A program made the translations under genes and the position numbers. Positions 1-64,000 of a DNA stretch of 64,000 bases are shown piece by piece. Numbering within the stretch: the first letter of the stretch is position 1; the number at the start of each line of letters is the position of its first letter. This DNA is from Tubulanus polymorphus (Eukaryota; Animalia; Nemertea), in the NCBI RefSeq assembly GCF_964204645.1, contig NC_134025.1, forward strand, positions 620,001 through 684,000, read 5' to 3'. The notes beneath the pieces were generated by a model. That model saw only the letters and a program-made list of their open reading frames with translations. It made no database searches and had not been told where the DNA came from.

Positions 1-270
1 CCAGATTTTGGCTGGTTTATTCCCAGATTTTTGCTGGTTCAGTTCCAGATTTTGGCTGGTTTATTCCCAGGTTTTTGCTGGTTCAGTTCCAGATTTTGGC
101 TGGTTTATTCCCAGATTTTTGCTGGTTCAGTTCCAGATTTTGGCTGGTTTATTCCCAGATTTTTGCTGGTTCAGTTCCAGATTTTTGCTGGTTCAGTTCC
201 AGATTTTGGCTGGTTCAGTTCCAGATTTTGGCTGGTTCAGTCCTTGGTTTTTTGCTGGTTTAGTCCCAGG
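1..270. repeat. Minisatellite, 22-bp units alternating as a 44-bp higher-order repeat (ccagattttggctggtttattc / ccagatttttgctggttcagtt); runs off the window edge
   Basis: Direct tandem periodicity; it explains the repetitive ORFs 8..343, 31..291 and 75..263. Confidence 0.95.
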
Positions 271-988
271 TTTTTGCCAGTTTTATTATAAGGGCTTTTG
301 CCGATTCCTTCATCAGAGGTCGATAATATTTTCCTGTTCTTAAATGATTAACTCGTTTCATTTGCTGAGGAGTTTATCTAGAATCAATCCATCCATGTTT
401 GTATGGATTTATTTGTATCAAAGAGTTTCTGTTTATTTTCATTAACCTCAATACTACTCGAAGGGTAAGTATTTGTACTTATCACTTATCAGCAAGGTAA
501 GTTACATAGCTGAATAGTTGGCATAGATAAAACATACTCCGTTGTTGTGTGAATAAACAGCTATAGTAATTAGTATCAATACCCAGATCTAATTACATCA
601 ATGATGCACTGAGTAAAACACATCAAACATCTTAAAAACAATGACAGTAAAACTTGCTTTTATTAAGAGGATCATTTTAAAAGTACGAATTGGAATGGAA
701 ATAAATATTGGGACAATAAAAATAGAGATGACTTCAGTAATGTGACGAATTATCTAAATGATGACTTCACTTAGTTTTAACTGAATTATACAAATACAAA
801 TTGGAACTCAAAACTAAGAGACTTAATGAGTGTTGACCTACAACAAATTTGCTTTTGATTACAATGAAACAATTTGTGTGAAAATGTCCACACAAATTGT
901 TACAATGTAAATCAAAAGCTTATATATTTTGTGTTAAATTCACTGATTTCTCCTGGAGCGCGTGTCGCCTGTGTTTTATATTACTTAC

Positions 989-1456
989 AGGGTTAGTATA
1001 AGGTAGTGTAGCCAGATCAACAAACTCCGAATTCAACTTATCACGAATCATTGTCAATAACTGAACCTTTGGATACAAAACTAACGCCTTTTTCCCTTCT
1101 TCGTATTCGTCTAATTTCTTCTTAGCGAAAGCTCCAGCCGAGAATGTAGCTATCCTTTCATGAACGGGAGTTTGAAAATAAGACGTCGTTTGAGAAGTGA
1201 CTTCGTCGTAATCGTCGTAATTTTTCGGTTCTTCCAAAGTAAAATAAACAGCAGTTCCTCCTAATTCTCTGAGATTTTTAACGGCTTGTAAAATATCCTT
1301 TCTATGTTTCGGAATAACCACACCGATCGCGTCCAGATCCGGCTGTCCGATCTGTTTACAAATCTCCAGGTCATCGTAACCGTTATCCAAGAAAGCTTGC
1401 GTATATTTGGCTAAAGTAAGAGAGCGTAGCCACTCTTCCACGATATTATCAGCCAT
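989..1456 (-). CDS. SAMD5: SAM-domain protein, SAMD5-like (N-terminal exon of a SAMD5/SASH1/SKIP-type gene); continues beyond the window start
   Basis: MADNIVEEWLRSLTLAKYTQAFLDNGYDDLEICKQIGQPDLDAIGV matches the SAMD5 SAM signature (F.DNGYDDLE.CKQIG.PDLDAIGV). GTAAGT donor on the minus strand at 988. An in-frame upstream ATG lies at 1477. Confidence 0.85.
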
Positions 1457-2538
1457 GTCTAAAAGACACGGACTCATCCGATCTGTAAAATTAACACTTT
1501 ACATCGTAGATATTATACAAATAAACTATCGGCGAAAGTTAGAAACTTGTACGCCGCGGAAAAACGATGATATGAAGGTTTATTTGACAGCAACATGACA
1601 ATCGCGACTGTCTAAAACATCCATGATGTTTAGACTGAATTAGTGCTGCGCCCTATCGGCGTTTATCAGAACACAAATACAAACCTGTGTAGAGGGCGAC
1701 ACCTCCTGGTGGTAAAATACAAATCTCATTCATTGCGGGCTAGCAATCATCCGACGATAGAACCATCAGCTCGTGATGCCAAATGAATCATGCTCGTCTA
1801 TTCACAATACCGATATACTGATTTAAGACCCACCCATGAATCAACACAGCTGTCGTCGGGATCCTCAATTTGCTGTGGTCAATCAACGCTTTGTAACAGA
1901 TGGGATGTTAGTAACACTTTCACCTCCTCCTTCCACAAAGAAAATACTGACTCATTTTTCCATCCATCAATTTTTAATAAAAATATCAATATAATGCTAT
2001 TATATTCAGAATACATCAGAGCCTATCAAGCAGATACAATTTATATAGTAGACTCTGCTTACCCTGCAGTCAATTGCCTCAGATCCATGTGCCCCAGATA
2101 ATATATTCAACTGGTCCGGTATTTATTGGTCCGACGAGATCTAACACAATCAATAGTCTACTAAACATAGAATCAGTAAGAGCAAGAATAAGTAGTAAAC
2201 AGGGCTAAACATCTGAAAACTGTTATCGGTAACAAATTTTTATCAGGAACATTTCATTGAAATATGAAAGAAAATGTTTAAATTAATCAGTATCAATGGG
2301 GTTAGTTAGACCCTCAGTAAAATCTTTCATATTACTGTACACATCAAACAAATCAAATCATTATTTCTCAGGACAAAATGGATACAAAATATATAGGAAG
2401 TTAGGAACTAAATCATCATCAGGGATTGATTTCTCATTGTCAAACAGAACACATTCCGGTAGATTCTTTAAAAAATCCCTGAAACATATTTTCAAACATT
2501 TATAGATTCGAATTCCTAAGTGCCGCGAGAATTAAAGA

Positions 2539-5500
2539 TCATCGTGAATCAGTGGTTGATTTTAATGACCAGGTTGATGTGATGCTTGCTAGGTCTTCAT
2601 CATCCGATATATCTGAATCAGATAGTTGCCTAGGCGATAGACGACATTGTCGACTTAGGAACTGAGGAAGTTTTCCGCACGAAGCCATTAATAGTCCTAA
2701 GAACGGCGGAGATGGAGTCATAGGCCGCGACAGATATTCTGGATGATATTGGACTCCGACGAAATATGGATGACCTGTTGAAATAAAATACATTTCTTAA
2801 TCAATCTTCAGATGTAGCTTTAAGACACGTTCATACTATAATTCATGTCATCCTAGAAATTGAGGTGTTTTCAAGAAGTATTCATAACAAAATTTAGAGG
2901 TTGTGTGATAAATTATCCCCTTTTTAAAATCAACTTTCATATTTTTTCTTTAATGAACGAATTCAATACCTTCTAATTCTAATATTTCCATTCTTTCTCC
3001 ATCAACATCTTGGCCGACAAATTTCATTCCGTACTTTTCGAATTCAGGAACATATTTCGGATTCACCTGTGAAAATAAAATTCAAATTGCAATTTACATG
3101 AACTTTCCTGAACAAACAACGCAGAATAATCTGCTGAGATCAGTTGAGACCAAAGAGAGAAATCTGAATTAAGCATCACATTAACCCTAGTTTATCTGTA
3201 GATGGCGATATAAATTAAACTGATCTGAATTAAAGAGGTTTGACTGTGTTTATACCTCGTATCGATGCCTATGTCTCTCTTCTACAAATTCGGGATTTCC
3301 GTAAAGTTTTCCTAAAAATAAATTCAGACAAAAATTAAACTTTTCATCTCAGTGAATTATAGATTTATTTAGAGGATAGAAAGAACACTCACTAATAACA
3401 GAGTCGTCAGATTTAAATATAGTTTTACGTTTGCCTAATCTCATTGTTCCGCCCAAATCACCAGGATTGTGTTCAGGCATTTCTATCACCTACAAATAAA
3501 CAATCAATCCATCAGTAGTGGAAATACTCGTACAGTCAACTCATATACTTGTACAATCAATGTGGAGCGGTATGGCTGAGTGGAGAGAGTTCGGCTCTGG
3601 AAAGCCAGGTCGGGGGTTTGAACCCTGTACATTGCCTTAGTGTCCTCGGGCAAGACACTTATCCTCATCGCCTCTCTCCACCCAGGAGTTAGAGGGTACC
3701 TGGCCTCATAGATGACTCCTGAGCACTTTTTAGCAGCTTGGTGTTGTATCAAAATGACCGAAATAATGAATTCAAATAATACCGAAAAATGTAAAGCGCT
3801 CTGAGCAGCCTAGCTGGATTTAGCGCTATATATTACACATATCATATATTATAACTCATGATTACGCTTCAGTTTCGGTACCAGTAGCTTTTATACCCAG
3901 AAAACTGATGATGGCTGATAATGAAAGAGTAATAATGAACTTACAACAGGATGAGACGTATCTGGATCCATCTCGGTTGAATGAGCATCGCTCCAACCTA
4001 AAACATTCCTGGCGAACTCTATAACAGCACCTTGTAAACCTAAACACACTCCTAAAAACGGCATTTTCTGCGCTCGACACCAGGTTATAGCACTGATTTT
4101 ACCTTCCGTTCCACGCTGACCAAATCCACCAGGAACTATCACACCACTGATAAATAATCAATAGAATAACGTCAATTATAGTATCTCAAATCATCGAGCT
4201 GCAGGGATGAGATTGGTTATAACAACTCCCTATTGAAATTCATCACAAGGGTTCCTATAGGTCAGGGAATACAATATCCCAAACTTTTCACAGACACTCG
4301 TCAAGAAATTCACGGATTAAATTATAAGATATTCTCAGTGGGGGCTGAGGTTCCTTGTGCCATTCGTCACCAGCAAGAACAAGACACCAAAAATTCAAAT
4401 TCCCTGATTTATAAAGTAGAGTTGGAATTCCCTGATCTAATAGAACCCTGGATCCCGATAGGGGACACGAATTATGGAAACATACTTAGCACTACAGAGC
4501 TGCTGCCACGCCTCGTGATACCTGACTGCATCAACTTGCTGAGTTTCATTTTCTAAATCTGCAGCCTCTATACACTTAACACACGCAAAAATAATCTATT
4601 AATACTTCGACCGTTTATAGGCCTACGGGTGAGAGTCTTCAATAGGTAAGGGATAGATGATTACCTTGAGATTCAGCCTATGATTACATGCTAGCGCCGC
4701 GTGTTGAAGAGCTTTCATCACAGATGCGTATGAGTCATCGAGTTTCGTGTACTTTCCGACCAGAGCAATAGTTACTTCTTTCAACATACGATCGTATCTA
4801 AAATGGCATCACTGATCACATCACTGACAGATCACGGACTGATCACATCACTGACTGACCACATCACTGACTGATCACATCACTGACTGATCATGTGACT
4901 GATCACATCACCGACTGATCACATCATCGACTGATCAAAGGATGATCTGAAAACAAACCTGTCGGCTAAATCCCTCCATTTCGACAACATACGTTTCGGT
5001 TTAGTGACGTTTAAATGTAATCTTTCCGTTAAATATTGAACGATATTCTGTTCCGCCATCATTAATGGAACTCGATAAATAGACGAAACGTCGTGAACGC
5101 AGAGGACTTGTTCAGGACCGACGTGACAAAACATCGATACTTTCTCTTTCACTGGTTGTTGTAATTTAGATTGACTGCGACATACAATCTACAAATATAC
5201 ACAATACATTCTCAAACTCAACGTTAGATTTTAGAAAGAAAGACGCAAGAGCCGGACTTACTAAATCAGGAGATAACCCTAAACCACGCAATTCACGTAT
5301 ACTGTTCTGTGTCGGTTTAGTTTTCTGTTCTCCTGTCGCTTTAGGCTGAAATAGAAGAACATAATTCGAGGTAAATTCAATGTGTAACTGTTTTTATGCT
5401 CTATATAATATTTCACCCCTAATTTGTATCACATCTCAATCTGTTTGTTCTGTATTGTCTTTATTAGCACAATTAACCAAACATTCATAAGTATTTATGA

Positions 5501-7125
5501 AAGAACTTTAGATATCATATAATTTTGTCCACAAGATATGAGCCGAAGGAAACATTTTCAGACTCTATTTTTCTTTCTTATTGTAGGATTTTATACCATA
5601 TAACTCAGAGGTTCATTAATATTTGCTAACAGCAGACGTTCAGATTACTTACCTCTGGAACTAGACTGACGTGAAGGGAACAGAAATTTTCTTTTTTTAC
5701 TCGGAATTGAAATTGACGAAATGCTTCAACGAAACACATACCTTCGATATCACCGATTGTTCCTCCTAACTGTTAATTCACAAATAAAACGCATTCATTT
5801 CATTATAATAATTCACATGATTTCTCAATTTTTTTCTCCTGTCAATATTTACCTCGATAATACAAACATCCGGAGTCTCGTTCGTCCCATCTACTGGAAC
5901 TTTGGCTACTTTTTCAACCCATTCTTGAATAGCATTCGTAATATGAGGCACAACTATAGATATTCATCAACAAAATACATTTATTAGATTAAGTGTAATT
6001 TCTAAAGTTAAGGACAACGATATACATGTACATTGAACTGTACTCAAACATACATTGAACTGTACTGTTATGTACGATGAACTATTGATACAAACCTTGT
6101 ACTGTTTTACCCAGAAATTCACCCTTTCTTTCTTTGTTTATAACTTGTTGATAAATTTTTCCGGTCGTTATGTTGTTATCTCGCGTCAATTTAACGTCGA
6201 GAAATCGTTCGTAATTTCCTAAATCTAAATCGACTTCACCACCATCATCTAAAACATACGTCTCTCCTAAAAACAAAAACAAAATATAAAACACCCTTGA
6301 ATTCACGTAATAATGATAATATAATGAATAGTCATCTTCCTGAAGATAAACTATTAGTATCAGGAAATATTTCAGTAGTAGTTAAAGTCTTGTTGAAATA
6401 AATCATCAACTGACTTATTTTTTCTCTTGTGTGAAGGAATTTTATACCAGGAATTAATTTTAATATCGGAACAAATCCATATTGATTTCTGGTGTTAAGC
6501 ATCTGTTTTTTGTTTCGCAATAAATAACCAGTAACTGACTCTCAACAGAATTGATTGAAATTGGAAACTTCTCTTGTAAAATGCAAACTGATTTTACGCG
6601 AAGTAAATATCTGTACACAACACGATACAGTAACATGTGGCGCTTGTGAATTTCAGAATCGGGGACATTTACTCAGGAAAATAATAGAATAAAAAGAATT
6701 AACTATCAATGACAAAAGCGTTAATTTTCAATGATGTCCATTCATTTTCAATAATATGTAGTTTGACAGGGATAGTGCATGATCAAACATATAATGATTA
6801 ATTTCACTTTCACTATTCTTGATTAAGTTTTAATCTAGAATTTGAATTAATTCAACAATTTCTGATATTTTCAACTTAACAACAATCACACAAATTTTCC
6901 AACAGCCCGGAACTGGAACCTGTGTTTTAAAATGTATCTTTTTCAGGTGAAATACTAACCGTGTTCGTAAGGTGAGAAAGTTCCAGCATCGATATTAATA
7001 TACGGATCAATTTTAATAGATGTGACTCTAACTCCGCATGATTTTAATATAGTTCCGACACTACTGGCTATAACTCCTTTACCGATACCACTGATAACAC
7101 CTCCAGTTACCAGAACATACTTCAT
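2539..7125 (-). CDS. CTPS: CTP synthase, about 13 coding exons
   Basis: [18 protein letters not shown]-terminus, [15 protein letters not shown], catalytic GVCLG and QYHPE glutaminase motifs. Approximate exons: 7125-6960, 6267-6097, 5955-5854, 5768-5652, 5346-5263, 5188-4959, 4797-4665, 4575-4484, 4147-3944, 3490-3392, 3311-3256, 3066-2970, 2775-2539, with GT-AG boundaries. Confidence 0.97.
3564..3834 (+). mobile_element. tRNA-derived SINE with CORE/Nin-like body and L2-type 3' tail, in a CTPS intron
   Basis: A box tggctgagtgg, B box ggtttgaacc, body gtgtcctcgggcaagacactta...ctctccacccagg, tail tgtaaagcgctctgag...tagcgctatata. Confidence 0.8.
4246..4450. mobile_element. Non-autonomous DNA transposon (hAT-like MITE) in a CTPS intron
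   Basis: Imperfect TIRs agggttcctataggtcaggg ... ccctgatctaatagaaccctg, similar to the element at 49477-49750. Confidence 0.6.
4808..4937. repeat. Degenerate ~16-bp tandem repeat (cactgactgatcacat) filling most of a CTPS intron
   Basis: Direct periodicity. Confidence 0.85.
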
Positions 7126-7924
7126 CTTACTGTTCAATATACTTCGCCAAGCCACACTACAAATATACAAATACATTTGATTCAGTTATTCATTCGTATA
7201 AACTTTGTCATTTATTGATTTTCACAGATGTTTGATTTATCATGAAATGAATTTAGGTCAAAAACTGAAAACGGCAGCATTTGTGACAGTTGCAACTTAT
7301 TACCTTTAAAACAATATTATAATAAGTAAAGTATGTCACACAACTGGCAATTGTCAGTTTGACTTAAATTGATTTAGAAACTCTTCGAGACAGTCTGAGA
7401 CTATATCCATCATAGAAAAGTGACCATCATACAAACTACAAATGCCTAAATCCAGAACTAACACTGAGTCCAAACTAACAATACAAAAACATAATTGTTC
7501 TAATTACTGCTGCTGGTGGGTGGCATTGACACTGACAGACCTCTGAATTAACTAGAAATAAATGCTCATTCATGTGGAAATATTGAAAAGATTTCCAGCA
7601 ACATCTGCTGGATGTTTTCATTATTAACTTTTTGTCTTCACAGCCGGTGGCAATTCCAGTCACAGTCCTAACTCGAGGTCTCTTGAAATAAGTTTGATGC
7701 GAGGGAGACACGAATCTGGGTACCCATTGCTTTCAGAATTGTTTGCGCGGTATCGTCACTTTCGACTCACACACACCACCACAGTAGTACACACGGGTGG
7801 CAAAAAGTAACATCTTTCGACGCGAAAACCAAGAATTTAAATATACGCAGATAAAAATCGGGCTAAAAATCATATTCAAATTATTGCATTTTCAATTAAC
7901 ATCAAATTTCTTATTTGTACTCGC

Positions 7925-8513
7925 CTGAATATGTTCTTAATGGATATTTTTTGGTAACTAATTGATTTCGCGGGAGCGCAAAAAACACATGGATTTCACT
8001 TCCGGCTTTTAGCGAAACTGCACATAGACTGGTTGTCGGATTTGTAGGTGGCGCGGAATACGATTGGCAACCAGTCTCCTAACGAGTGGCACGTCAATTT
8101 TCAATAATCCACGAAATATGTGCACAATGGATTCAAAAAAGCTTTAAATCGAATAAAGTAAATTTTGAAATAATGAGTATTTCATTGGTATCTGCAAAAT
8201 ATTTCACGAATGACTGAAAATGAAATTATGTTCCATCGGTTCAGCGACCCACAGTTTTTAATTTAGAATGAACTTAATTATGCACTTTTCGGCGACTCAT
8301 TTATGAGATATTTGTAAATTTGAAAACGAATAATACAATATTCATATCTTAGAATAAGCAAATATACATCGAAATAAGAAATATAAATCGTGATAAAACA
8401 GATGTCATCGTTTGTTTCATCGTTTAATGTGTCTCTGTTTACATCTTACACCTCATTTACATATCCATATGATGCAGTGCGCATGCGTGCACACACTGCA
8501 CAAAGACTGCTCG
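7925..8513. promoter_or_regulatory. Divergent (bidirectional) promoter region of CTPS and SINHCAF
   Basis: Head-to-head genes. ETS-like cacttccgg (~7997), NRF1-like tgcgcatgcg (~8478), putative non-coding first-exon donors at ~7924 (-) and 8514 (+, cg|gtaagt). Confidence 0.6.
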
Positions 8514-9614
8514 GTAAGTGAGTTTTACTTCTTTCTCGATATCGCTTCACATTTTCTATAATTTTATAAAATATCGACATTGAATTTCGATGACGTTCAG
8601 ATGAGTGGTTAGTCGAGATTTTGAAGAATGTTTCAGGCGGGTTTTGTAACGATCCATGTTGAATTAAGTGTTAAATCGGCGTTTTGAAACGCGCGTGTTC
8701 AGATCTGCGCAGATTGGACTCGGAAAATCGGGCTCGGTTCCAACTGAGTTCCTATCTCAATTTTACTCTCCTATTTGTCATATTTCTAGTAATTGTCATC
8801 GTTGAAATACGTATTAAGTTTGTAATTCGAAGTTTACTGATGATCTGTCAGCGAAAATAAATCGGTTATCTTTGATGAATTTAGAATCTGATCGATTTGA
8901 AGATCGAGTAAATTGGGAGCCGTGCCGGGTCGGTCGCGTTGGTTGCGATGTTCGTCGCTCCTTATTGTTTAGCTTAGAAACAAATGAGTTGAGGTCTTTG
9001 AATAGTGTTTGTTTTTGAGTGGTCTATTTAATTTGGACTCTCAATTCAGATAGGTCATTCCAGTGTATGGGTATAAGATATCAGCTGGGTTTATATTACA
9101 GCAAATATAAGAAACTGCTGGGCTGAGTGACTCAGGCTCTATTACATAAATTATGCATAATGAAGAGAGTAGTGAGTGAGAGAGAGTTTGCCTCTGAACT
9201 CTTAATAAAATACTGAATGAAATTGCCTTGTGTTTATAGTAAACATGAAATATTTGATAGTAACTGATAAGGTTATTCTACTGGTTTATTAGGACGAGTA
9301 CTTGTAGATTTAGACTCTGGTTTTATTCATAACAGTTTGAAGTCACTGTGTTAATAGGAAACGATGTCAAGAAAGCTATAAATAGATAGTAATATTATAT
9401 TAGGTCAGATCGCTGTCATCTACTGGTTCATTCACGGGTCATAGCACTGATTACCTGGAAACAGAGACATTCACCGGAATAAAGATGATTCTAGAATATT
9501 CCTGGCTTTTATATTTCCTGGAACATAGTTTGACATGAATCTATTTTTATTTCAGGTTTCTTGAAGGTTTTGATCTCAGCGTAGAATCAACATCTCCTCA
9601 CCCTCACTGTCAAC

Positions 9615-11598
9615 ATGTTCAGTTTCCATCGACCGAAGATCTATCGTAGTCATTACGGTTGTTGTATTTGTCGCGCGAAATCTTCTAGTTCACGATTCAC
9701 AGATAGTCTCAAATATGAGTCCGACTTTGTGAGATGTTTTAATATATCCGAACACAGAGCAGGTGAAATCTGTAACGCGTGCGTACTGTTAGTGAAACGC
9801 TGGAAGAAATTACCACCAGGATCAACAAGAAACTGGGAACATGTGAGTAATTACCCGTAGTTTGGAGATAACACCCCCTAAAATGTGAAGAGCCTCATTT
9901 ATGTCATTTTGGCCACTTTTGTCGACTGATGAAAGAGAGGACACTGTTTGAAATGTGATGTTTGAATTGTTTTAGGTCGTTGATGCAAGAGCCGGTCCCG
10001 GAACTAAATCAATGAGTAAAATACGTAACAATAACAACAGCAACAACAATGGGAACAATTTACCAAAACCGGAAACCTTTAAGAAACACGTGACTAAAAA
10101 ACGTAAACATAAACATGTGCGAAAAAGCCACAGTGAATTATCGGATGAAGTTCGTAAGTATCTGATATATCAATATCACGAATATCAATATCAGCAATTT
10201 TAACTCATTGAGATTCATGAAATATCGTAAATATCAGTTGTGATAGTGATACATGATAGTTGTCGAATAAACACTATAATCCGTGTATACTGTAGATAAA
10301 TGAAGAAATAGATCTTAGGAAGAGAGTTGGTTATTCGGATAAATGAAGAAATCCCACAATTCGAATTTAAAATTATACTATCAAATTTATTATTTTGAAA
10401 CCACAACGTTTCAGCTGTTGACTAACAGCCATCATCAGGTGGAATGATGATGACTGTTGACTTACAGCCATCATCAGGTGGAATGATGATGGCTGTTGAC
10501 TTACAGCCATCATCAGGTGGGATGATGATGGCTGTTGACTGACAGCCATCATCAGTTGGAATGACCAGAAAAACAAGTTACAAAACATAAACTCACAGGA
10601 TCTAAAATTTTTAAAACATGATGTTTGTATTTATATTAACAGAGATTGAATTAGGGATACGAGCTACGAGACAGTGTCAATATAGAGCACCTAGTCCTGT
10701 TTACAGCGATCTATCCGAGGACTCTAACGAACTGCCAGATTCAATGCAACAATTCAATCAATGTAGCTCATTTTTAGATCTATCTTACTGGAAGAGGTAA
10801 GTGTCATTTTATCAAACCAACTGTCAGTGTGGTTTTCAAATTGTGAATCACAAGTAATGATAAAACGTCCGCTGAATTGACCAAAAGTACAATTAAGTAA
10901 GAAATGAAAATCCACCAGTGGCGCTACCAGCTGGCAACATAGTTAACTATGAAACCAAAACCATGATCTACTGCCTGCCACAAAATTATAGCCAGTTGCA
11001 CAGTCGTGACTTAAGTCCACAAGTGGTCTTTAATCTTAAAACTGGTCTTAAATTGTTAGATTGGCTATAGAACAAAGTTGGTCTTAAGTCTATGCCATGA
11101 CTAGGCAACCGGCCCCAGATTTTGAAACTCTTCTGGAGACTTCTTTTCTACTCTCTCAGTGTTTGGTATTGTTTTCATTGAAGTGTAGAGAAAATCTCAA
11201 AACGAAGACTAACCACAAAGCGGTTGATGCTCACTTGCCGCAGTAGTAGCACTCATTGATTGTCAGTTGAATTGCCTCGGAACTGACTATAATTGTATGT
11301 TTTATTATGTAGGACGAAGATCTGTTGCGGTATAATTTTCACCGGACCTCACGGTGAGGTGATGGTCGACCCTAGTTTACTCAAACCGTGTAACTCGTGT
11401 AAGAAAGATGGCGCCACCGGGATCTCCGACCCGCAACAGAGCGATGGAGAAAGTAACCATAGCAACGATAAATCGATGCCGACAACGATAGAGGATGAAA
11501 TGATTGATGATGATCTGTTAGATGAAGATGAAGATGATGATGTTTATGATGATGACATGGAACAGTGTATAATAGACGAGGCAGTTATAGAATCTTAA
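9615..11598 (+). CDS. SINHCAF: SIN3-HDAC complex-associated factor (FAM60A/SINHCAF)
   Basis: MFSFHRPKIYRS..GCCICRAKSSSSRFTDS..YE..F..CF...R.GEICNACVLLVKRWKKLP.GS..NW.HVVDARAGP, plus the C-terminal FLDLSYWKR..ICCGIIF.G..GEV..DP motif. Exons 9615-9842, 9976-10153, 10643-10796, 11313-11598 are phase-compatible. Confidence 0.95.
10399..10447 (-). ncRNA. Minimal type I hammerhead ribozyme motif (Penelope-like element type)
   Basis: Minus strand reads ccac-CTGATGA-t-ggctgtt(agtc)aacagct-GAAA-cg-T-T-gtgg: stem I ccac/gtgg, 7-bp stem II, palindromic ACGT stem III and a GUU cleavage triplet, followed by aataaa. Confidence 0.7.
10415..10565. repeat. 39-bp tandem repeat (~4 copies), each a hairpin acagccatcatca-loop-tgatgatggctgt
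   Basis: Direct periodicity; derived from the 5' half of the adjacent hammerhead. Confidence 0.9.
10991..11116. mobile_element. MITE family C (Harbinger/Tourist-like); another copy at 22088-22225, fragment at ~55755-55822
   Basis: TIRs gccagttgcacagtcgtgactta ... catgactaggcaaccggc; near-identical inverted copy at 22088. Confidence 0.8.
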
Positions 11599-11874
11599 TG
11601 AAGGTTAATTTAGGTCAATTTAAAAGTGTTGAATTAGAGTGAATGTTGAGAGTGAGAGTCGTAAATTATTTGTATGTTTGTCGCGCGTGAGCTCCGTATT
11701 TATATACAAAACATTAACATCGTTTTATACAAGCACCACGGCGGGGTACTGGTGGTTAAATCACAGTCTGTACAGTCTACCGGGGGGTACTGGTGGTTAA
11801 ATCACGGTCTGTGGAGTACCGGCTACTGTACTGAATCAGGAAAATGAAGTCAGTAGTTTGATTGTATCGGATGT

Positions 11875-11993
11875 CACTGGTGGCTCCCTCTAGTGGTTAT
11901 TTTGGCACCACCACTGGCTCCCTCTATTGGTTTTATCAGTCACTGGTGGCTCCCTAGTGGTTATATTGGCTTCACTGGTGGCTCCCTCTACAG
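11875..11993. promoter_or_regulatory. Tandem array of four CTCF-like motifs (tggctccctctagtgg and variants)
   Basis: Reverse complement ccactagagggagcca fits the CTCF core CCAC(C/T)AG(A/G)(G/T)GGCGC; four copies at ~32-bp spacing. Confidence 0.55.
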
Positions 11994-12801
11994 GCATTGT
12001 GTACGTTAACATCCCCTGAATGCCACCGAAATTGTAGCAAAATGTAACGATTGTTTTGAGTTGAACCAGTCTGTGATGGTGCGTTCAATAAATACCGGTA
12101 ATTAAACCATCACTATTTCAGCTGATCTTATTAAAACCCGACTTGCATTTCAGTACGAAACAGAAAAATCAAACCCTTTAAAACTTAGTAAAAAAAAATG
12201 ATAGAAAAGTCAAATATTTTATCATTTATATTATTCACGTATACGACTAAGGGTTTTATACAGCATTTACTTTTTTACTTTTTTATTTAAAACGGACAAA
12301 AAATAGTTGATTCTACGTATTGTATGAGCGGGTATGGAATATCACTGGTGAATTCTCATCATACAATACATAGAAAACAACCTACTAATGATAAAATACA
12401 GGGTGGGAGGGGCTTCGTGAATGATTGACGTATTAAACAGGGTGTGGTGGAGTCTTTATTTGTTCCCTATTTATTGTTTTATCTTCTTTCTTCGTTAAAA
12501 TATAAATTATATTAAAACTATACAATTTTTCGCGCTCTCCAGAATTTACCTTAGCAGAAAATTCCCAACGAAATGAATTTTCATTGATGAACAAATTGAG
12601 ATAAGGGGGTTGGGTTGGGTCGGGGTGGGGAGCAAAACGAGTCTGAAATGTTTTTGAAGAAATTGATTTGATATCGGTTGAAAAAGTGTTTGTTTTTGTG
12701 TTGAGCTTCAAATTAGATTTAAATGAGTTTTTAATGTTTAGAATTTGTGACAGTTATTTTAAAAGTCAAACCAGTTTTGATGATTTCGTTGATGGTGGCT
12801 G

Positions 12802-12850
12802 TGATGATGATGATGATGACGATGACGACGATGATAATGATGATGATGAT
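12802..12850. repeat. (GAT/GAC)n microsatellite in the probable SINHCAF 3' UTR or downstream region
   Basis: Trinucleotide run. Confidence 0.9.
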
Positions 12851-13536
12851 TTAGCTCAATGCAAAGATAATTTATGTCTTCTGTGTTTATTACTAATATT
12901 TATTAATTTACGATAATTTCTTCTTAAAAAGCGTAAATGATAAGTTTGTATGATGTTTTCTGTAATAGGTGTTATCAGTGGTTTAATTTATTCATGATTT
13001 TATATAGCTGAATGCTGTAGATATAAACTCTGTCTGCTGTCTGTCAGTCAGTCAGTCTGTCTGGCGTTTAGTTAAATTATCTCTGTAGATTTAATAAGTT
13101 TCCAAAAAAGAACAATTTGCTGAAATGCAAATATGATAAAATAAAAGAAAAGCAATAAAGCAATGCTTCTCGCGTTGTAAGGGATATTTTCCCCTCTCCC
13201 CTCATATGTACATAGGGTCAAGCGGCCGATGTAACACACTTTATGGATGGCCCCTTTGTCTTTTATTTCAATTGAGAAAGAAAAAAAACTAAATTATTTT
13301 CGTAACTTGAAGAAAAATCCATCCATTGCAGCTAACATAATTCACGAATATTTGGCAGTTATTTCGATTCATGTAAAACAATGCGTTTCATTTGGTAGCT
13401 AAAGTAAAGTGTGATGGATGATACTGATAACTGGTATAAGTCGTGATCTGATCGCTCTGGTGTTAGATAGATCCGTGCCTGTTTGACATAGGCCACATTT
13501 GGGCAAGTTATCGCTAGAAAATGCTAACTGTTTCTG

Positions 13537-13645
13537 GGGCCCAATTTCACAAAAAGGATTAAGGCCTAAATCGATTTAAGATAAACTGAATTAATGAAGA
13601 AATTAAATCGATTTAAGAGTTAAACCTGTTTGTGAAACTGGGCCC
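13537..13645. mobile_element. MITE family B (Harbinger/Tourist-like); copies at ~21449-21568 and ~57234-57342
   Basis: TIRs gggcccaatttcacaaa ... tttgtgaaactgggccc, CTG flanks, shared internal aatcgatttaagataaactgaatt. Confidence 0.8.
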
Positions 13646-14360
13646 TGACTTCTCTCCTCACTTGCCACAGTAGTTTTGATAGTATTTTAGTAGAGTGGGT
13701 GTTTTCTATGTGAACACTCGGACTAAAGTTGACTCAGGTCAGGTGCGGCCAGTCTGACCCGGGCCAAATCAATCTCTGCGTGATCGCGGCTATAATCTTT
13801 GAAATTGTTACAGTTTAAGTATCAATAACTCAGGCTAAACTAAACTACACTACACTGTTATTAGGAGCAGATCTGATAATATTTAGTGCAGATTTAAAGT
13901 TTGTTATTGATAGAAACGAAGAGAAAGTTATTATTATATTGAGTCTATAAAGGTATATAGCAGAGTTTAATATTGTGATCTAGAGAGTAAACTGACAACA
14001 GTTCAGTCAGTTATAGATCGTTAAACTCTGTACTTCCGGGATTTCTGTTGTAAAAAGATTTGAAGAACACTATTTTACTGATGTCGGTTATATGTGTATA
14101 ATATTATATGAAAGTAAGTTATATCTCAATTATTGTAAATTGTATCGAATATATTTGATATTTATATGTGTACAAACATACAAAAATACAGTCGCACAAT
14201 CTGCAGCCCTTCGATTAGAAATATCTCTGGTGAAGTGCGGGAACTGATACGAAACATGGATGATCAGTTTTGAAAGTTCGCTAGTTGTTTTAGAAATGTG
14301 TTTGATGAAGTATGAAATAGCTGCAGATTGAAACTGTATGAAATGATCGGAGAGATTTAA

Positions 14361-14624
14361 CCCTTTCAGTGCTGACTAATCAATACCCTATAGTGCTGGA
14401 CGTAATTTGAAAATTTAGAAAAATTCCACCCTAGTGTGTTGAATAACGGGAATACCACTGTAGTGCGTCTACACCGCGGTGCAGTGTATCGTTAGTTACT
14501 AGTATTTCACTATGTTTGACAGGTGATGCCATCTTTCAATAGAGATAAAACTTATTACATCAATACACCGCAGCGCGGTGTACTAGTAAAATCCATCACC
14601 GATTCATACACCGCATTGCAAGGG
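14361..14624. mobile_element. Non-autonomous piggyBac-type element
   Basis: TTAA target duplication at 14357-14360 and 14625-14628; termini CCCTT...AAGGG with 14-bp imperfect TIRs. Confidence 0.85.
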
Positions 14625-17600
14625 TTAATGATGTTTTCGGGTATGTTTGAACCTATATAACTATGTGTAATGTACTGTACTGTAATGTTAGTGATGTTAT
14701 TAATCTAACTCTAGTTATTGCTATTGTTGTTTGTGTGTGAATGAAACTCTAGTTTTTGCCGTTTTGTGAATCATATCATAAAATAATCTCAAACGTGTTT
14801 TTTGCATTCCAAATTTTTATCTCCGGTTTGAATTCTGAACGTGGCTTCCTCGGGAATTTTCATGCATTCTGTCTGTCGTTTTAAATAGTTTTCTCGTGAC
14901 TTGGGTTTGAAATAATTCGACTGTTCGCATTTAGAATTATAGATATTGTTATGTATGCCAGTTGTGTCACTAGGGGGCAGCGTCGTTCGACCTCAATTTT
15001 ACGAATTTTGCTCAAATTCATGTTCATTTGTTAGTGTAACACTGCGTAGCTTAATGAAACATGAAACGCTTGCAGCAACAGATTTCACTAAGTTTCCTGT
15101 TTTTTGTGGCTTGTTATGTGGTTCTCTGTAACTCTGTCTTGTGCACAAATTTTTTATAAAAAAAAGAATTTTTAACATCGTACAAAGTACAGAAACAGAG
15201 ACTGTTTAAAAAAAAACATGTAAAACTAGTTTATTTTTCAAGCGAAACAGAAAATAATTTTTGTAAGAAGTTAGCGTGGAATGTGACGCCACCTGGTGGA
15301 CAAATGTGTAAACAATGCATAATCTCTATAAATACATCACCTGCATGTCACTAGTGGAAACAAACTGGCATTAATTTAAACCCTGATTAACTATGATTAA
15401 TGATTGATTATATGTTGAGTATTTGACTAACTCGGTGTAGTTTTACTAGTCATAAATTACTTAAAAACAAGTTTTAAAACTGTATTAGAAAAAAGCGTGT
15501 TGCACGAGAAACGGAGAGAATGTGGTTTATATTATAATATTGTATGTTGTACGTTAATCGGCCCAATTTTAAATTCATTCTCAATTCTTGTTGATGTCTT
15601 AACTATGAATTCATGAGACCCGTGATTTGAAGAAACCCTGACCCGTGATTTAGAGAAACCCTGACCCGTGATTTAGAGAAACTCAGATCTGTGATTCGAG
15701 AACCAAAATTCTATTGAATTTGGTGGAACCAAGTTGTACTGTGATTCTGGATTCAGTTCCACGGTTGTGAGTTTGAGCTAACATTTAATTAGTTCATTTT
15801 CAATATTTTAACTCCAAATCGAATCCTAACTGTGAACTGTAATACCGGGCAGAGACCCCACAATTCTAAAGCTAATAAACTCTTTTTCCGATTCTGTATC
15901 TGTAGAATTTGATAGTAACTGGGTTTCGTGTGAAGCCGGTCTGTTTTGCGTCGGGTTTCAAACTCATGTTAAGAACTTGTGTCGACATGAATTGTAAAAC
16001 GTGTTAGGGGTAGATGATTTTTACTCAGTAGAAACTGTAGTTAATTCTATGAATATTGTATGAATATGAAATGAATGAAACTAAAAAAGGAAAATCTATT
16101 TATGAAAAACAAACAAACTTTATACAAAAACCAACTATTAGAGGTATGAAGTTCGTAATTTTTCCTATAGATGGCGTGTTATATCCAGTGGGTTTTTGTT
16201 CGGTGATTTGAATGTAATATTTGTTGAGTGTTCGGTATTTACAGATGACCCACACCTGCCAGGGCTAGAACCGGCATTCATTAAACAACTGATCCCAAAT
16301 AATGGTATTATATATGATACTCTATGTGTAACAATGTGTGGAGGACAATCTTTCAATAACTGCTATGCATTTTAAGCTGTAAGATACAGATCTGATTTAA
16401 CACCGAGAGTTTAGGCAGATTTTCTGGTATCCATATAGTTTTATTATGATCAAAACGACGTTTAAAAGTTTAAAATAACCGACAACTCAACTGTCAACTG
16501 TGTTGCGAGTTACTGAGAAGATTTATGCATTTGTAGCTGAAATTTAAACAGATGAGTTTAAAATACACAACGAATATGAATTCAATCTCCTATCACTCAT
16601 CTCAGGTATCAATTCATTTGTTTTTTAACTGTTGTATGAATTATTGTAATGATGATGTTTGTAGTAAGTATAGCCTGAGGCCTGTTTTTACAGTGTCTCA
16701 GTAGTTGAGGCCTGTTTGAATGGTTATAGAACAGTGTGTTTGTTTGTAAGCGCAGGAATGATAAAAATGCTGTTTCCTAATAGTTATTTTATGTCATATT
16801 ATTATTATTATTATTTATGGGCCATTTTTGTGTTGCCAAATAAATATCGTCTCATGAATTCATTGTATTCAGAGTTTATTTTTTGAGTTGATCTGAGAAG
16901 ATTTGGTCTCAAATTGTCAGGTGTTCGGTGGTAGTGAAGTTCTGATATCTGGATGATCAAAAACTGAAAGAATGGTGTGGGAGTTTAGAGTTTCCAGGCT
17001 CGAAGGACGCTGTAACTGTAGGGACTAAGTTGATGGAGAGAGGCCCACAGATTCGGGCTCAGAGATGTGCAGCGTCCATGCTGTGACATCGAGCGTACAA
17101 CCTCGTAAACGATCGGCTCGTTTACAGCTGTGACGGGCTGATTGTGACTATTAACACCTGCCTGCAATCGATACACTGATTGCGGTCCAGATTCCACTGA
17201 ATATGGTTCTGATTGTCTAATACTTCACAGAGTTACTTTTAATCTCAATCATTCGGATTCGTGATAACTGGGCCCTCGGTACAGTTTAAGCTGACCATGA
17301 AGTTAGCGATAATAGCGTGAAACTGGATCATCACGAATAAGATGTCCCCCGCCCTTAAATAGTTTTATCTGGCCATGGACGACAGTTTGAAATATGACCG
17401 CTCCACGAAAATATCTGGAATGATATACTGGTACGACCAGTAATCGAGGTTTATGAAGAGAGGGAGGAGGAGTGGTCTCTCCTCGGAGGTGTCCACCGAT
17501 AGCTCAGCCGGAATCAGGTTTCTTCTCCAAATTTGAAATATTAGATTTTCCCATTGGACATTACTTTTTTGACTACACAAAGCCGTTACCTTCAAATAAT

Positions 17601-17810
17601 AACCCACTCCAACACGAGTTCTATCGACCCCCGGTGGCCCTTAACAGAAGATGTTTCAAGGAATTAAAGATGATAAGAACAGGTCAGGTCAAGGGCGACC
17701 CGGCCCTATCGGCCAAAAGTTTGGAGGGTCCTTTTTAGGCTACAAAATAAAAAAATTGTAAAAAAATGGTGGACTGACTGTTTCTATTCACGTAAAATTA
17801 TAAACATCAG

Positions 17811-17899
17811 GGGCCGGACTGGTATTAACTTTAACCCGGGGGCTAACTTAATTCATTTTCAATTGAGTTAACCCCCGGGTTAAAGATGATACCAGTCTA
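17811..17899. mobile_element. Short palindromic MITE related to family A
   Basis: gactggtattaactttaacccggggg ... cccccgggttaaagatgataccagtc inverted arms around the family-A core ttcattttcaat. Confidence 0.6.
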
Positions 17900-18522
17900 C
17901 AAAACCTAATTTCTTCTGGTTCAGTTGACACCAATATTACACATGTATATATATATATATATAGTTATTCAGAAATCAACGTAATAAAACCTTAAAACCA
18001 CATTTTTCTCTTTATGCGGCTGGTGACTATAAGATAAGTCCTGAATGAAAATGGAATCTACTCGTAGGAGGCAGATCTACCTATAGGCTGAAAACGCAGC
18101 GAAAAACGTTGCAAATTTCGCTAGAAGTTGCTTTATAAAAGCGTGTACATATATGCTAAATTAAGAGAGAGAGTTTGTATGAAGGAAACTACAAGAGCTG
18201 TCGGTGGCTCTGTAGGAGAAATCCTTGGATGTGTGAAAGGAATAAAAAGTATATGGAATGGATGTGTGTGCGTGGTGTGGGTCGCTAGTAATATGAGAAA
18301 TGTCAGGAATAGATAGAGATCCATAACACGAGTATAAAATGACCAAACATTTTAATATTTGTCTCATGGGTAGTATTGGTAGGTATTGTTTTAGCGGTCT
18401 GTGCGTCGTCAAGTAGACCAGGCTGCTTCCTACTCGAGGATCCGGTGAAGATCACCTGCACACCGACCGCCGCTACAAACTTCAAAACTAACTCCCCCGT
18501 TATTTCGGTATCAAGTAATGAA

Positions 18523-18610
18523 AATGACGTAACGGGTAGAATTCAAGGCGGAGGTTTAACCGGGGTCTGATTACCCCCACCGCAACAAGCCCTCACTTAT
18601 CTATAAATAT
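18523..18610 (+). promoter_or_regulatory. Putative core promoter of the insulin-like peptide gene (CRE-like atgacgtaa and TATA box tataaat)
   Basis: TATA box ~70 nt upstream of the first coding ATG (18673). Confidence 0.5.
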
Positions 18611-18672
18611 CAACATCAAACTGGACAAAATGGAATATTGAAGTTTAACTCCGGGTAGTGGAAACTTGTCTA

Positions 18673-21600
18673 ATGATGTCACCAGGCTGCTGGAAGTTGT
18701 TTCTTTCGAAAATCTGGTAAGTTTTTGAAACATCCGGATCCAGTTTCACAGTTTAGAATTATAGATTTAGCTCGTTAAAAAAATTAACTGATTCTAAACT
18801 CTCAAACTGTGGAACTTAGATCCACAGTTTGGTTATTTCGATTTGGAAAATACTTAACGAATATATCTCATACATCTTCGACATAGACATTCGTGTTTTC
18901 AATTCGAGCTTAACCGCTTTAAACTTAAACATTTTCATGAAACAGAGATGTCTGAATTTACTAGTAAGACATAAGTTTCGAAAAGTACGTTTAGTTTGCG
19001 CCGATCTGACAGAATGCTGGCACGTGCTTGAATCTACATTCGGATTTAATTTTAACATCGACAATTTCTAAAATAAGTTCAACCGCATAAATTTACATTC
19101 GAACTGGTAATTAATCGAGTTAATCCGATATCAATTATAAAACTGATCAATACGCGCATGCGTTGTTGAAGCGATGTTGATGTTGTAGTTTGGACAATCA
19201 GCTCATTCGTTATTTTAAACTCGATATGATAAAATGTTAAGTTACTGGTGAATAGGTAAATATCAGCAGGGCTTGCTTGGGATTGATGGTACAGTTTTGT
19301 CAGGTAAACTCAATCATTATTTCATCTTAATCATACTGATATATAGTGCTAATATGAAAGGGATGCGTATACCAGAAAATTACAGTTTTTTTCGATTAAA
19401 CTGTGAAAGAAAACTGTAATTTTCTGTGACATGTCTAATATTCTTATTTCACAAACTTTTCATCAAAGTTGTTATTTTTCCATTTTCCATTTTCGACTTC
19501 TAAACACTCAAAGTGTTTATCAAATTCAGCCAAGTTTGAAACTAGTTTTAGCAAGAATCGCGTAGAGTCTTCATCTATACAGGCTATAACCGCTGGACCT
19601 GGATCTACATAGGCCAATAGGAAGTGTGGGCCAAATAGGAAGAGGGGCATTTCTTGGACAAAGCAGCCATGACTGAACAATGGGGCTCAATCGCTGCTAG
19701 GAATCATTGAAATACATGCGAAAATATACACTTTATGAGAGGATGAATCGGTCACGTTTAAAGCTTTCTATCTTGACACAAAAGGAGGAATCTCCAATCC
19801 CTTAGATCCACCACATCATGAAACGAATTGTTTTGTTATATTTACAGTATGTACGCCAGTATATCAACGATCATTCTACTGTTAGTTACAGTAGAAGCTG
19901 AGAGATTATGCGGTAAACAGTTAGCCGATGTTTTAGATTTAATTTGTCATGATCGTGGATTTCATTGGGACGTCAGCAAAAAAGGTAAATTATTGCTTTA
20001 ACTAGCTTGCGTTATATATACCGGCATGTTTTAGTGTAGGAATTAGAAAAGTTACTAAAACTAAATTAAAAACTATTATCAATGACGATGTGGGCTGGTA
20101 AACCACGCTCTTCACTTCTGGACCAAGAGCGAAGCGCTGCAGGACTGCGTGACGTTTCGACGCGTTGATATAAAGAGAATTCCACAATAATAACGGAGAA
20201 ATATTTAGTCCGAAATGTTTCATTCAGCTAATTTAAAACTCAAAGAAACATTTTCGGACTTTACATCGTTATTATTGTGGGATTTTCTTTATATAAAAAA
20301 AAGCGGATATATTATCATTGGTTCAAAGAATACAGAATCTGAATCTGAATACAGAATCTGAATTTTGAATTTAAATTTGAAATTCTGGGTCCAGTTCCAC
20401 AGTTCGGAGTTAAGATTTGACCCTGAGTTAACTCATTGAAAATGAACTAATTTTAACTCCGAGTTAACTCTAACTCACAACTATGGAACTGGGTCCAGAA
20501 TGTTAAAATTCGGAGTTTCTATCATATACGTAACTATTTCGATCTTTTGGTGTTTTTGATTGCGGGACGCTAGTGTCAACAGTGCGACCTTTGTTAAACT
20601 TTGATATTTCTAATTTAGTCAAATTCCAATCGATTGATGTTGAAAAAATCTAGAAATAAGCAATGATTTGTGGTAAAATGTAACTGAATGGTTGTACAGA
20701 TGTAACCGTTATATTCAAATTTTGAATGGTTGTAACCGATTCGATTGAACTTTCCACCCGATTAATGACGTCATCCATTCATTCATACGATACCGTATTG
20801 AATTGAATGACTCGATGATTTAAATATATTTGTAGACTTTTACGCGACCCGACATCTGTAAATTATTGGCTACACCCAACATACATAAATCCGTTAAATC
20901 AGTTGATTTACCAAACGACAACAAATTCAAACGAAGCCAATTAATTATATAAGCGCTTGCGGATATGACGTCATATATAGACCATTGGCATTTCGGAGAT
21001 TTGCACAAAAATAACATAATATGATAGTCCTATATATAGGCCTATATAAAGATGGTTTAGTAATTACAGGCGCGGATCCAGGATTTTTTCAAGGAGGGGT
21101 TCATAAAGAATGTTTATGTTAAACCGCTGACTAAAATCTCTGATAGGGGGCCAATACGGCATATTGTTTGGCCAAACATAAGACGTTATGTTACCGATTA
21201 TGCAGAAGTACTGTCCGCCCGATTTGCCTTGAGCATATACATTCCTTCAAGATAACGATTTAAACATTTAAAACATTTTTGGTAGCTGAGCCCCCCCCCC
21301 CTGGATCCGCGCCTGAATTAGAAGAATTATAGAAATAGAAACAAATGTAGGATTTCGATCTATTCATCCATACTGCTATTTGCGTATGGATTATGATTCA
21401 TTAACAAAATGGTTGTAATGATTCATGAATTATCGTTTTCTAAGCTCCGGGTTCAGTTTCACAAAAAAAGATTAACTCTTCAATCGATTTAAGATGAATT
21501 AACTGAATTCATGGAGATTGAAAATCTGTTTAAAGGGTTAAATAAACCTTTTTGTGAATCTGGACCCAGAGGTGAATATAAAAAAGATAACTCTATCTAC

Positions 21601-23288
21601 TTAATCGTTGTAATTTTTCATTTTTGATCTTAAAATAGGGATTCATCCTTTTTATTTATTTAATTTCGTTTGATTTTAGTTTTTATTTGGTGTTCCTCGC
21701 AAACCCGTCACACCTGTCGGGAGCGAAACAGGTGGTTTTATTTTTATTTTTTGTTGTCATACTCTCTTCTTTTGAAATGAAAGTTTTTTTTTGTTTATGA
21801 TTTATTTTAGTTTGTAAATGTGTTTTTATATATTTCTGTGTATTCCTGCAGCTAGTGCCCCTGCTGTAATCAGTAAACGCCAGGCTGCATCATTTCTAAC
21901 CCGGAGAAGAAGAAGTGTGGTCGATGAGTGCTGCTTAAACGCTTGTACTTATGAGGTTTTAGAATCATATTGTGCAAGTCCTGCAGATTACGATTATAAA
22001 CTACAGATCGAGGATATTTTACCCAGACGATTGACTTTAAACGTATGTATTCTACTTGTCGATGGTTATAGACATGCTGGGGCCCAGGGGGCAGTTGCAT
22101 AGTCGTGGCTTAGACTTAAGACCAGTCTAAGACCAACTTAGTTCTATAGCCAATCTAACAACTTAAGACCAGTCTTAAGATTTAAGACCACCTTTAGACT
22201 TAAGTCACGACTGTGCAACTGGGCCCTGGTCCACAGTCCTGAGTTAAATCTAAGTTAACTTATTGAAAACTATTCAAACTTTAAAAGCAAAATTTAGCCA
22301 ACAACTGAGGAACTGGCCATGGGTTCTATGAGTTTTCTAACAAATGTTTATAGTTCAGAATTAGTAGCAGCAAATTTGGAGGAAAGTTCCAAAAAATGAT
22401 GCATCTTCAGGGAATAACGCAAACGCTAGCCCAAATCATCCTGGACACAAAACTCAGATCATCTGTAACCCTAACCCTAGGTGATTCCTAACCCTAGAAG
22501 GGTTTCGAACCTGCGACCTCCAATATACCAGACAGGCATGCTAACCACTAAACCATAGACCGATATACATTGTCATAAGTCGTCAGTTTGTCCGGTCAGT
22601 GTGGTGACCATTTGTCTGTGGTGACCAGTCAGGTGACTGGTGACCAGTCAGTGTGGTGGTGACTATTGCAGTTTTTATCAGGCCCATTGCCTGGAATTTT
22701 GATTTAGAAAAGGCAATCCTTCCCAACAAAAAGGCGAGCATCTTTCATAAACAAATTATAAAAAAAGGTTGAGATGCCATCACGTATTTTACTGCTTCCT
22801 ATATTTCAATGAACGATCTCCGTGACTCGACAGAGTTCTTCTCTTGCCTACGCGAATACATTTGTGTTTTTTGCGTATAACTTTCGAATATTCATTTTCA
22901 CAAACATCTTGCCTTTCAAGAATCGTTTGTTCTTATTGTTTCAGAGAATGTTTTGTTCTTATTGTTTCAGAGTACCGGTAACTTGCCGTCGGCTCCTGAA
23001 TCCGGGTACCTTCCTACTCGATCTCCACCCCAACCATCCATGGAACAAAATCCACATTCGACATTCGGAGTAGATAAAAACCAGGACGCTTTCTTCTACG
23101 TGGGTAAAACGAAACCGACGAATAAAAAACGGAATCATGATAATGATGACAATGAAAGATTGCGTTTACTACAGAAATTGAATTTACTTAGAATTTTGAG
23201 GCAAGACGAGTTTCGTAGTAAACAAAAGGCAGAAGTAAAAAGTATATCCGAAATTCTAGATGCGCTTATAGCATCGCTTTTCAAATAG
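18673..23288 (+). CDS. Insulin/IGF-family prepropeptide with long D/E-domain extension (IGF-like)
   Basis: Exons 18673-18716, 19848-19984, 21852-22042, 22971-23288 splice in frame. Signal peptide MMSPGCWKLFLSKICMYASISTIILLLVTVEA, B chain ERLCGKQLADVLDLICHDRGF, short C region with KK/KR/RRRR, A chain SVVDECCLNACTYEVLESYC (CC-x3-C-x8-C), then a ~128-aa extension. Confidence 0.88.
20169..20294. repeat. Fold-back inverted repeat (MITE-like) in intron 2 of the insulin-like gene
   Basis: atataaagagaattccacaataataacg...agtccgaaatgtttc pairs with gaaacattttcggact...cgttattattgtgggattttctttatat. Confidence 0.75.
20388..20495. mobile_element. MITE family A (~108 bp, palindromic, Harbinger/Tourist-like)
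   Basis: TIR ggtccagttccacagtt / aactatggaactgggtc, CWG flanks. More than 10 copies in the window (e.g. 15749, 18736, 24206, 33175, 33796, 39751, 40532, 51203). Confidence 0.85.
21067..21315. mobile_element. Non-autonomous DNA transposon with CAGG termini
   Basis: Perfect 16-bp TIR caggcgcggatccagg / cctggatccgcgcctg; aatta on both flanks. Confidence 0.85.
22088..22225. mobile_element. MITE family C copy
   Basis: cagttgcatagtcgtggctta ... taagtcacgactgtgcaactg TIRs; inverted homologue of 10991-11116. Confidence 0.8.
22400..22560 (-). mobile_element. tRNA-derived SINE-like element with TTAGGG repeats directly after the B box
   Basis: Minus strand gtctatggtttagtggttagcatgcctgtctggtatattggaggtcgcaggttcgaaaccc (A and B boxes) followed by tagggttaggg twice. 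Confidence 0.6.
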
Positions 23289-24941
23289 AACAAATTCAAA
23301 ATTCATTTCACTTCAATCCTCTTTAGTTGATGATTAAACCTTTTTTCGAAATGTTATCTAAAAATAAAGTTGGTTAGTTATTATGAAATTAAACGATTAT
23401 AATTAATGATGTGATCGAAAAACATACTGTAAGATTTTACCGAAGCGAAAGAAATCTTCATCTAAACTGGATCTGCGGACCAAAACTGACACTTTGAGTT
23501 TCGAAATAAAAACCCATGTTTTCATTTATCACGCAATTTTCTTTAGTTTGTAAGTTGAAACTGTACTCAGAATAGTATACGTAAAATGATAATCCATTGT
23601 CCCAATTTGACATTTCACATGAGAGGGGATGATAAATGTCAACTGATTCCATCTCCGCTGAAATGGCATTGAAATAAACGCGCCTTTCATTGACCACCTG
23701 CGTCAATACGGCGTAAGACGATAGATTCGAATCCCACTTATCTATTTACATCGAGCGGCGCGTCATTGACTTGTAAAGTCATAATGGCTTTATTGAAGTA
23801 TATATATTGAACCAGATAGTGAACACGACAGGAGGGAGAACTGTCGAAATAACCAATGACAATTCTTTCACTAAAATGTTTTCACACAGATTTTAAAAAC
23901 ATCGCAAAATAATGCGAATACAATTCTGTTGTTTCTTGAATTATCGGCTAATTCGATCAATAATCACTGGTCGAAAAAGAGTCTCATGTACATCAGACAT
24001 GGGATACCCAAAGATTTTTCAGGCACTATGGCCTCCACTTGTGAAAATAAAAACAAACTAATAAAAACATACAAATATATTTAGTTTTATTTACAAGGTA
24101 TCATCAGGAGATTACAAATATATAATATATTCACATCTAACAAATGAATACATTTTAGGACACTTTCACTTCACAACACTTAACATACATGTTTAACAGG
24201 ATACAGGACCCAGTTCCAGAGTTCTGTGCTAAGAGTTAACCAATTGAAAATCAACTAGTTTTATTTCTGAGTTAACTCACAACTGTGGAACTGGATCCAG
24301 ATCCACAGTTCTGAGTTAAAATCTTACCTATACATCTTAACTACAAACTAGCAAAATCATAATAATGTTATTGAAGTCGCTGAACTAGTTTTTGATTCCT
24401 AATCTATATTTCCAATTCATCTGAATGTGTGTAAGTCATCATTTCTATGATAAGTCATCAACTTAGTGATTGTCACAAATGCAATGACTTTGGCAAGTTT
24501 GACTGTGTACATGATGAGACCTGATTTTAAGAGTATCTCTCAGAACTGCGGAACCAGATTCTAGACATTCCTGTTATCAATGTTGAAATAATTCTCAGCT
24601 ACAGCTCACTACACAGATTAGAGGATTCACACCAGAACATTTCATTATCCAAAAATACATTAATAAAAAACTGAGATATTTCAGAGACAAACTGCGTAGA
24701 GTCATGTTATAATATATAATATCACAATAACATGGAAAAACGAGTGTGAAATGTTTCCTTGAGGAATATCATATTCGGTATTCCTCAAGGTGTATATAGT
24801 AAACAAAGATGACTATTAGGAGACAGTTGGAACACTGAGTCTATAAACTAATATCAGCTAAAAGAAACATTTCAGACTCTTTTCATTTTAAGTGAGGGAT
24901 TTTATATCATATTTACGACACAGACTCTCAGTGAGTGACTA

Positions 24942-26936
24942 TCAGTCATACATATGTTCATGTATTTCTTGTCCTATTCTGATATATTCAGCTTTTTCTT
25001 CTTTTGTCATCTGTTGAACATGTTCGGCCGTAACGTCGTTAAACGCAATCTTCTTATCACCGATAGCTACCAACATTTCATCTTCTCCGTCATCATCGTC
25101 ACTCTCCATTTCCTCTACATCGGCATCACGTGAAACTAAAAGAGTAAAAAGTAGAAACATTGTTAACAGTGAATCTCCTCCTTCCTCCCTACTCTCTCAT
25201 CCTTCCTCCCTACTCTCTCCTCTTTCGTCTCTCCTCCCTACTCTCTCCTCCCTTCTCTCTCATCCCTCCTCATAAACTCCCTACTCTCTCCACCCTCCTC
25301 TCTCCTCTCTGCTCTCTCCTCCCTACTCTCTCCTCCCTCCTCTCACCTCCCCACTCTCTCCACCCTCCTCTCTCCTCTCTGCTCTCTCCTCCCTCCCCGT
25401 AAACTTCCACTGTCGTGTATTACTCCTCCTCATATATCTATAATAGTTAGTCCGATATTTTACCTGTTGTTCGTAACGATGATTTCACTACAGCTTTCTC
25501 TATTTCATCTTCTGATTCACTCGTAGAACTATCATCCTCTCCACTACTAGCACCCCCTTGTGGCGCTGCTGGTACTAACGCCGGGGTAGCTAGCGCCGTC
25601 TGTTGACTGTTTTTCTTCTCATGAACGAGTAACGTGCGCATAATGTGATCGTCGTCCATTTTACGCGAGGAACTGCCACCAGGTGGAGCGGTCGAAGGTC
25701 CGGCCGGTTCGCTGGATATCTCAACCTGAAATATATAAATAAAACAACCCTATTGAGAGAGAAGAAATACCAAACATATGAAATCCAAAACTGGGCAGAT
25801 GAAAGTTGCCTTATCATTTTCTAATCAGATATGCATAATTTATAGAGAAATCATCAATACTTTAAGGCTCCTACCTTTGGACCTAAGACTGGTTCTAACA
25901 TAGCACCTTCTACTGTACTCTCAGTCATCCAGATTGGTCTGGCTTTCTCCGGTTTAGATTCGGTAATAATCGATTTATTATCGGTATCCATATTAACAGT
26001 AACAGTGTTCTCACGAACTTCAAATCCGATATTCTTCTTTATATCTCCGCTCCAGACAGAATGATCATTGGGATCTCTCTTAGACGCACCAGGGGCTCTG
26101 TAAACAAAACAATTACATTATACTCTCGATACTGAACAAGAGACAATCAGCCTTAATCTATAAATAAATACAACATTGACCAGATACAGAGTTGAGAATC
26201 AGGGAACTCTTAAATATGTTAAGGACTCCAGTGTATTACAGAAATACAATGATTTGTAAACTATGTGATGCTCGTACCTGCTGTTAATAGATTTAATATC
26301 GATCGGTTCCGGATCAAGAACTTCAGGCGCGAGTTTGATATCCTCACATTGTCTCAACAGATCATAAATTGGCTGCATTTGATTATTAAATTTAGCCATT
26401 AACGTGCGTGTATCGTGTACAGGATTCACCGGTTCATCTTCTATTACATCCAGATGACAGAAATAACATTGATACGTTCCGGTCATCGGATCAAATAAAC
26501 GATCGACTTCTAAATCGGTGAAAGATTTCTGACACGATGGACAGTGAAAACTGGCGCGATTCGTCGAATCACGTTCTTCCGTTTCGATCTTACGCCTCAT
26601 GTGATCTAATTTATACTTAACGACGTTAACGAACACTTTGTAATTAATGAAATAATAATTATGACGCGTTGTTTTTCCTTCGGCGTCGGTTTCGACTCGC
26701 ATTCGAATTTTTAAGAATTTATCGTTTTTTAACGTGTTGATCAATGTTCGAAGTTGTTTCCGTTCGAATTTTAATAATTCGACCAAATCGTCTTCTTTCA
26801 TACACGGATTACGAACTAATAAATCAATAACTATAGCGTGTTCCTGATCGTAGAATCCTCGTACGATATATCGAGCTAAACGTTTTAACGTTTCTGGAAC
26901 CTCCGTTAGAATATCCGGCTCTTTTATTTCACTCAT
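24942..26936 (-). CDS. GTF2E1: General transcription factor IIE subunit alpha
   Basis: [18 protein letters not shown] winged-helix start, [29 protein letters not shown], zinc ribbon CPSC...CYFC, acidic C-terminus ending [14 protein letters not shown]. Exons 26936-26278, 26097-25875, 25725-25464, 25135-24942; non-coding exon 1 near 28862-28935. Confidence 0.95.
25170..25400. repeat. CT-rich low-complexity repeat in a GTF2E1 intron
   Basis: Pyrimidine-rich tandem ctctctcctc motifs. Confidence 0.9.
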
Positions 26937-27939
26937 TTTGCAGCTCGGCAAAATCTCTACAAAATAAGAAAAGAATCGTTCAATCATCTTTATTCATCAT
27001 TCTATTCGATTTAATGATTGTTATATCATCTTTACCACTGTATATAATTACATTCACTGGATTTAAAGGTAACAGCGTAAATGTTTTGGTGTGAATTAAC
27101 TTCTCAACTTTTTCAGGCATTCCCTTAATTTCTACATTTCTACATCTTTAGATATTTCTTCCACTACACTTAAAATATTATTGTCACTTTTCATTTCTTA
27201 TCCTCTTGACTTCTCATTGTCACCATTTCTTTTCTTATTTTCCTAATTCACCTTAAAGAGCTATGAGTTTGGCTAATGAACCCGACCTGATAAAAGTTAC
27301 GTCGTTGATATGTCGAGGTTTCAGGGAATGGCTGATACCAGTAATTGATAATGCTTTGATAAAACCAGTAATGATCAAGATTGAATTTCTGTTACAAAGT
27401 CTCAAAGATCTATTTTGATCTTTAAAAATCTTAACAGAAATTCAATCTTCATAACCTGAATATTCATTTTTACATACAAATAAGACAAAGAAGAGTTTTT
27501 AAATACTATTCAAACACCCACTTGAGGAGAAAGAGACTCTCACCACACACGGCGTGCACAATAGTTTCAGATAACTGGCAACTGTTGAAATTTCATACAT
27601 GACACAAGGTCAACAAGAAATATAATCTAAATCATGTTCTATTTTGAACAGCAGCCCCTAGGGTGAAGTATCCAGGATATGAGACAGACAGAGAGAGTGG
27701 GGGAGAGAGGGGAGAGTGGGGGAGAGAGGGAGGGAACTGTCAATTGACCTGTATTATTGATATGTTTTTACATCTAGTTTTAATCCAAAGCTATCAGAAC
27801 AAAACTCTGTAAACTGAGTAGGAGTTTAAGGATCGATATTTATGTCACATGACTCAGGGTCAAGGCTTTGATTGGCTATGATATCACAGTGGTCCTCAGT
27901 CCAATTGTTTGATGGGGTCTGGTCCTCCCACTTAGTGAT

Positions 27940-28377
27940 GTCACAGGTCACCTGACCTAGGGTTAGGGTTAGCTGCTAGCCATGAATGACTGTGATATCA
28001 CTGGTCACCTGACCTAGGGTTAGGGTTAGCTGCTAGCAATGAATGACTGTGATATCACTGGTCACCTGACCTAGGGTTAGGGTTAGCTGCTAGCCATGAA
28101 TGACTGTGATATCACTGGTCACCTGACCTAGGGTTAGGGTTAGCTGCTAGCCATGAATGACTGTGATATCACTGGTCACCTGATCTAGGGTTAGGGTTAA
28201 CTGCTAGCCATGAATGACTGTGATATCACTGGTCACCTGACCTAGGGTTAGGGTTAGCTGCTAGCCATGGGTGACTGTGATGTCACCGCCACTGGTCACC
28301 TGACCTAGGGTTAGGGTTAACTGCTAGCCTTCAGTGGCTGTGACATCTCAATTCACCTGGCCTGGGGTTAGGGTTAT
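27940..28377. repeat. 57-bp minisatellite (~8 copies) containing (TTAGGG)2
   Basis: Unit ggtcacctgacctagggttagggttagctgctagccatgaatgactgtgatatcact, in GTF2E1 intron 1. Confidence 0.92.
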
Positions 28378-28861
28378 GAATGGCAGACCATACTCTATCA
28401 ATTCATTAAGTAGTGATGATTTGTTATGAGCAGTTCACTAAGAGTTATAAAGTACTCAGTAGCAATCATCAGTAGCACTAATTACCTATACAAACTTCTC
28501 AATTACACCAATTAGTAATGATCAAGTGACCCCCCCCCTGTGTGATGATAATGATATTTGATAGATTCAGTATTGATTGGATTGGAAGGGGCAGAGCAAG
28601 TGTCTGCTGTCACTGCTGAATTACACAATTCTAAAATAAATCTTGATGCTCAATAATGTGTAAGTGATTCATACAACGTGGAATCGGGATTGAAACAAGA
28701 AAGAAACCGAAAAAAGGATTCCAGGTCAGAGACAGAGAGGTTGAATTTAGGAAAAAAAAACTATTTTCAATCGGAAATATAAACATTCTAAAACAAAAAC
28801 GGTAGTTCACAGAATATTTAAACACCGACACATAGATTCATGAACGGCTGGTAATTCTTAC

Positions 28862-29814
28862 CTTGTTCAATTTAAAGAAAATAAGTTTAAACGGTATAAA
28901 AATTAATTTTCCATGGGCGCAGCCATATTGGATTAGTCGTACTAAATATCACATAAAACCGGTCACCATCAACAAGTAACAATAATGAAATTGTTACATT
29001 AGGAAGATTTACTTCATTGATTAGTGATTGTATATCTAATTACGCTCATATTCGGATAATAAAACATGGGCAAATCGGTATTGATGAATATTGTTGGTTG
29101 GCGGTAATTAGTACGTTAGTTACTGGTTTGTTATAAAATGGCGGATAATTCTCACTTGAATATAAAACCACTGACTAAACACTGATTAATAGGGCTTTTA
29201 GACCCGATTCCTATTTGTCAGGTTGGTGTTGATTACGAGGTTTATAACAGGGCGTGCATTATTTGAATTCCCTGCTTGATCAGTTAGAAATTAATCAGAA
29301 ATCATAGAAAAATAGAGCCAAGTGCCAGTGGCAGTGCAAACACCCTTTCTCAATTCAAGTTTTCTCCTTCCTCCCTCGATCGATAGTAGAACGGTACCTA
29401 TTACTTTCAAGTTTCGACCCCAAGGTTGAAATATGCACTAAATTTAGCTCTACAGTCTTTTAGTTTTGCCCGACCAAAAGTCAAGCTGCGTCCAAATGAA
29501 ATGTGAAAGTAGCCCTGACTATCTTCTGAGAGTAACCCCGACAATCTTGAGAGTAGCCCCGACAATCTTCTCTGAGAGTAGCCCCGACATTCTTCTCTGA
29601 GAGTAGCCCCGACAATCTTCTTAATCAATGACGCCTGACGGTCTACAGTAAATAGAAATGTATAATGATTGATGTAAAATTGCCTGCACTTTAAGCCAAC
29701 TGTGTCGAACCATACATCGCTCACTGTCACTTCGTCCTTCCTTCGACTTATTTATTTACGACTGATATTCTGATTTTTTTGGTACTTAATCTTCATTGAT
29801 TGAGCAGAACAAAA
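28862..29814. promoter_or_regulatory. Divergent promoter region of GTF2E1 and CEP290
   Basis: Head-to-head genes. YY1-like aaaatggcgg (~29134) and gccatatt (~28922); includes a short ~24-bp repeat at 29512-29620. Confidence 0.6.
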
Positions 29815-32800
29815 ATGGCGCCGTTTGATTGGGACCGGGTGATGGGAATGGACCCGGAAAATCTGGAAGACGAAGCTGAGTCAATATTTGAACTATTAGC
29901 TGAGGTCAGTAACATCACTACAGTCTATAGTTGAATACAAGGGGTTCATGTTTTATTTATTGTATCATGTTTTATCAATGAACAGTTGGATGTCGGAGAT
30001 GAATCTAATTTAGATCGAGTTAAACAAGTTTTCCGTATCACTCAATCAGTGATGTTAGTTAAAGCTGCTGAAGCTGAGGTTGCTATGGAAGAGATGGAGA
30101 AGCAAGCGCAGACAGCTGGACGCTCGGATGCTAAAAAAGGTACTGAAATTAATCTCTAAATGTCGTCATTTGAATAAGTTATTGATCGCATCATTGAAAT
30201 TGTCTCTATTATTTTGAGTCTCAATTCGCGTGTCTTATTCTATTTACTAAGTGGAATAAGACATCAAATGGATAAGTCTTCAACATTATGATCGTCAGAA
30301 ACTATGACAACTTCAACAAGTTTCATTGTATTCAAATTCTGTTTTAAGATGATTCTCTGCGAATTTAATGTTTGAAACGTGTGTTTATTTCAGAACAAGA
30401 ATTGTTGGATCGAATTGCAGAATTAGAATCGGAAAACAAAGATTTACAGGTGAAAAATTCATCCTCTTAAATAAAGATGTATCCACATCAACAGTTTTTA
30501 CTTGAAATTTACTTTAAGATTTTAGATGATTATTTAACCATGAGAACTGTTGAACAGGTCCTGTATCTATTTAAATATATAAAACATTGATTCATTCATA
30601 AGATTGAGTAGAGATGCTGAAAGTTTTATGTTTTGAATATTGACAGAGATTTGGAGGCGGTGCTGAAAGTGGTCGAGATACGAAATTCCTACGCGGAGAA
30701 CTTCAGGATCTTGAAAGACAAAATAAAATTCTTCAGGAAGATCTAGGAAATCTCGAACGGGAGCTGGCTAATGAGAAAAAATCATCGGAACAGGTACAAA
30801 TTATCAATATCATCGGAAATATATCGATTAATATTTAGAATGTCACTTAGAAAATATTTTCAATAATCTTATATTTTAGATGGCAGCAAAAGTACAAGAG
30901 TTGGAAAAAGAAAAAGACAATTTGAGATCAGAGGTAAAAATTCAGTTGTATTCATAAAAACACTAAGGACGCAACAACATTTAACACAACATAGATGAAC
31001 CTATTGATTCGGTAATCTCGATAAAATCTGACATAACAACAGTGAAAATGAACTAGGAGTCTGATTTAATTGACAACTGTGGAACTGTGTCCTGGAATTA
31101 AAAACAGATTTGATTAAATGAATGATGTTTGTTAAAAGGCTGACGGCTACAAACGTGAAATAGATGCTCATGAAAGACAATTAGAATCACAAAGAGAAAG
31201 AATGATGATGAAAAGAGGAGAAGATGCAGAATATAAAGAGAAACTCAGTAAGAATAAACGTGAATTAGTGGAAGCACTTGAGGAAGTCAATGTAAGTGTA
31301 AACAGTGGATACAGTGGAAACTCTGTGTTACTCTAATCTTGTTACTATAGATAATTCACTGAATTGAACAGATACAGAGTTGACCAGAGTCCTTGGAGTT
31401 CATCAAAATAATACAAAAAATGTTGCCTTCATTTAACCAGAAATACATAACAAAATAAAGAAGGAAACTTCATGAATAAAGTTTATTTGAATATGATATA
31501 ATGATGAAAATATTTTGTGTGTGTTTAGAATTTGACTTTCGCGAACAACAAACTTCAAGAACAAGTTGATGATATGAGTAAAAAAATGAAAGACGCCAAA
31601 CAAGAAATGGATCGAATGACAACTGATTATATGAAACTAAAAACTGAATTGAATGAATATGATGGAGTTATGGATGGACTTCGTAAAGATAATGATTTAT
31701 TGAAAGCTCAGGTAATTTCACACTCATTTTGATTATACAGGTTCAGATCGGTCTCTACCGATTCCGTAATTATCTTCTGGCGCGTTCGTTTTGACCAGGA
31801 TATGCTCTATAATGCTCAGCCGGTCGAGAGTTTGTAATCCGGAATCGCTGTTCCTAAACCAGAATACTTTTAATCAAAGCCTCCCTTAATGTTATATGTA
31901 TTCATGAAATGTAGTAGTTTTAATCAATATTTTGTTGATTATTGTTGATATTTAGGTCAGTGATTTGATGGAACAAGTTCATTCTAAAGCAGACGCAGAT
32001 GATGAAATAATGGTTGCTGTTCATAATAAAGTTGAGGAATGGAAGGTAAATACATGAAACTCACTGCACTGTACTTTCAGATGGATTCATAGTTAATCAT
32101 GATTTTTTGTTTGTAGCAAATATTGGCAGAAAAAGACAGCGAAGTTGTTGAGTATCATTTACAAGTTCAGAAACTGAAGGAACAATTGTTAGCAGCGAAT
32201 ATGGACACAGAAAAAGCATCAGTTGCCGTTTTATCAAAGGTACAGCTGCATTATTTAGAATAGCTACGGAGCAGCTACCCGTGCCGAGCAGCTACCCATG
32301 CCGAGCAGCTACCTGTGTAGATACCTATTATTGATTGTAATTTGTTGTATTTTCAGGCTGTTGAGGAAAGAGATCGCCAGGTTGAAATATTAAAAGATAA
32401 ACTAGACCAAGCAACAAGTGAAATTCAAACGAGTACGGCAGTTATTGAAGACCTCAGAGATGAACTTTCTAAAAGTGAGTTTTTAGTTCAACACTTCTTT
32501 AAACTTCATTCAATGTTGTATAATATTGTTTTTGTGTTGTTTTTGTAGCTGGTCGAGGTCCGTCTGATAAAAACGTTCAACGCATTCGTGAATTACAATC
32601 TAAATTACTGCAAAGTGAAGAGAATTTTAAAGATGCAGAATACAGAAGAACTCAGGTTTGTTCCATCAGTAAAATCTGCGGAATTTAGGGATTCAGAGGT
32701 TTAGATATTTAATGGCTGAATCTATTTTTAGGCTGAAGACGATGCAGAAAAGAAAGACAGAGATTTGAGCGAAGCTTTAGAAAGAATGAGACAATATGAA

Positions 32801-35800
32801 CTGGTAAGTGTTTGTGTTATACAATCATTCAGTCAGTGTTTAGTGTTTATTCAGTCAGTCAGTTAAGGGACATTGTAATTGTTATATAGGGTGAATATGG
32901 TTTACCTGAAGCTGTGGCTGAAATTAAAGAACATAAAATGAATGTTAGCATCAGAGACAGGTAAGAAACACAACCCGGTTCCACAGTTCCCGGTTCCACA
33001 GTTCCCGGTTCCACAGTTCCCGGTTCCACAGTTCCCGGTTAAAGATTTTACTTGAGTTAAACAATTGAGACTCTATTCTACAGTTGCGAGTCTAGAGTTA
33101 AGTCATTGAAAATGGACTGATTACAACTGAAGCAACTATGGCATCAGATAAGAATTTAAATTTGTTAACTTCTAGGACCCAGTTCCACATTTCTTGGTTC
33201 AATTAGTTCATTTCTAATGTTTAATCTTAACTCACAACTGTGGAATAGTTCCACAGTGTTTTTAACCCTTATATCGACCTATGAATCCATTGTAACGTTC
33301 ACTAAATTGTTTTTTCCAGACAAATAGAAGATTTGACTCAACAAGTGAATAAATGTGAAATGCAGATAAATGATTTATACGATGAGAACGAGGAACTGAG
33401 GGCGCGTCTCGGTCTCGATCCTAAAGAACCGATCGATTTAGAGAAAGTTCGACATTCGAAAAATTCACAACATCAACAAGACCGCGCGTTAAATATGGTG
33501 CTTCAGAAAGAAGTGGAACGTTTAGAGGACGAGAGAATTAATCATAAAAAAACAATCAGACGATTAGCGCAACAATTAGGACAGAAGTATGTCACACGTA
33601 TTCTACTATCGGTAAACTCCGCTCAAGTCGGACCTCTTTCAATCAGAGAAAATCTGTCCTGTCTGAAAAAATCTGACTTGAGCAGAGTCTATTGTGTATT
33701 TATCAGTGTACAGTCTACCTTGATATTATACCTCATCTGATAAATCAACCAATATCACCCCCATCTAATGCCAGGTTTTTTCTGAGAAACATCTGGGTCC
33801 AGTTCCACAGTTGTGAGTTAAGATTTGACTCTGAGTTAACTCATTGAAAATGAACTAACTTTAACTCAGAGTTAATCTAACTCACAACTGTGGAACTGGG
33901 TCCTGAATATAATATCTTAACTATTTAAATAAATCCCGATATACTCCCTCCCATACTCTATACAGCCAAAATCATAAATCACTGATTCGGGTGCAGTTTA
34001 TCAGGGGTTGACTCTTTATACAAGTAACACTTTCTGATGTTTAGAACCTGTTTATTTCATTCGCTTCTTTTTAACTGAATGAAATATTGAATTTCAGGGC
34101 CGTGAATTTAGGAATCACTCACGATGATTTAATGATAGCAGATGGATTCTCAGACGATAAAATTCAAGCAGTCAGCGTTGCTCAGGTTGCCGGAGCAGCG
34201 CCATCTATGGGTTTAATGCGTAAAGATTTAGAATACGACGAACTCAAAATCAGAGTAAATAATGAAATTCTAATCGTGTGAATTTTACTGAATGACGATT
34301 GCGTAAAATTACGATTTTTTTAAATATTTTAGAATCAGCAACTGGAATCAGAATTGGATAAAAACAGTAAATTGTACGACGTGATGAGACAAGAGAATTC
34401 AGAATTCCGTTTAAAATGCACCGAATACGAGGATCAAAATAAAAACTTGGAGAAAGGAATGAGAGAAATATTAGAAAATCTGAAAGAGAATAATCGTTCT
34501 GAGGGCGGTACGAGCGGTCCTCAGATAATTGAGTGTCCAGCGTTAGAGAAAATATTAGCTGTAAGTTATTTCTCTGTGAAATCTTTGAAAAAGGAACTGA
34601 AATCATTGATTTGTATTAAATTTGAGTTTAGACAAATGGAATGTAATTCACATTCTGTTGTAAAATGTTTCTCAGATTTGTGTTCGAGAGGAGGCTCTCT
34701 ACTGTATTACACATAATCCCTGACATTATCGGGTAACAGTCCCTGAAAATGGTCCATTATTCCTGATTATACGTTCCTATTTCATCATACTGATAATTGA
34801 TTGACCTCTTTGTGAAACTAGTCTAATGATCGCCAGCACTTTTGGGTATTGTCAGCGCTGAAAGGGTCTTGTGTCACTGATAAGAAAAACTGATTTTGTC
34901 TTATTTGCTTTCATAGTTTCCTAAAAAGTTTGCCTTGTTCAGAAATTCATAGATTGCATTGGTAGTTCAGTTTTATATGAATATGTTGTAGGCAATGGAA
35001 GCTAAGAGTTACACAGGACAATACGATACCGGTTTACATCTGAAAGCTCGTTTAGATAATCTAGAAGGAAGAAATGATGAATTACGCAGAGAATTACGAG
35101 AAGCAAGAGTCGAATGTACGAAAACTAAAATGGAATCGGAGAAAAGTCAAGAAAAGGTAAAATGACTTACAATAATTTTACAGTTGAACATCATTACAAT
35201 AAACTTCAGGGCACCAGAAAATCTGGTAGAATTATTAGATTTTATTTATTTGCGACAAAATCCCAGGTTTGTAAAAACTGATCAATCGTCATAATGAGGA
35301 GGTTCCACTTTACATATTGAAGCAAAATAGATACAATATGTATGTAATGCTAATATTTTGTTACTTTGTAATCCGTTTATCGAAAATGTTTTTATAGTTG
35401 ACTAAATATGAAGAAGATTTGAAAGCATTGCGTGAATTAGGAGCTGGATCAATGACTGTACACGCTGTTCCGTTACCTGATAATATGGCTATCACTAGTG
35501 CTGAGGTTATTGCCAGTTTAAACGAACATTTAGTTCAAGTTTTACAGGTAATAAGTGAATTCATTTCTTCAAGCTGTTGTTGTTGTTGTTGTACGCGACA
35601 TCAGGAAATTTAAAATCAATATTTCATTGCTGTTGTTCAGGAAATGTCTCTGAAAGAAGAAACGATGAAGAAAATGGAAGCAGCTTTAGAAAATTACAAG
35701 CGTAAATTTGCGTTAGTTCGTCATCAACAAGGGCTGCTTTATAACGACTACATCACTGAAAAACAGGTCATTCATTACTTATAACTATCATTTTGGTTTT

Positions 35801-38800
35801 CCGTCGATAAATGATTGAAGAAAAAGAGATTTAGACTCAGTTCTATTTTCAAAAATGTTTGATTTCATAATTTCGGGTTTATCTTCAAATTACTTATTCT
35901 AATTCAAGATCAAATCGTTTGAAATGTGGAATAATTTTGATATTTCAGGAATGGGAAAACAGAGAGAAAAAACTGAAAGAAGATGCCAATAAAATGGAAG
36001 GAAAAGCTGAGGAAGATAAAGTGAGAATACAAGAGTTTGATCGATTATTGGATACATTAGAACAGGACGAGGTTGAAGTGAGAAGAAGAGTTTCAGAAAT
36101 GACTCGTAAAACGACTGTTTTAAGAGTAAATGAGAAAGCGTTAACTCGAAGATATAACGCTATCATTGAAATGGAAACCGCAATGAGACGGGTGAGTTAA
36201 TCAGACATCAGTTAACATATCACTTTAATTAGGTCATTCATGATTCAGTTCCACATTTCTCAGTTAAGAGAGTGAGATAAATTCATTTCTCACGTTGTAA
36301 GAGTCAAATCTAAACTGCAGACTGTTGAATTAGGTTAAGGAGTTGGAGGTTCTGGAGTTAACTGTTGAGTTAAGAAGATTGCCAGGTAGTTCATTTCCAA
36401 TCTTTTAACTCAGGAGCTAATTTGAAACTGCAAACTTTGGAACCTGAGTGGAATCTGACACACAACACTGAAACTGGATCCAGGAGTCAGTTTTACTAGT
36501 TTTTGATTTATATTATTTTGCTATTTTAGGAAAACAATCGCTTGAAAAATGATATGATTCAAATGGAGAAAGCAGTGACCGAAAGAATTGGTTACCTGAC
36601 AAGATACAAGGTCAGATCATTTATTCATTGAGATAATGTCGCCATTCTTGTAGATTTCATGAAATATACACTTTTTGGTAACGGTAATTTTTCAGGACAT
36701 GGCGACGTTTAAAATCGCGCATTTACAGAAAGCGTTGGACGAATCAGTTCCGTCTGGTGACCTTGACTACGCGAATAAACAATACAACGAACTGACGGAG
36801 AAATACCGAGATTTACTGGAACGCGGAAACAATCTGGTGTTAAAATCAGAGGAATTCGAAGGAATGGAAGTTGAAGTCAAACGATTGAGAGACGATAATG
36901 ACAATCTGAAAAAAATATTAGAAATTGAAAAAGAGAAAGGACATACGTTTGAGGCGGCTCTGGAACATTTGAGAAAACAAGGTATTTATACATAGTTTCA
37001 TCGGACACACCGGTTTAAAGTCGTCTAGTTGAATTTAGTTTACTGATGAATATTTGAGAAAACAAGGTATTAAAACATATTTTTAATGGAAAAACCGGTG
37101 TCAAGTTGACTGTATGATATTTACTGATGAATTATTTTGTGTAGGTGTAAAAGGAGACAGCGCTGTCAGTGATGGAGAAGTGATTTCAATATCTAAGAAA
37201 ATAACGATGTTAGAAATGAAAGAGATCAATGAAAGAGAACGAGCTGAACACGCACAAAGAATGTCGGAAAAATATAAACAAACCGTTCATGAGTTAGAGA
37301 ATCGTAATCTAGAATTGGAACAGAAATTCGCCGAGGTAAAATACAAGTATTCAGTGATAATTAGAGATCCTAGACTCAACAGTTCAACAGTTCATTGGTT
37401 GAGACTTTGAAAATGACCTAAATGATCTCTACATAATTGGTATTTATTGTCTTCTTTGGTGTTTTATAGTTGACACGAATGAATCTAGAAAATCAGAAAG
37501 TTGAAAGAGAACTTCGCGATGAACTATCGAGTAAGTTAGATTACGTTGGAACCCGACGTGCTGAATGTGCGTGTGTTTGAATGTTTAATTGTTGATTATT
37601 GTCTTTAAAATAGATTGCGTCACTAAGAAAGTGAGTGATGCAGATAGAAAGAGAATTACTGAATTGGAGACCATTGAGGCAAATATGAAAGTAGAAATAT
37701 CTAAACTAAAGGTAAAAACACAATTCTTTGATGTCAGAATCTTCATAAAACATGTGTCTTGAATTTTCATTTCATCTCTCAACCCGCTGAGCGCTGTTAT
37801 TAGCAGGGTTTATTCTTATTGATTAAGGGAGAGAGTTATGAGAAAAACCATCAACCGGGTAACTGTGCCTAGTTCAGGGTATTGTGGCTTCTGCTGGAGG
37901 GGAGAGAAGAACTCTGACTCTACGAGAATCCAAACCCATGAACCCTAGATGTTTTTGACGGTAGTTTTTTGATGTAATTATTTCAGGAAGTAGCTGAAGT
38001 TGGTGTAATGCAAGCTAAAGCTTTAGACGCTCAACAAGTTTCACGCGATAAAGAAGTTTTATCATTGAGACAACAATTGTTAGATATACAGGCTCAAAGT
38101 GATGAGAAAACTATCATAGGTTCGTTTTACCGCAGAACTCCCGGTTCCAACATCATTCGTTCAGAATTGACTCGTTTTAGAAACTGAGTCCAGATTCAAA
38201 GTAATTCGAAAAATGTCCAATAATGATTCTGATTTCATGTTTCAGGTAAATTACACAGACAGATCGTATTGTTACAAGTTAGCGAAGGAACCGCCGTCAG
38301 AAAATACGAAGACGCTCAGAAAAAGATCATCAAATTAGAAGCTCAAGTTTTACAAAGAGAACATAAATTAGACGAGAAAGATCAAGCTTTGTTTCACAAT
38401 CAGGTCGAGTCTCGTAGTAAATCGAAACACTTAAAACGTACGATTCATTCTCTGCGACGTCAGTTCAGCGGAGCCGTTCCGCTCGTCAGGCAGGAGAAAT
38501 TCGCTAAATCAATGGTTCAGCTACAAGAGGATAAAAAACTACTGACGCTCGAATTACGACAAGTTCACGAACAACGAACTCAGGTCGAAGATCAACTCGC
38601 CGAGATTCAATTAAAACATCAAGGTTTACAGGATTTGATGGTTACGTTGAAGGACGGACGCGGCGCGCAGAAAGTCGCTGAATGGCACGGCAAAATGGAA
38701 GCGTTACGACTCGAGGATCTTAAACAGAAACGACAGAATACAAACCTCGCTAAACAGGTCCGGTTTAAATCAGTGTTAATTCACCGTTTCATTAATGAAA

Positions 38801-41800
38801 GTTGGTTTTTACTGAATTTTTGCGTTGATTGAAATTTCAGCTGAAGTTCCAGGAAAGCGTAGTTAAAGATCATGAAAATGCTATTGTGAGATTGGAAGAG
38901 GAAAATGTTCGTTTGGCCAAGGTAAATAATAGTAAAACAAGGTTTCATTGTGTCAGGTTAAATTTTCCTCAGTTCAGTTCCAATGTTATAACTATTGAGT
39001 AAAATTTGTACTATGGCTATAAGACTGGTCTCTAAATTCTCTAATTTGTAAGTGAATCTGTTTCAGGATTATGAAGAAAGACAACTACAGTGGGAGCAGA
39101 GAGAGGTGGAATTGGAGAGAATTATAGCTAATATGGAACAGACTCAAGCTGAAATAGCAGGAGCAGCAGCTGAGTTTGAATCAGCTGCGGGATGTTTACC
39201 GGATCCAACTCTTTCACTCCCTAATCAACTCGATCAGGCTATACTAACTATCAAACGCAATGTGAAGACAATTCTAGAAGCTCAATCTGAATCTAAAGTT
39301 ATGAGAAAGGTTTGTTCTATATTCCTACGACAATTACAGGGGTCTGAGTACTTAGAAGAATAGTGATGATATGTAAAACATTCTAGAATATTTTGATCCA
39401 CTTTTTATACGATAAACCGCAGAGCTCAGAATGTCCTTTGCGATTTTAATAACAGGAGTTTGGTGAATGATTTTCTATCCGTATTTCCCCACAGAAATCC
39501 ACAGATTTAGAAGCTAAAGTGAAAGAATTGGATAAAGCGTTGACGACTAAAGATCGAGTAATAGCTGAATTGAGATTGAGAATGCCAGCGACTCCGGGAA
39601 GAGACGAGGTTATAATGAAAGCAATGCACAACGCTGAAAAACAAGTCACTCAGGAGGACGAATATGAGGCTCATCAGGCTTTGAAGATAGCTCAGTCAAC
39701 TGTTGGCAGTTTACAGGTAAAATATCAATTAGTCATTAAGATATTCTGAATTCAGTTCCACAGTTGTGACTTAGAGTTAACTCTGAACTCAGGATCCAGT
39801 TCCACTGTGAGTTATGGTTAACTCTTGAATTGGGATAAGTTTATTTTCATGAGTTGAGTCGAATCTGATAACAGTGGAACCAGGATACATTTCAACAGTG
39901 TTCTTTTGGCCGTTGTAGAAATATTTACATGAGTGAAAAATACTAATGACCAAAGTTTCCTTTGAAATCATCTCTTTGTTTGCGACAAATTAAATACAAG
40001 AATGTAGACATTTAGAAATTGCTGGAATGAATTTGTTGAAGGAATGAATTTATTGATGATTGTTTAATTGAAGGCTCGAATCGCCCAAAAAGATGAAACG
40101 ATCCAAAAATATCAAGATCTATTAAAACAAGCTCGTGAGGATATTCAAGAAATGAGCAGAAGACATTCCGAAGAGATGAATCTCATGCATAGTAAAGTAC
40201 AAACTAAAGCCGACCACGCGTTCAGTAAATTCAAACAGGTCGCCGTAGATTTAATCAATAAACCAGGAATCGATCAACCATCCAATCGTCAGTTAGCCAG
40301 ATTGAATGAACTGGAGGATATGGTCGCGGAGCAGGATAATTCGTTATCGGCTCTTACCGAGAAATTACGACAATCGAGATTAGAAACAGACTCATGGAAG
40401 GCGAAGCTCGATCAGATGATGAAATCAATGACTAGAGATAAAGACAAGTAAGGAACTGATTTCAAATATACCCAGTAGCTAGCTGCTGAAATCTATGATT
40501 TATTAGTGAATTATTTGTACCTCTGTCCTCAGGATCCACTTGTCTTCCACAGTCCTAGCCAATGTTTGACTCTAGTCAGAATTTGTTCATTCCAATGTTT
40601 TAATTCAAATCTTACCCATAACCTGTAGAACTGGATCCTGTGTTCTCCAGTCAAAATCAACAATAGTCTCTTAGTAAGGTAGTAAGTGCTGTAGGTGATT
40701 GCAGCAATTTTCAATATTTTGAGACCACCAACTAAAAGCCTCAAGAATGAATGCAGCACCTCTTAAAATTTAGCAAACACAGAATCGCTGTAGTTTGATA
40801 TTTTGCTTGATTTTAGTTTGTTGGCCGAACAAGCATCGGAGAAAGCAAAACTAAACGGAGTGATCGGACAAAGAGAGCAAGAAATCATCGGTTTGAACAA
40901 GAAAATCGACGGAATAAATATTGAATTAAAGAATCAAAAAGAAGCGAACGCTCGAGCTCCGACTTCAACGATGAAAAACCTCGTGGAAAAACTGAAAAAT
41001 CAGTTGTCAATGAAAGAGAAACAACATAAGGTAAAATGTCGAAAATTTTGAAAGCAAGATCTTATTTTATTCATGAAACTACCATTCTTTTAGCCATAGT
41101 ACAAATTTTACTCAATAGTTATAACATTGGAACTGAACTGAGGAAAATTTAACCTGACACTATGCAACCTTGTTTTACTATTATTTACTTTGGCCAAACG
41201 AACAATCTCACAATAGCATTTTCATGATTTTTAACTATGCTTTCCTGGAACTTCAGCTGAAATTTCAATCAATACAAATTCAGTCAAAACCATTTTGAAA
41301 ACAAGATCTTATTTTATTCGTTAAACTACCAGTGAAGCCCTTGAGGCACATATAAGAATTGCTTTAGTTTGTATTGCATTCTCTGTGTTCTGATTTTCAG
41401 GCATTAAGTAAAGCACTGATGGATCTAAGAGCTGATATGGTAACACAAGCTGAAGTAGCGGTCAAACAAACGGCTGAAGAAACTGCTGCAGAACAAAATG
41501 TACAGAAACTCGTGAATAAACATACTAAAGAATTACAGGTACAAATTACTAGTTACAATCCAGGTCTATAGTTCAATTCAATCCCTTAAATCAATCCATT
41601 TTCAATGAGTCAATTTTTAACTCACATCTGTGCAACTGGGTTCTCGAGTGATGAATGAAAGATTAGTTGATAAAATTGCTATTTGTTTAATTTTTCAGGA
41701 TGAGAACGAAGAATTAAGAGGACAAATCACTCGACATAAGAAAGAATTGAAGAAACGTAAAGATCAAGAGAATCTATTAACATCAGAAATGGAAGAGATT

Positions 41801-44800
41801 AAACATGACCTCAGTTAGTAACGCTTTCAATATTCAATTCTCATAAACAGTGAAATTTGTTTAACTTGTTTTGAATTGGAAATACAAATTGAGTTTGTCA
41901 GTGATTTCATAATTCTTTCTAATCTTCTGCTGCATTCTGAATGATTACATCTTAGACTCTTATTCCATTACACTTGACGAACATCCCATTCAGCTTGAGA
42001 GCTTCGAGGTTCTTGTACAAGTTTCTAATCTGAAATCCCATATTGTCAGAGATGTTGCTTTTGATGTGAAATAAAGAAAGGCTTTATTTTATTCACAGGT
42101 CGTAAAGAGACGACGATCACGAGATTAAAAACAGATAAACAAAAACTAGAACAAGAAATTGAAGAATTGGAGAAAAAGTTGGATCGATTGAGGAATATAA
42201 AACAACCGGCTCCGGGAGAAGCCGAGGCTAAAGAGATCGACGAACTTAAACGCAAAAATCGACTTCTCGAAGATGAGTTAAAACGCAAACAAATTCAGGC
42301 AGAAAAACCATTCGAACATAAAGAGACAAAGGTAAGAAAATGTTTTATTATTTGATGACTGTGCAGAGTTATAGTAATGGTTGCCGATTGACTGCGGTAG
42401 GTGTTTTTCCTGGCATCTGGTGGATTCTTAACTTTGTGAAACTACTGCAGTCACAAGGGACCCTGTTGATTGTGGATCTATCATAAGCAGGTTTTGATCG
42501 AGCTCTATCAATTCTCTTCTGGTAATCTGTAAACCTGATAGAAGCGGCCGGTAGAGAGTTAGTAATCTGTAAACCTGATAGAAGCGGCCGGTAGAGAGTT
42601 TGTAATCTGTAAACCTGATAGAAGCGGCCACGGTAGGGAGGTTTTAATCTGTAAACCTGATAGAAGCGGCCGGTAGAGAGTTAGTAATCTGTAAACCTGA
42701 TAGAAGCGGCCACGGTAGAGAGTTTGTAATCTGTAAACCCGATAGAAGCGGCCGGTAGAGAGTTTGTAATCTGTAAACCTGATAGAAGCGGCCACGGTAG
42801 GGAGGTTTTAATCTGTAAACCTGATAGAAGCGGCCGGTAGAGAGTTAGTAATCTGTAAACCTGATAGAAGCGGCCACGGTAGAGAGTTTGTAATCTGTAA
42901 ACCTGATAGAAGCGGCCGGTAGAGAGTTTGTAATCTGTAAACCTGATAGAAGCGGCCGGTAGAGAGTTTGTAATTTTGTTATTCAGCCTTTACATCTGTT
43001 TGTATGTATTGAAATTAACTTGAAGCTGGCTGTTTTTCAAACAGAATGAAAGTGAAACAGTTGCTCGATGGGAAGAGGGAAAACGATGGCAAAAAACAGT
43101 CGACCGTTTAAAACTAAGAATCAAAGATAAAGATCACGAACTGGAGAAAATTAGTAAACAATTAGAAATGGCACGAAATGGTTTAGAGAGGTACGAGACC
43201 CACAAAATTGAAGATTTAATAATCAATTTAATTACATGTTATCCACCTTTAAGTGGAAATTCTTGTTAACAATCGAGTCAGTTCAGTATTGTTTATTTGA
43301 AACAGGGCGAATAAAGACAAAGATCAGTTGGAAATGAAGTTAAAAGGGAAACCAGTAGAGGATAAAATCTCAGCTGTATCAGCAACAAGAGTCATGGGAA
43401 AACCTGCTCATAATATGCAAGATTTGAAAAAACAAAACTATGAATTAGAAGAAGAGGTATGTATATGTGTGAATATCACGAAAATAACAATCTCACAGAA
43501 ATTAGGGTAGATCTCAGTGAACCATGTCAGTGTTTTGAAGCTATAGTCAGTGTGGTGTAGTATAGTGTATACACTCACTGTGTTAGATAGAACAGTGTAA
43601 GATCAGTATGGATTTATATAATCGTTCTTATTACTGGAAATTGATTGATCAAGAGGTTTGTTTCATTATTACATCTTTATTCTACATCTCTCTGTCAGGT
43701 AAAATGTCACGTGTCAGGATAACACTGTGATTGGCAGTTAAGGTTGCATGTCACATGTGGCTGTGAGTGGCTTCAATACTCATGTCACATGTGGTCAGCT
43801 GACCCTAGGGTTAGGGTTTCATTGGCTGCTATCACAGGTAGTCAGCTGACCCTAGGGTTAGGGTTTGATTGGCTAGGGTTGTGATGTCACAGGTGATCAG
43901 CTGACCTAGGGTTAGGGTTTGATTGGCTGCTGGGGTTGTGATGTCACAGGTGGTCAGCTGACCTAGAGTTAGGGTTTGATTGGCTGGCTTTGGGTACACA
44001 TCTGTCTGCTATCAATGACAATACAATTTATCCTTGATAAATTTGTAAATAAGAATTTCATAAACTTATAAACAAGACTTATTGTAAATCAATATTATAT
44101 TATATCTAGACTTGATGTTTGATTAAGTGGTCACACAGTTGTCAGTTAGAATTAGTACGTTTTCGATTATTTAACTCTGTAGAACTTGGTTCTTATTAAT
44201 CTAAAATACAGATAGGCTTTTCACATTTAACAGTGAATTGATAAAACCAGTATCAATGGCCAAACTCAGTAGCCCTGACTCTGTTTAATAAATATAGAGA
44301 TATTAAGGTTGGTCCTGATACTACATGTTGTTTAATCCATTTATTATCAAATTTGACAAACCCCTGTGCTCTGGACTATACATGTAGACAAATAGTCCAC
44401 GGTGAAAGTTTTAGCATACGATAAACTAAATAACAACTGTTTGATTAGGTGTCCAATCTGAAGAGACAGTTGGCGCTAGGTCGTGACGGAGCATTCGAAG
44501 ATCTACAGAAAAAGAATCGTTTTCTGACGGAGAAATTGGAGGATTTGGAACGACAGACGGCGCGACGTGCTTTAAACGGAACTGCAGGGTCGGAGTCGGA
44601 GCAGGCGTACAGAGATTTATTAGAACGAGAACAGAAATTACATAAACAACTTCTAAAACAATCAGAAGAGAATATTGAACTGAAGTTTGAAGTTGAACAA
44701 GCGAATAAAGACATCCCTAGATTGAAAGTAAGTGATTCTAAATCCTTTAAAAGAACTACTGCACCTTAATACAAGTTTATTTCATGTGTTGATATGAAAT

Positions 44801-47323
44801 ATATTTCAGAGTCGAATTCAAGATTTACAAAATTACATCGATTTGATAAAAGCTGAAAATGCGAATCTACAGGGAACATCACGATCTTTGGGTTCATCAT
44901 CCGGAGGACTGCGAAGGGTAAGAATATATTGTTTCAGAATTCAGATTATTTGATTAATTCAAACATTTAGTCAGAATTATTGACGATGATGTTTTTCTAG
45001 TTGGGAGAAAGTGGAAAAAGTAATCGAGAATTGGAAAAAACGATCGCTTTATTGAAGAAAGTTGTAGAAAGAGTTCAACAAGAGAACGAGCGATTGAAGA
45101 AAGCGCCGGGTGTTGTTTCCAATGAAACATTACAACATTTACACGCTGAAAATGATGGACTCAAGGTAAGCATAATTCATCGATAATCATAATGATTAAA
45201 TTTCGTTTATTTCTAATAATAATGATAATGATAATAATTCATTTGCTAATATAGCTTATAGAAAAAATCTCTGCGCTTTACATCACAAGAGAAAATTATA
45301 AATCATTTTAAAACAAACCACACAATGAGCAAAAAATAGTTTAGAAATAAGCCAATTTATAAATATAGGTTTTAAGTTCGGATTTTAAACAATGAAATGA
45401 TGAACATACATTCTCTTAATTCACTGGGGAATGGAAGTCCATAGACTGGGTGCATAGAACCCTAGAGCCACAAACAAGCTCTAGGTAAAAGAAAGTTTTG
45501 TCACTTCTCATAGTTGAGAAAAAGAGTGAAAGTTTCCTGTGAATGGGTTTAATTTCAGACTCAGTTGACAGATCTGCGTCAGACGGTCGGTGCGTCTTTA
45601 ACCGAACGCTATGAGAGCACTCAACGTGGAACTGCTAAAATGATGTCCGATTACGAAAAACTTCGTAAAGATTATCAAAAAGAGGTTCACAACGCTGAGA
45701 AACTACAAGTGGAGAAACGACAGTTAGAAATAACGAAGGAACAGTTGGAGAAAGAGGTGTCGAATATGAAAGGGATGTTGGAAATACAGGATGCGAAACG
45801 CTCCACGAGTATGTCTGGATTAGATAGTAAAGGTTGGAGAACGGCGGTATCTACTCGGATGTACGAGGAAAAACTCAAATCTATCGAAGCCGATCTAGAA
45901 AAAAAGGTTCGTTCATCTTAAATCTACTAAGTGGAAACTAGCAACACTGTTGTGCCACGTGAAATTTCGATTGAACAAAAAAAAATTGAGATCAAAGTTT
46001 ATTGAAAATGAACTGATTTTGCATGTCTGATATCTCAGAGGCGCTCTATTTCTCGGGATAGCTGGTTGCCCATTCTCGCCTTATCGTATTCAGGACCCCT
46101 GGTTTCATAAATTGTAATTGATTCTCGTAACATTTTTTTTTAGACGTCACTTTTACAAGATTCTAAAGCTTTATTACGAGATTCGGCCGAAAGAGAACAA
46201 AAATTGATCCATGAAAATGAACAATTGAAGGATAAGGTATGTAAAGGTTGCCAGGGTTATGTCGTGGTCTAACAATGGGGTTTATTGATTATTTGTGCGT
46301 AATTGTATCTGTTTATTGATTGATTCCTCTCTAGGTGAATATATTGGAGAATTTCCCGTCTGGTACCATGGTTACGGATAATGATTTGATGAAACAATTT
46401 CAACAATCTCGATTAAAACTTGAGCGATTGGAAAACGAGAAACAGGAATTATTGTATGAAGTGACTCGTTTACAGCAACAAACAGGAGCTTCATCTACTG
46501 AAAAGGTACTGTCCTAATCATTCAACATGTTCACGTTAATCATGACATCCTTAACAAGGATCAGTGCTCTCTCTCTCTGGTCAATTCAATCTTCAAATCC
46601 AGGGGCTGCAGTTGCTGAAACTGTGGTTAAAGATAACCGATGGATAATTACCGTAGTAACAATGGACTTTTAATTATCACTATGTCAACTATCCACCGGT
46701 TACCTTTAACCAACTTTGAGCAACTGCCCGCTGGGCGTTAGCAGTCAGTCATTCATAATAAAGGGGTCTCATCATGTGTTAGAATCTTGGTCAGCAATCA
46801 GACAGTCTTATATCAATCCATGGTTTATGGGTCCAAATCCTGGTGGTAGCAGTATCTGCAGGTCAAAGTCTTTGGCCTCTCCCCCCTCTAGGAAAAGAAG
46901 TATATTCCTGTTAAAACTGATTGGCCCTCATTTGGTTTGGGGAATGGAAAACAACTTGTAATGAGTTAGAATTAGGTCCTGAGTTAACTTCCGGTAACTC
47001 TGTACTGATCAATAAGAGAGGTTTGTTTTATTTCTAATTTTTAGCCGACCGATGACATGCTTCACAGACTTCACGACGCTGACAAGATTTTCAAGGAAAA
47101 CGTAGATTTACGAGTTCAATTGAAATCGGTACAATTAGACTACAATAAATCAACGATCGAAATCGAGAAATTACGCAAAGAACTTTCAAACTTCGGTCCG
47201 GAATTCTTCGAAGAAATCGAAGATTTGAAATATAACTATCGAGAATCTGTGCAGAAAAATGTTCAATACGAAGATAGATTGTCTCAAATATCAGAACAAT
47301 TCGGTATTTCTATAAAACTATAA
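29815..47323 (+). CDS. CEP290: Centrosomal protein CEP290 (long coiled-coil ciliary transition-zone protein), about 50 exons
   Basis: N-terminus MAPFDWDRVMGMDPE; internal conserved motifs YELGEYGL.EAV.EIK, ENEELR.RLG, LRVNEK.L.R.Y, KITMLEMKE.NER.RAEH, RRQFSGAVPL..QEKF, ARWEEGK.WQ; C-terminal FGPEFFEEIEDLKYNY. GT-AG exon chain from 29815 to the stop at 47323. Confidence 0.95.
33796..33902. mobile_element. MITE family A, best-preserved copy
   Basis: TIRs with CTG on both flanks (33793-95, 33903-05), consistent with a 3-bp CWG Harbinger-type TSD. Confidence 0.85.
41046..41331 (-). other. Inverted duplicate of a CEP290 exon plus flanks (source ~38803-39029) inserted between 39-bp direct repeats
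   Basis: 41081-41292 is the reverse complement of ~38803-39029 with a 13-nt deletion and scattered substitutions. Direct repeats at 41046-41084 and 41293-41331. Confidence 0.92.
42522..42974. repeat. 40-42-bp minisatellite (~11 copies) in a CEP290 intron
   Basis: Unit gtaatctgtaaacctgatagaagcggccggtagagagtta. Confidence 0.95.
43783..43986. repeat. Tandem ~50-55-bp repeat (4 copies) containing (TTAGGG)2 and a CCAAT box
   Basis: Unit gtcacaggtggtcagctgacc(c)tagggttagggtttgattggct; same core as 27940-28377. Confidence 0.85.
46602..46731. mobile_element. Palindromic MITE (family D)
   Basis: gcagttgctgaaactgtggttaaagataaccg ... cggttacctttaaccaactttgagcaactgc inverted arms. Confidence 0.7.
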
Positions 47324-47908
47324 AAAAATCGGCTCTCAGAGTTAAAATTTCTTGGAGAGCTGATGGATACACTGGGAATCTTAAGTAGTTCAGGGAGGTA
47401 AAAGACTTTTAGGTTGTTAGGGATAAGATTTGTAGTAGTCAAGTAGTTTAGAATCTGTAAATGTAGAAATGTAGAACCTAATTTTTTTGAATTGGTGCAG
47501 ATCTCTTATCGGGATTCAGAAACTTTGTGGCTGGTCCATTAGGTTTGGCCAGCTGGATTGGTGAATGGTAATTTATGTTCCATCCATAAAGACAGAAATA
47601 CTTATAATCTTCGCATATATTTGTTTATCACATATTTACATTTCATGTAATTTCTTAGAAAAAAATAAACTTTAAGTAATTTAAATATAAAAGTTGTGAC
47701 TTCTTAATTAGTCAAAGTGGGAAAAAGTGGATCCACAGACGCAAAAACCCCTATCTGCGAGCGGAACATTTTTTTCTGGTTTTGTTGCAAATTTTAATTC
47801 GCCATATAGGAGATTTAAACGATTAGTCAATGTCCTGGTATCTATTGATCACCAGGCGGGGTTCGAACTCACTGGAGCGGATATGACGTTCGGAAGAAAG
47901 AAGATCAA

Positions 47909-47928
47909 AGAAATTTCTGGAAGCGTCT
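47909..47928 (+). promoter_or_regulatory. Heat shock element upstream of HSP90
   Basis: aGAAa-tTTCt-gGAAg-cgTCt: alternating nGAAn pentamers ~230 nt upstream of the putative TSS. Confidence 0.8.
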
Positions 47929-48159
47929 AGCATATTGAGTAATACGGCTGTATTCGTACACTTCCACGATATAGTTCACAGTCTTTACTCATTACAATAC
48001 ATTCCACGTACAAATGAATACATCTAAATCATCGAATCGAAAAACAAACAATAGGAAACTAATTTTAAAAGCTTTTTAGGTTGTTTGCGTGATGTTTTTG
48101 GGTTCATGAATTATTAGTCATCGCGTAGGAGTAATCTAGAAAAACCCAGATCCCGGCCA

Positions 48160-48170
48160 CTTCCTTTTCC
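48160..48170 (+). promoter_or_regulatory. Pyrimidine tract (5'TOP/TCT-like) at the probable HSP90 transcription start
   Basis: cttccttttcc, ~110 nt before the first donor (48273). Confidence 0.45.
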
Positions 48171-48826
48171 GGTTGAACACGGCGTGGTTTCACATCAGAA
48201 AACTACGACGCTCCGATTAGGACGACGAAATAAGGGCTTCTCTCCTAACCGATCAACTTAACCGAATACATGGTAAGTTTTCATAAATTCACATTAATCT
48301 TAAAACTTTATTTCAGTCTTCTGTAACTGGCATTCGATTTCACAATTTTTATTTCAATTTGGCCGGGCGCCGCGGGCCTCTTTTTGAGTCTTCAAATTTT
48401 ATTTCCACTTTCACTTTATTCAATGTTTTCACAGTTTCTACCTTTACCTTTTTGTCTCTTGTATAGAGGAAAGAACTTTGTATTTTTGAATTGCCTTTAA
48501 ATCGAATGAAAGGGGAAAATATTTCATAAAAAAGTATCATTATCACTTTAGTTCTATTGTCTGCTTTTGGCTTTGTGGTGCCGGTGGATGCAATGCACAA
48601 AAGGGAATCTAACCCTGCTAAATTAATACCACCACTCAGATTTTGAAGGTAATTCCAAACCCCAACCGCTGGATGGTTTGTGGACAGTACCCACCTTTAA
48701 ATATCAATTGATTTTACTCCTCAGATTTCAAATTGCAATAAGGCCTTATGCGCTAAATTCTTGATAATGACCAAATTAAGTGTGAACATTGTTAACACAT
48801 GATGTTGTAATTTCATTATATTCCAG

Positions 48827-51800
48827 ATGCCAGAACCAACTGTAGAAAACATGGAAGAAACTGAAGTAGAAACCTTTGCGTTTCAAGCTGAGATCGCTCA
48901 ATTAATGAGTTTGATCATCAACACATTTTACTCAAACAAAGAAATTTTCCTGCGAGAATTGATTTCAAATTCTTCCGATGCTTTGGATAAAATCCGCTAC
49001 CAGAGTTTGACCGACCCGGCAGTTCTGGACAGCGGCAAAGATCTGAAGATCGATATCATCCCCGACCCGGCCAACAATGTCCTGACTATCGAGGATTCTG
49101 GTATCGGAATGACGAAGGCTGATTTAGTGAACAATCTCGGAACGATCGCTAAATCTGGAACTAAAGCTTTCATGGAGGCTTTACAGGTAAATAACCCCTA
49201 ATTCATTAGGGGATCACCACATTCCCTGATCTATGAAAGAACAATGAAGTTTGGGTTTATTTCGAGAAAAGATGAAATAATTTGCTATTCTTATTGGCAA
49301 TGCAGTGGCTGCCCGATATCAGAGGCAATTAGTCAATCTCAAAATTATTTAAAATATCCGCTTAGCGTTGGTCTTGGATGTAATAGTCTCATAACTGGAT
49401 TCAATAACTAACTTCTAATTTTCATGATTAATTGAAATGAGAGTTTTCTGTTTTCTCTTCATATCTATTCTAAAATCATGGTTCCTACAGATCAGGGTAA
49501 TTGGGAAAAACTTGGGAATTTGAAAAATCGTCCTCAAATCAGGGAAATACTTGGGAAATTCATTACATTTTACATATATTGCATTTGCCAAGGGCAACTT
49601 TCTTCAGCGATTTTCCCTTGAAAATCACATTCATCGACCAGTCACCACTAAAATAACATGACGATATGTGTTCATTTCCATTTGGGAAAATTGAAAAATC
49701 ACCCATGAAGTACTTGGGAATTTTGAATTCATACAACTGTGGGAACCATGTAAAATGTATATGATGTATAATTTCAGTCTGGAGTTGACATATCTATGAT
49801 TGGTCAATTTGGTGTTGGTTTCTACTCTGCGTATCTCGTCGCTGATCGTGTAACAGTTCACACTAAACACAACGACGACGAACAGTACGTGTGGGAGTCC
49901 TCGGCCGGTGGATCGTTCACAGTCCGTAACGCTAACGCCTCGGACCCCGTCATCAAACGAGGAACGAGGATCATTCTTCACATCAAAGAGGATCAAAACG
50001 AATACATCGAGGAGAAACGCGTTAAGGAAGTCGTGAAGAAACACAGTCAATTCATCGGATACCCGATCACGCTGTTCGTCGAGAAAGAACGAGAAAAAGA
50101 GATCAGCGACGACGAAGAAGAGGAAGAAAAAGAAGAAAAGAAAGAGGGAGAGGAGGAAGAAGAGAAGGTAAAATTGAATCTCGTTTCCGTGGGAAATATT
50201 GAGAAAGTTATTGTCGCAAATGATGTTGAATTCTTTTCCCAGCTTATCCATATATGCTGATACAGCGCTAACTAAAGCCAATCATCTGATGCGACCAAAC
50301 TATAAACTTTCTGAATCCTGGCAGCTCTACAGTTCACAGTCAACTTCTGACTTCACAATTTGGAAGTGAAATGTCTCAGAATTGTTAAACTCTGTCCCAG
50401 ATTCAATGAGTGTGTAGTGTGTGTAAGTAATGCTTGGATGTATTTTAAGGCTGATGAAGACAAACCAAAGATAGAAGATCTGGATGAAGATGAGGACGCC
50501 GATAAGAAAACTGATAAGAAAAAGAAGAAGATTAAGGAGAAGTACATCGACTCTGAAGAGCTGAATAAAACTAAACCTCTGTGGACACGTAATCCTGACG
50601 ATATCACACAGGAAGAATACGGAGAGTTCTATAAATCATTGACCAACGATTGGGAAGAACATTTAGCTGTCAAGGTAGATATTTACGTTCTGGAAATAGG
50701 AACCAGTCCAACCTAGTTTAATCCTAATGATTACTTATTCTTAGCTAATTCCAATAAGGAATACAAATTAGGGGTCAGAAATTGAGATGACTTGAGTTGG
50801 CCGATTAATTGGCCACTTAACTGAATCAAACTGTATTTGATTCTTTTATAAGTTGCAAATGATGTTGAATTCTTTTCCCAGCTTATCCATAGATGCTGAT
50901 ACCGTGCTAACTAAGCCAATCATCTGATGCAACTTGAACATGATTATTTGGTGGTTCATCTATTTGAAATTGATGAAGTAAAATGATTTGAAATGTTTTT
51001 TTTTGCAGCATTTCTCAGTTGAAGGTCAACTGGAATTCCGTGCTCTGTTATTCATCCCAAAACGAGCTCCGTTCGATTTGTTTGAAAGCAAAAAGAAACG
51101 AAACAACATCAAACTGTACGTGAGACGTGTATTTATCATGGATAACTGTGAAGATCTTATTCCTGAATATCTCAGTAAGTTCTAACTATCCAACAAACTA
51201 CTGGACCCAGTTCCACAGTTCTGGGTTAAAGTGAGTTCATTTTCAGTGAGTTAAATCTTAACTCACAACTGTGGAACTGGACCCCGTCTTTTATGATTCC
51301 TAATTCACTATTAATCAATGTTTGAATATCATTTTTCTACTGAGGTTCATGTGACCTTTAAAGTTACTTGTCATAAATATAAATGAAGAGTCTCTTGATC
51401 GCAAATGATGTTGAATTCTTTTCCCAGCTTATCCATATATGCTGATACAGCGCTAACTAAAGCCAATTATCTGATGCAGTAATTCATTAGACTCTTACAA
51501 TTCAATTAAAAACTGATGTTCATTTCACCTCGTCAGGTGTCTGATTAGTGCCTGATTTTACAGATAGATGTCGCTAGTTGTACGCTCTAAATGATAAGTC
51601 TATTTTGCGTTACAGATTTCATCAAGGGTGTAGTTGACTCCGAAGATTTACCGTTAAACATTTCTCGTGAAATGTTGCAACAAAGCAAAATCCTGAAAGT
51701 CATCCGTAAAAATCTCGTGAAGAAGTGCATGGAATTGATCGAAAGCATCGCCGAAGATAAAGACAACTTTGCCAAGTTCTACGAGCATTTCGCCAAGAAC

Positions 51801-53375
51801 ATGAAACTCGGAATTCACGAGGATACGACCAACAGGAAGAAACTCGCTGATTTCCTCAGATATTATTCCTCTCAATCCGGAGACGAAATGACTTCATTGA
51901 AGGATTACGTGTCGAGAATGAAGGAGAACCAGAAATCCATCTATTTCATCACCGGTAAATATCTCATAAATTTATCTCTAGTTTCACTGATACAGGTATC
52001 AATCTGCTGCCTCGAATCGGGACCTCTGTCAAAGTCTTCTGTTGTTGATTTACAATTAAAAATTTCTCGGATGAAGTTCTGAACATATGTAATGCGTGAA
52101 TTCTTAAAAGTTGATCTAATATTGAATATTTGACGTGTAAGCAGATTGATACTTGAATTTGTAGATTTCTAGAGTCAAAATAATTCATTCTTTTCGCAAA
52201 TGATGTTGAATTCTTTTCCCAGCTTATCCATATATGCTGATACAGCGCTAACTAAAGCCAATCATCTGATGCAATGATCTGCGGTATAAATGACTGTATA
52301 AACTGAGTGTAGATTTGATCTGAATGCAGTGTTATTTAATTTCCGACAGGTGAAAGCCGTGAACACGTACAGAATTCAGCGTTTGTTGAAGGAGTAAAGA
52401 AGAGAGGATTTGAAGTGTTGTACATGATCGATCCTATCGACGAATACGCTACTCAACAATTGAAAGAATACGACGGTAAAACGCTCGTTTCCGTGACGAA
52501 AGAAGGATTAGAATTACCCGAGGACGAGGAAGAGAAGAAGAAGTTCGAAGAACAGAAAGCTCATTACGAGGGTCTGTGCAAAGTGATGAAGGAGATTCTC
52601 GATAAGAAAGTCGAAAAGGTAAGAAATCATCCCTTCATTACTTCACTTTAGGTCATTTAATTATCATTAATATGAAACTTAGGGTTTGAAAGAGTTACCT
52701 ATTAGAACTAATCAGTCTTGAGTCGCAAATGATGTTGAATTCTTTTCCCAGCTTATCCATATATGCTGATACAGCGCTAACTAAAGCCAATCATCTGATG
52801 CAGTAATTAAGACTGTTAGTTCTGAATATTGTCTTCAGTTAAATTAATCAAACATTCACTCTATCATTAAGGTGGGGTCTGTTATGTCATTGTAGTTAGT
52901 TTGAACTGTAATTAATTTTGTGTCTAATTTCTAGGTTGTTGTATCAAACCGTTTGATCACGTCGCCGTGTTGTATTGTCACAAGTCAATACGGTTGGTCC
53001 GCGAACATGGAACGCATCATGAAAGCACAAGCTCTCCGCGATACGTCCACGATGGGTTACATGGCCGCCAAGAAACACCTCGAAGTCAACCCCGATCATT
53101 CCATCGTGAAAACGCTTCGCGAGAAAGCCGAAACCGATAAAAACGATAAATCAGTTAAAGACTTAGTAATGTTATTATTCGAAACATCTCTTCTGTCGTC
53201 GGGATTTACTCTCGAGGAACCGCAGATTCACGCCGATAGAATTCATCGCATGATTAAACTAGGTTTAGGAGTCGAAGAGGACGAGATCGAAACCACGGAG
53301 ACGGCCGATGAATCGATGCCACCCCTGGAAGGTGAGGACGGAGACGATAGCACGCGTATGGAGGAAATCGATTAA
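48827..53375 (+). CDS. HSP90: Cytosolic HSP90 (Hsp83/HSP90A)
   Basis: [75 protein letters not shown]-terminal MEEID. Exons 48827-49186, 49778-50167, 50450-50674, 51009-51174, 51616-51954, 52350-52618, 52935-53375. A lone ATG (48270-72) ends exon 1. Confidence 0.99.
49477..49750. mobile_element. hAT-like MITE with 6-bp TSD in HSP90 intron 2
   Basis: TIR catggttcctaca / tgtgggaaccatg, with taaaat on both flanks. Confidence 0.75.
50213..50295 (+). ncRNA. Box C/D snoRNA, copy 1 (HSP90 intron)
   Basis: C box ATGATGT, internal CTGA, D box CTGA, terminal stem gtcgca/tgcgac. Confidence 0.88.
50850..50935 (+). ncRNA. Box C/D snoRNA, copy 2
   Basis: Same core with a few substitutions; terminal stem aagttgca/tgcaactt differs in sequence from copy 1 but still pairs. 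Confidence 0.88.
51401..51477 (+). ncRNA. Box C/D snoRNA, copy 3
   Basis: Same core with one C>T before the D box; external stem aagagtct/agactctt. Confidence 0.88.
52196..52272 (+). ncRNA. Box C/D snoRNA, copy 4
   Basis: Core identical to copy 1; D box ~80 nt from the 3' splice site. Confidence 0.88.
52725..52801 (+). ncRNA. Box C/D snoRNA, copy 5
   Basis: Core identical to copy 1; external stem agaactaatcagtctt/aagactgttagttct. Confidence 0.88.
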
Positions 53376-53892
53376 ATCTTTAAACTCTTTAATTAGTATT
53401 TTTCAAGCGAAGATCAAATTCAAACTCATCAATGTTGTCTTTATGGACGTTGCCCTTATTGATGTCAGTCGTTAGTTAAATATTATCATTGTAATTACAG
53501 TGGAACCTCGTTAAAATGAGGCAGATTATAATCTGATGCCTCCACCGACGATTGGGTTCCACTGTAGTAATATTTATCATTAGGTTATCTTAGAATTATT
53601 GAAACTGGTTAAAACTGTACTAGTGGAATCTATTGTGTAACCTTATTGATTTATTCAATCAACGATGTTGAAAAGAGACAATAAAATTCTTTTGTATTAA
53701 TTTAGTCCGTATTTAGTGGTAAATCTTTTTTTGAGGTGGTGAAATTGAGGATATTAGTGGTAGAACTTCATTATCTCAAATCCATAGAATGGTTGCCTGT
53801 GAATGCTATGCTGATCGTGTATTATCTTAATCGATATAGGATCGAAATTGGAGACATCCGGATAGAGTCGGCCCCCATGATGCGCATGACTT

Positions 53893-54074
53893 GGTGGCAG
53901 CACTGTACGGTCCCCTATAGGAATTTCTGTGAACTAATTAACGAGGACGGTTAGTGTATAGACTGGTTACCGGTCTCTAAGATATTGAATGGGACAGGCA
54001 ACCAGTCTAGGTTAGAGTACGGAAATAAAATTAGTTCACAGAAATTCCGCTTGGGGACCGTACAGTGCTGCCAC
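53893..54074. mobile_element. Fold-back MITE with ~45-bp arms, containing a nested TAG...CTA mini-element (53959-54009)
   Basis: gtggcagcactgtacggtcccc..ggaatttctgtgaactaatt pairs with aattagttcacagaaattcc..ggggaccgtacagtgctgccac; inner tagactggttacc/ggcaaccagtcta. Confidence 0.8.
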
Positions 54075-54153
54075 AACTTTGATTGAAAAACAGATATTAA
54101 AATAGGATGTCCCCAGGGTTACTACGGTTAATGGCGATTCTGTTCTCTCGGTG

Positions 54154-54878
54154 AATGCTGTAACCTAGGCATCACGAGATTACTATCTGTGGATGCTGTA
54201 ACCTAGGCATCACGAGATTACTATCTGTGGATGCTGTAACCTAGGCATCACGAGATTACTATCTGTGTGATGCTGTAACCTAGGCATCACGAGATTACTA
54301 CTATCGGTGGATGCTGTAACCTAGGCATCACGAGATTACTATCGGTGGATGCTGTAACCTAGGCATCACGAGATTACTATCTGTGGATGCTGTTACCTAG
54401 AGGCATCACGAGATTACTATCTGTGGATGCTGTTACCTAGAGGCATCACGAGATTACTATCTGTGGATGCTGTAACCTAGGCATCACGAGATTACTATCT
54501 GTGGATGCTGTAACCTAGGCATCACAAGATTACTATCGGTGGATGCTGTAACCTAGGCATCACGAGATTACTACTATCGGTGGATGCTGTAACCTAGGCA
54601 TCACGAGATTACTATCGGTGGATGCTGTAACCTAGGCATCACGAGATTACTATCTGTGGATGCTGTAACCTAGGCATCACGAGATTACTATCAGTGGATG
54701 CTGTAACCTAGGCATCGCGAGATTACTATCTGTGGATGCTGTAACCTAGGAATCGCGAGATTACTATCTGTGGATGCTGTAACCTAGGCATCACGAGATT
54801 ACTATCTGTGGATGCTGTAACCTAGGCATCACGAGATTACTATCGGTGGATGCTGTAACCTAGGCATCACGAGACTAC
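54154..54878. repeat. 38-bp minisatellite, ~19 copies
   Basis: Unit gatgctgtaacctaggcatcacgagattactatctgtg, with no spacers. Confidence 0.97.
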
Positions 54879-56101
54879 CTACTATTGTATCCTCCTATTC
54901 TATCCTTTTTAGGGGTTATCCCCCAGAAAACCAACTACATTCTCAGGATGTTGTATTTTAATTTTCCAGACAGACGTTCCGAAATACTACTTCAAAATAA
55001 ATCTTGCGTTCAATCCTGTTGAGACAAGAGATTTCCATTACAGCGACCAAAAGACAAACAACAAGTCAGATTTCTGCATTGATATTTGAATATATTTGTG
55101 ACTAATGAATATAGTTCACGCAGACCATCATCATACACAGCATCAGTCAGTCATACGGAATCAAGAGGCTCAGCCTCAAACAATAGTCCATTCGTTAAAG
55201 AATTTTGTGAGATACAGACCTAGAATTAATGTTTATTTAGGAGACAGTTAAAGTATCTGTGTAATTATTTCATATCACAGTTAACATACTGAAACAATTG
55301 AACATTAAATAAGAGTAGTGGACACAAGGGCTCGTTGTAGTTTAAGCTTAAAGTTTGAACCTCAGAAAATGATGGCAGGGTTCGTACTGTTTTATAGTCT
55401 GATTTTCCGTAAACTTGTCCAGGCTAAATATCCAAATATCTTTATCTACTGAATGAGCTTATACGTAATAAGGCAGAATGGAAAGTTTTTTAATTCAAAT
55501 ACTACCAGGCCTACGGTACAACAACCACCAAGAATTATCCCCACATTTCTAAAATATCATAGCATCAGAACAAACACTTAAAATTTCTTAACTTTATTCA
55601 GGACCTGTACGAACCCTGGGAGAAGCAGTTCTTTCTTATAGAGATAACACTGAGTTATACGGCTTATTTTCAAGATAAACCGAGTAGATTTGACTAGGCC
55701 TTCATCACTATACGCAGATGATAGATAATGGATAGTAAAGACAATTGCCATTTGAGCAGTCGTGACTTAGCTCCAAAATTAGACTGGTCTGCAGTTTTCA
55801 AGTCATGACTGTATAACTGGCCTCAGAATTTGAAATTCAGTGAACCTCAGTAGATATTTTGGCACGGTTATATTTGTTCTCATGAAATAGTTTCACAATC
55901 ATTAATAAGACTGAAATGATGAAGGTTTATTCGAGCGTTGACTTCATCATTGATACCATAAAGTATTCATTTAATTATTGATGAATTTATTCAATTTTTG
56001 TGAACCTTAAACTAAAATAAATGACACCAAACAGAATCTTAACAGTCAAACTCGGCTTAAGTCGTCATCTCTAGTTTTGAGTCGCAATTTGTATGTCTTA
56101 T

Positions 56102-56346
56102 CAGGGTCCGATCTAAGGAATGAAAGCCACTTGCCCAGGGGGGGGGGGCAAGCATATCTGGAATTTCACTTGCCTCCTCCAAAAGCTACTTGCCCTACAC
56201 AGGCAGTCCGATTGGTGGCACTATCATCCATTTTATCGAGTGGGAAAAAAGCTTTGTGACATGAAACTGCACTAGGTTCATAATACTTGCCCTGATGAGA
56301 ATATACTTGTCCGCGGCAATCGGACAAGTGCTTAGATCGGACCCTG
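56102..56346. mobile_element. hAT-like MITE (CAGGG termini, 5-bp TSD); second copy at 61990-62235
   Basis: 16-bp TIR cagggtccgatctaag / cttagatcggaccctg; cttat on both flanks. Confidence 0.88.
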
Positions 56347-57453
56347 CTTATTCAATTCATTAAGTAAAAGTCATCAACAAAATGATCATCACAACAACTT
56401 AAGCAAGTTTCAATGTATGGGGAAACTGCAACACCAACTTTCCCACCAGATGGCGCGACGAGCAATCAGTCTTACGTTTTCAAAATAAGTTCATTACCAA
56501 TCAATTCTGAACTAAATTGAGGTTATTCATTTTTCAAAATTCATTTTTCACTCCTTGATTGAGTTTTCATTAATAATTGATTCATTAAACAGAAAAGTGA
56601 GTTCACTCGATGTAAGAAATTGAACGCAGAAGACGGAGTAACTACTAGTGACACCTGGTGGATCCTCACTCGCCATAAGTGGAATGATTGCCTCAGTAGC
56701 GTTGGAGGTTCCCCATTTCATATAAAACATCTATTGCATAATCTAACATGCCAGGGTCTGTTTTTATAAATAGAGCGCGACCCCTTACACTGTGTTGAGA
56801 GAGAGAGGCAGTTATTGTTAGATTTCAGAAGCAAGCGAAAGATTATGTACAAATCTGTAGATAGTACGCAGGAGACACAATAGACGGCAGCACCATACGA
56901 TCACAAATAAACATCACAAAAACACGTCGTTTATAATTTTATCACACTTTGATGAGAAACACGGATTGAACCCGCGGTTTAAAATCCATTCTCTGGTTTA
57001 AAACATTCGGTGGATCATTCCACTTCCACTTCCACACACATCTAAAACATATCAGAAACATACAATTATACAATCGATCAGTTTATAGATCTCATTGTGG
57101 ATAATGATACAAAATTAAAACTGTGATGAACTGTCAGCAGCTGAGACATGTATTCTTCCACAATATCCCCTTAATTCAAAACACAATTTTAGAAATCCTT
57201 GATCTGTGTCAAGTAGCCATATACAGTAAACCCTGGGCCCAGTTTAACACAACGGTTTCACTCTTAAATCTATTTAATTTCTTCATCAATTCAGTTTATC
57301 TTAAATCGAATTAGGCTTTAATCGTTTTTGTGAAACAGGGCCGTGGAGTGATTTGATTGTTCCTCCGCGAAATCCGAGGCAAATGCTGAGTATACAGAGT
57401 GATTGAATGAATGGAGCTTACCTGACATGGTTGATTAATAATTATGACGAGTC

Positions 57454-60174
57454 TCATAATTCAGGAGATAATCCGTTATCTCGTCCGTTTACTAGAGTTG
57501 ATTCACAGCTGTGTGGAGATTGAGGTGAAGAGATATCACCTGAAATCAAACACAAATTATCCATCAGAGCCACAATGAATAAATAACTAACTCCATTTTC
57601 ATGCCATTTTGGTAAATTAGATTCTTAAGTCAGCTGAAAAATTTCTAATGCCCCATATTTCTGTACCGTCCAGAAAGATGCCATCTAGTTCAGTTGAACC
57701 AGGTCCTTTGAAAACCCCCCCCGGGTCTACCCCCCCTGAGGTTGGTGCCTTCTGTCACATTAACCCACTATTTACGAACTATCATCGTTAGCGTAGTATA
57801 GGACTGGCTCAATAGAGGGCGTTACTCACCACTAATAACACTACCGGGTCGAGCCCACGTACAAACGAATCCCTCCTGACACGCGGTAACTAAACATTCC
57901 TCTCTGAATACTAACGCTGTTAGACGTTCGTGAGCGATTTTCTTACAGACTAGCGGTTCTAATAACGGAACCTCGTCTAATCTCGGACACGCCGCCGTTC
58001 CCAGTATCTTCAACGTATCGTCTAACGGTTTCACGTGATTGTTTCTAAGCAACGACGATTTATCGTTATTTTTACTCGCCAAACTGAAATTACGTTTGTG
58101 TTCTTTTTTATCGTCTTTTCGATCGCCGATGGCGAGGGTCGCGAATTTCTGACTGAGAGACGACGAATTCGACGACGAACTGTCTCCTGTATTGTTCACC
58201 GCTGGGTTCATATCTTTAGGTATTGAGTTAGTATGAGAATGCGGGAGACTGTTACTACGCGGAGGTAACGTATAAACGACGCTAGTTCGCTGACGACCGA
58301 GCGGCAGTTTTAATATATCCTCCGTTAAATCCCATAAACACATCACCGTATCCTGACCGATCGAGCCGAATCTATACGTCGTTATTTTACCCTCGGTCGC
58401 CGAGTGACGTTTCGTATTGTTGAGTTTATTCGATCCTCGCGACGAGGAGTTGAACTCGTCGTCGGATCCTCCGCTGAAATCCGACCCCGGATCGACGTTC
58501 TCGCCGGCTGTGCTCGTCGTGTAACAATCGAACGTTACCGCGTTAACCCACGATTTATGCCCGGCTCCGCGACAAACGACGCGTCTCTCGTGGAACGACC
58601 AGACCGTCACTAAATCATCCTCGCCCCCCGTTACGATATACTTCCCGTCCGGAGACCAACAAACGCATAATAATCCTCCGAAATAACTCTTAGTCGTTCC
58701 GACGAGTTCCATAGAGTTATAATTAAACACTCGTAAATAACCGTCCTGACTGACGATCGTTAGATACTTAGAACACGGACTGAACGCAAACTCATTGATC
58801 GCTCCTTCTCCTATAACCCATCTATACAACGGGTTACGTGTACTCTTAGTTTTACACGTATAAACAGTGAATCCTTCGCCTTGTTTGAATAGCTGATAAT
58901 GAGGAGGTGTCGCCCCGCACAACAGTTCCTCGTTATAAACGTACATTTGACCGCTAGCGTGCGAGACGAGAAACTGATTCTGCGATCCCGGAATCCATCG
59001 GATACAAGTCACTTTAGTTCGATCGATCAATCGCTGAAAATATAACAAATAACATCAGTGAAACTTGAGCTGATTTCGGCGTAATTGTGACAATCATTTA
59101 GATCCTAAATAACGACTTGCAATTAGAAATTACGATTGGGACTCAAAATAGAAATCAATACTTCATGGAGAATTTTACCCCTCAGTCACAATTGTATTGA
59201 ACTGGTCAAAATGAACACTTTATATTTTCACAATCCTTAATAAACAGGCGTTGACTTGTCGAAATAGTTGCACATCTTTTTTACAATTAAGAATTTCAAC
59301 CAATAATTCACAGTTTCAACCGATTCTTACCTCTTCGTTATACAGTTTACTGAGTTCACGTTTAATCGGGTCAATCAGTTGAACCTGACCTGCTGTAAAC
59401 CCAACCAGTAACATCACACTATCGACTGTAGCTGTCAGTCTATTGAAGTCATGGCAAGTCGGTAATGTACCTTTATAAGTTCGCTTGTCAATCGGTTTAG
59501 TCAAATCAGCAGCCTACAAATAAAATACCGTATCAGCATTGATTGTTCACTTAGGACCAAATACAGTACTACCTCTTCTCCATTGTGACTACTAACACGC
59601 CCCCTAGTGGTTAATTAATGTTATGAACCAGCGAGCAATTCACTGGACTCGGTCAAACCACAAAGCAGTTGAGCCATCAACAAAATAGAGAAGTCTTAAT
59701 CATGAATCAATGAAATAACTTGCATAATGTGATCATAATCCTCATACGATTTGCAACCGACAATTCAGATTCAGATTTGCATTTTGACAGCTAACACACC
59801 ACACAATGCCTGAACGAACTGGGAGGATAGAGGAACAATTGAAGGTTTCAGGCCTCGGGTACGCACGGACGGGGATGTCTGTTAGAGAAGAAAAAGGAGG
59901 AAGCATTTCCTCGTACCTTTCTAACTCCTTTATAATTGTAGAAAAACAATTCTCGTCCGACATTGAAACAAATTCGTTCCCCGGATTTCGATGGATCGTT
60001 GTGATCCTGTAAACAGATGAATGATACTTTCACTGCTGTATTCGCCTGTCCGTTATACGCTACTCGATTCGGTCGAGAATATTCCGATAAACTCATTAAT
60101 TTGTAGGTTCCTTCACGAGTAATAAACTGTGTTTTAATTTCTGTCTCTTTCCCTCCTCCCTCACACGACGCCAT
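57454..60174 (-). CDS. WDR20: WD repeat protein 20 (WDR20/DMWD family, USP12/USP46 activator)
   Basis: EIKTQF.TREGTYKL...SEYSRPNRV, ICFNVGRELFFY.YKGVRK, KSYFGGLLCVCWSPDGKYIVTGGEDDLVTVWSF, VPLLEPLVCKKIAHERLT. Exons 60174-59917, 59514-59331, 59033-57830, 57539-57454 (last exon less certain). Confidence 0.95.
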
Positions 60175-60321
60175 ATTGGTTTCTAGCTGAATGTCCCGGA
60201 TGTTTAGAGGCCTGGATCTCGATGAGATCGATTAAACGACTGGGTGAATCACTCGACCGAGACTAAGCGCTCACTTCTCACTGCTGCCATCTATCGAGTA
60301 ACGTAGGAAGCTGACGCCAAC

Positions 60322-61952
<1,631 letters not shown>

Positions 61953-61989
61953 TCACATGATACCCGAGAGGTGTGGTCACATGATACAT

Positions 61990-62235
61990 CAGGGTCCAAT
62001 CTAAAACTTGCCCGGGGGACAAGCATATCTGAAATTTTACTTACCCCCTCCAAAAGCTACTTGCCCTACACAGGCAGTCAGATTGGTGGCACTATCATCC
62101 GTTGTATCGAGTGGGAAATCAGCTTTGTGACATAAAATTGCACTAGCCCGGGGGACAAGTGATAATGATACCTACTTGCCCCTGATGAGATGTACTTGTC
62201 CCGGGCAATCGGACAAGTGCTTAGATCGGACCCTG
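61990..62235. mobile_element. hAT-like MITE copy in the YIPF4 3' UTR
   Basis: Homologous to 56102-56346; flanks tacat/tacct; interrupts a ggtgtggtcacatgat repeat. Confidence 0.85.
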
Positions 62236-62678
62236 TACCTAGGGGGTGTGGTCACATGATGCCTAGGGGGTGCGGTGTCACATTTCTATTGTGCGAGCAC
62301 ATTTATTCTGTAGAAGTATTTTGTATTTAAATGTTATCTTTGATATATTTTCTGGGGTTTAATTGGGAATTTGACAGCTCTGTTTGAATTCCTTGTAAAA
62401 CAGGTTTCATTCGGTCTTATGAACAAATCTTATTGTACATATTTTGTCATGATGGTTTGGAATAATTGTCATCAATGCTGCCCTCTAGTGGGTCCATAGA
62501 GTAACTAATAAATTGTAATCATTTGTTTACATTTATCATTGAACATTTTATTATTTGTATAAAATACAATACATTGTATTGAATATGATTCATTGTACAG
62601 TCAATAAATTATATATTTGTTATTATTGAAGTAGTTTTACGTTAATACACATTTGAGATCATCACTAATCCTGTGAGA

Positions 62679-63431
62679 TTATCGAGATATTTTAATCTTT
62701 TTCTCTGGCGGCATTTTGATACTCGATTGCGATGAAACTTGTGAATTTACGTCATCTTGTTTCTCCGTTTTAATCTCAGTCTTTATTTCTGACTTTGCGG
62801 CCGATTCTTCTAGAAAATAAAATAAACATAATTTCATAGAAGAAATTGATTTGAAACAAATTCTTCGTATAATTTATACATCAGAAACTCTTTACCTTTA
62901 TTTGCTTCTTGATGACCGGGAAATCTCGGAGGATATTTTCTCGCTAAAGCTTCCAAGAGAACATCGACTCTCTGTCTTTGAAATAAAGAACTCGGTTCCT
63001 CTTTCTTCGTCTTCTTTCCTTTATCCTTTTCTTTATCTAAATAGAATATTTACTGTAATAATGTTTTATTCGGAAGTTTTAAAATGGCCGAACTAAAAAA
63101 CGGTGTGAAATATTCGAGGAATTATACGAGCGCTCTGACCACAGAGACAACAGACAAGGAAGCAAATTAGATACCGCGTGAATGTAGTGAATATTTGTTT
63201 ACCAGTTTTATCTTTCTCTTTGAAATCCCACCAGTAAGATTTCGATGGATGATACTGTGAATACGATTGAACTGACAAAAAAAAAGATCGCAGTATTTAA
63301 TTCTATTCACAAACACAGATAGAAATTGTATATCGAATTCTACATATGAATTCATGCTGGTTTTCTAATTCAGTGATATCTGATTCTTTACCTTCATCAA
63401 ATGCAGAATGTAAATGAGCCACTGTATTTAA
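62679..63431 (-). CDS. MED6: Mediator subunit 6, 3' exons (gene starts beyond the window end)
   Basis: Exons 63431-63392, 63271-63203, 63036-62896, 62809-62679 splice to [31 protein letters not shown]...KEEPSSLFQRQRVDVLL..L..KYPP...PPEKKIKISR*, matching the MED6 motifs SAFDE..SY..YHPSKGYWW.FK, EEPSS.FQRQRVD and PPEKR. Confidence 0.9.
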
Positions 63432-63473
63432 CTGTAAATATATAAATACAATAGTAAACTGATACATGATGGC

Positions 63474-63960
63474 AGGGAGAGGCGTGAGGGGAGAGAGGTG
63501 TGAGGGGGAGAGAGGTGTGAGAGGGAGAGAGGTTTTAGGAGAGAGAGGTGTGAGAGGAGAGGTGTGAGAGGGAGAGGTGTGTGAGGGGGAGAGAGGCGTG
63601 AGGGGAGAGAGGTGAGGGGAGAGAGGTGTGAGGAGAAGGGTGTGAGGGGGAGAGAGGTGTGAGGAGAGAGGTGTGAGGAGAGAGAGGTGTGAGGGGAGAG
63701 GTGTGAGGGGGAGAGGTGTGAGGGGGAGAGGTGTGAGGGGGAGAGAGGTGTGAGGAGAGAGAGGTGTGAGGAGAGAGAGGTGTGAGGGGAGAGGTGTGAG
63801 GGGGAGAGGTGTGAGGAGAGAGGTGTGAGGAGAGAGAGGTGTGAGGGGAGAGGTGTGAGGGGGAGAGGTGTGAGGAGAGAGGAGTGAGGGGAGAGAGGTG
63901 TGAGGAGAGAGAGGTGTGAGGGGGAGAGGTGTGAGGGGGAGAGGTGTGAGGGGAGAGAGG
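63474..63960. repeat. GA-rich minisatellite (gaggtgtgaggg(g)aga)n in a MED6 intron
   Basis: Direct periodicity; it explains the spurious ORFs 63303..63971 and 63428..63964. Confidence 0.95.
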
Positions 63961-64000
63961 TCACTGGTCATTACTTACTAATCTTGAGTTAATAACCGAA

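What the first reader, a model, noticed from the sequence alone, without database searches (positions are those of the whole stretch)
50213..52801. Five-copy box C/D snoRNA array, one per intron, in the HSP90 gene
Seen: a ~77-nt unit (gcaaATGATGTtgaattcttttcccagcttatccatatatgCTGAtacagcgctaactaaagccaatcatCTGAtgc) occurs once in each of HSP90 introns 3-7, in sense orientation. Copies 1, 4 and 5 are identical while the surrounding introns are unrelated, and the terminal stems differ in sequence yet still pair (gtcgca/tgcgac vs aagttgca/tgcaactt). Known: this is the classic intron-encoded C/D snoRNA layout, and vertebrate HSPA8 hosts U14 copies in the same way. I do not recognise this RNA as U14 or another named family, and do not know HSP90 as a snoRNA host. 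Inference: a dosage-amplified, possibly heat-inducible snoRNA.
Basis: partly seen in the sequence, partly recalled or inferred. Interest (0 to 1): 0.88.

Follow-up and report, generated by a model that had tools for sequence, protein, structure and literature searches.

The report
Five SNORD12-type snoRNAs in HSP90 introns
An animal HSP90 chaperone gene carries five near-identical small RNA genes, one in each of five spliced introns; they likely belong to a long-known family and are predicted to guide methylation of one conserved ribosomal RNA base, so only their home in HSP90 seems undescribed.

Summary
Five sense copies of a 76-77-nt box C/D unit lie one per intron in introns 3-7 of an 8-exon HSP90 gene. 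Its 730-aa product is identical to a record named Tubulanus polymorphus HSP90-beta-like, and spliced contigs skip the introns. The RNA is very likely not new. The top three Rfam matches, all below their curated cut-offs, are SNORD12, plant snoZ103 and Dictyostelium DdR2. The D' guide pairs 10 bp with LSU helix 73 in 4 of 4 proxy rRNAs and places +5 on the G that is Gm3878 in human, Gm2483 in S. pombe and G2395 in yeast. It shares 11 nt with the Neurospora snR190 homologue. So it is most likely a divergent SNORD12/snR107/snR190-family member. Two to four copies are usual for this family. Heat induction is untested; one 3-unit HSE lies upstream. I found no paper naming HSP90 as a snoRNA host. 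The scan noted multi-copy snR190-family loci and one-per-intron arrays on other DNA, none in HSP90. No RNA-level evidence for the snoRNA itself and no other animal's HSP90 locus could be examined. Verdict: real, known family, new host gene; modest interest.

The parts
48270..53375 (+). Cytosolic HSP90 host gene, CDS in 8 exons: 48270-48272, 48827-49186, 49778-50167, 50450-50674, 51009-51174, 51616-51954, 52350-52618, 52935-53375 (730 aa, ends MEEID)
   Evidence: Spliced translation identical to P0014, named HSP90-beta-like [Tubulanus polymorphus]; Pfam HSP90/HATPase; contigs of runs X4 and X6 (one sample) list 6 of 7 introns as GT..AG joints, and intron 3 is bridged in the piece table
50216..50292 (+). 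snoRNA copy 1 (intron 3); 6-bp terminal stem 50213-50218 / 50290-50295
   Evidence: Rfam SNORD12 27.1 bits (cut-off 43), snoZ103 24.2 (44), DdR2 19.6 (80)
50855..50930 (+). snoRNA copy 2 (intron 4), most divergent; 8-bp terminal stem; box D ends 81 nt before the 3' splice site
   Evidence: snoZ103 25.4 bits
51401..51477 (+). snoRNA copy 3 (intron 5); external stem 51386-51393 / 51489-51496
   Evidence: flank duplex reached by 27 of 500 shuffles
52196..52272 (+). snoRNA copy 4 (intron 6); 3-bp stem only; box D ends 80 nt before the 3' splice site
52725..52801 (+). snoRNA copy 5 (intron 7); long external stem about 52700-52721 / 52807-52828
   Evidence: -26.7 kcal/mol, 0 of 500 shuffles
50220..50226 (+). 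Box C of copy 1 (AUGAUGU; last base departs from RUGAUGA); same in all five copies
50231..50240 (+). D' guide (ASE1) UUCUUUUCCC, invariant in all five copies; predicted to pair with LSU helix 73
   Evidence: 10 bp with one G-U, +3..+12, best site in 4 of 4 proxy rRNAs; 8 of 1000 shuffled guides do as well
50243..50246 (+). Box D' (CUUA, degenerate)
   Evidence: aligned with D' of SNORD12, snoZ103 and DdR2
50254..50260 (+). Box C' (AUGCUGA, degenerate)
50275..50285 (+). Second antisense element (ASE2-like) with the AAGCCA core shared with snoZ103 and DdR2; also an 8-bp match to a second conserved LSU site (weak)
50286..50289 (+). Box D (CUGA), same in all five copies
47910..47922 (+). One three-unit heat-shock-element-like site about 240 nt upstream of the presumed start (function untested)
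   Evidence: 4 matches in the window against 1.43 expected, 7 of 100 shuffles reach 4
48160..48170 (+). Pyrimidine tract that could be a 5'TOP/TCT-type start (inferred; start not mapped)
   Evidence: sequence; the spliced contig of X4 begins at 48178, but contigs cannot show a start

Best explanation
The five repeats are intron-borne box C/D snoRNA genes inside a spliced HSP90 gene, likely this animal's copies of the SNORD12 / snR107 / snR190 family, predicted to guide 2'-O-methylation of one G in large-subunit rRNA helix 73. Shown: the five copies, their boxes, one copy per intron, the splicing of the host, and the guide's fit to proxy rRNAs. Inferred from established snoRNA biology: the RNA is co-transcribed from the HSP90 promoter, released by splicing, debranching and trimming, and assembled with 15.5K/Snu13, NOP56, NOP58 and fibrillarin. 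A terminal or external intronic stem closes each copy. The D' guide pairs with helix 73 and sets fibrillarin on the third G of the GGGG run (human Gm3878/3899). The AAGCCA element likely gives extra base-pairing or the pre-60S chaperone role described for snR107 ASE2 and snR190 box B. HSP90 most likely serves as a strong, broadly expressed host; the copies likely arose by local duplication and are kept alike by selection and/or gene conversion.
For: (1) Of 4227 Rfam families, the three best by bit score on copy 1 are SNORD12 (E 0.00098), snoZ103 (E 0.01) and DdR2, and all three consensus lines carry the helix-73 guide and the GCCA element in the same order. (2) The D' guide's best site in 4 of 4 proxy rRNA sets is helix 73, 10 bp with one G-U; 8 of 1000 shuffled guides match it. 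(3) The +5 base is the G marked Gm in human and Xenopus 28S; the site is listed for fly, human, Arabidopsis, Xenopus and Dictyostelium, and as predicted in yeast; snR107 is needed for it in S. pombe. (4) Neurospora CD16, listed as the snR190/HBII-99 homologue, shares 11 consecutive guide bases including the same G-U wobble. (5) The region between boxes C and D aligns to plant Z103 better than shuffles (0, 1 and 0 of 1000); the middle part, which was not in my search pattern, does too (9 and 5 of 1000). (6) A model of the five copies ranks plant Z103 genes as 7 of its 8 non-self hits in 221 kb. (7) None of the 5 differences between copies falls in a box or in the D' guide. (8) Only 13 and 5 contigs of runs X1 and X3 lie on copy 1, and both loose ends listed are flanks of copies 2 and 4; neighbouring repeats reach depths above 9,000.
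Against: All Rfam scores are far below the curated cut-offs (27.1 of 43, 25.4 of 44, 19.6 of 80), and a gathering-level scan finds nothing. Profiles built from plant Z103 alone are not significant on the window: nhmmer E 0.47-2.9; covariance model E 0.076-5.5 for 3 of 5 copies, with an unrelated stretch at 22007-22063 ranked first. The reciprocal hits are weak (E about 0.02), and the plant loci were fetched with a pattern drawn partly from this unit. The guide is short (10 bp, one G-U), boxes C, C' and D' each depart from consensus, and yeast snR190 does not methylate its predicted site. The organism's own 28S was not available; the four rRNAs are eukaryotic contaminants of bacterial assemblies, of unknown species.
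Confidence: 0.75

Rival explanations
1. Same family, but it works like budding-yeast snR190: a pre-60S RNA chaperone or placeholder that pairs with helix 73 and a second rRNA site without methylating.
For: Degenerate D' (CUUA) and C' (AUGCUGA) lose one sheared pair of the K-loop (consensus pairing from my own knowledge). snR190 pairs but does not methylate G2395. The second element is conserved.
Against: The site is methylated in fly, human, Xenopus, Arabidopsis, Dictyostelium and S. pombe. Divergent C'/D' motifs are often active. S. pombe snR107 uses a CCUA D' box.
Confidence: 0.12
2. A dual guide: besides the helix-73 G, the D-box guide directs a second, lineage-specific methylation at the first U of the conserved GGAUUGGCUCU stretch (human 28S U2873, old numbering).
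For: 8 Watson-Crick pairs at +3..+10 in 4 of 4 proxy rRNAs. Copy 3's single change keeps pairing as G-U. Neurospora CD40 has a 10-nt complement to the same U in front of its box D, which the authors did not list (my reading).
Against: 28 of 1000 shuffled guides, and 44 of 1024 variants that keep the family core, do as well. The AAGCCAA core is also in Dictyostelium DdR2, so most of the match is inherited. The site is not methylated in the six-species table, in the human/Xenopus map or among S. pombe rows 1991-1993. The vertebrate SNORD12 D guide also pairs with a site that is not methylated.
Confidence: 0.06
3. An unrelated new C/D family that resembles SNORD12 by chance and acts on another target, such as the 9-bp site near the 5' end of the LSU rRNA, an snRNA or an mRNA.
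For: Sub-threshold Rfam scores. A 9-bp alternative site exists in 4 of 4 rRNAs, perfect in 2 of them.
Against: Three independently built families with the same guide rank first. Element order and the +5 register are kept, and the Neurospora homologue shares the wobble that creates the alternative match. snRNAs and mRNAs were not searched.
Confidence: 0.04
4. A small mobile repeat or dead snoRNA copies that landed in the introns.
For: The same introns do hold real interspersed repeats. No RNA evidence for the unit.
Against: 5 of 5 copies are sense, one per intron, with intact boxes; no copy elsewhere in 64 kb; few contigs lie on the unit and none shows a foreign flank; copies carry their own closing stems.
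Confidence: 0.03

Closest known systems
Vertebrate SNORD12/12B/12C (HBII-99, U106; Rfam RF00581), guide for 28S Gm3878/3899
   Same: Box layout, D' guide to helix 73, +5 register, GCCA element before box D, several copies in consecutive introns (human 3, chicken 4)
   Different: Host is a protein-coding HSP90 gene rather than the lncRNA ZFAS1; five copies; D' is CUUA; 27.1 bits against a cut-off of 43
S. pombe snR107, S. cerevisiae snR190, Neurospora CD16
   Same: Two antisense elements in the same places; CD16 shares 11 consecutive guide bases including the G-U wobble
   Different: snR107 and snR190 lie next to U14 and are longer; snR190 does not methylate. No U14 or other Rfam family reaches its cut-off in this window. 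The domain-I pairing of ASE2 could not be tested
Plant snoZ103 (Rfam RF00149) and Dictyostelium DdR2 (RF01569)
   Same: Same guide core, AG before D' (Z103), similar element after C' (Z103), AAGCCA(A) before box D; Z103 is also multi-copy
   Different: The Z103 genes fetched lie in tandem clusters, with no HSP90 match in their loci, and carry an extra hairpin. That DdR2 is the CD2/3 guide of Gm2661 is my assumption
Drosophila snoRNA:Me28S-G2703a-c (CD53)
   Same: Three genes for the same site; the two rows seen are in one host
   Different: Host is the non-coding Uhg5; sequences not compared
U14 (SNORD14) in introns of hsc70/HSPA8
   Same: Several copies of one C/D snoRNA in introns of a cytosolic chaperone gene
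   Different: Different snoRNA family, target and chaperone gene

Membership tests
Intron-encoded box C/D snoRNA | Box C and box D at the ends, closed by a terminal or external stem | tested here: met
   AUGAUGU and CUGA in 5 of 5; 6-8-bp stems in copies 1-2, external stems in 3 and 5, weak in 4
Intron-encoded box C/D snoRNA | Sense orientation inside a spliced intron, one per intron | tested here: met
Intron-encoded box C/D snoRNA | Accumulates as a discrete RNA bound by fibrillarin/NOP56/NOP58/15.5K | not testable with these tools
   needs small-RNA-seq, northern or RIP
SNORD12 / snR107 / snR190 family | D' guide complementary to LSU helix 73 with +5 on the Gm3878/G2395-equivalent | tested here: met
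   10 bp, one G-U, in 4 of 4 proxy rRNAs; site identity. The organism's own rRNA was not available
SNORD12 / snR107 / snR190 family | Second conserved antisense element (GCCA core) upstream of box D | tested here: met
   aligned in SNORD12, snoZ103 and DdR2 and present in Neurospora CD16
SNORD12 / snR107 / snR190 family | ASE2 / box B pairs with LSU domain I | tested here: inconclusive
   The domain-I stretch varies among the proxy rRNAs and was not among the best duplexes; own 28S needed
Rfam RF00581 (SNORD12) as curated | Score at or above the gathering threshold of 43 bits | tested here: not met
   27.1, 21.3 and 20.9 bits for 3 of 5 copies. It is therefore not filed as a formal RF00581 member but as a likely orthologue of the wider family
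Rfam RF00149 (snoZ103) as curated | Score at or above 44 bits | tested here: not met
   19.3-25.4 bits for 4 of 5 copies
SNORD12 / snR107 / snR190 family | Directs 2'-O-methylation of the target G | not testable with these tools
   needs RiboMethSeq with knock-down
U14 / SNORD14 | Rfam U14 match with the 18S antisense domains | tested here: not met
   no U14 match among 18 hits up to E 10 or at gathering level
Interspersed repeat (MITE/SINE) | Many dispersed copies in either orientation | tested here: not met
   5 copies only in 64 kb, all sense; few contigs and no foreign flank, unlike the repeat at 51195-51292. Whole genome not held
Heat-inducible snoRNA | RNA level rises on heat shock | not testable with these tools
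   only an HSE-like site upstream

The most novel reading that the evidence does not exclude
This lineage has put all of its SNORD12/snR190-type pre-60S snoRNA under the HSP90 heat-shock promoter, in five copies, so that stress raises both the chaperone that assembles snoRNPs (HSP90/R2TP) and a guide that folds and methylates the root helix of the peptidyl-transferase domain, perhaps with a second, newly gained methylation target. With U14 in hsc70, the ancient fungal snR190-U14 pair would then be split over the two main cytosolic chaperone genes and still be co-regulated.
Probability: 0.1. Interest if true: 0.6.

Novelty: new member of a known kind. Interest (0 to 1): 0.28.

Why it matters
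As it stands, it is an annotation gain. It likely supplies a ribbon-worm member of a eukaryote-wide snoRNA family that Rfam cut-offs miss, and adds HSP90 to the list of snoRNA hosts. That fits the model in which snoRNAs drift among broadly expressed genes (PMC3511168, passages). It would matter more if the HSP90 location proved conserved across spiralians or made the snoRNA stress-responsive. Then the link between chaperone induction and rRNA modification could be tested on one promoter.

Tried and rejected
No whole genome is held, so genome-wide copy number, own 28S and the U14 location could not be read. Rfam at gathering level gave 0 hits in 64 kb. No RNA holder was listed by the run search; nothing from runs X5 and X6 was laid on copy 1; neither is evidence on expression. 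Contig depth on the unit (up to 200 against 32-40 on flanks in X1) fits about five copies, but the tool warns that depth is no copy number. Viral contigs gave 0 hits for the rRNA motif and for the snoRNA pattern. The single metagenome scan gave 32 loci and no HSP90-hosted locus (one weak tblastn hit, 31% identity over 71 aa). I ran 17 of the 32 through Rfam: 9 carried snoZ103, 8 did not; further loci are near-duplicates of the 9. Plant-only profiles were not significant on the window. My recalled idea that the D-box guide aims at the U34/snR62 site was wrong: that site has another context. The D' scan was one base off and was redone; its D' rows are not used. No consistent rRNA partner was found for the element after C'. 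Cognate flank pairing was best in 5 of 5 rows but only 3 of 5 columns of the cross-copy matrix. Earlier-finding look-ups by sequence, place and relatives returned nothing relevant. PMC5122169 held none of the family names searched.
Full report
Observation. The region holds five copies of a 76-77-nt unit on the + strand at 50216-50292, 50855-50930, 51401-51477, 52196-52272 and 52725-52801. Copies 1, 4 and 5 are identical, copy 3 differs at one base, and copy 2 has three substitutions and one deletion. Similarity stops at the unit's edges. A degenerate pattern finds these 5 against 0.00 expected in 100 shuffles, and blastn finds no other copy in the window.

Host gene. Eight exons splice to a 730-aa protein identical to P0014, which a source names 'heat shock protein HSP 90-beta-like [Tubulanus polymorphus]'. 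That this is a ribbon worm (nemertean) is my own knowledge. Contigs of runs X4 and X6 (one sample, library type not on record) list 6 of the 7 introns as GT..AG joints, and one contig bridges intron 3 in the piece table. Each unit lies alone in introns 3-7; box D ends 160, 81, 141, 80 and 136 nt before the 3' splice site. The neighbours look like CEP290 upstream and WDR20 downstream; these names are my reading of ORF translations, not a search result.

Anatomy. Every copy has box C (AUGAUGU), a D' guide UUCUUUUCCC, D' (CUUA), C' (AUGCUGA), an AAGCCAA element and box D (CUGA). None of the five differences between copies lies in a box or in the D' guide. Copies 1 and 2 close with 6- and 8-bp terminal stems that differ by a C-G/T-A double change. 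Copies 3-5 have only 3 bp next to the boxes. Copy 5 has a long external stem and copy 3 an 8-bp one. Flank duplexes were reached by 10, 25, 27, 89 and 0 of 500 shuffles for copies 1-5. Flanking intronic stems are known to replace a missing terminal stem (PMC10557570, passage).

Family. No Rfam family reaches its cut-off. Below it, the best three by score on copy 1 are vertebrate SNORD12 (27.1 bits), plant snoZ103 (24.2) and Dictyostelium DdR2 (19.6); the next C/D families score 19.5 or less and do not share the guide. The three consensus lines share the guide, its distance to D' and the GCCA element. Overlapping hits of one clan are hidden by the tool, so the absence of snR190 or snR107 rows says nothing. 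For a target test I used four eukaryotic rRNA loci found as contaminants in bacterial assemblies: 4 of the 24 fetched, chosen for long LSU cover, three of them confirmed by Rfam. The D' guide's best site in all four is helix 73: 10 bp, one G-U, +3..+12, with +5 on the third G; 8 of 1000 shuffled guides do as well. That G is marked Gm in human and Xenopus 28S (PMC6984369, supplement part 3). It is listed for fly, human, Arabidopsis, Xenopus and Dictyostelium and as predicted in yeast (PMC11014333, supplement Table S4 part). S. pombe snR107, budding-yeast snR190 and human SNORD12/B/C are described as orthologues with two antisense elements; snR107 is needed for Gm2483 and its ASE2 for 60S biogenesis (PMC11971394, passages and supplement rows). 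snR190 does not methylate and acts as a chaperone (PMC8536666, passages). Neurospora CD16, the listed snR190/HBII-99 homologue, shares 11 consecutive guide bases and the wobble (PMC2780460, passages and supplements 1 and 4). Extra base-pairing next to the target is reported for snR190 and HBII-99 (PMC3116282, passages).

Relatives. The metagenome scan gave 32 loci; of the 17 run through Rfam, 9 held snoZ103 genes, often in tandem, and none was an HSP90 locus. Against plant Z103, the box-to-box interior of copies 1-3 scored above 1000, 999 and 1000 of 1000 shuffles (6 of 16 plant sequences used). The middle part, outside the search pattern, was reached by 9 and 5 of 1000 shuffles. A model of the five copies hit plant Z103 genes as 7 of 8 non-self matches, at E about 0.02. 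Against this, plant-only profiles were not significant on the window and ranked an unrelated stretch at about 22010 first. The family call therefore rests on several moderate, agreeing signals and not on one strong score.

Second target. The D-box guide pairs 8 bp with another conserved LSU stretch in 4 of 4 rRNAs, with +5 on the U at human position 2873. Neurospora CD40 shows a 10-nt complement to the same U (my reading). But 28 of 1000 shuffles and 44 of 1024 core-keeping variants do as well, the core is shared with DdR2, and the site is absent from the methylation tables seen. I keep it as a low-odds lead.

Mechanism. Most likely the snoRNAs ride on the HSP90 pre-mRNA, are freed by splicing and trimming, assemble with the core C/D proteins and guide Gm in helix 73, with the second element helping pairing or folding. 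Position, boxes, host splicing and guide fit are shown; expression, protein binding, methylation and gene conversion are inferred. Several copies are usual for the family: human 3, Xenopus 3, fly 3, chicken 4 in introns 1-4 of one transcript (PMC2653536, table passage). snoRNAs move among broadly expressed hosts (PMC3511168, passages). A pyrimidine tract at 48160 could be a 5'TOP-type start, as in many hosts (PMC7277114, passages). One HSE-like site lies at 47910-47922 (4 in the window against 1.43 expected). snoRNA levels often do not follow their host, and heat shock tends to inhibit splicing (recalled), so heat induction is unproven.

Novelty. I found no report of HSP90 as a snoRNA host in seven searches, of which I saw the listings, nor in the fly and Xenopus supplements searched for Hsp83 or HSP. 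The library lacks most subscription papers, and I did not read the 1782-host list in the supplement of PMC3511168, which may bear on this. PMC8817022 was seen as one table passage and PMC5122169 as a search with no hits. Earlier notes of this scan describe multi-copy snR190-family loci and a one-per-intron U14 array on other DNA, none in HSP90; they are unchecked.

Verdict. A real array and a likely new, divergent member of a known snoRNA family in a known kind of arrangement, with an apparently undescribed host. Interest 0.28.

Noticed in passing
window 51195-51292: MITE-like inverted repeat in intron 5, just upstream of copy 3; related pieces at about 20390-20490, 24200-24320, 33020-33250, 33790-33900 and 39750-39780; contig depth above 30,000 in run X1
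   Followed up: partly
window 49480-49740: Another high-depth repeat (9,000-14,000 in X1) in intron 2, single in this window
   Followed up: partly
window 54105-54951: 38-bp minisatellite, about 18 units, downstream of HSP90; gives weak mir-217 matches that look spurious
   Followed up: no
window 53894-54074: 46-nt inverted repeat, 93% complementary, 89 nt apart, downstream of the gene
   Followed up: no
window 22007-22063: Top but non-significant hit of both plant Z103 profiles (E about 0.05); no clear box C or D seen, probably chance
   Followed up: partly
window 55296-55342: Sub-threshold Rfam SNORD75 match (22.4 bits, cut-off 50, E 0.027)
   Followed up: no
window 48270-48272 and 53358-53375: The first exon ends in an ATG that gives an MM start, and the protein ends MEEID rather than the usual MEEVD (usual form recalled)
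   Followed up: no
PMC2780460 supplement 1, Nc CD40: Unlisted 10-nt complement in front of box D to a conserved LSU stretch; a possible unreported fungal methylation site
   Followed up: partly
L026, L040, L044, L053: Plant snoZ103 in tandem clusters of 3-5; its guide fits helix 73, while the cross-species table lists Arabidopsis Gm2396 as 'snoRNA not found'
   Followed up: no
L001-L024: At least 24 stretches in bacterial or archaeal assemblies carry a eukaryote-type LSU rRNA motif; three were confirmed as eukaryotic rDNA, two with group I introns
   Followed up: partly
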